Made by a program: the position numbers and the translations under genes | Notes under the pieces: model-generated | What the model was told of the DNA's origin: nothing | Seen by the model: only the letters and a program-made list of their open reading frames with translations | Databases searched by the model: none | Part shown: positions 1-31,190 of the stretch, in pieces | How positions within the stretch are numbered: position 1 is the first letter of the stretch | Layout of the letters: every line of letters begins with the position of its first letter | From: a virus | Taxonomy: Duplodnaviria; Heunggongvirae; Uroviricota; Caudoviricetes | IMG/VR virus record: IMGVR_UViG_2681813317_000014 | Strand: one strand, 5' to 3' | Length of the DNA stretch: 31,190 bases

Positions 1-219
1 TCACATCCACATAATTTGCTGCCCTGACGGCAACGGGTGCGGCCTTACGGCGTGGACTTCTCCCGGCTTCACGATGTATCTCTGTACCGACTCATAGGTG
101 ATGAACGTGGCGCTGCAATTCACGTTCTGACACTGGTGATAACGCTCTTTTGTCGTGTCAGTGATATAGCGGCTTGTACGCGCATGTGCGGCATGCTGGC
201 ATAAAGGACAATGAAACAT
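1..219 (-). CDS. ogr: Ogr late-gene transcription activator (zinc-finger, 72 aa)
   Basis: ORF 1..282 (-) contains MFHCPLCQHAAHARTSRYITDTTKERYHQCQNVNCSATF..., which I recognise as P2 Ogr with its C-x2-C...C-x4-C zinc finger. Start taken at the internal Met giving the 72-aa product; the longer ORF start at 282 is an alternative. Confidence 0.85.
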   Translation of the reverse strand: MFHCPLCQHAAHARTSRYITDTTKERYHQCQNVNCSATFITYESVQRYIVKPGEVHAVRPHPLPSGQQIMWM

Positions 220-300
220 CGCGAGCACCTCTTCCGGTTTTGTTGATAGTGCCATTTTAGTTAATTTATCCTTATAAAACAAACAGATAAATAAAACACA

Positions 301-1464
301 TCATTCTTCATCTTCTGTTTCGTACTCCACATCAGAAAGCCTGACCTCAAGCTCTAAGGACGTCGTGAAGCCGCTATTATTCAGAAAATGTGTCACCTTA
401 GTGATTGTCCAGTCCTGCTCGTCTATGACGCGCTTAAAGCCTGACACTCTGACCGGTGTTTCCGTGTAAATATCTGCACGACCGGTAGCCAGGATGATGG
501 AGAACTCCGCAACGCCCCGTTGCAGTTTATCCCACTTCGCCTGAGCGGCACGCATGGCCTGCGCTTTTGTGGCATATACCGTGGTCAGGGCAAAAACGTT
601 GTCAGCTTCACCTGCCATGTATTCACCTTCGCGCGCTTCCGGTGCTTTTGGCGCTTTCTTCTGCGTGACCGGTTTCGCTTTGGGGTGCTCCAGTGCGCGC
701 AGGTGTTTTTCTTTCTTTTTGCGTTTCAGTTTTACCTTCTGCTTTTGAGGCTTCGGGTCTTTAGTGTGTAGCCATTTTGCCGTTACACCGGTGTAGGCTC
801 CACGGTCAGCAATCGCAAAATGATGACGGTCGCCGTCGCTGCGGGTGATGATGACCTGCGGGATTTTCTTACCGCTGGCCGTCACCCCCCGCCCCGCCTT
901 AAGAAATAACAGTTTTCCCATTTTTACCGACACCTCACCGCCGTTGCGTTCAGCAAGGCGGGTCAGGAATTTTGCATCAGACTCCTGCGACTGGTCGATG
1001 TGCGGGATTTTAATTCCGGCCAGCGACGGAGCGACACTGGCTTCCAGCCTGTTACGGGTGGCTATCGCCTCAACAATCGCACCAAGCGTGGTGTCATGCC
1101 AGGAGCCTTCCCGGCGGGAATTGAGCGTCCCGCGAAAATCTGCACTCCGGGCGCGGATGGTGACCACATCCGGCGCGCCCCGGTGTTCAACCTCATCAAC
1201 GGTAAATTTCCCTTTGCATACCAGGGCAAAACCTTTCCAGCCGATATACACCGTCAGGACAGCGCCACGAACCGGCAGTCCGACCTGCCCGTCGGCATCG
1301 TTCAGTTCAATATCAAGCTGGTCAGCCTCAAAGCCCCGGTTATCCGTCAGAGTCATGCTCATCAGACGGTCGCTGATATTGCCGGTAATATCCCTGCTGT
1401 CGAGCATCAGCATGTAATCCGGCGTCAGCGTACTGCCTGCATCAAATGTCAGCGCATCCAGCAT
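301..1464 (-). CDS. D: Tail protein D (late control gene D, tail assembly)
   Basis: 387-aa ORF in the position and size of P2 gpD, last gene of the FI-FII-E-T-U-D operon. The sequence is recognisable as gpD family, with a lysine-rich linker (KPQKQKVKLKRKKKEKH). Confidence 0.93.
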   Translation of the reverse strand: MLDALTFDAGSTLTPDYMLMLDSRDITGNISDRLMSMTLTDNRGFEADQLDIELNDADGQVGLPVRGAVLTVYIGWKGFALVCKGKFTVDEVEHRGAPDVVTIRARSADFRGTLNSRREGSWHDTTLGAIVEAIATRNRLEASVAPSLAGIKIPHIDQSQESDAKFLTRLAERNGGEVSVKMGKLLFLKAGRGVTASGKKIPQVIITRSDGDRHHFAIADRGAYTGVTAKWLHTKDPKPQKQKVKLKRKKKEKHLRALEHPKAKPVTQKKAPKAPEAREGEYMAGEADNVFALTTVYATKAQAMRAAQAKWDKLQRGVAEFSIILATGRADIYTETPVRVSGFKRVIDEQDWTITKVTHFLNNSGFTTSLELEVRLSDVEYETEDEE

Positions 1465-1943
1465 TATCCCGCCCCCGTCATACCCGTGAATCTGGTCGCC
1501 ATACTGCCAGCCTTACCGATGAGCGATTCCGCCTGTTTACCGATATCGCCATAAAGCGCGGCCAGTGATTCATCAACGCGGGTGAGCGACAGCGTAAAAT
1601 CAATTTTTCGGGGTGTGCCGTCTGCAAAGAAAATACTCCCTGTTTCACTCACCCTGCTGATGACATACATGCCGTAAATCATGCCGGTGCCATCCAGCAA
1701 CGGCCACGCCCGGCCTTCCTCTGCCATCAGTCTGAGCGTGGTCATCGTCAGCTTGCCGCCGGTCAGTTCGGGATAAAGCACACCGGCAAGCGTGATGTTT
1801 TCCTCACCCACACCGAGAAACTGAAAGGCATCCCGTTTACCAATACGGGAATTTGACGGCCAGCGATAATCTGATTCACGCTGCATGGTCTGGTGTGGCA
1901 GCGTCTGGCGCATAAAAACAAACATACCTAACGCGAGCATCAT
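1464..1943 (-). CDS. U: Tail protein U (tail terminator-like)
   Basis: 159-aa ORF between T and D. Its stop overlaps the D start by 1 nt, indicating translational coupling. Size and order match P2 gpU. Confidence 0.93.
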   Translation of the reverse strand: MMLALGMFVFMRQTLPHQTMQRESDYRWPSNSRIGKRDAFQFLGVGEENITLAGVLYPELTGGKLTMTTLRLMAEEGRAWPLLDGTGMIYGMYVISRVSETGSIFFADGTPRKIDFTLSLTRVDESLAALYGDIGKQAESLIGKAGSMATRFTGMTGAG

Positions 1944-1957
1944 TTTTCGTCACCTCC

Positions 1958-4405
1958 TTAACCGTCATGCATCATGCTGGCACGGGCGCGCGCACGTTTA
2001 TCCCGCTCGTATTTTTCGAGCGCATCCTGTAACTGGCGGTCAAACTGTGTCCCCGGCGCAGTACCACCGGTCAGGCTGATGTGATATTCGTTTTTACTCT
2101 GGTCCACATAAGAGCGGCCAGCCGGTGCCGTGACCGGCTGATAAGCCTGATAACCTGCATAAGAGCTGGTCGCCGGAATATAACCACCGGTGCCATACGT
2201 GGCGGCATGAGTCCTTGCGGCGGTCTGGTCAAGTGTGTCTGACTCTTTGTTGATAACCCCGAGTTTTTCCAGTACCCAGTCTATACCGCTGCGCAGTTTG
2301 TTGAACGCATTAAGCGGCAGCATCAGCGCGTCAGCCAGTGCCTGCCCGAACATGACGCCCGTGTCACGGCAACGGTTCAGGGTGTCCTGGGTGGCTTTGA
2401 CCGGGGCAATCAGGTTTTTAAACCACTGCCACGCGGCCTGTAACTTTTCGCCCAGCCAGTCAAACACCGGCTTAAGTGGCGTGAACAGTTCTCCCACCGG
2501 CGCAAATGCCGCTTTCAGCCCTTCCACCACACCGCCAAAGAATGCGCTGACAGGCTCCCAGTATTTACGGATAAGCAACGCCCCGGCGACAATTGCAGCC
2601 ACCACGGCCACAACCGGCCAGCTAATCGCCCCGATGGCCGTCATAACGGCACTACCAACCGTCGTGAAGATTGCCCCCATTGCGCCTGCTGCCGCGATGA
2701 TGGCATTGATGCCGGTGATAACCGGCCAGGCTACGAGGCCAATGGCACCGATGATGCCAGTAAGCGCCAGTGCGCCACCGGCAATGAGACCAATGGTTGA
2801 CGCCAGTGATTTGTTTTTCTGTATCCAGCCGTCGAGTTTTAACACATACTTTGTGACCGTCTGCGTGAGCTTACGCAGCGCGCCTTCCTGCTGGTCAAAC
2901 AGGTCAGTCCCCACCGCCTCATAAGCGGACTGAAACTCCTTAAAGTCACCGCCGAGGTTGTCCTGCATGATATTTACCAGCTCGGCGGTCTTCCCGTCTG
3001 AGGCTTTAAACGCAGCGGTCAGTTTGTCCAGCTTTCCGGTTGAGGCGGCAGTCATCAGCACAGCGGCGGCTGAGCTGGCCTCCTCCCCGAAAATGGTTTT
3101 CATGTATTCAGCCTGCTGGGCAGTACCGAGCCGGTTTTTCTCAAAACTGGCCTGCATTTCTTTCAGAATGGTAAATACTGGTCGGGTATTCCCCTTGCTG
3201 TCTGAGGTTTTCACGCCAAGCTCTTTGAGTGCATCCCATGCTTTTCCCGTCGGTGCCTGCAGGCGACTTAACACGGCACGGCTTCCCGTCCCCGCCATTG
3301 AGCCTGTGATTTTTGCATCATGCAGCGCCCCGACCATTGCGGCGGTTTCTTCAATGCTGACACCGGCATTTTTTGCCACAGGTGCGGCATAGGTCAGCGC
3401 ATCGCTCATGCCGTCAAAATCGGCGGCGGTTTTGTTCATCGTCATGGAGAGAACATCCCCGATATGAGCGACCTTATCGTTTGAAAGCTGAAAGGCGGAT
3501 TTCATCCCCATCAGCAGGGCGGCGTTTTCTTCCATCGTGCGGCGGTTCGCCAGCGCCATATTCAGCGTGACCGGCGTTGCCGCCTGAATGGCATCAACAT
3601 CCCCACCGGCTTTCGCAATGATAATCTGTGCACCGGCTGCATCATCTGCCGAGGCTGCGGTATTGTCGCCGAGCTGGCGCGCCTGCTTGCGGAGTGCGGT
3701 CATTTCGGCGGAGTCTTTTGCCACTCCCAGCACAGCCTGCAATTCTGAGTTTTTCTGCGCAAACTCATAACCGGGCATCAGCAACTTAACTCCGGCCATC
3801 GTTCCCGCCGCCGCAATCCCCACACCGGCAGCGCCCACTGAGGCCATATTTCCGGCCAGTTCCTTTCCGGCCTGATAACGCTGTTTTACTGCGTTAAGTT
3901 TTGCCTGTTGCGCACTGACACGCGCCAGCGCGTCACGCTGACGGTTAAGCTGTGCGGTGGTTTCACTGATACGGTTTTTCAGTCCCTGCTCATCATGTGC
4001 AAGATTGCGGGTATTAATTCCCACAGCGGCCAGTTCCCGCTGCTGGCGTTTAACGGAATCCGTCAGGCGGTTATATTTCGCCTGTAAGTCCTCCGCCGCA
4101 CGCTTTGCGGATTCCAGCACTTTCGCCTGAGCACGGGTCGGACGTTCGGTGTTTTTAAACTGTGTGGCAAGGGCTTCGGCCTCCTGCCGAGCCTTTTCAA
4201 GTGCATGACCAGTCACGGCGAGCTGTGCACTGGTCTTGCGAAATCCCTCAATACGGGATGCCTGACCGTTCAGCTCGCGCAGTGATTTTTGTGTGTCCCG
4301 GATATCCCCCGACAGCGACTTGCTCGCTGTACGGATGGATTTAAACGGGCGGGATGCCTGGTCAACAGCCCTGAGCAATACCTGTAATTTTACATTGTTA
4401 CTCAT
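1958..4405 (-). CDS. T: Tail tape measure protein T
   Basis: 815-aa ORF, alanine-rich and predicted coiled-coil at the N-terminus, with a hydrophobic Gly/Ala-rich central segment. It sits immediately downstream of the E/E' chaperone pair, as in P2. Confidence 0.95.
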   Translation of the reverse strand: MSNNVKLQVLLRAVDQASRPFKSIRTASKSLSGDIRDTQKSLRELNGQASRIEGFRKTSAQLAVTGHALEKARQEAEALATQFKNTERPTRAQAKVLESAKRAAEDLQAKYNRLTDSVKRQQRELAAVGINTRNLAHDEQGLKNRISETTAQLNRQRDALARVSAQQAKLNAVKQRYQAGKELAGNMASVGAAGVGIAAAGTMAGVKLLMPGYEFAQKNSELQAVLGVAKDSAEMTALRKQARQLGDNTAASADDAAGAQIIIAKAGGDVDAIQAATPVTLNMALANRRTMEENAALLMGMKSAFQLSNDKVAHIGDVLSMTMNKTAADFDGMSDALTYAAPVAKNAGVSIEETAAMVGALHDAKITGSMAGTGSRAVLSRLQAPTGKAWDALKELGVKTSDSKGNTRPVFTILKEMQASFEKNRLGTAQQAEYMKTIFGEEASSAAAVLMTAASTGKLDKLTAAFKASDGKTAELVNIMQDNLGGDFKEFQSAYEAVGTDLFDQQEGALRKLTQTVTKYVLKLDGWIQKNKSLASTIGLIAGGALALTGIIGAIGLVAWPVITGINAIIAAAGAMGAIFTTVGSAVMTAIGAISWPVVAVVAAIVAGALLIRKYWEPVSAFFGGVVEGLKAAFAPVGELFTPLKPVFDWLGEKLQAAWQWFKNLIAPVKATQDTLNRCRDTGVMFGQALADALMLPLNAFNKLRSGIDWVLEKLGVINKESDTLDQTAARTHAATYGTGGYIPATSSYAGYQAYQPVTAPAGRSYVDQSKNEYHISLTGGTAPGTQFDRQLQDALEKYERDKRARARASMMHDG

Positions 4406-4825
4406 TCGTGTTTCCGCTTCGCCGGAGCGCCTTTTCGCGCCATGTGATGAGTTCGGTCAGGCTCATGGGATACAGTTCTGATGGCGGCCAGTGAAATATC
4501 ACTGCCACATCCGCCATCAGGTCATCGACCGACAGATTTTTCGGAAACGTCACTGCACCGAGTTCGGCGACAAAAAACCGACCACCTTACCGGCCAGCGC
4601 CACAAGGTCAGGCAGTTCCAGCGCGGCGACTTCCTGCTCGGTCAGCATCGGTGCCGTCATGCGCGGCAGCACCTTAATCAGTGCATCGACTTCGGAGTTC
4701 GCGACCGCAGCCAGACTGACACCGCGCAGCGTCCCGGCATTAGGTTTCATCAGCGTGACCTGTTCGATAACCTGCTCACCACGTTTAACCGGATTGTCCA
4801 GGGTAATGACATTTTCTTTGTTCAT
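4398..4825 (-). CDS. E': Tail assembly chaperone E+E' (programmed -1 frameshift product)
   Basis: Manual translation: after a -1 slip at the heptamer (plus coordinates 4571..4577) the reading frame stays open until a TAA at 4398..4400, overlapping the T start codon (4403..4405) by 8 nt. This reproduces the known P2 E/E' arrangement. Confidence 0.75.
4550..4825 (-). CDS. E: Tail assembly chaperone E
   Basis: 91-aa ORF between FII and T, the conserved position of P2 gpE. It ends ...GFLSPNSVQ and contains the T TTT TTG slippery heptamer near its 3' end. Confidence 0.9.
   Translation of the reverse strand: MNKENVITLDNPVKRGEQVIEQVTLMKPNAGTLRGVSLAAVANSEVDALIKVLPRMTAPMLTEQEVAALELPDLVALAGKVVGFLSPNSVQ
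4571..4577 (-). promoter_or_regulatory. -1 ribosomal frameshift slippery heptamer T TTT TTG (E to E')
   Basis: The coding strand reads GGT TTT TTG TCG in the E frame. X XXY YYZ heptamers of this type are the established frameshift signal in tail chaperone genes (P2 E/E', lambda G/GT). Confidence 0.75.
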
Positions 4826-4881
4826 GGTTTTCTCACTTCTGAATCAGGGTTAACCGGTCAGCCAGGCTGACCGGATGAAAA

Positions 4882-5400
4882 TCACAGGCCGATATTGCGG
4901 CGGTGTTGCTCCAGCCGGTCGACGCCGTTCACCTTCTCAATCATGTTGATGGTGTCGATTTCGACCAGCTCCTTACCGTCCATCGTCAGCCGGAAATAGG
5001 TGCAGACCACGGAGATTTTCGACTCGGTGTCTTCTCCCTGTTTACCCTCGCCGGTGTCGATTTCTTTCTGACGTCCACGCATGACCACCTCGACGGCCAC
5101 CGTTTCGCCGGTATCGTCGCGCTGGTAAGAGCCTGCAAAACGAATCGGTACGGCATCCACACCGGTTGCGGCGTAAAGCTCCCAGATAACCGAATCAGGG
5201 AAGCCACCGAGCGACCACTCCATTGACAGCGCATCGTCATCAAGGCCGAGGTCTACCGGTGCGCTGCCATTCATCCCCGCACCGCGATAGTTTTCGAGCT
5301 TACGGGTCAGTTTTGGCAGCGTGACGGACTTTGCAACGCCCTGATAGCTGTAGCCGTTCAGAAAGACGTTCATTAACTTGAGTTTGCGCGGCATTGCCAT
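4882..5400 (-). CDS. FII: Major tail tube protein FII
   Basis: 172-aa ORF immediately downstream of the sheath gene. Size and order match P2 gpFII. Confidence 0.95.
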   Translation of the reverse strand: MAMPRKLKLMNVFLNGYSYQGVAKSVTLPKLTRKLENYRGAGMNGSAPVDLGLDDDALSMEWSLGGFPDSVIWELYAATGVDAVPIRFAGSYQRDDTGETVAVEVVMRGRQKEIDTGEGKQGEDTESKISVVCTYFRLTMDGKELVEIDTINMIEKVNGVDRLEQHRRNIGL

Positions 5401-5412
5401 CGGTCAGGCTCC

Positions 5413-6603
5413 TTAATTGCTGTTAACCGAGGTGACCAGATTCGCCAGGTATTTATCGGTAATACGCTGGCGCAGGGTCAGGTTTTCGAGAGGAGGCGCC
5501 GGTGTATAGTCGTAGTCGATATACAGTTTTCCGGCCTTGAGGGTTTCCGCATCGTTGGATTCTTCGCTGAACCAGCAGGTCGCATCCACGATATAGCCGT
5601 TTGTTTTCAGCTCACGGAATTTGGCATTGATGCCGTCAACGATGTCACGAATCAGCGTTGCGGTGATGGGCTTGTCCACCGCCCACATGTGCGCCTCAGC
5701 CATCGTGTCGGCCAGCACCTGCGCGGTGCGGGTGTAGTTTTCAAAGAGGAACAGCGGGTCATCAGAGCAGGTACGGTTACCCCAGAAGCGGAAACCGTCG
5801 CGGCGAATCAGCGTAGTGACGCCTGACTCGTTAAGCAGGTCAGCATCGGTGCCGGACTCCTGCAAATCCCAGAAGACGGATGCGCTGATGCCGGTAACAC
5901 CGTTCACCCCGACATTGGACAGCGTTTTATGCCAGCCCTGCTCCTGGTCGATTTTAGCGCGCAGACCCAGCGCACGGGCGGTGGCATACGCGGTGGCGGT
6001 GGTACTGGCGACCGTATCCCATGCGAGGAAATCCGGCCAGATGACCATCAGCTCACGCTGGCTGAAATTCTGGCGGTAGGCTTTCACCTCGGAAATGGTC
6101 TTACATCCCCATGCGCTGATATACCCGAAAGCACGCAGCTTCTGACAGACTGATGCCAGTGCAACAGCCACCTCTTTGGTGTCCAGTCCCGGCACGCCGA
6201 GAATACGCGGTTTAACACCAGTTACCGACTCCGCCGCCAGCAGGGCTTTCAGTCCGGTGTACTGACCGTTTTCGTCGGTGGTGCCGATGATATTGGAAAC
6301 GGTCTGCGCGAGTTTTGTTTCCTCGTCGTCGCCGGTGCCGTCTTCCACACGCACGACAACGGTGACCGGTTTTGACTGGTCAGCGATGGCCTGCAACGAC
6401 GCCGCCAGCGTGCCTTTTTTACCGGCCTTTGCAATTGCGCTTTGCACATTGGTAATCAGCACCGGTTTATTGAGGGGGAAGGTTTCCGCATCCGCATCGC
6501 TGGCCGTGCAGACCATGCCGACAATGGCAGTGGATACGGTGGAAATGACGCGGGTGCCGTCGTTAATCTCCAGCACCTGCACGCCGTGATGATAGTCACT
6601 CAT
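5413..6603 (-). CDS. FI: Major tail sheath protein FI
   Basis: 396-aa ORF, first gene of the FI-FII-E-T-U-D operon. Size, order and sequence resemble P2 gpFI. Confidence 0.95.
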   Translation of the reverse strand: MSDYHHGVQVLEINDGTRVISTVSTAIVGMVCTASDADAETFPLNKPVLITNVQSAIAKAGKKGTLAASLQAIADQSKPVTVVVRVEDGTGDDEETKLAQTVSNIIGTTDENGQYTGLKALLAAESVTGVKPRILGVPGLDTKEVAVALASVCQKLRAFGYISAWGCKTISEVKAYRQNFSQRELMVIWPDFLAWDTVASTTATAYATARALGLRAKIDQEQGWHKTLSNVGVNGVTGISASVFWDLQESGTDADLLNESGVTTLIRRDGFRFWGNRTCSDDPLFLFENYTRTAQVLADTMAEAHMWAVDKPITATLIRDIVDGINAKFRELKTNGYIVDATCWFSEESNDAETLKAGKLYIDYDYTPAPPLENLTLRQRITDKYLANLVTSVNSN

Positions 6604-6662
6604 CCGTTTAACTCCGTGGTTAATGGGTGAGTGGTATTTTCAGTTGTGCCGGAGATGTCAGG

Positions 6663-7262
6663 CTATTTGTCCCGGTTGGCTAAGGGATGACACAATTTAT
6701 TCTTTGTCGCTGATGAGGGGAATTTTTTATAGAGCGTGGACAGGCCAATATCAAAAATCAGCGCCACACGTTGACGAGATTCCCCCGCAGCCAGCAACCG
6801 TCCGACCTGCTCCCACTCACTCGCGGTGAGTTTCGGTCGTCTGCCACCAATACGACCTTTGGCTCTGGCCGCTTCCAGCCCGGCCCGAGTCCGCTCGACA
6901 ATGAGTTCTCGTTCCATTTCAGCCAGGGCACCCATCACATGAAAGAAAAAACGCCCCATCGGCGTGCTGGTATCAATAGCATCTGTCAGGCTGCGAAAAT
7001 TAACGCCGCGTTCGCGCAGTTCCTCAACCAGAATGACCAGATGCCGCATACTACGCCCCAGCCTGTCCAGCTTCCAGACTACCAGAGTGTCACCTGCTGA
7101 TAATGTCCTGAGCAGTTTTTTCAGTCCCGGCCTGTCGGACTTCGTGCCGCTGATTTTGTCCTCAAAAATCAGCTCACATCCTGCGCACTCCAGCGCATTA
7201 CGCTGCAATTCCGTGTTCTGGTCATTTGTTGACACGCGTACATAGCCAATAAGCATGAGCAT
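6663..7262 (-). CDS. Site-specific DNA invertase, serine recombinase (Hin/Gin/Cin/Pin family)
   Basis: N-terminus M-LIGYVRVSTNDQNTELQRNAL with the catalytic Ser in the VRVST motif, and a C-terminal helix-turn-helix. Near-identical in layout to Gin/Pin/Cin. The true start is probably the internal Met at 7256 (MLIGYV...). It lies adjacent to cix-like sites and invertible tail-fibre cassettes. Confidence 0.92.
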   Translation of the reverse strand: MLMLIGYVRVSTNDQNTELQRNALECAGCELIFEDKISGTKSDRPGLKKLLRTLSAGDTLVVWKLDRLGRSMRHLVILVEELRERGVNFRSLTDAIDTSTPMGRFFFHVMGALAEMERELIVERTRAGLEAARAKGRIGGRRPKLTASEWEQVGRLLAAGESRQRVALIFDIGLSTLYKKFPSSATKNKLCHPLANRDK

Positions 7263-7283
7263 CCCCCTGAATAAAAACCGGAG

Positions 7284-7697
7284 ATGATGCCAGTTACCCG
7301 TTATCTCTGCATTTTCATAAACGTTGGTTTGGGAGAAGCGGCAAAACGGAATGTGGGGACAGGGGAAAATCAGATACCGGACATGGCCTCGTTTGCCAGT
7401 GGTGATGGATGGATGAAATTACCCAACGGGAAAATCCTGCAATATGGTCGAGGTGAGGCTATGCCGAAATTATCGACGCAAACAATGAGGATTACATTTC
7501 CTATCCCTTTCCCTAAAAAAGCGGATATCGCCATTCTTACCCATTCTGGCGATGGCGGTGCGCCTTTTGGTGCAGGGCGTGGATTCGTTATGTCCGTAGA
7601 AGGCCCAACATTAACCGGCTTTAATTCTGCTTACAGAACTGCATCAACCAGCGACAAGGTGTCAATGACTTACAGTTGGTGGGCTGTTGGTGAATAA
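7284..7697 (+). CDS. Silent tail-fibre C-terminal cassette C1, copy a (duplicate of H residues about 341-473 with an 18-codon unique leader)
   Basis: The 137-aa ORF is identical from [16 protein letters not shown]... to the end with the C-terminus of the 473-aa H ORF (10363..11784, minus). It is fused to H-type sequence exactly at the cix site. Probably not independently expressed. Confidence 0.5.
7312..7337 (+). other. cix/gix-like 26-bp invertase crossover site 1 (TTTTCATAAACG TT GGTTTGGGAGAA)
   Basis: The right arm is identical to the arms of sites 2 and 3; the left arm is degenerate (about 8 of 12). The central TT dinucleotide and the AAACC-NN-GGTTT core resemble hix/gix/cix sites. It lies between the invertase start and the duplicated C1 cassette. 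Confidence 0.55.
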
Positions 7698-8267
7698 TTT
7701 TATTCAGGATGATTTATATGAACGAATATGTTTATAGCGCAAGGCATAATGCTTTTTTCCCTGTGGATATGATTGATAAATATAAATCAGAGGGATGGGA
7801 TTTATCAGATGCTAAGGAGGTGAGTCAAAATATTATCAGTGAATTTATGGCTGAACCGCCACAAGGAAAAATCCGTATTGCCGGAGGTGATGGGCTGCCC
7901 GCGTGGGCGGATATTCCTGCCCCTACGCATGAAGAACTTATTGAAATTACTGAATCAGAAAGACAGCTACTAATTAATCAGGCCAACGATTATATGAACA
8001 GTAAACAATGGCCTGGTAAAGCGGCTATTGGTCGTCTGAAAGGCGAGGAACTGGCGCAATATAATCTGTGGCTGGATTATCTGGACGCACTGGAACTGGT
8101 CGATACTTCCGGTGCGCCAGATATTAAATGGCCTACGCCTCCGGCAGTTCAGGCCAGATGACATCCGGCGCGGTGCTGGTATCTGTTGCCGTCACCGCGT
8201 CAGTGTAATCCAGCACGGCGTTAAGTCGGGTTGTTTCTGCCTGCGTCAGTTTCCGTCCGGCCTGCAA
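7324..8267. repeat. Inverted duplication arm A (C1 cassette + tfa1 + 3' end of tfa2), partner 9793..10736
   Basis: Reverse-complement identity was checked directly at both ends (7324..7349 against 10711..10736; 8251..8267 against 9793..9809). Encoded proteins are identical throughout. Internal nucleotides were not checked base by base. Confidence 0.8.
7709..8161 (+). CDS. Tail fibre assembly protein, cassette-1 chaperone, duplicate copy a
   Basis: 150-aa ORF identical in protein sequence to ORF 9899..10351 (-). It lies within the 944-bp inverted duplication (coordinates pair as p and 18060 minus p). Confidence 0.7.
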   Translation: MIYMNEYVYSARHNAFFPVDMIDKYKSEGWDLSDAKEVSQNIISEFMAEPPQGKIRIAGGDGLPAWADIPAPTHEELIEITESERQLLINQANDYMNSKQWPGKAAIGRLKGEELAQYNLWLDYLDALELVDTSGAPDIKWPTPPAVQAR

Positions 8268-9325
8268 CCCGTAAATACGTGGATGATGAAGTCCTGGAAT
8301 TAAGGCTGTATGTGGATGAACAGATGAGAAACCACATTGCCGCACAGGATCCTCATACCCAGTATGCACAGAAACATAATCCGACATTTACCGGAGAACC
8401 AAAAGCGCCGACGCCTGATGCAGGAAATAACACCACGCGGATTGCGACCACTGCGTTTGTACAGGCTGCTATTACCGCTCTGATTAACGGTGCGCCAGCC
8501 ACGCTGGACACACTGAAAGAAATTGCCGCAGCCATTAACAATGACCCGAAATTCAGCACCACCATTAACAATGCGCTGGCACTGAAAGCGCCGCTGTCGA
8601 GTCCCGCACTTACCGGAACGCCAACAGCACCTACTGCGGCACAGTCGGTCAACAATACACAGATTGCCACCACGGCTTTTGTGAAATCAGCAATTGCGGC
8701 AATGGTGGGTTCTGCCCCTGCGGCACTGGATACACTGAATGAACTGGCGGCGGCGCTGGGGAATGACCCTAACTTTTCAACAACAGTGCTTAATGCACTG
8801 GCAGGCAAACAACCGCTGGACAATACGCTTACTAATTTGAGTGGAAAGGATGTGGCTGGTCTTCTCGCATACCTTGGTTTGGGAGAAGGCTCTGCATTAC
8901 CTGTTGGTGTCCCTGTTCCGTGGCCTTCAGCTACGCCGCCAACAGGCTGGCTGAAATGCAATGGCGCTGCCTTTGATAAGGTTAAATATCCCCGTCTTGC
9001 TACAGCATATCCATCAGGGAAACTACCTGATCTCCGCGGTGAGTTTATTCGTGGCTGGGATGATGGGCGCGGCATTGATACAGGGCGTGCTTTATTGAGT
9101 ATTCAGAGTGATGAAGTCAGAAAGCTCGCATTAAAATACTGGGGACCAGCTTCAAACAGTTCACCATCAAAAACATTTGCACTCAGCGACAGTGCCGGTG
9201 GCGGGTTGTACACGGATGGAATAAGTCAGGCAAGCGGTGGGATTATCAACGCTTTTCAGCTCCCTGGTGGTAACGAAACCCGCCCACGAAATGTTGCATT
9301 TAACTATATCGTGAGGGCTGCATAA
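8231..9325 (+). CDS. Alternative tail-fibre cassette: 5'-truncated H middle region fused to variable C-terminal receptor-binding domain C2
   Basis: 364-aa ORF. Residues about 12-216 are identical to the H middle region. After the YLGLGE junction (cix site 2) it continues into a different C-terminus (GSALPVGVPVPWPSATPPTGWLKCNGAAFDKVKYPRLA...NVAFNYIVRAA) of the Mu S / P1 S / P2 H tail-fibre tip type. It would fuse to H after inversion between sites 2 and 3. Confidence 0.65.
   Translation: MFLPASVSVRPATRKYVDDEVLELRLYVDEQMRNHIAAQDPHTQYAQKHNPTFTGEPKAPTPDAGNNTTRIATTAFVQAAITALINGAPATLDTLKEIAAAINNDPKFSTTINNALALKAPLSSPALTGTPTAPTAAQSVNNTQIATTAFVKSAIAAMVGSAPAALDTLNELAAALGNDPNFSTTVLNALAGKQPLDNTLTNLSGKDVAGLLAYLGLGEGSALPVGVPVPWPSATPPTGWLKCNGAAFDKVKYPRLATAYPSGKLPDLRGEFIRGWDDGRGIDTGRALLSIQSDEVRKLALKYWGPASNSSPSKTFALSDSAGGGLYTDGISQASGGIINAFQLPGGNETRPRNVAFNYIVRAA
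8268..8887. repeat. Inverted duplication arm M (copy of H middle region, codons about 149-344, ending in cix site 2), partner 10723..11342
   Basis: ORF 8231..9325 shares the segment ATRKYVDDEV...AGLLAYLGLGE with H. Reverse-complement identity was checked at both ends (8268..8291 against 11319..11342; 8860..8887 against 10723..10750), with coordinates pairing as p and 19610 minus p. It abuts arm A with no spacer at 8267/8268. Confidence 0.8.
8862..8887 (+). other. cix/gix-like 26-bp crossover site 2 (TTCTCGCATACC TT GGTTTGGGAGAA)
   Basis: Imperfect 12-bp inverted arms around a 2-bp core, strongly resembling hixL (TTCTTGAAAACC AA GGTTTTTGATAA) from memory. It is the exact reverse complement of site 3 and lies on the codons for LGLGE at the constant/variable junction. 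Confidence 0.6.
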
Positions 9326-9927
9326 TGGATAATGCTGTATTAAATAGCGAGTTTATTGCCACGAAGGCGGGGAATATTACCGTCTATAACTATGATAGTG
9401 AAACACGGGAATATATTTCCACATCAACTGAATATCTTGCTGTGGGGGTCGGTATTCCAGCATGTTCCTGTCTTGATGCACCTGGCATACATAAGGTTGG
9501 TTATGCAATCTGTCGTTCTGTGAATTTAAATTCATGGGAATATGTGCCAGACCATCGCGGTAAAATCGTCTATAGCACAGAAACAGGAGAATCAAAAGAA
9601 ATCACAGCTCCGGGTGATTACCCTGAAAATACAACCACTATCGCCCCTTTATCTCCATACGATAAATGGGATGGTGAGAAATGGGTGACCGATACTGAGG
9701 CACAGCATAGCGCCGCAGTCGAAGCGGCAGAAGCACAGCGCCAGTCACTGATTGATGCTGCTATGGCTTCCATCAGTCTGATTCAACTGAAATTGCAGGC
9801 CGGACGGAAACTGACGCAGGCAGAAACAACCCGACTTAACGCCGTGCTGGATTACACTGACGCGGTGACGGCAACAGATACCAGCACCGCGCCGGATGTC
9901 ATCTGGCCTGAACTGCCGGAGGCGTAG
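9325..9927 (+). CDS. Tail fibre assembly protein, cassette-2 chaperone (Tfa/gpG/Mu U-like)
   Basis: 200-aa ORF directly downstream of the C2 cassette. Its C-terminal tail (LQAGRKLTQAETTRLNAVLDYTDAVTATDTSTAPDVIWPELPEA) is of the tail-fibre chaperone type. Its last 29 nt overlap, on the opposite strand, the 3' end of the convergent tfa1 gene. Confidence 0.8.
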   Translation: MDNAVLNSEFIATKAGNITVYNYDSETREYISTSTEYLAVGVGIPACSCLDAPGIHKVGYAICRSVNLNSWEYVPDHRGKIVYSTETGESKEITAPGDYPENTTTIAPLSPYDKWDGEKWVTDTEAQHSAAVEAAEAQRQSLIDAAMASISLIQLKLQAGRKLTQAETTRLNAVLDYTDAVTATDTSTAPDVIWPELPEA

Positions 9928-10736
9928 GCCATTTAATATCTGGCGCACCGGAAGTATCGACCAGTTCCAGTGCGTCCAGATAATCCAGCCACAGATTATA
10001 TTGCGCCAGTTCCTCGCCTTTCAGACGACCAATAGCCGCTTTACCAGGCCATTGTTTACTGTTCATATAATCGTTGGCCTGATTAATTAGTAGCTGTCTT
10101 TCTGATTCAGTAATTTCAATAAGTTCTTCATGCGTAGGGGCAGGAATATCCGCCCACGCGGGCAGCCCATCACCTCCGGCAATACGGATTTTTCCTTGTG
10201 GCGGTTCAGCCATAAATTCACTGATAATATTTTGACTCACCTCCTTAGCATCTGATAAATCCCATCCCTCTGATTTATATTTATCAATCATATCCACAGG
10301 GAAAAAAGCATTATGCCTTGCGCTATAAACATATTCGTTCATATAAATCATCCTGAATAAAATTATTCACCAACAGCCCACCAACTGTAAGTCATTGACA
10401 CCTTGTCGCTGGTTGATGCAGTTCTGTAAGCAGAATTAAAGCCGGTTAATGTTGGGCCTTCTACGGACATAACGAATCCACGCCCTGCACCAAAAGGCGC
10501 ACCGCCATCGCCAGAATGGGTAAGAATGGCGATATCCGCTTTTTTAGGGAAAGGGATAGGAAATGTAATCCTCATTGTTTGCGTCGATAATTTCGGCATA
10601 GCCTCACCTCGACCATATTGCAGGATTTTCCCGTTGGGTAATTTCATCCATCCATCACCACTGGCAAACGAGGCCATGTCCGGTATCTGATTTTCCCCTG
10701 TCCCCACATTCCGTTTTGCCGCTTCTCCCAAACCAA
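9793..10736. repeat. Inverted duplication arm A' (active copy: 3' end of tfa2, tfa1, C1 part of H)
   Basis: Reverse complement of 7324..8267; see arm A. Confidence 0.8.
9899..10351 (-). CDS. G: Tail fibre assembly protein (gene G equivalent, cassette-1 chaperone, currently linked to H)
   Basis: 150-aa ORF 11 nt downstream of the H stop on the same strand. This is the P2 gene G position. Confidence 0.88.
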   Translation of the reverse strand: MIYMNEYVYSARHNAFFPVDMIDKYKSEGWDLSDAKEVSQNIISEFMAEPPQGKIRIAGGDGLPAWADIPAPTHEELIEITESERQLLINQANDYMNSKQWPGKAAIGRLKGEELAQYNLWLDYLDALELVDTSGAPDIKWPTPPAVQAR

Positions 10737-11784
10737 GGTATGCGAGAAGACCAGCCACATCCTTTCCACTCAAATTAGTAAGCGTATTGTCCAGCGGTTG
10801 TTTGCCTGCCAGTGCATTAAGCACTGTTGTTGAAAAGTTAGGGTCATTCCCCAGCGCCGCCGCCAGTTCATTCAGTGTATCCAGTGCCGCAGGGGCAGAA
10901 CCCACCATTGCCGCAATTGCTGATTTCACAAAAGCCGTGGTGGCAATCTGTGTATTGTTGACCGACTGTGCCGCAGTAGGTGCTGTTGGCGTTCCGGTAA
11001 GTGCGGGACTCGACAGCGGCGCTTTCAGTGCCAGCGCATTGTTAATGGTGGTGCTGAATTTCGGGTCATTGTTAATGGCTGCGGCAATTTCTTTCAGTGT
11101 GTCCAGCGTGGCTGGCGCACCGTTAATCAGAGCGGTAATAGCAGCCTGTACAAACGCAGTGGTCGCAATCCGCGTGGTGTTATTTCCTGCATCAGGCGTC
11201 GGCGCTTTTGGTTCTCCGGTAAATGTCGGATTATGTTTCTGTGCATACTGGGTATGAGGATCCTGTGCGGCAATGTGGTTTCTCATCTGTTCATCCACAT
11301 ACAGCCTTAATTCCAGGACTTCATCATCCACGTATTTACGGGTCGCCAGTACCACCGACGGGTCGATTTTCAGCGTGATGGCTTCGGTATTCGTGACAAC
11401 CAGAATCATGCGGATAGTCTGGGTACGACCACTGCCTTCCTGCAACTGCGGTTTGTACGTTTCCGGGCAGTTCGCCACCGCAATGAGTACGCCTTCATCA
11501 TCATAAAGCCCAATCTCACGGATCCAGAATCCGCCCTCGTTCTCAGGGATGATTTGCTCCGCAATAATCTGGCTCTGGTTGTTCGGGTCAACACTCAGAA
11601 GATTCAGCGGCGCGATGCGTTTCTGGCTAATCAGTTTTGTCTGTGCCGGGTCTGGTGTCGGCAAGACACCATTCGCATCACCAACGGCCATTTGCGTCAG
11701 ATTCAGCTTACTGCCGAGCATCGTCGCGTTAGCCAGCCGTGCTGCGCCCTGATTAGTCAGAATGGCGTAGTATTTCACTGTCAT
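10363..11784 (-). CDS. H: Tail fibre protein H (constant N-terminal and middle part plus variable C-terminal cassette C1)
   Basis: 473-aa ORF with an N-terminus of the P2 H type (MAVGD..., GGFW.RE.GLYDD.G.LIAVAN motif) and the conserved YLGLGE junction followed by the variable C-terminus. Its start overlaps the gene I stop by 4 nt. Confidence 0.9.
   Translation of the reverse strand: MTVKYYAILTNQGAARLANATMLGSKLNLTQMAVGDANGVLPTPDPAQTKLISQKRIAPLNLLSVDPNNQSQIIAEQIIPENEGGFWIREIGLYDDEGVLIAVANCPETYKPQLQEGSGRTQTIRMILVVTNTEAITLKIDPSVVLATRKYVDDEVLELRLYVDEQMRNHIAAQDPHTQYAQKHNPTFTGEPKAPTPDAGNNTTRIATTAFVQAAITALINGAPATLDTLKEIAAAINNDPKFSTTINNALALKAPLSSPALTGTPTAPTAAQSVNNTQIATTAFVKSAIAAMVGSAPAALDTLNELAAALGNDPNFSTTVLNALAGKQPLDNTLTNLSGKDVAGLLAYLGLGEAAKRNVGTGENQIPDMASFASGDGWMKLPNGKILQYGRGEAMPKLSTQTMRITFPIPFPKKADIAILTHSGDGGAPFGAGRGFVMSVEGPTLTGFNSAYRTASTSDKVSMTYSWWAVGE
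10723..10748 (+). other. cix/gix-like 26-bp crossover site 3 (TTCTCCCAAACC AA GGTATGCGAGAA), inside H
   Basis: Exact reverse complement of site 2. It lies in H at the LGLGE codons, in inverted orientation relative to sites 1 and 2. Confidence 0.6.
10723..11342. repeat. Inverted duplication arm M' (H middle region, active copy)
   Basis: Reverse complement of 8268..8887; see arm M. Confidence 0.8.
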
Positions 11785-12392
11785 GCGTTTACTCTCAGGT
11801 TATCAATTAAATGAATGGCCGAGGCCGGGAAATAATCCCCTCCGACAATAATGGCCTCCGGGGTGTAGGGATAAACCGTCAGGGCGTCACCGTGATAGCA
11901 TCCCGCACCGGCAAAAATGTTGCCGGTTGTACTTAAACTGATAGCCAGTCCCGTCAGATGGCGGCTCGCCGGTTTTGCATCAGCAACGAGGCGCTCCAGC
12001 TCCTGATACATTTCCTCGGTAATACCCTGCTCAAGCACGCCAACAACGATGCGGAACGTCCCCGGCTCCTCGTTGAGCTGCCACCACTCCCTCACCTCAA
12101 TCAGATAGCCGAGCGGCTCCACCACACGGCGAATCGCACCAATAGTGCCCTTATGGCAGTGAATGAAATACGCATCGCGGATAACAGCGCGTTTTGTCGC
12201 TTCCGGCCACTTATCATCCCAGCGGTCAACCGAAAATGACCACGCCAGCCACGGCAGCAGATTTGCCGGACAGGTATCCGGGTTCCACAGCTCACGAATA
12301 CTGACCGGCGTTTTTTCAATTTCCGCACAGGCTTTTGCGGCGGCGACTTCAAGTGGTGATGAGCCGGTCGGCAGCAGGCGCGAATCACTCAT
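11781..12392 (-). CDS. I: Baseplate assembly protein I
   Basis: 203-aa ORF between J and H, overlapping both neighbours by a few nt (coupled). Order matches P2 gpI. Confidence 0.9.
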   Translation of the reverse strand: MSDSRLLPTGSSPLEVAAAKACAEIEKTPVSIRELWNPDTCPANLLPWLAWSFSVDRWDDKWPEATKRAVIRDAYFIHCHKGTIGAIRRVVEPLGYLIEVREWWQLNEEPGTFRIVVGVLEQGITEEMYQELERLVADAKPASRHLTGLAISLSTTGNIFAGAGCYHGDALTVYPYTPEAIIVGGDYFPASAIHLIDNLRVNA

Positions 12393-13293
12393 CCGAGCCT
12401 CCGGTCACGACGCGGTACTCAGTACAGAAAGACGCCTGCGTGCTGTTAAGCACGATATCGTCCAGCGGTGCAGCCAGTTCGACACGCTGCACGCCTTCCA
12501 CATGCAAAGCGGCATAAATGGCAGACAGACGGATGTCGCGCCCCAGCCGGTGCTGTGCCGTGATGTACGCTTCCAGTTTTTTCACGGCAGCAGCGCGGAT
12601 GGGTTCGCTTTCGGGACCAGGGTAAAGGTAAAGCGTGGCGTTTATCTGGTATTCAACAATGGCGGCAGACTGCACGGTCACGCGGTCGGCCACCGGCCTG
12701 ACGTCCTCGCCATTAAGGGCGTTACGCACCACGGCCAGCAGGTCTTCGGATGCGACACCGTTATTTTCGCGGGACAGCACGGAGATAGTGACACAGGCCG
12801 GAGACGGACTGGTGACAGAGATATCCGCGACACGCCCGTCGGCACTGCGACCATGATACTGATAGGCTCCCACCGACCCGGCAACGCTTAAACCTTCAAA
12901 CGCCTGCTGAATACGCAGACGATAATCGGTGTCAGATTCCATCACTGCCGGTGTCGGCGGGATGGTCGAATCATCTGCCGGGGTGATAATCAGGCGTGTG
13001 GTGTTGTAATTGGCACCAATCACATCAAGGTCATTACCGGCTGCACAGGCCAGCATCACCGCCCGTGCGGCCTCATTCACACGCTGACGCCAGATAAGCT
13101 CACGATAAGCATTTTCCTCCAGCAGTTTGACGAGAGGTTCGGATTCCAGCGTCAGGGTACGGGCGACCGCGTCCTGCTGGTCTTCCGGGTAAAGGGAAAT
13201 CAGTGTCGCCTTGCGTTCGGCAAGAATGGTTTCAAAGTCCAGCTCCTCGACCACATCCGGTACGGGTAGCTGGTTCAGGTCGATAATCGGCAT
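12385..13293 (-). CDS. J: Baseplate assembly protein J
   Basis: 302-aa ORF in P2 gpJ position and size (baseplate wedge, gp6-like). Confidence 0.93.
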   Translation of the reverse strand: MPIIDLNQLPVPDVVEELDFETILAERKATLISLYPEDQQDAVARTLTLESEPLVKLLEENAYRELIWRQRVNEAARAVMLACAAGNDLDVIGANYNTTRLIITPADDSTIPPTPAVMESDTDYRLRIQQAFEGLSVAGSVGAYQYHGRSADGRVADISVTSPSPACVTISVLSRENNGVASEDLLAVVRNALNGEDVRPVADRVTVQSAAIVEYQINATLYLYPGPESEPIRAAAVKKLEAYITAQHRLGRDIRLSAIYAALHVEGVQRVELAAPLDDIVLNSTQASFCTEYRVVTGGSDE

Positions 13294-13297
13294 GGTT

Positions 13298-13645
13298 TCA
13301 ACTCACAGGGATGGTTAACGAAAGTGGCTGGCCGGTGTCGTTGTGCTGACCGGTTAACGTGACCGTCATTCGCCCGTCAAAACTGCGCGCCGTGGTGACG
13401 GATGACAGGGTGACGCGGGGTTCCCATTTCAGCACTGCCATGTAACAGGCGACCTTAATCTGCAACTCAAGCGCCGGAGTCTGCGGCTGGTCAATCATTG
13501 ACGCCAGCAACGAGCCGTAATCACGACGCATCACCCGTGAGCCGACCGGTGTGCGCAGGATATCGCCGATACTCTGGCTGATATGCTCAAGGTCAGTGAC
13601 CGTCAGGCCATCACTGCGATTCATTCCGAGATAACGCGCTGTCAT
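13298..13645 (-). CDS. W: Baseplate wedge protein W (gp25-like)
   Basis: 115-aa ORF between V and J; matches P2 gpW in size and order. Confidence 0.93.
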   Translation of the reverse strand: MTARYLGMNRSDGLTVTDLEHISQSIGDILRTPVGSRVMRRDYGSLLASMIDQPQTPALELQIKVACYMAVLKWEPRVTLSSVTTARSFDGRMTVTLTGQHNDTGQPLSLTIPVS

Positions 13646-14277
13646 AAAGGACTCCCGGTTGTTCCGCCGCTGTCGCCGGGGTGTTTGTGGGTATGCAGTA
13701 CCTTACCGTTTGATGAGAGTTCACCGCCGGTGTGTTCAATGTTGCCGCGCATCGTCCCACCCTTCTGCACTTCCAGCGTGCCGGTAGTCAGTTTGTTAGT
13801 GCAGACCACTTCCGGTGTGTCCAGGGTGACACGGGTTGACGCTTTCACCGTGACCACCGGTACCGTGGCAGTAACAGAATCAGAAGCCGTCACGCTGGCC
13901 GTTTTAATTCCGCTTACCGTGAGTGCACTGGTTTCGGGTTCATACTCAATCACCGCCCCGTCAGGGAAACGGATATGCAGGGCATCCGCCGACGCAGACG
14001 GCGCGTGGTTATCGCCGGAATAAATCCCCGGCAGAACGAATGCCGTGTCGAGTTCACCGCCCACGGCCAGAATCAGCACCTGTTCCCCCACGGAAGGTGC
14101 CCACCATGTGCGCGAACGACCGGCGCGATGGGTCAGCCACTGAAGCCAGTCGGTGCACATGCCGCCGGTCTGCACACGGCAGCGACCGGCGTTAAGGTCG
14201 GTTTCGACGATAATGCCGGTGCGGATCATGTTACGCAGTGCGCGCGCGAGTTCCTGAATATTTGCGAGAGTGTTCAT
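13642..14277 (-). CDS. V: Baseplate central spike protein V
   Basis: 211-aa ORF, first gene of the V-W-J-I-H-G operon, preceded by a 66-bp intergenic region that probably holds a late promoter. Confidence 0.93.
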   Translation of the reverse strand: MNTLANIQELARALRNMIRTGIIVETDLNAGRCRVQTGGMCTDWLQWLTHRAGRSRTWWAPSVGEQVLILAVGGELDTAFVLPGIYSGDNHAPSASADALHIRFPDGAVIEYEPETSALTVSGIKTASVTASDSVTATVPVVTVKASTRVTLDTPEVVCTNKLTTGTLEVQKGGTMRGNIEHTGGELSSNGKVLHTHKHPGDSGGTTGSPL

Positions 14278-14343
14278 AACGGGAAGGATGCCGCCGGGTC
14301 ATACCGGCGGCAATGTGACGATGAGGTGTCAGGAATGGCACAA

Positions 14344-14796
14344 CTAACGGTCGAGGTGAGCCAGAATAATCTCTTCAATCATCTGCACATCCTCACCGGT
14401 AAAGCCGAGCAGAGGACGCGCCGGATAATCAATTTTCTTACCGTCTTTCCGGTTTTCTTCCGACAGACCGAACTGATGCACGCTGGCGATTTTCGGTGAC
14501 TTCCCGCCGTAAAACTCCATTGATGCCTGTTCCGGGCTGGCGCGGATATGCAAAAAACGACTGGTGATAAGTTTCGCAAACATTTTTCGCTTAACACGAC
14601 CAGTCTTTTTTCTGGCGCTCTGCTGCTGGCGTGGCGCGTAGGGTGTACCGTCCGGGGCTTTCTGAGCCATCACCCGACGCTGCTGACTCTGCCGCAGACG
14701 TTTCGCCAGTTCGGCACTCAGTCGCCGACGCCCTGACGGTGACAGCGACTCAATCAGTCCGGTCAGCCGGTCTTCAAAACGCTTAAACTCATTCAT
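14344..14796 (-). CDS. S: Tail completion protein S
   Basis: 150-aa basic ORF in P2 gpS position; overlaps R by 8 nt. Confidence 0.92.
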   Translation of the reverse strand: MNEFKRFEDRLTGLIESLSPSGRRRLSAELAKRLRQSQQRRVMAQKAPDGTPYAPRQQQSARKKTGRVKRKMFAKLITSRFLHIRASPEQASMEFYGGKSPKIASVHQFGLSEENRKDGKKIDYPARPLLGFTGEDVQMIEEIILAHLDR

Positions 14797-15256
14797 CCCA
14801 CTTGCTCACCAGTTCGCCATTGATATAAAGCTTCATCGGGCGGGTGACCGGCTCCGGCGGCGTGGGTTCCGGGATATTCTTCACATGCAGCGCGCCGTCC
14901 ACCTCACTGACCAGCGTGCGTTCGGTCAGCATCAGGCTGATGCTGATATCAAAGCTGCTGTCATTGTTGATGTCTGCATAAAACGTGAAGCCCTTTTTCT
15001 GGCCTTCGTCGGTGGTCATGATGTCGGGCTGATTTTCCCGCAGCCACGCCAGCACCGGCACGATGAGCAGGTCAAAATCACCGGTAAAGTCGGTCACAAT
15101 CACATTGAGCGTGTAACGCTTTTCGAACGACAGCGACGTCGCCAGCGTGGAGGCAATACTCCCGTTATCCACGAATATCCGAAGCATCTCTGGACTGGTT
15201 TTCAGCACCGTGACGGCATCAGTCAGCGCCCTGCGCAGGCTGTCGGGTTTGAGCAT
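14789..15256 (-). CDS. R: Tail completion protein R
   Basis: 155-aa ORF in P2 gpR position. Confidence 0.92.
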   Translation of the reverse strand: MLKPDSLRRALTDAVTVLKTSPEMLRIFVDNGSIASTLATSLSFEKRYTLNVIVTDFTGDFDLLIVPVLAWLRENQPDIMTTDEGQKKGFTFYADINNDSSFDISISLMLTERTLVSEVDGALHVKNIPEPTPPEPVTRPMKLYINGELVSKWDE

Positions 15257-15509
15257 CGTTTTCGTCCTGACAGTGTTTAATCATTTTTACCTGGCTGGCG
15301 CAGCGTGCCAGCGCGTTCTCAAGCTGCCGGATATCGGCACTTAAATCGCCGTTCGTCTCCGGGTCACTGCCCGGCATCGGGCAAAGACTCACTTTCGGGC
15401 AGGCGTTGGCGACAATCACTGGCGTCGGTGCAGGCCGGGCGCTGGTGCAACCGGCGCACAGCATCAGGCAGGCCAGCGCCGTACCAGCGGCGAAAATCTT
15501 CGTTTTCAT
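15219..15509 (-). CDS. lysC: LysC, Rz1-like outer-membrane lipoprotein spanin
   Basis: 96-aa ORF starting inside lysB in another frame and running past its end. It has a lipoprotein-type signal (hydrophobic stretch plus LCAGC) and a Pro-rich mature part, as in P2 lysC and lambda Rz1. Confidence 0.7.
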   Translation of the reverse strand: MKTKIFAAGTALACLMLCAGCTSARPAPTPVIVANACPKVSLCPMPGSDPETNGDLSADIRQLENALARCASQVKMIKHCQDENDAQTRQPAQGAD

Positions 15510-15789
15510 TCAGTAACCTCGTGATGGTTTTCTCGCGCTGTGCTTCACGCTTCGCCGCGTTCTCCAGTTCCTGACGCAGTGCCACCTGCGCCAGCTCGTT
15601 TTTGTCTGCTCTGGTGAGGGCAACATGAAGCTGATTTTTCAGCATGGTGATGGTCGTCTGCTGCCCGCTGGCGACGTTGTTCGCCCTGTCCAGCGAGGTG
15701 CGCAGGCTGGCGTTTTCATGCTTCGCCAGAAACAGACCGGCCACCGCCAGTGATAACAACACAACCAGCACAATCATCAGCTTTGACAT
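15364..15789 (-). CDS. lysB: LysB, Rz-like inner-membrane spanin
   Basis: 141-aa ORF with an N-terminal transmembrane helix (LMIVLVVLLSLAVAGLFLA) and a coiled-coil periplasmic domain. It follows lysA, as in P2. Confidence 0.85.
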   Translation of the reverse strand: MSKLMIVLVVLLSLAVAGLFLAKHENASLRTSLDRANNVASGQQTTITMLKNQLHVALTRADKNELAQVALRQELENAAKREAQREKTITRLLNENEDFRRWYGAGLPDAVRRLHQRPACTDASDCRQRLPESESLPDAGQ

Positions 15790-16202
15790 GGTTCCCGCCC
15801 CTCAAAACGCTGACGACAGGCCGTGCGTATCAACCGGAAGAACACCGACGCCACGAGGTAAATCAGCGCGGTAAAAATCCACCCGGCAGCGACCAGCGAG
15901 ATAAACGTCGCCACCATCACCACCAGAGCCGCCGCCCGTCTGCGCCACGGCACCGGCTGCAAAAACAGCGACGCGACAATCTTCACGGCCAGCGATTCCG
16001 GCGGCAGCTCCCGCCCGTAGCGTTCCAGCACATACTCAGTGGCATACACGCCGACACCACCGGCAACCACACAGATAACCGTCGCCAGAATCGCCCAGGC
16101 GGCGACAAAACTGACGGCCACGCTCTGCGGGTAAATCAGGGACAGTACCAGCATCAGCGCCAGCGACACGTTCAGCATCAGTGAAAGGGATAATTTCTTC
16201 AT
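15777..16202 (-). CDS. lysA: LysA, membrane protein of the lysis cassette (lysis timing)
   Basis: 141-aa ORF with several predicted transmembrane helices, in P2 lysA position between K and lysB. Confidence 0.85.
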   Translation of the reverse strand: MKKLSLSLMLNVSLALMLVLSLIYPQSVAVSFVAAWAILATVICVVAGGVGVYATEYVLERYGRELPPESLAVKIVASLFLQPVPWRRRAAALVVMVATFISLVAAGWIFTALIYLVASVFFRLIRTACRQRFEGREPCQS

Positions 16203-16216
16203 GGTGTTTACTCCGT

Positions 16217-16714
16217 TTAAGCCGGTACGCCGCCAGCGGTACGCCAGACGGTGACCAGTTTTTCCAGTGAATGCTCACGCTGACCGTAACCGGCACCCGG
16301 CAGGGACGCCCAGATATTGCGACAGCGTGAAATGGCGCGCTCAATGCGTCCCGCCCGGATGTCATCCAGTGCACCGCGTTCGCGGATCAACTGAATGGCG
16401 AGCCTGTCCTGTGACAACGGACTGAAATCCGGCAGGGCAAGCTGTTTGCGATAGTGCGGCCAGAACAGGTAAAGCTGCTGATAGCGACCGGAGGCCGTGG
16501 ATTTTTCACCGCGACGGTTAAACACCTTCGCCGGTCGGCCATGCGCGAACGGGTGGTCACTGTAGTCGGTGAAAATTTCCGGCTTCCCGTCCAGTCCGGT
16601 GACTATCACGTCATAGCCCCGGTTTTTCGTCAGCGGATGATTCGCCGTCCCTTCGGACACGGCCAGCATGTCGAGAAAGGCAGCGATATTCTGATGCGTG
16701 TTAATTACCGGCAT
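16217..16714 (-). CDS. K: Endolysin K (lysozyme-like muramidase)
   Basis: 165-aa ORF in P2 gpK position directly after the holin gene. Confidence 0.93.
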   Translation of the reverse strand: MPVINTHQNIAAFLDMLAVSEGTANHPLTKNRGYDVIVTGLDGKPEIFTDYSDHPFAHGRPAKVFNRRGEKSTASGRYQQLYLFWPHYRKQLALPDFSPLSQDRLAIQLIRERGALDDIRAGRIERAISRCRNIWASLPGAGYGQREHSLEKLVTVWRTAGGVPA

Positions 16715-16995
16715 TACGGTTTCCCCCTGCCCTTAAAGCGGCGCTGAATGGCAATCTCAATCACCTGATAACCGGCGATACCCAGCATGGAGCCGATACC
16801 GCACACCGCAGGCAGTGACAGGTCAGGAAACTGCACCAGAACAACACCGGCAACCATCGAGACAAAACCACCGAGCAACATGCGCCCGATAAACAGACGC
16901 GGGGTGATGGGTTCACCACCGGCAAGCACCTTGCCGACAACAATCAGCACCCCAATCATGAAAAGCGACAGGACGCTTTTTTCTTCTGCTGTCAT
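16714..16995 (-). CDS. Y: Holin Y
   Basis: 93-aa ORF with hydrophobic transmembrane segments and a charged C-terminus (RRFKGRGKP). Its stop overlaps the K start by 1 nt. Confidence 0.9.
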   Translation of the reverse strand: MTAEEKSVLSLFMIGVLIVVGKVLAGGEPITPRLFIGRMLLGGFVSMVAGVVLVQFPDLSLPAVCGIGSMLGIAGYQVIEIAIQRRFKGRGKP

Positions 16996-16998
16996 GCG

Positions 16999-17202
16999 TT
17001 ACTCCCACAGATTGACAGTTTCAGCCACGGGCGCGGTCTGAACGTCGGGCAGTTCGACGGCGGTGCCGTGCGGCAGCACCGCACCCAGTTCAGCCAGTCC
17101 CGGATTTGCGGCGAGCACGGTCTCAACCACGCCCTCAGTGCGCCCGTAATACCGGACACAGATGGCGTCGAGCGTGTCGCCCTGTAGCGCAAAGGTCTTC
17201 AT
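16999..17202 (-). CDS. X: Tail protein X (LysM-like)
   Basis: The 67-aa product MKTFALQGDTLDAICVRYYG... matches P2 gpX from memory. Start taken at the internal Met of ORF 16999..17271, which overlaps the L stop by 1 nt. Confidence 0.85.
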   Translation of the reverse strand: MKTFALQGDTLDAICVRYYGRTEGVVETVLAANPGLAELGAVLPHGTAVELPDVQTAPVAETVNLWE

Positions 17203-17711
17203 CAGATTTGACTCACGATGCAGCGCGGCTTGTCCTGGATACGCGCCACCGCCCAGCGCATATCCCGCCACAGTTCATCGATGGTGCTGTCAATGCTGTC
17301 AGCCTTCTTGTCGCCTTTCGCACTGGCATCCACGCCGCGATAACGTTCATAAAGCGACGCGGTCGCCATCGCACACACGGCGCGCTCGTAGTAAAAAACC
17401 TTGATGCTTTCACCGTCGATGTCGTCCGCCGGGACGTCCGCCAGACGCGTAAAACCGGCGGCAATTTTCTGTTCGCGGTACTCGTACAGCTCCGCATTCG
17501 TCTCCGCCATGCCTGACTTGATGGCCTCACGCAGACGGGCGGGGGCGACGGTCTGCTCAAGGCGCATACGTTCCCGGACGCGCTTCGGGTCGATATCGGG
17601 AAAAAAGAACGTGTTTTTAATCACCGGCTCGTCGCCTGCCGGTTGCGGGATGACCACCGTACCCTCACCGGACACGGGAGCCTCCTTTCGCGGAATAATC
17701 AGCGTCATCAT
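17202..17711 (-). CDS. L: Head completion/stabilisation protein L
   Basis: ORF 17202..17771; start taken at MMTLIIPRKEAP..., giving about 169-170 aa to match P2 gpL. The longer start at 17771 is an alternative. Confidence 0.88.
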   Translation of the reverse strand: MMTLIIPRKEAPVSGEGTVVIPQPAGDEPVIKNTFFFPDIDPKRVRERMRLEQTVAPARLREAIKSGMAETNAELYEYREQKIAAGFTRLADVPADDIDGESIKVFYYERAVCAMATASLYERYRGVDASAKGDKKADSIDSTIDELWRDMRWAVARIQDKPRCIVSQI

Positions 17712-17810
17712 GACTACCTCTGAAAAGTCGGGCGGTGGACGCCGGTGCAGTGTCAGGTGATTCACCCTCACTGACCGGCGTGCCGCCCTGGCGCGGGGCG
17801 CATTCGGTTG

Positions 17811-18554
17811 TTAACTGGCTTTCTTTTTCGGGCGTCCACGTTTTGCCGGTGTCACGCTCCGGGTCTTACGCGGGGCGCGGGTGGCCGCTTTGGGCTGCGG
17901 CTCCGGCTTCGGTTTCAGCTCCCGCTCCAGTCGTTCAATCTCTTTTTTGACGCCTGCCTGACAGTCGAGCTGTGTCGCACGTTGCAGGTGAGCCAGCGCA
18001 CCGGCGGCATCACCACCGTCACGCAGAAACAGACCGGTGATTTTGTGCAGCTTTGCGCGCACTTCATCAGGCATGTCAGCCGTGGCGGTCAGTTCAAGAG
18101 TCTCCGTCAGCAGGCGGGTATCCACAGACTCACCGGCAGCGTGAGCGCGCATGGCCGCAAGCGCTACCTCCTCGGTGAACATGTACGGCGGGGTACGGCG
18201 GTGTTTACCCGGCATGGTCAGACCGTACTTCAGGGCATAACGGGCAATCTCCAGCGCACCGGCAATATCGCCGGTATCCAGACGCCACAGCATGACCGTC
18301 ATCAGAATGTCATCCTGTGCACCTTTGCCCTGCTCCAGCACGCCGTTCACCCACGGCAACCAGAACGGCAGCAGTTCGCGTTTTTTCGCGGCCTTCAGCT
18401 CTTTTGAATAAATCGCTTTCAGTGTGCGCTGGTCTGCGGCGAGCTTAACCAGCATCTGCTCATAGACAGTTGCATGTCGCAGCGGGGCGGCGTCCCGCTG
18501 CGCGGTCATCGCTGCCGAGACCCGCATCATGTGGCGCTGTGCGGGACTCGTCAT
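17811..18554 (-). CDS. M: Terminase small (endonuclease) subunit M
   Basis: 247-aa ORF with a basic C-terminal tail (PAKRGRPKKKAS), in P2 gpM position after the capsid gene. Confidence 0.93.
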   Translation of the reverse strand: MTSPAQRHMMRVSAAMTAQRDAAPLRHATVYEQMLVKLAADQRTLKAIYSKELKAAKKRELLPFWLPWVNGVLEQGKGAQDDILMTVMLWRLDTGDIAGALEIARYALKYGLTMPGKHRRTPPYMFTEEVALAAMRAHAAGESVDTRLLTETLELTATADMPDEVRAKLHKITGLFLRDGGDAAGALAHLQRATQLDCQAGVKKEIERLERELKPKPEPQPKAATRAPRKTRSVTPAKRGRPKKKAS

Positions 18555-18557
18555 CGG

Positions 18558-19631
18558 TTACGCTCCCGGCTCTGCGGTCACTTTAGTCGGTGTGGAGAAG
18601 TCACCGACCTTAATTTTTTCCACCAGACAACCGGCGGCGTAGTCTTCCACCACGTAATCAATGTTCATTGACTCGTAGTTCTCCACGCGGTCGAGTTTCG
18701 GGTTTTCCACAATCACGCGGCGATGGCTGTCATCCATGTAGTAGATGGACAGGTTTTCCAGCTTCGTGATGAGCATCGCATCCGCCGGGAAGTACGGGAC
18801 GCGTACCGCCGGCAGGTTACCGATGCGTTTCTGGCTGATGATGACGTCAGCGGCCAGCATCTCGCTGTTGTCCTGCTCCTTGTTGACGATGGGGAAATAC
18901 TTGTCCGCCAGTAGCTGACGCCCCACAATCACCACAAGGTCAGGGTCTTCCTGATACCACGGCTCAATCAGGTTGTTGGTCGCATCCATCACCAGTGCAT
19001 CGAGGCTGGCATAATCACCGCCCTTACCCACGCGGATGACCTCAGAGGTCGTGCGGCCTTCCTCGTCAGTGACCTTGCTCATCACGCGCGCCGGGGCTTC
19101 ATTGCGGTATTTCTGCAGCCAGCCGACTGCCACATCCTGCAACATCGGGTTACTGCTGCGGTCAGAGGTTTCGGCACGCCTCACGCCGTTAAAACCGGCC
19201 ATGATTAAATCAAGGGACTGGCGTTTGATAATGGCGTTACGGACACGGAGCTGGAAATCCTGATAACGCGCCCACAGGTCCAGCGTTTTGTAGCGGATAT
19301 AAAAATCGAAGTTAATCTGGTCGCATTCGTACTTGTTTGACGCCAGCTTCGAGAAGTCCTTCGGCTGACGCTCGGTGCCACCGGCGGTGTCGGTGGTGCT
19401 GGCGATGGAGCCGGTGACACCGATGCCAATTTTTTCCCCTTTCATTTCACTGACCGGCACAATGTTGATGCGGGTCAGAAAGTCAGAGGACTCCTGCATG
19501 GTGTTCATCAGGGTCTGGGTGACCGACGGTTCAACGGTGAATTTTTTCGACACATCACCGGCGTCGATGCCGTTCAGTTCGGCAACACGGGACAGGTAGG
19601 CATTAAATTTAAAGCGGGTTTCCTGGCGCAT
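18558..19631 (-). CDS. N: Major capsid protein N
   Basis: 357-aa ORF in P2 gpN position and size. Confidence 0.95.
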   Translation of the reverse strand: MRQETRFKFNAYLSRVAELNGIDAGDVSKKFTVEPSVTQTLMNTMQESSDFLTRINIVPVSEMKGEKIGIGVTGSIASTTDTAGGTERQPKDFSKLASNKYECDQINFDFYIRYKTLDLWARYQDFQLRVRNAIIKRQSLDLIMAGFNGVRRAETSDRSSNPMLQDVAVGWLQKYRNEAPARVMSKVTDEEGRTTSEVIRVGKGGDYASLDALVMDATNNLIEPWYQEDPDLVVIVGRQLLADKYFPIVNKEQDNSEMLAADVIISQKRIGNLPAVRVPYFPADAMLITKLENLSIYYMDDSHRRVIVENPKLDRVENYESMNIDYVVEDYAAGCLVEKIKVGDFSTPTKVTAEPGA

Positions 19632-19689
19632 AGTTTTTCCTGAAATTAAGGGTTAATCGTGAAGGTTTTCCCGGACTGACTGACGCCGG

Positions 19690-20544
19690 TCAGCAGTTCG
19701 TCATCAGGGCGTCACCGCCACCACCGGTGGCCTTGCTGCGGCGCTGCTGGGTCAGACTTTCGGTGTGGTCGAGACTGTTTTTCAGGCGGGTGAATGCCTG
19801 GCTGGTTTCATCCGCCCTGTCAGTCACATCCTGCTTAAGTGCGGAAAAAGCGGTTTCCATCTCAGCGAGGCGCTGCTCAGTGGCACTCAGTTTTTCCTGC
19901 ACATGTTCAGCAACAGCGGTCACCGCTTCATGCACGTCATTCAGACGGGCGTCATCGCTGGCCTGTTTGCGGCCAAAAATGGACTTCACCTTTTCGGTCA
20001 GGGCGGTGAACACGGTTTCAGGCAGGTCTTCAAATTCCAGCTCAACGGGCGTTGCCACTGAAATCAGGTTTTCAGGGCTTAATTTGAAGCGGTTCAGGGG
20101 GTTGTGTTTTGCCGTGCGGCAAAATTCCAGGTATTCCGTGCCGAGGCTTGCGGGGTCATCGGTGACGGCCAGCCCCACCAGATAACACTTGCCGGTGTTG
20201 GCAAAGTTCGGCTGAATTTCCATTGAGGTATAGACCTTCTGTGCGGCCTTGTTCATCGCGATAAGGTCATCGGTCGGGGTGATTTTCGCAAACAGCGCCC
20301 ATTTGCCTTTCAGCGCCGAATCATCGTCAATCTTTTCGGCCTTCAGTTCGATCACATCGCCATAACGCTTAAAAATACCGTCAGGCAGGATGCCGCGCAG
20401 ATGTTCCAGGTTAATACGGCAACCATAGACACGCGGGTCAAAGGTTTCGGCCATTTCCTGAATATCCTGCGCACTGATGACACGCCCGTCACAGGTGTCA
20501 CCCTCAACGCCGATACGAAAGAATTTTGATGCTTTTTTTGCCAT
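19690..20544 (-). CDS. O: Capsid scaffolding protein O
   Basis: ORF 19690..20610; start taken at MAKKASKFFRIGVEGDTCDGR... (ATG at 20544), giving 284 aa as in P2 gpO. It is the first gene of the O-N-M-L-X operon, divergent from P. Confidence 0.9.
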   Translation of the reverse strand: MAKKASKFFRIGVEGDTCDGRVISAQDIQEMAETFDPRVYGCRINLEHLRGILPDGIFKRYGDVIELKAEKIDDDSALKGKWALFAKITPTDDLIAMNKAAQKVYTSMEIQPNFANTGKCYLVGLAVTDDPASLGTEYLEFCRTAKHNPLNRFKLSPENLISVATPVELEFEDLPETVFTALTEKVKSIFGRKQASDDARLNDVHEAVTAVAEHVQEKLSATEQRLAEMETAFSALKQDVTDRADETSQAFTRLKNSLDHTESLTQQRRSKATGGGGDALMTNC

Positions 20545-20717
20545 TGTCAGGAGTCCTGAATAGTGATTAGAGGAGTCACATGTCGGCATCAGTTTCCCGA
20601 CGATGCGCATCCTCCGCCATCAGTCCCGGATGGCTTATCACTGACACAACAGCACCTTAGCGAATCGCGGGACGCGACTCAGTAGCCTTGCCGTGTATTC
20701 ATCACGGCGAGGTATTC

Positions 20718-22490
20718 ATGACCATCACCACAGACACCACTCTTTTACACGACCCGCGTCGTCAGGCGGCGCTGCTTTACTGGCAGGGGTTTTCCGTGCC
20801 GCAGATTGCCGCCATGTTGCAGATGAAACGCCCGACGGTGCAGAGCTGGAAACAGCGCGACGGCTGGGACAGCGTTGCCCCCATCAGCCGTGTCGAAATG
20901 AGTCTGGAAGCGCGGCTGACCCAGCTCATCATCAAACCGCAGAAAACCGGCGGTGACTTCAAGGAAATTGACCTGCTCGGACGCCAGATTGAACGACTGG
21001 CACGGGTCAACCGTTACAGTCAGACCGGCAACGAGGCAGACCTTAATCCGAACGTCGCTAACCGCAACAAAGGCGGGCGTCGCAAACCGAAAAAGAATTT
21101 TTTCAGTGACGAGGCCATCGAAAAGCTGGAGCAGATTTTCTTTGAGCAGTCTTTCGAATATCAGTTGCACTGGTATCGCGCCGGGCTTGAGCACCGCATC
21201 CGCGATATCCTGAAATCCCGCCAGATTGGCGCAACGTTTTATTTTTCCCGCGAGGCGCTGCTGCGCGCCCTGAAAACCGGTCATAACCAGATTTTTCTGT
21301 CGGCCAGTAAAACGCAGGCGTATGTGTTCCGCGAATACATCATCGCCTTTGCCCGGCTGGTTGACGTTGACCTGACCGGTGACCCGATTGTCCTGGGCAA
21401 TAACGGCGCAAAACTGATTTTTCTCGGCACCAACTCCAACACCGCACAGAGCCATAACGGTGACCTGTACGTCGACGAGATTTTCTGGATCCCGAATTTT
21501 CAGGTACTGCGTAAGGTGGCATCAGGTATGGCCTCACAGAGTCACCTGCGCTCGACCTATTTCTCCACCCCGTCCACGCTGGCGCACGACGCCTATCCGT
21601 TCTGGTCGGGTGAACTGTTCAACCGGGGACGCGCCAGCGCCGCTGAACGCGTGGAAATCGACGTCAGTCATAACGCCCTTGCCGGTGGGCTTCTCTGTGC
21701 GGACGGCCAGTGGCGGCAGATTGTCACCATTGAGGACGCGCTGAAAGGCGGCTGCACGCTGTTCGACATTGAGCAGCTCAAACGCGAAAACAGCGCCGAC
21801 GATTTTAAAAACCTGTTCATGTGTGAATTTGTTGACGACAAGGCGTCGGTGTTCCCGTTCGAGGAGCTGCAACGCTGCATGGTCGACACACTGGAAGAAT
21901 GGGAAGACTATGCACCCTTTGCCGCAAATCCGTTCGGCTCCCGCCCGGTATGGATTGGTTACGACCCGTCACACCGTGGCGACAGCGCCGGATGCGTGGT
22001 ACTGGCACCGCCGGTGGTGGCCGGTGGCAAATTCAGAATACTTGAGCGTCACCAGTGGAAAGGCATGGACTTTGCCACTCAGGCGGAATCCATCCGCAAA
22101 CTCACCGAAAAATACAACGTCGAATACATCGGAATTGATGCCACCGGCCTCGGTGTCGGCGTGTTCCAGCTCGTGCGCTCGTTCTATCCCGCCGCTCGCG
22201 ATATCCGCTACACGCCGGAAATGAAAACCGCAATGGTGCTCAAGGCCAAAGACGTTATCCGCCGTGGCTGTCTGGAATATGACGTCAGCGCCACCGACAT
22301 CACCAGCTCGTTTATGGCTATCCGCAAGACCATGACCAGCAGCGGACGCAGTGCCACCTATGAGGCCAGCCGCAGCGAGGAAGCCAGCCACGCCGACCTC
22401 GCCTGGGCGACCATGCACGCCCTGTTAAATGAGCCACTCACCGCCGGTATCAGCACCCCGCTGACATCCACCATTCTGGAGTTTTACTGA
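20718..22490 (+). CDS. P: Terminase large (ATPase) subunit P
   Basis: ORF 20688..22490; start taken at MTITTDTTLLHDPRRQAALLYWQGFSVPQIAAM... (590 aa) as in P2 gpP. The alternative start is at 20688. Confidence 0.95.
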   Translation: MTITTDTTLLHDPRRQAALLYWQGFSVPQIAAMLQMKRPTVQSWKQRDGWDSVAPISRVEMSLEARLTQLIIKPQKTGGDFKEIDLLGRQIERLARVNRYSQTGNEADLNPNVANRNKGGRRKPKKNFFSDEAIEKLEQIFFEQSFEYQLHWYRAGLEHRIRDILKSRQIGATFYFSREALLRALKTGHNQIFLSASKTQAYVFREYIIAFARLVDVDLTGDPIVLGNNGAKLIFLGTNSNTAQSHNGDLYVDEIFWIPNFQVLRKVASGMASQSHLRSTYFSTPSTLAHDAYPFWSGELFNRGRASAAERVEIDVSHNALAGGLLCADGQWRQIVTIEDALKGGCTLFDIEQLKRENSADDFKNLFMCEFVDDKASVFPFEELQRCMVDTLEEWEDYAPFAANPFGSRPVWIGYDPSHRGDSAGCVVLAPPVVAGGKFRILERHQWKGMDFATQAESIRKLTEKYNVEYIGIDATGLGVGVFQLVRSFYPAARDIRYTPEMKTAMVLKAKDVIRRGCLEYDVSATDITSSFMAIRKTMTSSGRSATYEASRSEEASHADLAWATMHALLNEPLTAGISTPLTSTILEFY

Positions 22491-23524
22491 TGAGCAAGAA
22501 AAAAGGGAAAACACCGCAACCTGCGGCAAAAACAATGACCGCCAGCGCCCCGAAAATGGAGGCATTCACCTTTGGTGAGCCGGTGCCGGTACTCGACCGC
22601 CGTGACATTCTGGATTACGTCGAGTGCATCAGTAACGGCAGATGGTATGAGCCGCCGGTCAGCTTTACCGGTCTGGCAAAAAGCCTGCGTGCTGCCGTGC
22701 ATCACAGCTCACCGATTTACGTCAAACGTAATATTCTGGCTTCAACGTTTATCCCGCATCCGTGGCTTTCCCAGCAGGATTTCAGCCGCTTTGTGCTGGA
22801 TTTTCTGGTGTTCGGTAATGCGTTTCTGGAAAAGCGTTACAGCACCACCGGTAAGGTCATCAGACTGGAAACCTCACCGGCAAAATATACCCGCCGTGGC
22901 GTGGAAGAGGATGTTTACTGGTGGGTGCCGTCCTTCCATGAGCCGACAGCCTTCGCGCCCGGCTCCGTGTTTCACCTGCTGGAGCCGGATATTAATCAGG
23001 AGCTGTACGGCCTGCCGGAATATCTCAGCGCCCTTAACTCTGCCTGGCTGAATGAGTCGGCCACGCTGTTCCGCCGCAAGTATTACGAAAACGGCGCACA
23101 TGCCGGATACATCATGTACGTCACTGATGCCGTGCAGGATCGCAACGATATCGAAATGCTTCGCGAAAACATGGTGAAGTCAAAAGGCCGCAACAACTTT
23201 AAAAACCTGTTTCTCTATGCCCCACAGGGGAAAGCCGACGGCATTAAAATTATCCCGCTCAGTGAAGTGGCAACGAAGGACGATTTTTTTAATATCAAAA
23301 AAGCCAGCGCCGCTGACCTGCTGGACGCGCACCGCATCCCCTTTCAGTTGATGGGCGGCAAGCCGGAGAACGTCGGGTCGCTGGGCGATATTGAGAAAGT
23401 GGCAAAGGTCTTTGTCCGCAATGAGCTTATCCCGTTACAGGACAGGATCCGCGAGATAAACGGCTGGCTCGGCCAGGAGGTCATCCGCTTTAAAAACTAC
23501 TCACTGGACACTGACAACGGCTGA
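22490..23524 (+). CDS. Q: Portal (capsid vertex) protein Q
   Basis: 344-aa ORF whose ATG overlaps the P stop (TGATGA); matches P2 gpQ in size and order. Confidence 0.95.
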   Translation: MSKKKGKTPQPAAKTMTASAPKMEAFTFGEPVPVLDRRDILDYVECISNGRWYEPPVSFTGLAKSLRAAVHHSSPIYVKRNILASTFIPHPWLSQQDFSRFVLDFLVFGNAFLEKRYSTTGKVIRLETSPAKYTRRGVEEDVYWWVPSFHEPTAFAPGSVFHLLEPDINQELYGLPEYLSALNSAWLNESATLFRRKYYENGAHAGYIMYVTDAVQDRNDIEMLRENMVKSKGRNNFKNLFLYAPQGKADGIKIIPLSEVATKDDFFNIKKASAADLLDAHRIPFQLMGGKPENVGSLGDIEKVAKVFVRNELIPLQDRIREINGWLGQEVIRFKNYSLDTDNG

Positions 23525-23528
23525 CATC

Positions 23529-23550
23529 GCCGCCTGCGGGCGGCTTTTTT
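23529..23550 (+). terminator. Rho-independent terminator downstream of Q
   Basis: GCCGCC-TGCG-GGCGGC hairpin (6-bp GC stem) followed by TTTTTT, 5 nt after the Q stop. Confidence 0.6.
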
Positions 23551-23692
23551 ACACCCCGTCATCACGCCCTCACACGCTCACCACCGCACAAAACACCCCA
23601 CAGACACACCAACGCCCCGGCGCACAATCCAAACGCCGTCACGACGCGCTGAGACGCTGAAAAAATAAAATCAGCACCACCGCCAGCGCGCA

Positions 23693-23711
23693 GTGCTTTC
23701 CCCGCCTCGCC
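23693..23711. other. cos site: 19-nt cohesive-end sequence (GGCGAGGCGGGGAAAGCAC on minus strand), uncleaved
   Basis: The exact 19-mer I recall as the P2/186 cohesive end is present on the minus strand at 23693..23711, in the expected position next to Q. It is flanked by a strongly C/A-rich tract (23550..23690) that could hold terminase-binding sequence. Confidence 0.8.
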
Positions 23712-23930
23712 CGCCCGCTTCATGGGGCGGTTTTAATGCAGTTGCATGAACATACCGAGAATGCGCCAGCACTGACAACGCTCATAAGCGACAGGGGATG
23801 AAAACGCATGCAATTCGATGCAATAGCACATGCATGGATAGAAACGACTGTAATTAAGGGGAAATAGTATAAAAATCCGGCTAAAAATAGCCGACCGTTC
23901 ACTAGAATCGACTATTTATTGCTTATTTTT

Positions 23931-24533
23931 TTACCCCATTTTAACGAGGTGGCTCATTTTTATAGCTGTCACAGAGTCTTCATAATGAGGCACATCTACA
24001 AGAAGAAGTTCTTCATTCCCGGCAAGAGAAACAATGTGCTTTAACAGTAGAGTTTCAATTCTTGATAAATACTCTGGAACTTTTTTATGAAACCCCAGCG
24101 AGTTTTCCCTAACCCGATATGGGTTCCTTACGTGAATATGTTTTGAGCATTCATCATATAGCTTGATAAACTGTTTTTTCGTCAAAAAACCTCCCGTTAG
24201 TTTCGTCCAGCCCGTTTTGGTTACTCCTGATATTGGTACTGGATAAAAGTTAGGGTTTATCTTTTCCAACTCTTTAAATATATTCTTCGCCTTCCATACA
24301 CCATCAATCTTCTTTGTAACCTTCTCGTATGCTTTTTCATGTGAAATTAGAGATGAAAATGCAATGAGCTCTAGTAGCTTCCTAAGCTGCAACGCCTCCA
24401 TTTCAATTAACACTTGAAAATAAACGCCATCAATCCTTCCAGATGATAAAGCATGAAGTGTTTCAAGTCGCTTTTGACATTCAAACATTATCTTTAGATA
24501 TTTTTGTCTTTTTTTCTCATTCATTAATAACAT
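23931..24533 (-). CDS. Hypothetical protein, AT-rich orphan in the cos-A accessory hotspot (candidate defence/exclusion gene)
   Basis: 200-aa ORF, Lys/Leu/Glu-rich and probably largely alpha-helical. It sits in a markedly AT-rich segment unlike the flanking P2 core, with about 215 bp of AT-rich upstream region. I recognise no family. Confidence 0.6.
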   Translation of the reverse strand: MLLMNEKKRQKYLKIMFECQKRLETLHALSSGRIDGVYFQVLIEMEALQLRKLLELIAFSSLISHEKAYEKVTKKIDGVWKAKNIFKELEKINPNFYPVPISGVTKTGWTKLTGGFLTKKQFIKLYDECSKHIHVRNPYRVRENSLGFHKKVPEYLSRIETLLLKHIVSLAGNEELLLVDVPHYEDSVTAIKMSHLVKMG

Positions 24534-24748
24534 GATCTCATCATCATTCTAACGTCATGCAGAAAGCTATATTAGACACGTCACCCGAATAAAGCTTCAT
24601 TACCTAAAAACAAGACCATACCATCAAACATGAGGGGAGGCGTTGAGTTTTTTGTTTTCTCATTGGTTCCAATACCACTAACGCCTCGCGATGCTCGTTG
24701 TTCAACCCCGCCAGCCCTGAAAACAAGTTTCAAGACTGACGGCGTTTT

Positions 24749-24967
24749 CTATAGTCTGCGTGGCGGTGGAGCAACTCTGGACTGACGGATATAATTAAGC
24801 CGCCCGTAATTATCCCGGACTATTTCGGCACACCCGACCAGCTCGTCAGGCGTCAGATTTTCGTTGACCATAATCTGCTGTAGACAGTGAACAATTGCCA
24901 TCAGCTTGATATTTTTAGTGTTATGTTGCGGTATCTCACCTGGTATTCTGTGCATTATCCAAGCCAC
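24749..24967 (-). CDS. Small hypothetical ORF overlapping the 3' end of the upstream gene
   Basis: 72-aa ORF (or shorter from an internal Met, MAIVHCLQQIM...). Its start overlaps the stop of ORF 24955..25443 by 13 nt. No recognisable motif; coding status uncertain. Confidence 0.3.
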   Translation of the reverse strand: MAWIMHRIPGEIPQHNTKNIKLMAIVHCLQQIMVNENLTPDELVGCAEIVRDNYGRLNYIRQSRVAPPPRRL

Positions 24968-25410
24968 CCGTTTTGCTTTGCACGCTCAATCTGTTCATCT
25001 GAATAGTTCCATGCTCCATCCGTGGCAACCATTGCCCCGCCAGACATCCCCGTCTCTGGTTCATACATAACAGCAAGGCCGAGCTGATGCATAATTTCAT
25101 GATTAATTCTGAATACCAGACCACGCTCACTAAGTTCTTTCCAGTTCACAATCTCATATGCGCCTGTATTAAGCAGCTCAATACTTAGCAAGACATAATC
25201 TTCCAGCCAGTCTGACAGGTCAGTAACATCTGTAATCCGGGCTTCAACCTTTCGCCCCGTATACACACCCTGCCCCCATTCATGCAAAATCAACGTATCC
25301 CCGCGCTCATAATTACGGTCATTTTTCCGAAGCTCTGCGCGTTTCTTTCCTTCCAGCACAAGGTCAAAATATTTTGCGTGCAGCTTTACCTCGTGAATTT
25401 TAGCCATCAT
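24955..25410 (-). CDS. Hypothetical protein with N-terminal ASCH/PUA-like (DUF3850-type) region and C-terminal HExxH motif
   Basis: ORF 24955..25443; start taken at the M-M-AKIHEV Met immediately after the gene A stop. The N-terminal 80 aa (KIHEVKLHAKYFDLVLEGKKRAELRKNDRNYERGDTLILHEW) resemble the small ASCH-like DUF3850 family from memory. The C-terminal part carries HEIMH. Confidence 0.6.
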   Translation of the reverse strand: MMAKIHEVKLHAKYFDLVLEGKKRAELRKNDRNYERGDTLILHEWGQGVYTGRKVEARITDVTDLSDWLEDYVLLSIELLNTGAYEIVNWKELSERGLVFRINHEIMHQLGLAVMYEPETGMSGGAMVATDGAWNYSDEQIERAKQNGWLG

Positions 25411-27692
25411 GTCCACTCCATTACTGTTGAGAATCCCGGCCACTCATCAGCGACCGGATACGTGAATTTTTTCCCGTCATAATTTACGGTTGCCCCACGC
25501 GCCAGCGACTCAAGCTCCCATCGCTGCGGCCTGATGCCGTTCTGAGCAAGGTCAACGCGGATACGGGTAATTTGCATTCTTTCCGACCGGGTCAGTCTGG
25601 CCGATGGTGCAATTTCATGTGGTTTTAACGGGCTTCCGTTTCTCTGCTGACGGTTTGGTGTTCTCAGGTCGTGTTTTAATGCACCTCTGAGTGCCCTCAC
25701 GACCTCCGGGTCACTCCATTCGATGACACCGTCATTAACCAGATTAAGCACTGCTGCGGCGTGCTCAGAAGGTGTGGGAGCCGGTAACGAAGTATCACCA
25801 CCAGTGAGCTTTCCACAGTTATTGACAGGACTCCGAGGCGCGGCGATGCCGCTTTTTAAAGTCAAAGGCTCAACGACCGGAACTTTCGGCACAATGCGCC
25901 AGTCCGTCGTTCTGGTGATATGAATATGACGCGCGCCGAGATGCGGCGCGTAAATGCCGACCACTCTCTCGACTTCTTCCTCGTACTCGTTAACGTCATC
26001 CGACGGACTACGGGCGACCCTGACAGTCTGACAATCGCGCGGGACATTTGCCCCGCCCTGCGCGCTGATATACAGCGCAAAATCACCACTGTCTGCGGCG
26101 GCGCGTGCAGCCTCGACGCGCTCGTCAAACTCATCAGCAATGCTGACGCCGCGAGGCAATTTGCGTAGTTCACGGTAAGCCCCCATTGTCGGCAGGCCAA
26201 CCGTTTTAAATTGCGGAATGCGCCACGTTGACGCCCATGCGGTAACAGCCGCTGCAGTGTCTTTCAGCGGCCTGCCGGTGTCGTTATCGAGCTGACCATC
26301 CAGTGCATAGCCGTCGATGTTTTTTGAAATGTATTTCGCGATATATCCCGCAGCACCGCCCCGGTTAAGGTGCTTTGCCTGAAAACGGTTTCGCGCGGCT
26401 CCTCTTTCGTCACCATCCTCTTTGAGCGCATAGCGACGCATGATTTCGATAATCTGGTTACGCTGGCGTGGATTACAAAAAAGCATCATATGCCAGTGCG
26501 GCGTTCCGTCATGGTGTGGCTCGACGACTCGCAAACCGTAGACCTGTAAATCATTATCCTTGAATGCCGTGCGCATCAGGCTCCAGATACGGCAGAGATA
26601 ACGCTGCGCATCCTTTGGATTAAATGCCTCATCGTTCCAGCCGTGATTTAGCTGGACGGTTTTACTTTCGCCTTTTCCGACCTGACGTGTCGGGTGATAC
26701 TTTGACGGCGCGGTCAGCGTGATAAACATCCCCACATCACCCTCTGCGGCGGCGTAACGCTCAATACCAGCAATGGTGTTCATCAGCTCCATCCGGCGAA
26801 TTTCAGGATTAGAAATACTGCCCATCACCTTACTGATAAGGTCGATGCGCTCGCCGGTTTCCCTGTTTTCAAGGTCACACGATTTAAGAAATTCCAGATT
26901 TGCCTGGCGACGTGCACGCACATCACGAATGGCATGTTTACTGGCATAAGGAGAACGGTCTTTATTGACCTCCCCGACAGCAATCAGTAACGCCTCATGC
27001 CAGCGCATACGCTGGCCTTTAAGCTGATGAGTCCACCACTCATCGTTAAACAGGCGGGCAATGGCAGAATATGCCTGCCTCGTGGTCATCTGTCCTTTAC
27101 GGTATTTTTTCCAGTAAAGCGGGGAAATATTGAAAGCACGCGCAGCGCCAGCAACATGACCATACAGATGCGCCTGCGCCTCATCCGTAAACAGCGATTC
27201 TTTTTCGCCATGCGCATCCACCCAGGCATCGCAGAGTTCCCCATACATCATGAAAAGCTGCGATGAGATACGGGCGGCAAACTTTTTCAGCTCCTTGTCA
27301 TTCATCCCCGGCAGACGCGCATAATGGTCACGCTCTGCCAGAAACAGCAACGACGCGTCGGTGTTCATTTCATGGCGCTGATTCACACGCTCAATGCGCG
27401 GCCATAAACGACGCTGAAAAGTGGATGTGAGGAAATAAAACCCGTGTACCGGGCTTTTATTGCGCCGGATGTAGTCATAGCGTGAAGTAAACAGCGAGCG
27501 CAAAAAGTAAGGCAGGCGGTTAATCGTGGATAAAACACCTTGCACCTGACGCATCTCGTCACGTGTAAGGGGTCTTTCGCGCCCGACAGCCTCGCGTGGT
27601 GCGTTCCATGCATAAGCACCGGTAAACGCCTTACCGGTGCCTGCGGCAAATGCTGACGGAGGGACAAAACGCCCGGAGGCTTTAACGGCCAT
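25407..27692 (-). CDS. A: Replication initiation protein A (rolling-circle nicking endonuclease)
   Basis: ORF 25407..27734. Start taken at MAVKASGRFVPPSAF..., giving 761 aa as in P2 gpA, to which the sequence looks near-identical from memory. This start reduces the overlap with the upstream ORF to 11 nt. Confidence 0.93.
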   Translation of the reverse strand: MAVKASGRFVPPSAFAAGTGKAFTGAYAWNAPREAVGRERPLTRDEMRQVQGVLSTINRLPYFLRSLFTSRYDYIRRNKSPVHGFYFLTSTFQRRLWPRIERVNQRHEMNTDASLLFLAERDHYARLPGMNDKELKKFAARISSQLFMMYGELCDAWVDAHGEKESLFTDEAQAHLYGHVAGAARAFNISPLYWKKYRKGQMTTRQAYSAIARLFNDEWWTHQLKGQRMRWHEALLIAVGEVNKDRSPYASKHAIRDVRARRQANLEFLKSCDLENRETGERIDLISKVMGSISNPEIRRMELMNTIAGIERYAAAEGDVGMFITLTAPSKYHPTRQVGKGESKTVQLNHGWNDEAFNPKDAQRYLCRIWSLMRTAFKDNDLQVYGLRVVEPHHDGTPHWHMMLFCNPRQRNQIIEIMRRYALKEDGDERGAARNRFQAKHLNRGGAAGYIAKYISKNIDGYALDGQLDNDTGRPLKDTAAAVTAWASTWRIPQFKTVGLPTMGAYRELRKLPRGVSIADEFDERVEAARAAADSGDFALYISAQGGANVPRDCQTVRVARSPSDDVNEYEEEVERVVGIYAPHLGARHIHITRTTDWRIVPKVPVVEPLTLKSGIAAPRSPVNNCGKLTGGDTSLPAPTPSEHAAAVLNLVNDGVIEWSDPEVVRALRGALKHDLRTPNRQQRNGSPLKPHEIAPSARLTRSERMQITRIRVDLAQNGIRPQRWELESLARGATVNYDGKKFTYPVADEWPGFSTVMEWT

Positions 27693-27957
27693 ATGAGCCA
27701 AAAGCCTCTGAACAACGCTTGCTGAGTTGCTCAACCTGCGCGTTTAAATCAGCAAAAGACTTTGCGCTTCCGGTCAGAATATCGTGATGCATCAGGCCGG
27801 AAACGAGCTGGCTTAATTTCGGGTAATAACCAACCACCGACAGCCATTCCTGACCGGCGTTTTTACCGCTTTCCGCTCTCTTTTTCTCGTGGAGAATAAA
27901 CTGAAAGCTGTCACTGGTAACGACATAACGTTCGCCAATTTCAATACGAATACTCAT
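27682..27957 (-). CDS. Small early-operon protein (P2 orf83-like position)
   Basis: 91-aa ORF, translationally coupled to neighbours, between B and A. Confidence 0.6.
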   Translation of the reverse strand: MSIRIEIGERYVVTSDSFQFILHEKKRAESGKNAGQEWLSVVGYYPKLSQLVSGLMHHDILTGSAKSFADLNAQVEQLSKRCSEAFGSYGR

Positions 27958-28178
27958 GCCGTTCTCCGGTAATGTTTGTTTTTTGCTTCAAAGACTGACT
28001 GACAGGAAACACAACGCGTGGCTGACGGATAAGCCGCACGACGGGCAGCAGGTATTGGCGCATCACACTCTTCGCAAACCAGCGAAGAAACACCGCAATG
28101 TTTTACCCTTGCCGCGTTAATCTGGCGCTCCAGTAATTCAGCCTGTTGTTCCTGAATAAAATCTACGTTGTCCGGCAT
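27954..28178 (-). CDS. TraR/DksA-type C4 zinc-finger protein (P2 orf82-like)
   Basis: 74-aa ORF with C-x2-C ... C-x2-C (CEECDAPIP...CVSCQ) typical of the TraR/DksA family, which is known in P2-like early regions. Confidence 0.7.
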   Translation of the reverse strand: MPDNVDFIQEQQAELLERQINAARVKHCGVSSLVCEECDAPIPAARRAAYPSATRCVSCQSVFEAKNKHYRRTA

Positions 28179-28483
28179 TACCAGTTCCTTTTGTCGTTCA
28201 GTTTTTTAAATTCATCAGCGCAATAGCTGGCGATTTCTGTCGTTAATTTCGTCAGTTCATCCACGGAGGAAATTTGCTTGTGAAATACAGCGCGTTTAAC
28301 AAGTAAATTGACCACATCAGACAGGAGATTTAATTCGTTCTGATAAATCGCGATAACAGACTCAGTTATTTTGCGTTTTTCTTTATCAAGACCAAGTTGA
28401 ATAAGAGATAAATCGCCATTTTTCATAACGGTGATTTTTAAGGCGTTATTCAGTAATACAACTGAACGAGAACAGGACATCAA
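28178..28483 (-). CDS. Small early-operon protein (P2 orf81-like position), AT-rich
   Basis: 101-aa ORF; start and stop overlap with neighbours; AT-rich composition. Confidence 0.6.
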
Positions 28484-28737
28484 AGCACCTCCCCGCGAGA
28501 CAATCCGATATTGTGAAATTTTTCCGACTCCTGACTGAGCTGCTCGACTATCTCCACGCGGGATAACTCCGCCTTTGTGATGTGGCGAATCATGGCGTCA
28601 AGATGAGAAGAAAAGCGCGTCGCTGCGTCGGCCTGTGCTTCGGTTCTGGCCTGTTGCAGCAGTAATGCGTATTTACCGCACTGATTTTCAGAAACTGTAT
28701 GCATGACTTTCTCCAGGCAAAAAGAAGCCCCGCACAA
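28480..28737 (-). CDS. Small early-operon protein (P2 orf80-like position)
   Basis: 85-aa ORF directly downstream of B, overlapping the next ORF by 4 nt. Confidence 0.6.
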
Positions 28738-28767
28738 TTAAGTGCGTTAAAAACTCTGGTTAATTAC

Positions 28768-29274
28768 TTAATGCAGATATTGCTCTGGTTTTACCGACGT
28801 CAGAATTGTCGGTGCATACTCAAACAGACTGAATAATTCACGTAATGCACGGAATAAAGCATCACGCCAGTAACATGACTCTTCATTAATTCGCCAGTAT
28901 GGCTGGTTGAATTCTTTTTCAGTCAATCCGGCATGCATAAATAAAGTACGACGCTGACTGACTGTTAAAAAACTAATATATGCATACTCACTTGCGCCAA
29001 CCTGACGGCGTTTTGAGAATCCCCCACGCAATTCATCAATTGCACAAACCAGCCGTTCACGTTCGACGTCGTTCATTTCTTCAAAACGCATCGTTGCGTG
29101 ACGCTGTTTTAACTGCGCATGGAAGCAAACCGTTAGCCGTTCGCGTTCCATCATCTGATTATAATAATCACATGTATCCTGCCAGCGAGGGACGGCAAGA
29201 TGCTTACCAATTATCCGGCGCATAGCTGCTGGCTGTTTTTCAACGAGATTAAGCGTCATCACTGTCATTTCCAT
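28768..29274 (-). CDS. B: Replication protein B (helicase-loader-like)
   Basis: 168-aa ORF in P2 gpB position and size within the cox-B-A early operon. Confidence 0.85.
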   Translation of the reverse strand: MEMTVMTLNLVEKQPAAMRRIIGKHLAVPRWQDTCDYYNQMMERERLTVCFHAQLKQRHATMRFEEMNDVERERLVCAIDELRGGFSKRRQVGASEYAYISFLTVSQRRTLFMHAGLTEKEFNQPYWRINEESCYWRDALFRALRELFSLFEYAPTILTSVKPEQYLH

Positions 29275-29462
29275 ACCCTCCGGCTTTTCAGAAAGGTCAG
29301 AGCCTTCTTTAACGGACTCTGTTTTTTGGTGCGGATAATGATTCCCTTGCGCCCCTTCCCGTGGGTGATGGTGAAGTCAATCGCCCTGGGGCTTTCGTTA
29401 CGCAGTAACTGAGCAATACAACGCGGCTCATTCATAATCACAACCCCATCCACAAAAGCCAT
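29265..29462 (-). CDS. Small basic early protein (P2 orf78-like position)
   Basis: 65-aa Lys/Arg-rich ORF between cox and B, overlapping both. Confidence 0.5.
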   Translation of the reverse strand: MAFVDGVVIMNEPRCIAQLLRNESPRAIDFTITHGKGRKGIIIRTKKQSPLKKALTFLKSRRVWK

Positions 29463-29725
29463 GCATCACGCTGTTCAACCGGTCGGTTATAAAACGCCTC
29501 ACGTACAGCGCGATTAAACTCAGGAATGAAAACCCATTTTTCACCGGCACGAGCCTTCGGTTTGCAAGGATCACGCAATTCAATAATTGGTAATTTATTT
29601 GCCTTCACCATTTCACTGACGGCTGTCTTTGGCTTCCCTAATAAATCAGCAAATTTATCCACATGAACCGCATCAAGCGGATACTGAATCACATAATTTT
29701 CAGCGTCCATATATGGTACCCTCAT
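29438..29725 (-). CDS. cox: Cox-like excisionase / early-promoter regulator
   Basis: 95-aa ORF, first gene of the early operon and divergent from C, with a helix-turn-helix-like segment and a C-terminal ...DAWLLWMGL similar to P2 Cox. The alternative start at 29710 (MDAENY) has a better GAGGG ribosome-binding site. Confidence 0.75.
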   Translation of the reverse strand: MRVPYMDAENYVIQYPLDAVHVDKFADLLGKPKTAVSEMVKANKLPIIELRDPCKPKARAGEKWVFIPEFNRAVREAFYNRPVEQRDAWLLWMGL

Positions 29726-29787
29726 AGGATCCAGCCCTTTCTAAACCACTCAAAACCGTTTAGACGCTGGTTTATTCTCAAATCAAT

Positions 29788-29835
29788 GGAACCTATATAG
29801 GTTCCAGTTTTGAGGGAATTTAGTCCCTATATAGG
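29788..29835. promoter_or_regulatory. Lysis-lysogeny switch operator/promoter region (repeated CCTATATAGG elements, one inside an 18-bp perfect palindrome)
   Basis: GGAACCTATATAGGTTCC (29788..29805) and CCTATATAGG (29826..29835) lie in the 121-bp divergent cox/C intergenic region. Repeated operator half-sites overlapping TATA-like -10 elements are expected for C/Cox control. Confidence 0.5.
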
Positions 29836-29846
29836 CACCATGTCAA

Positions 29847-30140
29847 ATGAAATTAAGCGAAAAGATTAAGGCCTTGCGTGAGGCTGAAGGGCTAAGCCAA
29901 TCAAAATTCTGTGAAATCATAGAGTTACCGCTAAGCACACTTAAAAAATATGAAGGAGGAAACTTTGAACCCGGTGGCACAGCTTTACTAAAAATCACTA
30001 TGCATCCCACATTCCAAAAATATGCTCTATGGCTTATGACAGATAAAACCGCGCCGGACGCAGGACAAATCGCACCGGCTCTCGCGCACATTGGGCCAGA
30101 GTCAACAGAGTCCAACCACTCCGCGAAAAGGATTGGCTAA
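29847..30140 (+). CDS. C: Immunity repressor C
   Basis: 97-aa ORF divergent from cox, ending ...GQIAPALAHIGPE..., closely resembling the P2 C repressor (about 99 aa) from memory. Confidence 0.85.
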   Translation: MKLSEKIKALREAEGLSQSKFCEIIELPLSTLKKYEGGNFEPGGTALLKITMHPTFQKYALWLMTDKTAPDAGQIAPALAHIGPESTESNHSAKRIG

Positions 30141-30209
30141 CTCTATATAAAGATTACATTTTCACCATTTGCTACCAAGATGGTGAATACAGCGCCGGAG
30201 GGCTTTCTT

Positions 30210-31190
30210 ATGGCAATTAAGAAGCTCGATGATGGTCGCTATGAAGTGGACATTAGACCTCGCGGTCGCGACGGAAAACGCATCCGCAGGAAATTCGAAA
30301 GAAAAGCTGAAGCACTAGCATTTGAGCGATACACAATCGCCAATGCCAGTCAGAAAGAATGGGGAGGCCAGCGAGCAGACCGCCGAACTTTGAGTGAGTT
30401 GCTGGACATCTGGTGGAAATATCACGGGCAAAACCACGAGCATGGAACAAAAGAGTTTAATCATCTACTCAAAACCATCAGCGGCATAGGTGATATACCA
30501 GTGAGCCGGATGAGCAAAAGGGCTTTGATGGATTATCGTTCCATGCGACTACGTGATGGTATCAGTGCCGCAACGATAAACCGTGACATGTACCGATTAT
30601 CCGGCATGTTCACAAAATTAATTCAATTGGATGAATTTTCCGGGCAACACCCAATTCACGGACTGCCGCCACTGGCGGAGGCCAACCCTGAAATGACGTT
30701 CCTGGAAAAAGCAGAAATCGAAAAACTGTTAAATGTTTTGGCTGGTGATGACTTACTTGTCGCGCTTTTATGTCTGAGCACTGGAGGAAGATGGACGGAA
30801 GTTGCCACGCTAAAACCAGCACAAATTACAAATTGCAGGGTTACCTTCCTGAAAACCAAAAACGGTAAAAAGCGAACCGTGCCGATTTCTGAGGAACTGG
30901 AGAAAAAAGTTAAAGAGGAGGCCAGCGCCAAATTATTCAAAGTTGATTATGAGAAATTTTGCGGGATTTTACGCAGAGTGAAACCTGATATACCACCCAA
31001 TCAGGCAACCCACATCCTGCGGCATACATTCGCAAGCCATTTCATGATGAATGGGGGCAATATAATCGCACTGCAACAAATTCTGGGACATGCGAGCATT
31101 CAGCAGACGATGGCCTATGCGCACCTTGCGCCTGACTACCTGCAAAATGCCGTCGCGCTGAATCCACTAAAAGGCGGAGTGACGTTATAA
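30210..31190 (+). CDS. int: Tyrosine integrase (P2 Int family)
   Basis: ORF 30180..31190. Start taken at MAIKKLDDGRYEVDIRP... with a GGAGGG ribosome-binding site 8 nt upstream. It has the conserved R...HxxR...Y catalytic region (HILRHTFASHF, LGHASIQQTMAYAH). The stop coincides with the window end. Confidence 0.9.
   Translation: MAIKKLDDGRYEVDIRPRGRDGKRIRRKFERKAEALAFERYTIANASQKEWGGQRADRRTLSELLDIWWKYHGQNHEHGTKEFNHLLKTISGIGDIPVSRMSKRALMDYRSMRLRDGISAATINRDMYRLSGMFTKLIQLDEFSGQHPIHGLPPLAEANPEMTFLEKAEIEKLLNVLAGDDLLVALLCLSTGGRWTEVATLKPAQITNCRVTFLKTKNGKKRTVPISEELEKKVKEEASAKLFKVDYEKFCGILRRVKPDIPPNQATHILRHTFASHFMMNGGNIIALQQILGHASIQQTMAYAHLAPDYLQNAVALNPLKGGVTL

Follow-up and report, generated by a model that had tools for sequence, protein, structure and literature searches.

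Genes and sites at the locus

The stretch of DNA analysed here (the window; 31,190 nucleotides, IMGVR_UViG_2681813317_000014) carries the late genes of a P2-like prophage of E. coli in the order retained from P2, with V, W, J, I and H upstream and FI, FII, E, T, U and D downstream of the cargo in the locus described below (6663-11784), and with an FI protein that is 98% identical to P2 FI. The cargo of the locus has the tail-fibre assembly gene on one side and FI on the other, which is the place of fun(Z) in P2. The P2 reference layout at this place is H-G-fun(Z)-FI, with one H C-terminus and G, then a terminator ahead of fun(Z), and P2 lacks an invertase; in contrast, invertible cassettes and an invertase fill this space in the window. 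Both the position of the locus and this difference from P2 agree with a previous reading made from the sequence alone (henceforth referred to as the sequence-only reading).

The gene next to FI (6663-7262, minus strand) encodes a serine DNA invertase of the Gin/Cin/Pin family, as indicated by Pfam (Resolvase, 2.8e-52, and HTH_7) and by phrog_125 (DNA invertase). Its true start is likely the ATG at 7256, which gives the 197-aa form annotated in relatives. The protein has the organisation of a small serine recombinase, with an N-terminal catalytic domain containing a Ser near residue 10 and a C-terminal HTH, and is 78% identical over 182 aa to Gin in the Mu Gin structures (PDB 3uj3/4m6f); by tblastn it is 79% identical to Mu gin and 78% identical to a cin-like gene of phage D6. 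The catalytic Ser, a substitution of which the sequence-only reading had named as a sign of an inactive enzyme, is intact within GYVRVSTNDQ, of which VRVSTNDQ is conserved in the alignment to the Gin structures. The 5' region of the gene aligns with gin at the nucleotide level; scanning this region with a degenerate Fis consensus returned one candidate only, at +131, and a promoter scan found no sigma-70-like promoter upstream of the invertase.

At the other end of the locus, the tail-fibre gene H follows P2-type I, J, W and V and is present as a complete ORF of 473 aa (H-C1; 10363-11784, minus strand). The N-terminal 345 codons form its constant part (10749-11784, minus strand; Pfam Phage_tail_fib N-terminal, 9.6e-62), and the C-terminus of the fibre in the state shown is provided by the C1 cassette (10363-10722, minus strand; 119 aa; Pfam Gp53-like_C), which is followed by Tfa1, the predicted C1 assembly chaperone (9899-10351, minus strand; 150 aa; Pfam Caudo_TAP, 3.8e-30; phrog_188). 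An alternative fibre C-terminus with a tail-collar domain, the C2 cassette (8888-9325; 145 aa; Pfam Collar, 8.4e-15; phrog_523), lies on the plus strand together with Tfa2, the predicted C2 assembly chaperone (9325-9927, plus strand; 200 aa; Pfam Caudo_TAP, 8.7e-33; phrog_105). Tfa1 and Tfa2 are convergent and overlap by 29 nt. Judged from this arrangement, C1 would be the cassette currently expressed and C2 would be silent in the state shown. Since tblastn searches (E <= 1e-3) with C1, C2, Tfa1 and Tfa2 found no counterpart in the loci of Mu and D6 or in the P2 region that spans the H C-terminus and G, the cassettes are not those of Mu, P1 or P2. Overall, the results support what the sequence-only reading had described for the genes: a Gin/Pin/Cin-like invertase, two fibre C-terminal cassettes, two convergent Tfa types of 150 and 200 aa, and H-C1/Tfa1 as the current state.

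A pattern search for recombination sites gave three matches in the window, compared with 0.00 expected in shuffled sequences. Site 1 (7312-7337, plus strand) reads TTTTCATAAACG TT GGTTTGGGAGAA; site 2 (8862-8887, plus strand) reads TTCTCGCATACC TT GGTTTGGGAGAA; and site 3 (10723-10748), which reads TTCTCGCATACC TT GGTTTGGGAGAA on the minus strand, lies within H and encodes ...AYLGLGE. Each site is 26 bp long and consists of imperfectly symmetric 12-bp arms (symmetry in 8-10 of 12 positions) around a core that is TT in the site's own orientation. Sites 1 and 2 are direct repeats and site 3 is inverted relative to both. Aligned with Mu gixR, the invertase-proximal site is in register and lies equally far from the invertase start codon.

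A 1,550-bp block joined at position 8267

The sequence-only reading had described a single set of cassettes and had missed an extra block of 1,550 bp (7338-8887), which consists of two pieces. The left piece (7338-8266, plus strand, 929 nt) is 100% identical to the reverse complement of 9794-10722 and contains, on the plus strand, a second C1 copy (to 7697) and a Tfa1 copy (7709-8161), and in antisense a fragment of the Tfa2 tail comprising its last ~45 codons (8133-8266). The right piece (8268-8887, plus strand, 620 nt), which ends with site 2, is 100% identical to the reverse complement of 10723-11342 and is a copy of H codons ~148-354 (the H-middle). When extended as far as possible, the left match runs over 944 nt (7324-8267 against the reverse complement of 9793-10736) and the right match over 622 nt (8267-8888 against the reverse complement of 10722-11343), both with 0 mismatches, and position 8267 matches both parent sequences. 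The window as written thus holds two copies of C1, two of Tfa1, a Tfa2 tail fragment and a partial copy of H.

The window corresponds to contig CYBS01000015.1 of the NCBI assembly GCA_001283685.1, from which it has a single difference over 17,422 nt, namely at position 8267, where the window has an A and the public record an N. This is the only N in 17.4 kb, and it falls exactly at the join of the two duplicated pieces. With N as the deposited base, the join at 8267 is without sequence support; the position is a scaffold gap or an unsupported join. A literature search by accession found no paper on this assembly and its assembly method. A lone N may equally stand for an ambiguous base call and not for a gap.

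Searches for the join in other sequences were negative. By megablast, nothing in 5,426 complete E. coli genomes spans it (8150-8380), and none of these genomes covers at least 80% of the locus as written, the best matches reaching 71%, which equals the length of the locus minus 1,550. The extra block is missing from relatives, and among INPHARED phages no record covers at least 80% of the whole locus. 40-mers with either A or N at the join had no exact match in GTDB representatives or JGI metagenomes, and the 40-mer with A, the one form scanned there, had none in IMG/VR.

Two orientations and the origin of the block

Deletion of 7338-8887 in silico (henceforth referred to as state A) left a sequence that aligns with E. 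coli O157:H7 FRIK944 over 9.65 kb in one colinear piece, and gave exactly the junction between invertase and C2 (inv|C2) of FRIK944 and of a metagenome contig (L003) that encodes an identical H protein. When state A was inverted in silico between the two TT cores (state B), a single colinear alignment of 8.86 kb was obtained with O157:H7 ECP19-2498. This inversion creates an H-C2 ORF of 499 aa, and a CDS of that length is annotated in ECP19-2498; as the crossover falls within the fibre ORF, the reading frame is kept with either C-terminus, and each has its own chaperone gene behind it. The two extra pieces are precisely the sequences that adjoin the two sites in modelled state B, the left piece being the first 929 nt past the invertase-proximal site and the right piece the part of H beside the site. 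All four junction types (inv|C2, H|C1, inv|C1 and H|C2) occur at 100% identity among complete genomes, with H|C1 in state-A genomes and inv|C1 and H|C2 in state-B genomes, and each genome among the top-ranked matches listed carries the A pair or the B pair. The isolates Z1834 (state B) and Z1835/Z1836 (state A), which have consecutive strain names and come from the same kind of source, illustrate both orientations, and in the invertible segment the window is ~99.8% identical to FRIK944 and likewise to ECP19-2498. The alternation of H-C1/Tfa1 with H-C2/Tfa2 put forward in the sequence-only reading accordingly gains support from genome comparison, where near-identical prophages appear in both orientations.

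In the single assembly GCA_001283685.1, by comparison, junctions of both states are present. Since both extra pieces are the flanks of the two sites in the flipped state, it seems that the assembly mixed reads from both orientations. Compared with the modelled states, site 1, which combines an invertase half with a C1 half, would be the flipped-state (B) form of the invertase-proximal site, and site 2, which combines an H half with a C2 half, would be the H|C2 junction of state B. The genuine invertase-proximal half-site is the outer half of site 1 (7312-7323), and site 3 is the genuine H-internal crossover site, the partner of which is the single invertase-proximal site. Three 26-bp sites of the hix/gix type, as listed in the sequence-only reading, are indeed found in the string, but very probably not in the genome, and the inversion which that reading had placed between sites 2 and 3 has to be reassigned to the invertase-proximal site and site 3.

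We therefore consider it very probable that this P2-like (Peduovirus) prophage carries a standard invertible segment of the Gin type with two sites, and that the extra 1,550 bp and the third site are an assembly artefact. The order on the minus strand is then H-constant, site, C1, Tfa1, the convergent Tfa2 and C2, site, invertase and FI, with an invertible segment of ~1.86 kb from site centre to site centre. In the proposed mechanism, the invertase would flip the segment by cutting the two inverted 26-bp sites within their 2-bp TT cores, a step that may depend on Fis and an enhancer, so that the late V-operon transcript would encode either H-C1 (473 aa) with Tfa1 or H-C2 (499 aa) with Tfa2; virions with two receptor specificities would result, with a predicted consequence for host range. 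During assembly, a gap would have been left at the invertase-proximal site and both contig ends extended with reads of the opposite orientation, the left one by 929 nt and the right one by 620 nt, without reaching an overlap, leaving a single N between them. Tools of the GapFiller type lengthen contigs at their ends through k-mer overlaps, and a gap is closed only where the two extensions come to overlap (PMC3446322); the course of the extension and the exact behaviour of the assembler are what we infer for this case. The artefact is an indirect sign that inversion was taking place in the culture that was sequenced. If the strain had a further, near-identical prophage of opposite orientation, the mixed junctions would be uninformative on population heterogeneity.

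The string is also formally derivable from a real tandem duplication and two inversions. A real three-site structure would have arisen by a 1,550-bp tandem duplication of 9794-11343 through illegitimate recombination, followed by two invertase-mediated inversions, with a nested locus as the outcome that holds a spare silent C1-Tfa1 copy and two direct sites and one inverted site. The geometry is exact for such a route (11343-9793 = 1550, which is the spacing of sites 1 and 2), a junction microhomology of <=1 nt is typical of RecA-independent duplications, and multi-site invertible loci exist in EPEC P2-like prophages (PMC4272514). However, the novel junction coincides with the sole N in 17.4 kb of the record, while a real one should have reads and assemble through; the junction was not found in any genome or contig collection searched; and perfect repeats of 929 and 620 nt are normally not resolved in a short-read draft unless they are written by gap extension. 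Because of the N at the join, we rank this route low and regard it as unlikely, and it is quite improbable that the block is real in the sense of a duplication spanning the H-internal site that the invertase shuffled twice into a nested three-site locus. If true, it would be a snapshot of the birth of multi-cassette, shufflon-like tail-fibre loci from two-site ones. Integration of an excised circle at a site was discarded as equivalent to the duplication route and less parsimonious.

Mixed junctions of a standard two-site switch could also arise if one genome had a pair of near-identical P2-like prophages, each locked in a different orientation, and E. coli genomes do often match this region at several places (median 2, up to 14 per genome). 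We consider this very unlikely, as each of the closest complete genomes listed carries only one pair of 100%-identical junctions, A or B, as a second copy identical over >1.5 kb with the invertase flank included would be needed, and as the 122-kb contig crosses the prophage without the breaks usual for a duplicated 30-kb element. Least credible is a fossil segment with its orientation fixed by an inactive invertase or inactive sites: although the failure to find a sigma-70-like promoter or to demonstrate a Fis enhancer with the degenerate consensus would fit, the invertase ORF is unbroken, retains the catalytic Ser and is 78% identical to Gin, and neither of the two sites is damaged, their cores being the same. 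Prophages whose junctions are 100% identical are moreover seen in both orientations, Z1834-Z1836 included, the invertible segment itself is ~99.8% identical between the window and FRIK944 or ECP19-2498, and this assembly has junctions of both states.

Relation to known inversion systems

Gin-like systems related to the two-site switch include the C segment of P1 and D6 with Cin and the P segment of e14 with Pin. The G segment of Mu with Gin shares with the locus its gene order and orientation (Sc-[Sv U / U' S'v]-gin) and an invertase on the strand of the fibre gene; sites of 26 bp in which 12-bp arms flank a core of 2 bp are common to the Gin family, and between the H middle (aa 185-340) and the constant region of the S protein of phage D6, which is of the P1 type, identity is 77%. 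The Mu segment differs in its length (~3 kb, compared to ~1.86 kb here) and in its core (GA instead of TT), and in contrast to Mu/P1-type systems the host phage here is a P2-like myovirus.

In having three sites, the sequence of the window as written resembles p15B Min, the R64 shufflon and a three-IR EPEC P2-like locus. However, in these multi-site systems each site borders a different cassette, whereas the third site here borders an exact duplicate and an unsequenced join. At least three linked sites bordering distinct cassettes are not present, no relative has a third site, and the likeness to multi-site inversion systems is most likely artefactual. In mixed-orientation cultures, invertible segments can enter draft assemblies as spurious duplications with extra 'sites', and a single N, or a base put in its place, can hide such an artefact; scans of draft genomes for multi-site inversion systems and shufflons thus need to check gap characters at non-homologous joins.

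The same locus is found in the O157:H7 FRIK944 prophage with 99.8% identity over 3.65 kb, and deposited P2-like phages have a 'DNA invertase' annotated that is flanked by the tail-fibre assembly genes and by the sheath gene. Invertase-bearing relatives comprise FRIK944, ECP19-2498, Escherichia phage pro483, the P2-like phage of O157:H43 T22 and the P2-like prophages of EPEC E2348/69, and differ from the window only by lacking the 1,550-bp extra block flanking the N. Phase variation of P2-like prophages by inversion has been demonstrated with sequencing and PCR in EPEC (PMC4272514), and an invertase is frequent in the Z/fun hotspot (bioRxiv 10.1101/2024.10.15.618418). Invertase-bearing P2-like prophages at the Z/fun position are therefore already known, both from annotation and from experiment, and the novelty implied by the sequence-only reading is not supported: a Gin/Pin-type DNA-inversion switch that alternates two tail-fibre tips in an E. 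coli P2-like prophage is of a kind already published. For the biology of these phages the locus adds little, as such switches are widespread, with these junctions present in hundreds of complete E. coli genomes.

Gene content between FI and the tail-fibre gene

We mapped the window from an ORF listing combined with repeat finding, and PHROGs and Pfam gave concordant gene assignments. Beyond the FI sheath gene (5413-6603, minus strand; Pfam sheath) lie a serine invertase gene (6663-7262, minus; Resolvase and HTH_7), site 1 (TTTTCATAAACG TT GGTTTGGGAGAA, 7312-7337), a copy of the C-terminal fibre cassette C1 (7338-7697, plus), a copy of the gene for its chaperone Tfa1 (7709-8161, plus), an antisense fragment of the Tfa2 C-terminus (8133-8266) and a copy of the middle of the tail-fibre gene H (8268-8887, plus) that ends in site 2 (TTCTCGCATACC TT GGTTTGGGAGAA, 8862-8887). 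These are followed by the alternative cassette C2 (8888-9325, plus; Collar), the convergent chaperone genes Tfa2 (9325-9927, plus) and Tfa1 (9899-10351, minus), both Caudo_TAP, and H fused to C1 (10363-11784, minus; Phage_tail_fib and Gp53-like_C), within which site 3 is found (10723-10748, minus); I, J, W and V lie beyond 11784 (Tail_P2_I, Baseplate_J). The 26-bp site pattern has three matches in 31 kb, all at sites 1-3, with 0.00 expected in shuffles. The invertase, sites, two cassettes and two chaperones named in the sequence-only reading are therefore all present by Pfam, PHROGs and site-pattern matches.

Over 182 residues the invertase shares 78% identity with Mu Gin and retains the catalytic serine; tblastn gave 79% identity with Mu gin and 78% with the cin-like gene of phage D6. 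The invertase-proximal site is in register with Mu gixR, at equal spacing to the start codon, and Mu likewise has a constant fibre part, a site, two convergent cassette-chaperone pairs, a site and an invertase on the strand of the fibre gene. A scan with a degenerate motif did not confirm a Fis enhancer, and no sigma-70-like promoter was found 5' of the invertase. A weak terminator-like hairpin with a T-run after it (7276-7295, minus) lies in the interval from the invertase-proximal site to the start codon of the invertase, where P2 has its V-operon terminator after G. P2 itself reads H-G-terminator-fun(Z)-FI and, as the sequence-only reading had stated, has no invertase at this position; FI of the window is 98% identical to P2 FI.

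Outside this locus the window carries an almost complete P2-like prophage that runs from D to integrase. A 200-aa ORF (23931-24533, minus) lies in a low-GC patch (40% versus about 55%) flanked by the portal gene and the replication gene A side, at the position of the P2 old/tin hotspot; it matched nothing in Pfam or PADLOC and, in PHROGs, only phrog_13799 (unknown function), and may be a cargo or defence gene of the hotspot that is so far uncharacterised. Directly upstream of gene A, and overlapping it, is a 162-aa protein (24955-25443, minus) with ASCH/DUF3850 and DUF7415 domains, which belongs to phrog_1812 (unknown function) and had no PADLOC match.

The additional 1,550-bp block and its join

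The stretch 7338-8887 (1,550 bp) consists of two pieces, each present elsewhere in the locus. It is an extra block because 7324-8267 is the reverse complement of 9793-10736 (944 nt, 0 mismatches; the longer repeat has five, all within the outer half of site 1) and 8267-8888 matches 10722-11343 without mismatch in reverse complement. The pieces meet at 8267, which agrees with both parent sequences, and share no more than 1 nt of microhomology there. The window holds two identical C1-Tfa1 copies, where the sequence-only reading had counted one and missed the block.

An exact look-up of the H protein led to contig CYBS01000015.1 (122,730 bp; NCBI assembly GCA_001283685.1), which has the same odd gene order, and to an ENA metagenome contig (L003) with an identical H in a normal locus lacking the block. 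The truncated 333-aa ORF of H middle and C2 was found by exact-protein look-up in CYBS01000015.1 only. Base by base over 17,422 nt, the window and CYBS01000015.1 differ once, the 'A' at 8267 being 'N' in the public record, where we read it directly (...ggcctgcaNcccgtaaatacg...). At the sole non-homologous join of the structure the record thus gives no called base, which amounts to a gap of one N, and nothing in the deposited data supports the adjacency of its two sides. In the window a base seems to have taken the place of ambiguity or gap characters, so that anyone who reads the sequence alone cannot see scaffold gaps.

Among 5,426 complete E. coli genomes, none contains 6600-11800 at a coverage of 80% or above, and none spans the join; their best matches (70-71% coverage, 99.8% identity, ~3,650 bp) correspond to the locus minus 1,550 bp. 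No deposited phage covers at least 80% of the locus as written, and exact scans found the join neither in GTDB representatives or JGI metagenomes (A or N at 8267) nor in IMG/VR (A form).

With 7338-8887 removed, the window aligned colinearly in a single stretch with E. coli O157:H7 FRIK944 (9.65 kb, 97.6%), and the resulting invertase-C2 junction, TTTTCATAAACG TT GGTTTGGGAGAAG GCTCTG, is exactly that of FRIK944 and L003. In FRIK944, the closest complete genome, which aligns to the window with 11 gap openings, H is annotated in pieces (L001 5214-6635; a gp53-like fragment and an 'incomplete' pseudogene), probably owing to indel errors of that assembly or to real decay. Inverting the segment in silico between the two TT cores gave a single colinear alignment with O157:H7 ECP19-2498 (8.86 kb) and a 499-aa H-C2 ORF, the length of the annotated tail-collar fibre CDS of that strain. 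In the flipped state, the first 929 nt beyond the invertase-proximal site are exactly the left extra piece, and the 620 nt of H adjoining C2 are exactly the right one; the window therefore reads as the H-C1 state with both edges of a gap at the invertase-proximal site extended along DNA of the H-C2 state. A GapFiller-type tool may have made the extensions (a literature search found no paper on GCA_001283685.1). Such tools use k-mer overlap to lengthen the ends of contigs, and a gap is closed only where the extensions overlap (PMC3446322), which in this locus the two extensions could never do. All three sites proposed in the sequence-only reading are in the string, but given the N at 8267 and the exact duplicates the arrangement with three sites most probably arose as an artefact. 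In the assembly of this one isolate, H-C1 stands beside H-C2 and invertase-C1 junctions, which suggests that the sequenced DNA contained both orientations.

A real tandem duplication of 9794-11343 (1,550 bp) followed by two inversions would give the string exactly, but is quite unlikely because its novel junction carries the N and was found in no other genome or contig of the collections searched. The mixed junctions could also arise, without heterogeneity of the culture, from a second near-identical prophage in the opposite orientation, a source that we consider very improbable. The intact enzyme, the intact sites and the orientation polymorphism all contradict the reading of the locus as an inactive fossil.

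Orientation polymorphism and related switches

The system is a member of a known, well-populated kind. Deposited P2-like phages (pro483, the O157:H43 T22 phage, 500465-2 and others) have an annotated DNA invertase and two tail-fibre assembly genes here. In EPEC E2348/69, Goldberg et al. detected inversion phase variation in two P2-like prophages, the first with two variants and the second carrying three inverted repeats, and confirmed it by PCR (PMC4272514); a 2024 preprint reports that the P2 Z/fun hotspot often encodes a DNA invertase with adjacent genes inverted (bioRxiv 10.1101/2024.10.15.618418). The constant middle of the P2-type H (~10765-11232, H aa 185-340) has 77% protein identity to phage D6 (L006 9956-10423), where it is the constant part of a P1-type S tail fibre adjoining an annotated cixR (L006 9821-9840); this likeness suggests that the region beside the crossover site is a module common to P2-like and P1-like phages.

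Each of the four junction types occurs at 100% identity in complete genomes. Among the matches listed, invertase-C2 and H-C1 are paired, both at 100%, in FRIK944, FRIK2069, BB24-1, TX 265-1, M10 and FDAARGOS_1250 and, at 99.4-100% and 97.8% respectively, in Z1835/Z1836; invertase-C1 and H-C2 are paired in ECP19-2498, 2-6-2, ATCC 43890, Z1834, MB06102 and others, and no listed genome belongs to both sets. The inversion proposed from the sequence is to this extent supported, as a switch between two sites. Z1834-Z1836 are bovine isolates with consecutive strain names and the same kind of source, apparently one series. By analogy with Mu, P1 and carotovoricin, which are precedents for host-range consequences of such switching, inversion here would be expected to affect host range. 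O157:H7 Z1834 (matches H69/H81) and Z1835/Z1836 (H137/H140/H155/H156), which carry the prophage segment in opposite orientations, provide a natural illustration of switching.

Follow-up and report, generated by a model that had tools for sequence, protein, structure and literature searches.

A permuted inverted duplication in the tail-fibre locus of a P2-like prophage is very probably a scaffold artefact over an ordinary two-site DNA switch

The window, which is the whole stretch of 31,190 nucleotides analysed here, appears to carry an extra, rearranged copy of part of a tail-fibre locus. From the sequences compared, we regard it as very probable that this copy is an artefact of scaffolding and gap extension, and that the real locus is an ordinary two-site tail-fibre switch. 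The letters are real in the window, but the structure that the repeats suggest is not a real feature. As predicted from its sequence, the locus is a switch of the Gin/Cin/Hin/Pin class by which a P2-like prophage exchanges its tail-fibre C-termini together with the matching chaperones, a kind that is already known. The real order would be invertase, left site, the segment with its two cassettes (C2-tfa2 / tfa1-C1) and the right site in gene H. The Gin/Cin-type serine invertase would invert this 1.86-kb segment, giving an H protein that ends in C1 (with tfa1) or in C2 (with tfa2). The features of the locus, as they stand in the window, are the following.

6663-7256, minus strand: serine DNA invertase of the Gin/Cin/Hin type, 197 aa in the source record; real
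7312-7337, plus strand: site 1, the left crossover site, TTTTCATAAACG-TT-GGTTTGGGAGAA
7338-8266, plus strand: redundant copy of C1-tfa1 and of the tfa2 3' end (944/944 repeat; Pfam Gp53-like_C and Caudo_TAP)
8267, no strand: scaffold gap, N in the source record and A in the window
8268-8861, plus strand: redundant copy of the middle of gene H (codons ~148-346), in the opposite orientation
8862-8887, plus strand: site 2, TTCTCGCATACC-TT-GGTTTGGGAGAA
8888-9325, plus strand: C2, the alternative tail-fibre C-terminus with a tail collar domain (Pfam Collar, 3.4e-14); real
9325-9927, plus strand: tfa2, putative assembly chaperone paired with C2 (Pfam Caudo_TAP, 8.7e-33); real
9899-10351, minus strand: tfa1, putative assembly chaperone paired with C1 (Pfam Caudo_TAP, 3.8e-30); real
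10363-11784, minus strand: tail-fibre gene H, 473 aa, fused to C1 (orientation A); real
10723-10748, plus strand: site 3, the right crossover site, within gene H, TTCTCCCAAACC-AA-GGTATGCGAGAA; real

A repeat search clearly showed two inverted pairs in the window, 7312-8267 with 9793-10748 and 8264-8888 with 10722-11346. Compared base by base, 7324-8267 is the reverse complement of 9793-10736 at 944 of 944 positions. The second stretch, 8268-8888 (621 bp, or 622 with 8267), is the exact reverse complement of 10722-11342/3. Base 8267 itself is compatible with the partner of either repeat pair. Repeats of these lengths are far beyond chance. The first-pass annotation had reported inverted repeats at 7324-8267 / 9793-10736 and at 8268-8887 / 10723-11342, and both are indeed exact. 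It had also described the anatomy correctly, that is, the sites, the C1/tfa1 and C2/tfa2 cassettes, the copy of the H middle and the order of the cassettes.

The invertase has the Pfam domains Resolvase (2.8e-52) and HTH_7 (5.6e-13). Its residues 1-182 match the structures of phage Mu Gin (3UJ3/4M6F, E 1e-93), with which the N-terminal MLIGYVRVS motif is aligned. The H protein carries the P2-type Phage_tail_fib N-terminal domain (Pfam, 9.6e-62) and ends in a gp53-like part (Gp53-like_C), which is C1. C2 is collinear with the related prophage of E. coli O157:H7 FRIK944 and is silent in the orientation shown at the right of the locus. The genes tfa1 and tfa2 are convergent, with a 29-bp tail-to-tail overlap at 9899-9927. 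Around the tfa2 3' end, about 148 bases match tfa of the lambdoid phage HK106 at 96.6% identity, and this 3' module occurs across phage types, HK106 being one example.

All three sites are 26 bp long and have the architecture of invertase crossover sites. The sites at 7312-7337 and 10723-10748 are inverted, have TT and AA as their cores and have the inner half-site GGTTTGGGAGAA in common. The hix sites are 26 bp long (PMC3798978). As written, site 1 is the junction of the invertase flank with C1, i.e. orientation B. It is a real site, and it is also found in FRIK944. Site 2 and its 594 bp of H flank match site 3 and its flank exactly in reverse complement; the two sites are consistent with being one physical site, with site 2 showing orientation B. 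The core dinucleotides TT, TT and AA at sites 1, 2 and 3 permit inversions between sites 1 and 3 and between sites 2 and 3.

The source record was reached through an exact protein look-up. The 333-aa product that starts at 8324 is CTU13895.1 and the 473-aa H is CTU13921.1 (NCBI); both lie on contig CYBS01000015.1 (122,730 bp) of the draft assembly GCA_001283685.1, which served as the comparison record. Over 19,325 compared bases, the window and this contig differ at a single one, window position 8267, an N in the record and an A in the window (position 9944 of the fetched stretch; about 32,725 on CYBS01000015.1). It is the sole N within 21 kb of the fetched record. By chance, a lone N would hit the junction base about once in 20,000. 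Since the record has N at this base, the abutment of 8267 and 8268 is a gap marker and not a sequenced junction. The window is without any non-ACGT letter, so gap markers may have been swapped for bases in its text. Of the open reading frames that run through the join, one (84 aa) is on the minus strand and three (364, 348 and 337 aa) are on the plus strand. A collection of 15 billion proteins contains none of them, only the 333-aa version whose start lies downstream of 8267. No publication on the assembly method was found under the WGS prefix CYBS01.

We compared the window with the two orientations of a simple locus. State A was the window minus 7339-8888 (1,550 bp), and state B was the same sequence with the segment inverted at the site cores. 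With k set to 31, 61, 101 and 151, the only k-mers of window 6000-12500 that are absent from both states are those across 8267. Three of the four junctions are present in the scaffold: C1/H of state A, and flank/C1 and C2/H of state B, the last of these on the minus strand at 8854. The flank/C2 junction is missing from it. Given molecules with two sites, three of four junctions in one scaffold implies that both orientations were among the reads. The stretch 7338-8266 corresponds to the invertible segment in orientation B, entered from the left flank, and the same DNA is repeated at 9794-10722. All of its k-mers are explained by state B. It includes the C1 ORF (7284-7697), tfa1 (7709-8161) and, in antisense, the final 134 nt of tfa2 (8133-8266). 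The stretch 8268-8861 is the exact reverse complement of 10749-11342, and corresponds to the H side of a molecule in orientation B that is read in reverse. Between the two copies identity is 100%, and each departs from FRIK944 at identical positions, as expected if one DNA was read twice.

The first-pass annotation had offered, as its alternative, an artefact of assembling a population with mixed orientations. This is the part of its interpretation that is upheld, by the N at the join and by k-mers that fit two orientations. The join at 8267/8268, which it took to be precise and free of any spacer, is occupied by N in CYBS01000015.1. Its proposal of a real circularly permuted duplication, made through a circular or unequal recombination intermediate at the cix sites, loses with that unsequenced join its sole evidence. 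The same N-borne join underlies both the silent inversions between sites 1 and 3 and the P1-like 0.6-kb repeat that it had described.

In the explanation that we prefer, an artefact over a mixed-orientation switch, the sequenced culture would have held both orientations and the draft assembly would have strung them into one scaffold of two pieces. The piece to the left of 8267 would run from the invertase flank into the segment in orientation B. The piece to the right would begin with the H side of orientation B, backwards, and would then pass through the segment in orientation A and into H. A single N would serve as gap marker because the two pieces never overlapped, and in such a scaffold the 1,550 bp at 7339-8888 would be no extra DNA. 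An assembler or gap filler that meets an invertible segment in a mixed culture may be expected to make this kind of walk. For GCA_001283685.1, both the program that produced it and the inward extension of the two gap edges without closure are presumed. Gap fillers grow the sequence inward from either edge of a gap and make a join only where the extensions overlap, and for IMAGE, assemblies inflated by edge extension have been reported (PMC3446322). In clonal E. coli cultures, the invertible tail-fibre loci of P2-like prophages occur in coexisting orientations (PMC4272514). Against an artefact, the scaffolder did place the two pieces side by side, and the record would look no different if a true duplication contained a tiny unresolved gap. 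Leftover terminal overlap of a circularised assembly was also considered and was rejected; it would give direct and not inverted copies, and it is unnecessary given the N.

The relatives of the prophage carry a simple locus. In the ten closest complete genomes, at 98.8-99.8% identity, 71% of 6600-11850 is covered and the locus is about 3.7 kb long. The first-pass annotation had pointed to related prophages as a comparison, and the extra copy is absent from them. The window minus 7339-8888 is collinear with FRIK944 without a gap, at 99.78% identity, and the order of the FRIK944 annotation is invertase, C2, tfa2, tfa1, C1, H. A metagenome contig from ENA has the simple locus at 99.6-99.8% identity and an identical H protein. 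The same locus is present, flipped, in the phage record KC618326. The segment is thus seen both ways, as state A in FRIK944 and the ENA contig and as state B in KC618326. With a coverage of at least 80%, 6600-11850 finds no place in 5,426 complete E. coli genomes or in any phage record. A 301-bp query over the join, at the same coverage of at least 80%, has no match in the 5,426 complete E. coli genomes and 50,697 phage records. A 30-mer over the join has no exact match in the GTDB species representatives, IMG/VR or the JGI metagenomes.

Some of these relatives have features of their own. In the FRIK944 record, H (excerpt 3714-5135) is annotated as a gp53-like protein and, separated from it by about 620 bases without annotation, an 'incomplete' pseudogene. 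The FRIK944 H locus aligns without gaps to the intact 473-aa H of the window, with 8 mismatches, and the split annotation is probably due to a point mutation or is an annotation effect. KC618326, which represents a P2-like prophage of E. coli O157:H43 T22, has a 16-bp insert, GGTCTTCTCGCATACC, in its left site (excerpt 1705-1751). The insert consists of the H-side half-site plus 4 nt, placed directly after the outer half-site TTTTCATAAACG, and together with the right site it forms an inverted repeat that is perfect over 31 bp. Gene conversion, or a previous rearrangement between the two sites, could have left it as a footprint. Longer loci of relatives, such as that of 19KM1831 (4.3 kb), were examined as carriers of a copy of the H middle beside the invertase and were set aside, the extra DNA being unrelated. 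In 19KM1831 (NZ_CP151026.1), about 640 bp of AT-rich unrelated DNA (excerpt ~1667-2307) lies between the invertase and the left site. It contains a hypothetical ORF of 105 aa (excerpt 1855-2172) without similarity to gene H.

A real variant, private to this isolate, was weighed against the artefact. Here a tandem duplication of 1,550 bp (unit 9793-11342, comprising the tfa2 3' end, tfa1, C1, the site and the H middle) would have arisen by illegitimate recombination and brought in a third site. Two inversions by the invertase would have followed. State A would be duplicated, sites 1 and 3 would recombine and then sites 2 and 3, and the direct copies would become inverted. The N at 8267 would then mark one base that was not called, or a gap of minimal length. 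When this history was simulated, it gave the 31,190-bp window with zero differences, and the site cores TT, TT and AA allow both inversions. P2-like prophage systems with three sites and four coexisting isomers are known (PMC4272514). However, proof would have to come from the join alone, which is N in the record, and the join is in none of the five collections searched. The nearest relatives all have the simple locus, the copies are 100% identical, and no k-mer goes beyond those of the two-orientation model. We consider such a duplication, though coherent, unsupported and improbable. If it were true, the event would be very recent and would lie across the right-hand crossover site of the switch of an E. 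coli isolate. By our own enumeration, there would be four interconvertible isomers, three of which express C1 and one C2. Both repeat pairs are inverted in the isomer shown, so homologous recombination would be unable to delete the duplication.

A circular origin, in which a 1.55-kb circular intermediate or an unequal exchange at cix-type sites leads to re-insertion at the left site, has a formal basis. The silent copy equals the active copy circularly permuted and opened at the crossover site. Its join, however, lacks sequence, as it does for the tandem duplication. The join at 8267 also lies off any crossover site, so an event that is not site-specific would be required regardless. In addition, the enhancer-dependent invertases of the Hin/Gin/Cin family strongly disfavour fusion and deletion reactions, which we counted against this origin. 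It is less parsimonious than the tandem duplication with inversions, which is already sufficient. Because that history reproduces the window, a circular intermediate would be needless even if the structure were real. We give this origin hardly any credence.

The two pieces might also come from two P2-like prophages or tail-fibre loci of one genome that were wrongly scaffolded together. Several matching tail-fibre loci in one E. coli genome are common (median 2 and maximum 14 matching places per genome), and tfa 3' ends are common to lambdoid phages such as HK106. However, the copies are 100% identical over 944 + 621 bp, whereas the closest other genomes differ by 0.1-0.3%, and a single locus in two orientations accounts for everything. 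A mixture of two loci is thus very unlikely.

Taken as a two-site switch, the locus compares well with known systems. It has an invertase with Resolvase and HTH domains, two inverted 26-bp sites (12-bp half-sites and a 2-bp core) and both orientations. The known enhancer-dependent systems also have a Fis-bound recombinational enhancer, which is usually located in the 5' part of the invertase gene. The loci of P2-like E. coli prophages (Goldberg et al. 2014, PMC4272514), KC618326, pro483 and FRIK944 lie in the same place, between H and the tail sheath gene. They also share the adjacent serine invertase, C-termini that each have a tfa gene, and coexisting orientations. Between them and the simple form of the window, nothing real appears to differ; the extra 1,550 bp would be in the scaffold only. 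The G segment of phage Mu with Gin is similar in its invertase and in its two inverted 26-bp sites, one of which is within the tail-fibre gene. Switching here would be Mu-like, between cassettes of the Sv-U and Sv'-U' type. Mu differs from this prophage in the backbone, which is P2-like in the window, and in the sequences of the cassettes.

The 0.6-kb repeats of phage P1 are located inward of the cix sites and code for the initial part that Sv and Sv' have in common. The apparent 0.62-kb repeat of the window is similar in size, but it is most probably artefactual. Even at face value, the copies of the H middle lie outside the unit between sites 2 and 3, and the likeness to P1 is loose. The C segment of P1, with its cix/Cin/Sv-U layout, is the same kind of switch (bioRxiv 10.1101/2022.07.24.501295).

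Multi-site systems were compared as well, namely the three-repeat shufflon of EPEC and Min of p15B. A true three-site inversion system is found in an EPEC P2-like prophage (PMC4272514). At face value the window resembles it, with three sites and four isomers. Real shufflons have a distinct cassette for each site and make more protein variants, whereas the third cassette of the window is an identical copy. Where a shufflon has at least three sites on one sequenced molecule, an N separates sites 1 and 2 here. Where it has a distinct extra cassette, the extra cassette here is identical to C1-tfa1 at 944 of 944 positions. A segmental duplication is marked by a sequenced novel junction; the junction base here is N, without a match in the five collections.

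Because the scaffold shows both orientations in the culture, the tail-fibre switch is probably active in that isolate. The case also calls for caution, as phase-variable segments in mixed orientation can give rise to spurious inverted duplications in draft assemblies. Once a base stands in for the one-letter gap marker, such a structure resembles an exact and biologically suggestive junction. Other findings of exact junctions could suffer from the same replacement of N by a base in the window text.

Outside the tail-fibre locus, the window consists of P2-like prophage sequence that extends from ogr to the integrase gene. The first three bases of the window (1-3) are the ogr stop codon and the last three (31188-31190) that of the integrase, which indicates that the prophage was cut along gene boundaries. 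In CYBS01000015.1, genes for a phosphofructokinase and for cation efflux lie next to ogr (first 1900 bases fetched). The related prophage of FRIK944 lies between yegQ and yegR, and its integrase region is different. P2-like phages often carry defence genes between the portal and the replication gene. In the window, this position is occupied by a variable region at 23931-25443 (minus strand), where FRIK944 instead has a reverse-transcriptase gene. A 200-aa ORF at 23931-24533 (minus strand) has no match in Pfam or PADLOC. At 24955-25443 (minus strand) lies a 162-aa ASCH/DUF3850/DUF7415 protein.

Follow-up and report, generated by a model that had tools for sequence, protein, structure and literature searches.

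The tail-fibre locus studied here displays three images of a DNA-invertase crossover site and an apparent duplication of about 1.55 kb, raising the question of whether it is a multi-site inversion system or a simple two-site switch, and whether a recombination site that is also read as protein is constrained in both roles. We analysed the locus within a stretch of 31,190 nucleotides (IMG/VR record IMGVR_UViG_2681813317_000014), here termed the window, which is a P2-like prophage from a draft enterobacterial genome, most likely of E. coli.

Layout of the tail-fibre locus and its invertase

On the minus strand, a tail sheath gene (5413-6603) is followed in the numbering by a gene for a Pin-like serine DNA invertase (6663-7256, minus strand; the open reading frame as listed starts two codons earlier, at 7262). 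At the other end of the locus lies the tail-fibre gene H, whose constant part (10749-11784, minus strand) matches the Pfam Phage_tail_fib N-terminal domain (9.6e-62) and is now fused, within a 473-aa reading frame, to a C-terminal fibre tip, SvA (10363-10722, minus strand; Pfam Gp53-like_C), with its cognate chaperone encoded by tail-fibre assembly gene A (9899-10351, minus strand; Pfam Caudo_TAP, 3.8e-30). An alternative C-terminal tip, SvB (8888-9325, plus strand; Pfam Collar domain), is silent in the present orientation and is accompanied by its own cognate chaperone, assembly gene B (9325-9927, plus strand; Pfam Caudo_TAP, 8.7e-33). Reading frames and domains show two mirror-image fibre C-termini with cognate chaperones, fused in frame at a crossover site. 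Past its GLGE start, SvB reads GSALPVGVPV, which is identical in stfE of the e14 element. The 3' ends of the convergent chaperone genes share 29 bp (9899-9927), and the C-terminal coding regions of the two genes are alike in inverted orientation, which is visible as short repeats (9846-9863 and 9972-9989).

The slot between the fibre-assembly and tail-sheath genes holds the invertase and the alternative cassette here (6603-7312) and the non-essential Z/fun gene in P2 (L008, 4176-5762), a phage without an invertase. In the closest relatives, H is annotated as a pseudogene or is not called at full length (4746-5135 in L001, which is FRIK944; 1231-2241 in L163), so that functional fibres may have been lost in some of these prophages.

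The invertase is a small serine recombinase with a resolvase domain (Pfam Resolvase, 2.8e-52) and a C-terminal helix-turn-helix (HTH_7). It matches the structure of Mu Gin (3uj3, E = 1e-93), with YVRVSTNDQ aligned to the active-site motif conserved near the N-terminus; identities are 86% with e14 PinE, 78% with P1 Cin and 76% with Mu Gin. Homology also points to a candidate recombinational enhancer of 72 bp inside the 5' end of the gene (7167-7238, minus strand), which is identical at 57/72 positions to the annotated P1 cin enhancer (gene nucleotides 19-90) and at 62/72 to e14 pinE, although this conservation is not specific, because the region is coding. In L098 the H-proximal site is intact and is accompanied by another site-like sequence, inverted and with three consensus mismatches (8037 and 9928), but the 7 kb downstream contain no invertase; its sites may be served by an invertase in trans, by analogy with what has been proposed for EC958 Phi4 (PMC4134206). 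In L118 the invertase lies ~6.5 kb off, in the opposite orientation.

Three site images were found in the window. Site 1 (7312-7337, plus strand; TTTTCATAAACGTTGGTTTGGGAGAA, that is TTTTCATAAACG TT GGTTTGGGAGAA) is proximal to the invertase and is joined in the window to the SvA cassette, as in the flipped state; site 2 (8862-8887, plus strand; TTCTCGCATACCTTGGTTTGGGAGAA) is an H-proximal site joined to the SvB cassette and has the central TT and the right arm in common with site 1; site 3 (10723-10748, minus strand) is proximal to H and encodes (L)LAYLGLGE. A scan of both strands of the 31 kb with the family consensus TTCTCNNAAACCNNGGTTTNNGAGAA, allowing up to 3 mismatches, returned exactly these three sequences, with two mismatches in site 1 and one each in sites 2 and 3, while the same scan returned 0 matches in 100 shuffles.

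Origin of the third site and of the 1.55-kb duplication

Sites 2 and 3 were described in an earlier note on this DNA as exact reverse complements, and so they are; however, they carry no independent information, as both are identical because they form the last 26 bp of a 625-nt inverted repeat of 100% identity (8264-8888 versus 10722-11346). Site 1, in turn, ends a 956-nt repeat (7312-8267 versus 9793-10748). Between 7338 and 8266, the window is over 944-956 nt a 99-100% reverse complement of 9793-10748, and contains redundant plus-strand copies of the SvA tip (7338-7697), of assembly gene A (7709-8161) and of the 3' end of assembly gene B (up to 8266). Adjacent to it, 8268-8861 is a 100% reverse complement of 10749-11342 and represents an inverted, partial plus-strand copy of constant H sequence that starts at residue ~147. 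Taken together, the two repeat blocks amount to a single contiguous stretch of 1.55 kb, circularly permuted by being opened at the site, and they abut at position 8267.

Comparison with the source record (GCA_001283685.1, CYBS01000015.1) revealed a single difference in 13,002 bases compared: position 8267 is A in the window and N in the record. The A was apparently substituted for a gap character, hiding a scaffold join. The junction (8264-8267) is essentially without microhomology. As the repeat blocks meet at this N, two contigs were abutted here, the first closing with the 3' end of assembly gene B and the second ending in the copy of H as a terminal hairpin, and site 2 is a duplicate of site 3 that arose in assembly and shows it as it stands after the flip. 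Only two sites are real, and the three crossover sites of the earlier note are not supported.

Megablast searches of 50,697 phage records and of 5,426 complete E. coli genomes did not find the junction, nor did exact-match scans of IMG/VR and GTDB contigs. One match (H64) consists of two pieces 668 bp apart and is not the junction. A protein lookup with the 364-aa reading frame spanning the junction gave no match; its shorter 333-aa version, which starts at the ATG at 8324, matched the source contig. Relatives with two sites are exactly 1,551 bp shorter (3,650 versus 5,201 bp), as seen in FRIK944 (L001) and ERZ27318385. E. coli O157:H7 FRIK944 has a plain two-site locus that is 99.7-100% identical, and the metagenome contig L162 has a plain two-site locus with an identical H protein. 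In two-site relatives, the type of junction seen at site 2, an H-proximal site followed by SvB, occurs in the flipped orientation only (L002, L164). All close relatives are two-site, which does not fit a multi-site system of the shufflon-like or Min type.

Analogous duplications with other end points occur in two unrelated IMG/VR scaffolds, L086 (9061) and L115 (3544), each with a single N exactly at the join; the false duplication in L115 displays two copies of the invertase gene. In contigs L129 and L140 the end is formed by a hairpin that runs from H through a site, the segment and the second site into the reverse complement of H (262 bp in L129, 7802-8063 versus 9927-10188; 462 bp in L140, 7589-8050 versus 9540-10001). 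Such terminal hairpins look like recurrent assembler behaviour at switching segments. For three fibre segments of E. coli prophages, with 26-bp crossover sites, Forde et al. 2014 (PMC4134206) obtained contigs in alternative orientations, and they warned explicitly that integrating such contigs causes 'artefactual duplications in phage regions'.

We therefore read the locus as a two-site switch of the Pin/e14 type in a P2-like prophage, with an artefactual third site and 1.55-kb duplication, and put the probability of this reading at about 90%. In the history that we propose, the sequenced DNA held both orientations of the segment, and the assembler would have given two overlapping contigs, one per orientation, that the scaffolder abutted with a one-N gap at window position 8267. 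Contig 1 would end inside the segment in one orientation, and contig 2 would start with a hairpin-like run into H in the other, and the join of two orientations would explain why, of the four junctions that are possible, H-A, H-B and invertase-A appear in the window. The same k-mers would not be expected twice in the output of a de Bruijn assembler on its own, and a gap-filling or contig-extension step must be assumed.

Indirect but specific evidence that inversion takes place at the sites comes from natural isomers and from contig ends. L163 and L164, draft assemblies of two strains, contain the same prophage at 99.2-99.9% identity and are colinear except for an inverted block of 1.87 kb. At one breakpoint the overlap is confined to TTGGTTTGGGAGAAG, and at the second to 18 bp, placing the exchange within 15 bp. 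The isomers L001 and L002 behave in the same way, with the break inside the site, so the inversion junctions do map to the sites. Furthermore, of 80 IMG/VR contigs with an H homologue, 10 stop in the interval from -9 to +2 bp around the final base of the site (six of them exactly on that base). Among 71 contigs of species-representative genomes, ~12 start at the position of the invertase-proximal site or no more than ~25 nt from it. Such a pattern would be expected of sequenced DNA that contains both orientations. The two contigs of the window likewise carry both the H-A and the H-B junction. We infer that both orientations coexisted in one culture, as has been documented by sequencing and PCR for the e14 PinE segment and for P2-like prophages (Goldberg et al. 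2014, PMC4272514).

The same mis-scaffold would, however, be expected if the host carried two near-identical P2-like prophages fixed in opposite orientations, with no switching in culture. E. coli genomes hold a median of two places matching the locus, and the same prophage does occupy different chromosomal sites in different strains (the pflB-focA-ycaO side in one of L163 and L164, fieF-pfkA in the other). Since the window contig spans one prophage in full, unrelated assemblies widely show contig breaks at the sites, and mixed orientations in single cultures are on record (PMC4272514, PMC4134206), we regard an origin from two prophages as unlikely.

A real three-site layout fares worse. It would have arisen by a tandem duplication of ~1.55 kb (from H residue ~147 through the site and tip A to chaperone A) followed by two inversions, making the locus a nascent, multi-site shufflon-like switch. 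The topology is precisely that expected from one illegitimate join and two legitimate inversions, and EPEC has a P2-like prophage with a genuine three-repeat, four-variant module (PMC4272514). We enumerated the states and the RecA stability of such a duplication, which could equally be described as an excised circle that integrated at the proximal site, and dropped the model given the N at the junction in the source record and the same pattern in L086 and L115. The 100% identity of the duplicate copies and the absence of the junction from every collection searched also speak against it, and the duplicated cassette gives no additional fibre variant; we consider a real layout highly improbable. 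It is harder still to credit that the N is a coincidence and that a real duplication spanning the crossover site produced a third functional site, an arrangement that would be shielded from RecA-mediated loss because both repeat pairs are inverted and that would, if true, be an intermediate caught in the act towards multi-site inversion systems such as Min and the EPEC three-repeat module.

The two-site reading carries a caution for draft assemblies of switching cultures, where duplications and additional recombination sites can be false and 'extra' fibre genes truncated, and where a base put in place of an N can conceal the join.

Crossover sites in the tail-fibre reading frame

To compare the sites with those of known invertases, we aligned them, oriented from the constant to the variable side, with the annotated cixL and cixR of P1, the boundaries of the Mu G segment and the site-like sequences flanking the e14 invertible segment. 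The H-proximal site of the window (TTCTCGCATACC TT GGTTTGGGAGAA) is read as CTT CTC GCA TAC CTT GGT TTG GGA GAA, encoding LLAYLGLGE, with the core TT at positions 2-3 of the second-to-last Leu codon, that is of the Leu preceding GLGE in L-L-A-Y-L-G-L-G-E. Its counterparts are the e14 distal site in stfP (CTCTCGAAAACC TT GGTTTGGGAGAA, ALENLGLGE), P1 cixR in S (TTATCCAATACC TT GGTTTAAGAGAA, VIQYLGLRE) and Mu gixL in S (TTATCCAAAACC TC GGTTTACAGGAA, FIQNLGLQE). All four are read in one frame, with the core at positions 2-3 of a Leu codon within the motif xLGLxE, and in each the right arm encodes G-L-x-E, the start of the variable tip. Read in this direction, the core is TT in every site image of the window.

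Sites 1 and 3 are two inverted 26-bp sites, each with two imperfect 12-bp half-sites around a 2-bp core, and have the same central dinucleotide, TT. The e14 pinE-proximal site and the FRIK944 proximal site both match site 1 at 26/26 positions. The outer arm of site 1 does not encode protein, and the arm of proximal sites retains a TTT...GA(A/G)AA pattern across many genera. Several statements of the earlier note can be judged on this alignment. Site 1 does share the right arm, as stated there, but calling its left arm degenerate was an overstatement, given the full identity to the e14 site and only two consensus mismatches. The placement of the sites within LAYLGLGE codons is right for H and wrong for the alternative cassette, which has no LAY in the two-site relatives examined. 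The label 'cix' was dropped, since the invertase is closer to PinE than to Cin (86% versus 78%) and the sites are closer to pix; the window sites are better described as of the pix type, nearer pix/Pin than cix/Cin. The gix, cix and pix sites do align with them, in a common frame and with the LGLxE motif.

In two relatives, L002 (2221-2251; a P2-like phage of E. coli O157:H43 T22) and L110 (3903), the left arm of the invertase-proximal site is entirely of the H type rather than of the non-coding e14 type, and the site agrees with the H-proximal one over 31 bp; past conversion or exchange there may have left this trace.

The motif also coincides with a change of homology between fibre proteins. 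Residues 1-337 of P2 H are 51% identical to residues 1-340 of window H, and residues 376-667 of P2 H are 46% identical to residues 167-502 of Mu S, a match that begins three residues before the motif; between Mu S and window H no similarity was detectable. At residue 379, P2 H carries TTATCGAATATCTCGGTTTACAGGAA, encoding VIEYLGLQE, with a core and right arm identical to those of Mu. This sequence is a gix-like relic, located exactly where homology turns from window H to Mu S. The proposal that the motif is a mosaic joint of tail fibres is borne out by this switch, and the site marks a joint common to the P2, Mu, P1 and e14 fibres.

We then asked how the spelling of the right arm relates to the presence of an invertase, using 39 loci with H homologues and at least 4 kb of sequence past the site, a small set that is uncorrected for phylogeny. 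The exact right arm GGTTTGGGAGAA was found in 25/31 loci with a downstream invertase and in 2/8 without one (Fisher p = 0.006), so that the exact arm is commoner among H homologues accompanied by an invertase. Of the loci without an invertase, L095 (GGTTTAGGGGAA) and L104 (GGTTTGGGCGAG) keep the GLGE peptide with synonymous DNA, and L125, L138 and L139 have lost the motif altogether. The spelling GGT TTG GGA GAA is thus preserved where an invertase is present and drifts synonymously where it is absent, comparative evidence which supports the suggestion of the earlier note that protein and recombination site may constrain the same bases.

Alternatively, YLGLGE could be kept for protein reasons alone, for example as a fibre domain linker, its overlap with the site being incidental and placing no constraint on the DNA. 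Loci such as L095 and L104 would be expected on this account, as would the YLGLQE that P2 H retains without an invertase. The association of the exact right arm with the invertase, the conservation across genera of the outer arm of the proximal site, which encodes no protein, and the breakpoints of natural isomers within the site all weigh against it, and we judge a purely protein-based explanation very unlikely. That the crossover site doubles as coding sequence, lying within tail-fibre codons in the same frame in Mu, P1 and e14, was correctly recognised in the earlier note; both this dual use and the mosaic reading are, however, textbook knowledge, the junction having long been known (Sandmeier 1994, as cited in PMC4134206; PMC4272514).

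Proposed switch and comparison with known invertible segments

In the mechanism that we propose, invertase dimers would bind the two real sites, the H-proximal and the invertase-proximal one, probably assisted by a Fis-bound enhancer in the first ~90 nt of the invertase gene, as the resemblance to the P1 enhancer suggests. Strand exchange at the central TT would flip ~1.86 kb containing the two mirror-image cassettes, each with a fibre tip and a chaperone. Depending on the orientation, the constant part of H would be continued in frame by tip A, the gp53-like one, or by tip B, with its collar domain, and the matching chaperone would lie downstream of the fused tip. The left arm and core would contribute the ..LAYL of the constant part, and the right arm GGTTTGGGAGAA the GLGE that opens every tip. 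With the right arm encoding GLGE at the start of the tip, any tip that has this arm should be joinable in frame, which would in turn explain the same motif at the mosaic boundaries of Mu, P1, e14 and P2 fibres. The scheme presumes an active enzyme and a functional enhancer, and would predict an effect on host range: with a serine-invertase site in the fibre reading frame, a phage can swap its receptor-binding tips.

Among known systems, the resemblance to Min of p15B and to the three-repeat P2-like module of EPEC is superficial. The window as assembled shows three sites that would permit two nested inversions, but the known systems have distinct cassettes and are experimentally validated, whereas the third site of the window stems from a contig join with an N.

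The C segment of P1 (Cin/cix) and the G segment of Mu (Gin/gix) share with the window the enzyme family (78% and 76% identity), the 12-2-12 architecture of the sites, the xLGLxE frame and the mirror-image cassettes of tip and chaperone. The arms of cix and gix differ from those of the window, as aligned above, and the core is TC in Mu and TT in the window. In P1, both tips open with identical sequence just inside the sites, reflecting ~0.6-kb inverted repeats inside the C segment. The long repeats of the window, unlike these, lie outside site 2 and are artefactual.

Closer still is the P segment of e14 in E. coli K-12, with an invertase 86% identical and a proximal site matching at 26/26 positions. 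The e14 distal site has the same core and right arm, encoding ..NLGLGE, tip B and its chaperone match stfE/tfaE, and inversion likewise fuses a constant 5' reading frame to alternative 3' parts (PMC4272514). The two differ at three positions in the left arm of the distal site (TTCTCGCATACC in the window, CTCTCGAAAACC in e14) and in tip A, which is a gp53-like domain in the window. They differ also in setting: e14 itself is a defective lambdoid element, unlike the window prophage, which is P2-like and apparently intact and holds the module between its tail-fibre and tail-sheath genes.

The P2-like prophages of E. coli, namely EC958 Phi1/2/4 and those of EPEC E2348/69 and O157 strains, share with the window the gene order and 26-bp sites with a central dinucleotide, and both orientations of their modules coexist in cultures (PMC4272514, PMC4134206). 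The scaffold-derived redundancy of 1.55 kb is the sole difference in the window; in FRIK944, the window module itself is present at 99.7-100% identity.

What the first reader, a model, noticed from the sequence alone, without database searches (positions are those of the whole stretch)
23931..24533. AT-rich orphan gene (200 aa) in the cos-A accessory hotspot where P2 carries tin/old: candidate undescribed anti-phage or exclusion function
Seen: a 200-aa ORF sits in a segment far more AT-rich than the surrounding P2 core, with its own roughly 215-bp AT-rich upstream region, at the cos-proximal variable locus. Established: this locus is where P2 itself carries tin and old, and it is a recognised hotspot for defence systems in P2-like prophages. 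Inference: I recognise no family for this protein. It is predicted to be helical and Lys/Glu/Leu-rich, and it contains an R-x6-H stretch (RENSLGFH) that would fit a HEPN-like Rx4-6H motif only weakly. Cargo at this site is typically a defence or superinfection-exclusion module, so this is the most likely place for a new one.
Basis: partly seen in the sequence, partly recalled or inferred. Interest (0 to 1): 0.78.

Follow-up and report, generated by a model that had tools for sequence, protein, structure and literature searches.

The report
Mobile unannotated gene in P2 hotspot
The AT-rich 200-codon gene next to the cos site of this P2-like prophage is a real, intact, swappable cargo gene from a large unnamed protein family that also travels as integron cassettes and phage add-on genes, so it is a credible but untested candidate for a one-protein anti-phage function.

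Summary
A 200-aa ORF (23931-24533, minus strand; probable true start M4, giving 197 aa) lies 220 bp from an exact P2 cos site. It sits in the lowest-GC stretch of the window (0.36 against 0.53) and has a terminator-like hairpin after its stop. It is cargo: 1 phage among 50,697 phage records and 20 of 5,426 complete E. coli genomes carry it, while the flanks are widely shared.

It is not an orphan. It matches PHROG 13799 (function unknown) and a profile finds 2,262 50%-identity clusters, none matching Pfam, NCBIfam or PADLOC.

New here: the 46-52%-identical relatives are integron gene cassettes, including in the Vibrio cholerae superintegron. More distant relatives are add-on genes in other phages, sit beside restriction-modification, Gabija or ABC-ATPase genes, or stand alone. 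No partner gene is conserved.

Best reading (about 0.45): a self-contained anti-phage or abortive-infection protein. Function is untested.

The parts
23931..24533 (-). ORF200, the cargo gene. 200 aa from the first ATG; the probable true start is the ATG at 24524 (197 aa). Member of PHROG 13799.
   Evidence: (E=2.3e-109). All family-invariant residues are present. RefSeq annotates 197 aa, WP_021519103.1.
23877..23894 (-). Terminator-like hairpin followed by a T-run, 37 nt after the ORF200 stop codon.
   Evidence: 7-bp stem, then ATTTTTAT; sequence.
24534..24676 (-). Cargo-specific AT-rich 5' flank of ORF200 (GC 0.39). No sigma-70 consensus promoter was detected. By eye there is a TAGAAT box 16 nt before the first ATG.
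23823..24676 (.). Approximate extent of the variable (swapped) segment of the hotspot in this prophage.
   Evidence: Other P2-like phages and E. coli prophages align only outside this segment: up to about 23813-23822 and from about 24674-24677.
23693..23711 (-). cos cohesive-end sequence, identical to P2 cosR.
24749..24967 (-). Conserved 72-aa small gene (PHROG 11386, Wphi gp92-like). It forms the core-side border of the cargo here.
   Evidence: It lies downstream of the homologue in Salmonella and Enterobacter prophages.
24955..25443 (-). orf91 homologue (DUF3850/ASCH plus DUF7415), P2 core.
25407..27734 (-). gpA replication nickase, one border of the hotspot.
22490..23524 (+). gpQ portal, the other border of the hotspot, followed by a terminator-like hairpin at 23529-23544.

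Best explanation
ORF200 is an intact copy of a large, unannotated family of soluble, basic proteins of about 200 aa. The family moves between genomes as a single-ORF module. Here it is the only cargo in the gpA-cos hotspot of a P2-like prophage.

Most likely function: a self-contained anti-phage protein of the abortive-infection or exclusion type, made by the lysogen. One polypeptide would both sense an incoming phage and act on it.

Fold and functional surface: the core is a four-helix bundle with HEPN-like topology. It carries a helical and beta-hairpin insert between helices 2 and 3, and a small C-terminal sheet. Its functional surface is not an Rx4-6H motif. It is the family-invariant polar set on the inward helix faces (R22, E44, R51, E55, H134-x-x-N137-P138, H166) together with the invariant NPxFYPxP loop. 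The target would be RNA or other nucleic acid, or a phage protein.

Shown:
- the gene is real and intact;
- it is cargo in the hotspot;
- the family is large and unannotated;
- it is mobile on integrons, phages and small chromosomal islets;
- it has no conserved partner gene;
- the RENSLGFH motif is not conserved.

Inferred:
- expression in the lysogen;
- anti-phage activity;
- the HEPN-like relationship;
- the identity of the active residues and the target.
For: Hotspot and cargo status. In this hotspot 3 of 8 previously unknown loci, plus old and tin, were active against an 8-phage panel (PMC9122126). Defence genes are the dominant recognisable cargo of P2 elements (PMC13586616).

The gene works alone: there is no conserved neighbour across 25 loci.

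Integron cassettes:
- 13 of 16 marine loci have the attC R' box GTTAAAC 14-15 nt before the ATG.
- 9 of 16 have the stop codon inside R'' (GTT-TAA-C) followed by a folding attC.
- attC arrays are present in Marinobacter and Halopseudomonas.
- The V. cholerae copy is flanked by VCRs on chromosome 2, with different neighbours in two strains.
- 18% of unknown V. cholerae superintegron cassettes were anti-phage (bioRxiv 10.1101/2024.07.02.601686).

Other contexts: between the tail chaperone and tape measure of a siphovirus, and after the tail genes of another phage. Also beside type I restriction-modification, just downstream of two ORFs of Gabija GajA/GajB size in Shewanella (assignment of the Gabija hits to this locus is inferred from ORF sizes), two small ORFs upstream of an AAA_15/21 ATPase in a GPA/AlpA element, and after Fic at a prophage end.

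Patchy, horizontally transferred distribution: most clusters are singletons. The marine cassette copies are 78-91% identical across different orders.

Rare fusions to zinc ribbons and to a 3-transmembrane anchor.

Add-on-gene (moron) features: GC 0.36 and its own terminator.
Against: There is no experimental evidence for any family member, and no paper was found that mentions it.

No hit to 5,027 PADLOC models, even for 80 diverse members.

The fold evidence is weak:
- Foldseek finds nothing in PDB or BFVD (best E 1.2 and 0.48).
- A family profile finds nothing in PDB at E<=10.
- The defining HEPN motif is absent.

Only a minority of neighbourhoods contain known defence genes; several are plain housekeeping.

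No promoter was detected upstream, so expression in the lysogen is not established.

The hotspot and integrons also carry non-defence cargo. About 60% of tested unknown P2 loci and about 80% of tested unknown cassettes showed no activity.
Confidence: 0.45

Rival explanations
1. Non-defence accessory cargo. The family would be a small soluble helical-bundle protein with some other niche function, such as ligand or metal binding, a minor enzyme, a regulator or a stress factor. It would simply hitch-hike on integrons and phage hotspots.
For: Most integron cassettes and many P2-hotspot loci show no anti-phage activity or carry other functions such as partition systems or the CDT toxin. Many homologues sit alone among housekeeping genes. 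The conserved inward-facing His, Glu and Arg residues of a helical bundle would also fit a ligand or metal site. No defence-model hit.
Against: The family recurs at classic add-on-gene and defence positions in three unrelated phage types and beside restriction-modification, Gabija and ABC-ATPase genes. Its distribution is extremely patchy and singleton-rich. No metabolic operon partner is conserved.
Confidence: 0.27
2. A function that benefits the phage, either counter-defence or inter-element competition. The protein would inhibit a host defence system, or act for P2 against satellites or competitors during the lytic cycle.
For: It is co-directional with the early operon (A, orf91, the 72-aa ORF). 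No terminator or promoter was detected between them, so read-through expression during lytic growth is possible. It also occurs inside structural operons of other phages.
Against: Anti-defence genes are rare in P2 elements (28 of 1,511). Most family members are in bacterial chromosomes and integrons without any phage. Orientation alone is weak evidence.
Confidence: 0.12
3. Toxin or addiction module that stabilises the prophage or cassette array, with an unannotated small-RNA or micro-ORF antitoxin.
For: Toxin-antitoxin cassettes are common in superintegrons. HEPN-like folds are frequent toxins. Truncated 123-aa forms are widespread in Salmonella and also occur in E. coli, as expected if the gene is costly.
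Against: No conserved adjacent ORF. The marine cassettes leave only 8-9 nt between the attC core and the ATG, and the attC begins at the stop codon, so there is no room for a partner. No Rfam RNA in the flanks.
Confidence: 0.08
4. Canonical HEPN RNase that uses RENSLGFH (R142...H149) as its Rx6H catalytic motif.
For: The motif lies where a HEPN motif would be expected, at the helix-3/helix-4 loop and the start of the last core helix.
Against: R142 is G, S, E or Q in close homologues. Across 80 diverse members position 142 is K18/E9/G8/R7 and position 149 is E13/K10/L8/H7. No HEPN Pfam family matches.
Confidence: 0.03

Closest known systems
P2 hotspot cargo genes old and tin, and the other gpA-gpQ hotspot systems of Rousset et al. 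2022
   Same: Same locus, between orf91/gpA and cos/gpQ. Non-essential and variably present. Lower GC than the phage core. Short systems of one or a few genes.
   Different: No sequence or profile similarity to Tin (hhalign probability 0.1%) or to any PADLOC model, including OLD. It is transcribed towards cos, co-directionally with A, whereas the old-tin operon is transcribed away from cos. Its activity is untested.
HEPN superfamily: MNT-HEPN toxins such as SO_3166 (5yep) and 7ae2, HI0074, the Csx1/Csm6 HEPN domains, and single-gene HEPN abortive-infection proteins such as AbiV
   Different: No conserved Rx4-6H motif. No profile match to any HEPN Pfam family or to any PDB sequence. No significant Foldseek match. 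It has an extra C-terminal three-stranded sheet and a different invariant set (R22, E44, R51, E55, H134, N137, H166).
Anti-phage integron cassettes of sedentary chromosomal integrons (Darracq et al. 2024), for example 'Esos', a single gene with only a HEPN-like domain
   Same: Relatives of ORF200 are true attC-bounded single-gene cassettes, including in the V. cholerae superintegron. Small size and no detection by defence-finding tools.
   Different: The V. cholerae homologue occurs on only 32 contigs. It is therefore unlikely to be one of the N16961 cassettes that were tested. This is an inference; the sequences of the tested cassettes were not available for comparison. The window copy has no attC.
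Phage morons (autonomous add-on genes, in the sense of Hendrix and colleagues)
   Same: Deviant GC, its own terminator, inserted between core genes, and present or absent among otherwise collinear phages. Distant relatives are inserted in tail operons of other phages.
   Different: No recognisable own promoter was found by the consensus scan.

Membership tests
HEPN superfamily | Four-helix up-down bundle core, commonly with an insertion between helices 2 and 3 | tested here: inconclusive
HEPN superfamily | Conserved Rx4-6H motif at the start of the last core helix | tested here: not met
   RENSLGFH exists in the window copy, but R142 and H149 are each present in only 7 of 80 family members. 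R142 is already lost in close relatives.
HEPN superfamily | Sequence or profile similarity to a described HEPN family | tested here: not met
   Pfam: no family hit for the query or for 80 diverse members. The single HEPN_RiboL-PSP hit has E=0.07 in 1 of 80. The PDB profile search gave 0 hits at E<=10.
HEPN superfamily | Metal-independent RNase activity, with dimerisation forming a composite active site | not testable with these tools
   Needs biochemistry or multimer modelling.
P2-like gpA-gpQ (cos-proximal) hotspot cargo | Located between gpA/orf91 and cos/gpQ | tested here: met
P2-like gpA-gpQ (cos-proximal) hotspot cargo | Variable presence among otherwise collinear P2-like elements | tested here: met
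   93 phage records share the flanks, but only vB_YpM_50 carries the gene. Among E. coli genomes, 20 of the 221 that share the flanks carry it. In Salmonella and Enterobacter only the coding sequence is shared.
Known anti-phage defence systems (PADLOC-DB 2.0) | Match to a model of a described or candidate defence protein | tested here: not met
   0 hits for the query. Only scattered one-off hits, mostly E>1e-3 (best 5.6e-4), among 80 members.
Anti-phage defence (functional class) | Reduces phage plating or propagation when expressed | not testable with these tools
   No experiment was possible and no literature on this family was found.
Integron gene cassette | Promoterless ORF that begins just after the GTTRRRY core of the preceding attC and is followed by its own folding attC | tested here: met
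   Met for the relatives, not for the window copy. GTTAAAC lies 14-15 nt before the ATG in 13 of 16 loci. An attC overlaps the stop codon in 9 of 16. attC arrays are seen and flanking VCRs in V. cholerae. The window copy has no attC-like flank.
Moron | Own promoter and terminator, and atypical base composition | tested here: inconclusive
   Terminator-like hairpin and GC 0.36 are met. No consensus promoter was found on the coding strand in 24534-24760.
Type II toxin-antitoxin module | Conserved adjacent partner gene | tested here: not met
   No shared neighbour outside the P2 core genes in 25 loci. The cassette boundaries leave no room for one.
P2 Tin | Sequence homology to Tin | tested here: not met
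   hhalign probability 0.1%.

The most novel reading that the evidence does not exclude
ORF200 is the founding, phage-borne member of a new and widespread family of single-protein anti-phage systems. The family would be shared between integron cassette pools (including the V. cholerae superintegron) and phage hotspots. It would use a HEPN-like helical bundle that has replaced the Rx4-6H catalytic motif with a different invariant site (R22, E44, R51, E55, H134-xx-N137-P, H166).
Probability: 0.3. Interest if true: 0.65.

Novelty: new variant of a known kind. Interest (0 to 1): 0.5.

Why it matters
If active, this would add a compact defence gene of about 0.6 kb with no match to current defence models, and the family profile would let at least 2,262 further clusters be flagged as its relatives. 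It would also be a concrete case of one gene family moving between integron cassette arrays and the P2 cos-proximal hotspot. That would link two reservoirs of bacterial immunity that have so far been studied separately. The conserved residue set gives a clear mutagenesis plan. If inactive, it is a useful counter-example to the assumption that hotspot cargo is always defence.

Tried and rejected
Family libraries:
- Pfam, NCBIfam and PADLOC were scanned with the query and with 80 diverse family members. Nothing was found.
- PHROGs gives only an unknown-function family.

Structure and profile searches:
- Family profile against PDB sequences: 0 hits at E<=10.
- Foldseek against PDB and BFVD: no hit below E=0.4.
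- AFDB50 was unavailable.

HEPN via RENSLGFH was rejected on conservation.

Homology to Tin was rejected.

Partner-gene or two-gene system was rejected. The 243-aa (Salmonella) and 307-aa (Pseudomonas) upstream ORFs did not cluster with each other or with any other neighbour.

Longer family members were scanned for informative fusions. No Pfam domain was found. Only rare zinc-ribbon-like or transmembrane extensions appeared.

Rfam scan of the flanks: nothing.

Promoter scan: no hit on the coding strand upstream of the gene.

Literature searches by PHROG id and by protein accessions: nothing.

Comparison with the tested V. cholerae cassette 'Esos' could not be done, because its sequence or locus tag is not in the text held.

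The neighbourhood screen for defence genes gave only modest enrichment and is not statistically compelling.

Full report
**1. What is in the sequence**

The window is a P2-like prophage. It is 97-98% identical over most of its length to Yersinia phage vB_YpM_50, and it runs from the ogr side to int.

The ORF is at 23931-24533 on the minus strand and encodes 200 aa. Homologues and RefSeq start at the second in-frame ATG (24524), which gives 197 aa.

Its GC content is 0.358 (GC3 0.338), against 0.532 for the window. The 24001-24500 bin is the lowest-GC bin in the whole window. An open frame of this length at this composition has a chance probability of about 7e-8.

A terminator-like hairpin (23894-23877) follows the stop codon.

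The 19-nt P2 cohesive-end sequence occurs once, at 23693-23711. That is 220 bp beyond the stop codon, and the sequence is identical to cosR of P2. In P2 this interval, between orf91 and cosR, holds tin and old. The positional claim is therefore correct.

**2. Cargo, not core**

- Ninety-three phage records share the flanking DNA. Only vB_YpM_50 (two records of one phage) carries the gene.
- Of 5,426 complete E. coli genomes, 221 match the flanks and 20 carry the segment. All copies are chromosomal, and the one checked lies between portal and orf91/gpA.
- The alignments break at about 23813-23822 and about 24674-24677. This defines a variable segment of about 0.85 kb that contains only this gene.
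- In Salmonella and Enterobacter the 73-77%-identical homologue is in the same gpA-portal interval of 186-like or P2-like prophages.
- In those prophages DNA similarity to the window is confined to the coding sequence (24513-23973). The conserved 72-aa gene that lies upstream here lies downstream there.
- The gene is therefore exchanged as a single-ORF module.

**3. Not an orphan**

The protein matches PHROG 13799, a family of unknown function (E=2e-109).

A word-indexed search found 44 clusters. A profile search of 1.84 billion representatives found:

| E-value cut-off | Clusters |
|---|---|
| <=1e-3 | 2,262 |
| <=1e-10 | 1,497 |
| <=1e-30 | 309 |

Nearly all are proteins of about 200 aa. They come from many lineages, including Gammaproteobacteria, Nitrosomonas/Nitrosospira, Sulfuricurvum and Acidobacteriota. 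Most clusters are singletons.

Neither the query nor 80 diverse members match any Pfam, NCBIfam or PADLOC model. No paper mentions its identifiers.

**4. Conserved residues and fold**

Across 80 diverse members:
- E55, P98, L117, L162 and H166 are invariant.
- Y12, M16, R22, E44, R51, A58, Y97, P100, H134, N137, P138, I159 and L163 are at least 90% conserved.

The window copy has all of these.

Position 142 is K18/E9/G8/R7 and position 149 is E13/K10/L8/H7. Even close relatives read GKSSLAFH or SENSLAFH.

The AlphaFold2 model is confident (pLDDT 84.9, pTM 0.85). Its elements are:
- helices at 6-30 and 39-62;
- an insert of two short helices and a beta-hairpin;
- helices at 119-133 and 145-164;
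- a three-stranded C-terminal sheet.

I therefore call the fold 'HEPN-like', but membership of the HEPN superfamily is not established, because the defining motif was tested and is absent.

The protein is basic (pI 9.5) and has no transmembrane segment. This argues against a membrane-bound superinfection-exclusion protein. By helical periodicity the conserved polar residues fall on the same helix faces as the conserved hydrophobic residues. This suggests an internal polar site.

**5. Genomic contexts of relatives: the main new result**

No neighbouring gene is conserved across 25 loci, apart from the P2 core genes in the enterobacterial copies.

*Integron cassettes.* The 46-52%-identical group comes from marine Gammaproteobacteria: Marinobacter, Halopseudomonas, Halomonas, Shewanella, Neptuniibacter, Natronospira, Pseudomonas benzenivorans and others. 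This group has integron-cassette architecture.
- In 13 of 16 loci the attC core GTTAAAC lies 14-15 nt before the ATG. The junction GTTAAACGGTAAAGC-ATG is conserved.
- In 9 of 16 loci the stop codon lies inside an R'' box (GTT-TAA-C), followed by a hairpin-forming attC of 58-108 nt that ends in a GTTRRRY-like core.
- Marinobacter and Halopseudomonas loci show arrays of such repeats between small same-strand ORFs.
- A V. cholerae homologue (P0358) lies on chromosome 2 between two V. cholerae repeats. It has different neighbouring cassettes in two strains.
- The marine copies are 78-91% identical across different orders, which points to recent horizontal spread.

*Distant relatives (about 30-36% identical to ORF200).*
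- In a siphovirus, between the tail-chaperone region and the tape measure; in another phage, after the tail genes.
- Beside a type I restriction-modification system.
- Just downstream of two ORFs of Gabija GajA/GajB size in a Shewanella contig.
- Two small ORFs upstream of an AAA_15/AAA_21 ATPase, in an element with a GPA-type replicase and an AlpA-like HTH gene.
- After a Fic gene at a prophage end.
- In an element that encodes a polyvalent protein.
- As solitary insertions among housekeeping genes.

**6. Interpretation**

The features are:
- a single autonomous gene;
- an extremely patchy distribution;
- carriage by integrons, by the P2 cos-proximal hotspot and by add-on-gene sites in other phages;
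- occasional adjacency to known defence genes;
- deviant base composition and its own terminator.

This is the pattern seen for small single-gene defence or abortive-infection systems.

Published base rates give some calibration. In the same P2 hotspot, 3 of 8 unknown loci were active against an 8-phage panel (PMC9122126). In V. cholerae, 18% of unknown superintegron cassettes were anti-phage, all of them one- or two-gene systems missed by DefenseFinder (bioRxiv 10.1101/2024.07.02.601686).

Combining these, I put an anti-phage function at about 0.45. I put a specifically HEPN-derived nuclease mechanism well below that.

Counter-points:
- Nothing has been tested.
- The fold link is weak.
- Most neighbourhoods are not defence islands.
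- No promoter is recognisable in the 143-bp cargo-specific leader.
- The gene is co-directional with the early operon, unlike old and tin. Expression could therefore be by lytic-phase read-through, which keeps a function that benefits the phage in play.
- Truncated 123-aa forms are common in Salmonella. That fits either a costly gene or a dispensable one.

**7. Novelty and verdict**

The hotspot and the idea that its cargo is often defensive are already known. This family is not described anywhere I could search, and it lies outside all current family and defence models.

The new observations here are its size, its invariant residue set and its double life as an integron cassette and as phage hotspot cargo.

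I rate it a new variant of a known kind: a single-gene candidate defence cargo with a HEPN-like core that lacks the HEPN motif. Interest is 0.5. It is a well-supported and cheap experimental candidate, but one of many such hotspot genes, and its function remains inferred.

Noticed in passing
window 6663-11784: An invertible tail-fibre module in this P2-like prophage. A serine invertase (Resolvase plus HTH_7) is at 6663-7262 (minus strand), next to alternative tail-fibre C-termini and three tail-fibre chaperone genes. Long inverted repeats lie at 7312-8267 / 9793-10748 (99%) and 8264-8888 / 10722-11346 (100%). This region (window 6695-11956) is also the only part that does not align with vB_YpM_50.
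   Followed up: partly
L010:1-3424; L015:3000-17000; L046:3000-9000: The homologue-bearing regions of Halopseudomonas salina, Marinobacter sp. BW6 and V. cholerae are attC/VCR cassette arrays. In several other genomes (for example P. benzenivorans L025 and Dasania L012) the cassette's 5' junction GTTAAACGGTAAAGC survives without a recognisable downstream attC. These may be stranded cassettes outside arrays.
   Followed up: partly
window 24749-24967 versus L003:10813-11046, L030:10811-11044: The conserved 72-77-aa gene (PHROG 11386, Wphi gp92-like) lies upstream of the cargo gene in the E. coli prophage but downstream of it in Salmonella and Enterobacter prophages. The insertion point within the hotspot therefore differs.
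   Followed up: partly
clusters of P0006 and P0007: Truncated 123-124-aa versions of the homologue are widespread. P0222 is on 231 Salmonella contigs, and there are also E. coli and Citrobacter examples. This suggests recurrent inactivation or an alternative start.
   Followed up: no
L011:11-3560: In the Shewanella sp. SG41-4 contig, two ORFs of 592 and 599 aa lie just upstream of the homologue. A GajA hit (E=5e-234) and a GajB hit (E=8e-230) appear in the pooled neighbour scan. Assigning those hits to this locus is inferred from the ORF sizes.
   Followed up: partly
L042:7148-13519: An integrative element downstream of rpoD, with a Phage_GPA replicase and an AlpA-like HTH gene. It carries the homologue two small ORFs upstream of an AAA_15/AAA_21 ABC-ATPase and two unknown proteins of 557 and 270 aa. 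This may be a satellite-like defence island.
   Followed up: no
P0117, P0178, P0077, P0100: Rare family members carry extensions: an N-terminal 3-transmembrane anchor (P0117), or CxxC...CxxC zinc-ribbon-like segments (P0178 and P0077 at the N-terminus, P0100 at the C-terminus). Some of these may be gene-calling artefacts.
   Followed up: no
window 24642-24691 (minus strand): An inverted repeat, GAGGCGTT...AACGCCTC, with a 34-nt loop straddles the core/cargo junction upstream of ORF200. It is not a canonical terminator, and its role is unknown.
   Followed up: no
window 28001-30000: A second low-GC zone (0.41-0.44) lies in the early/immunity region near int. It was not examined.
   Followed up: no
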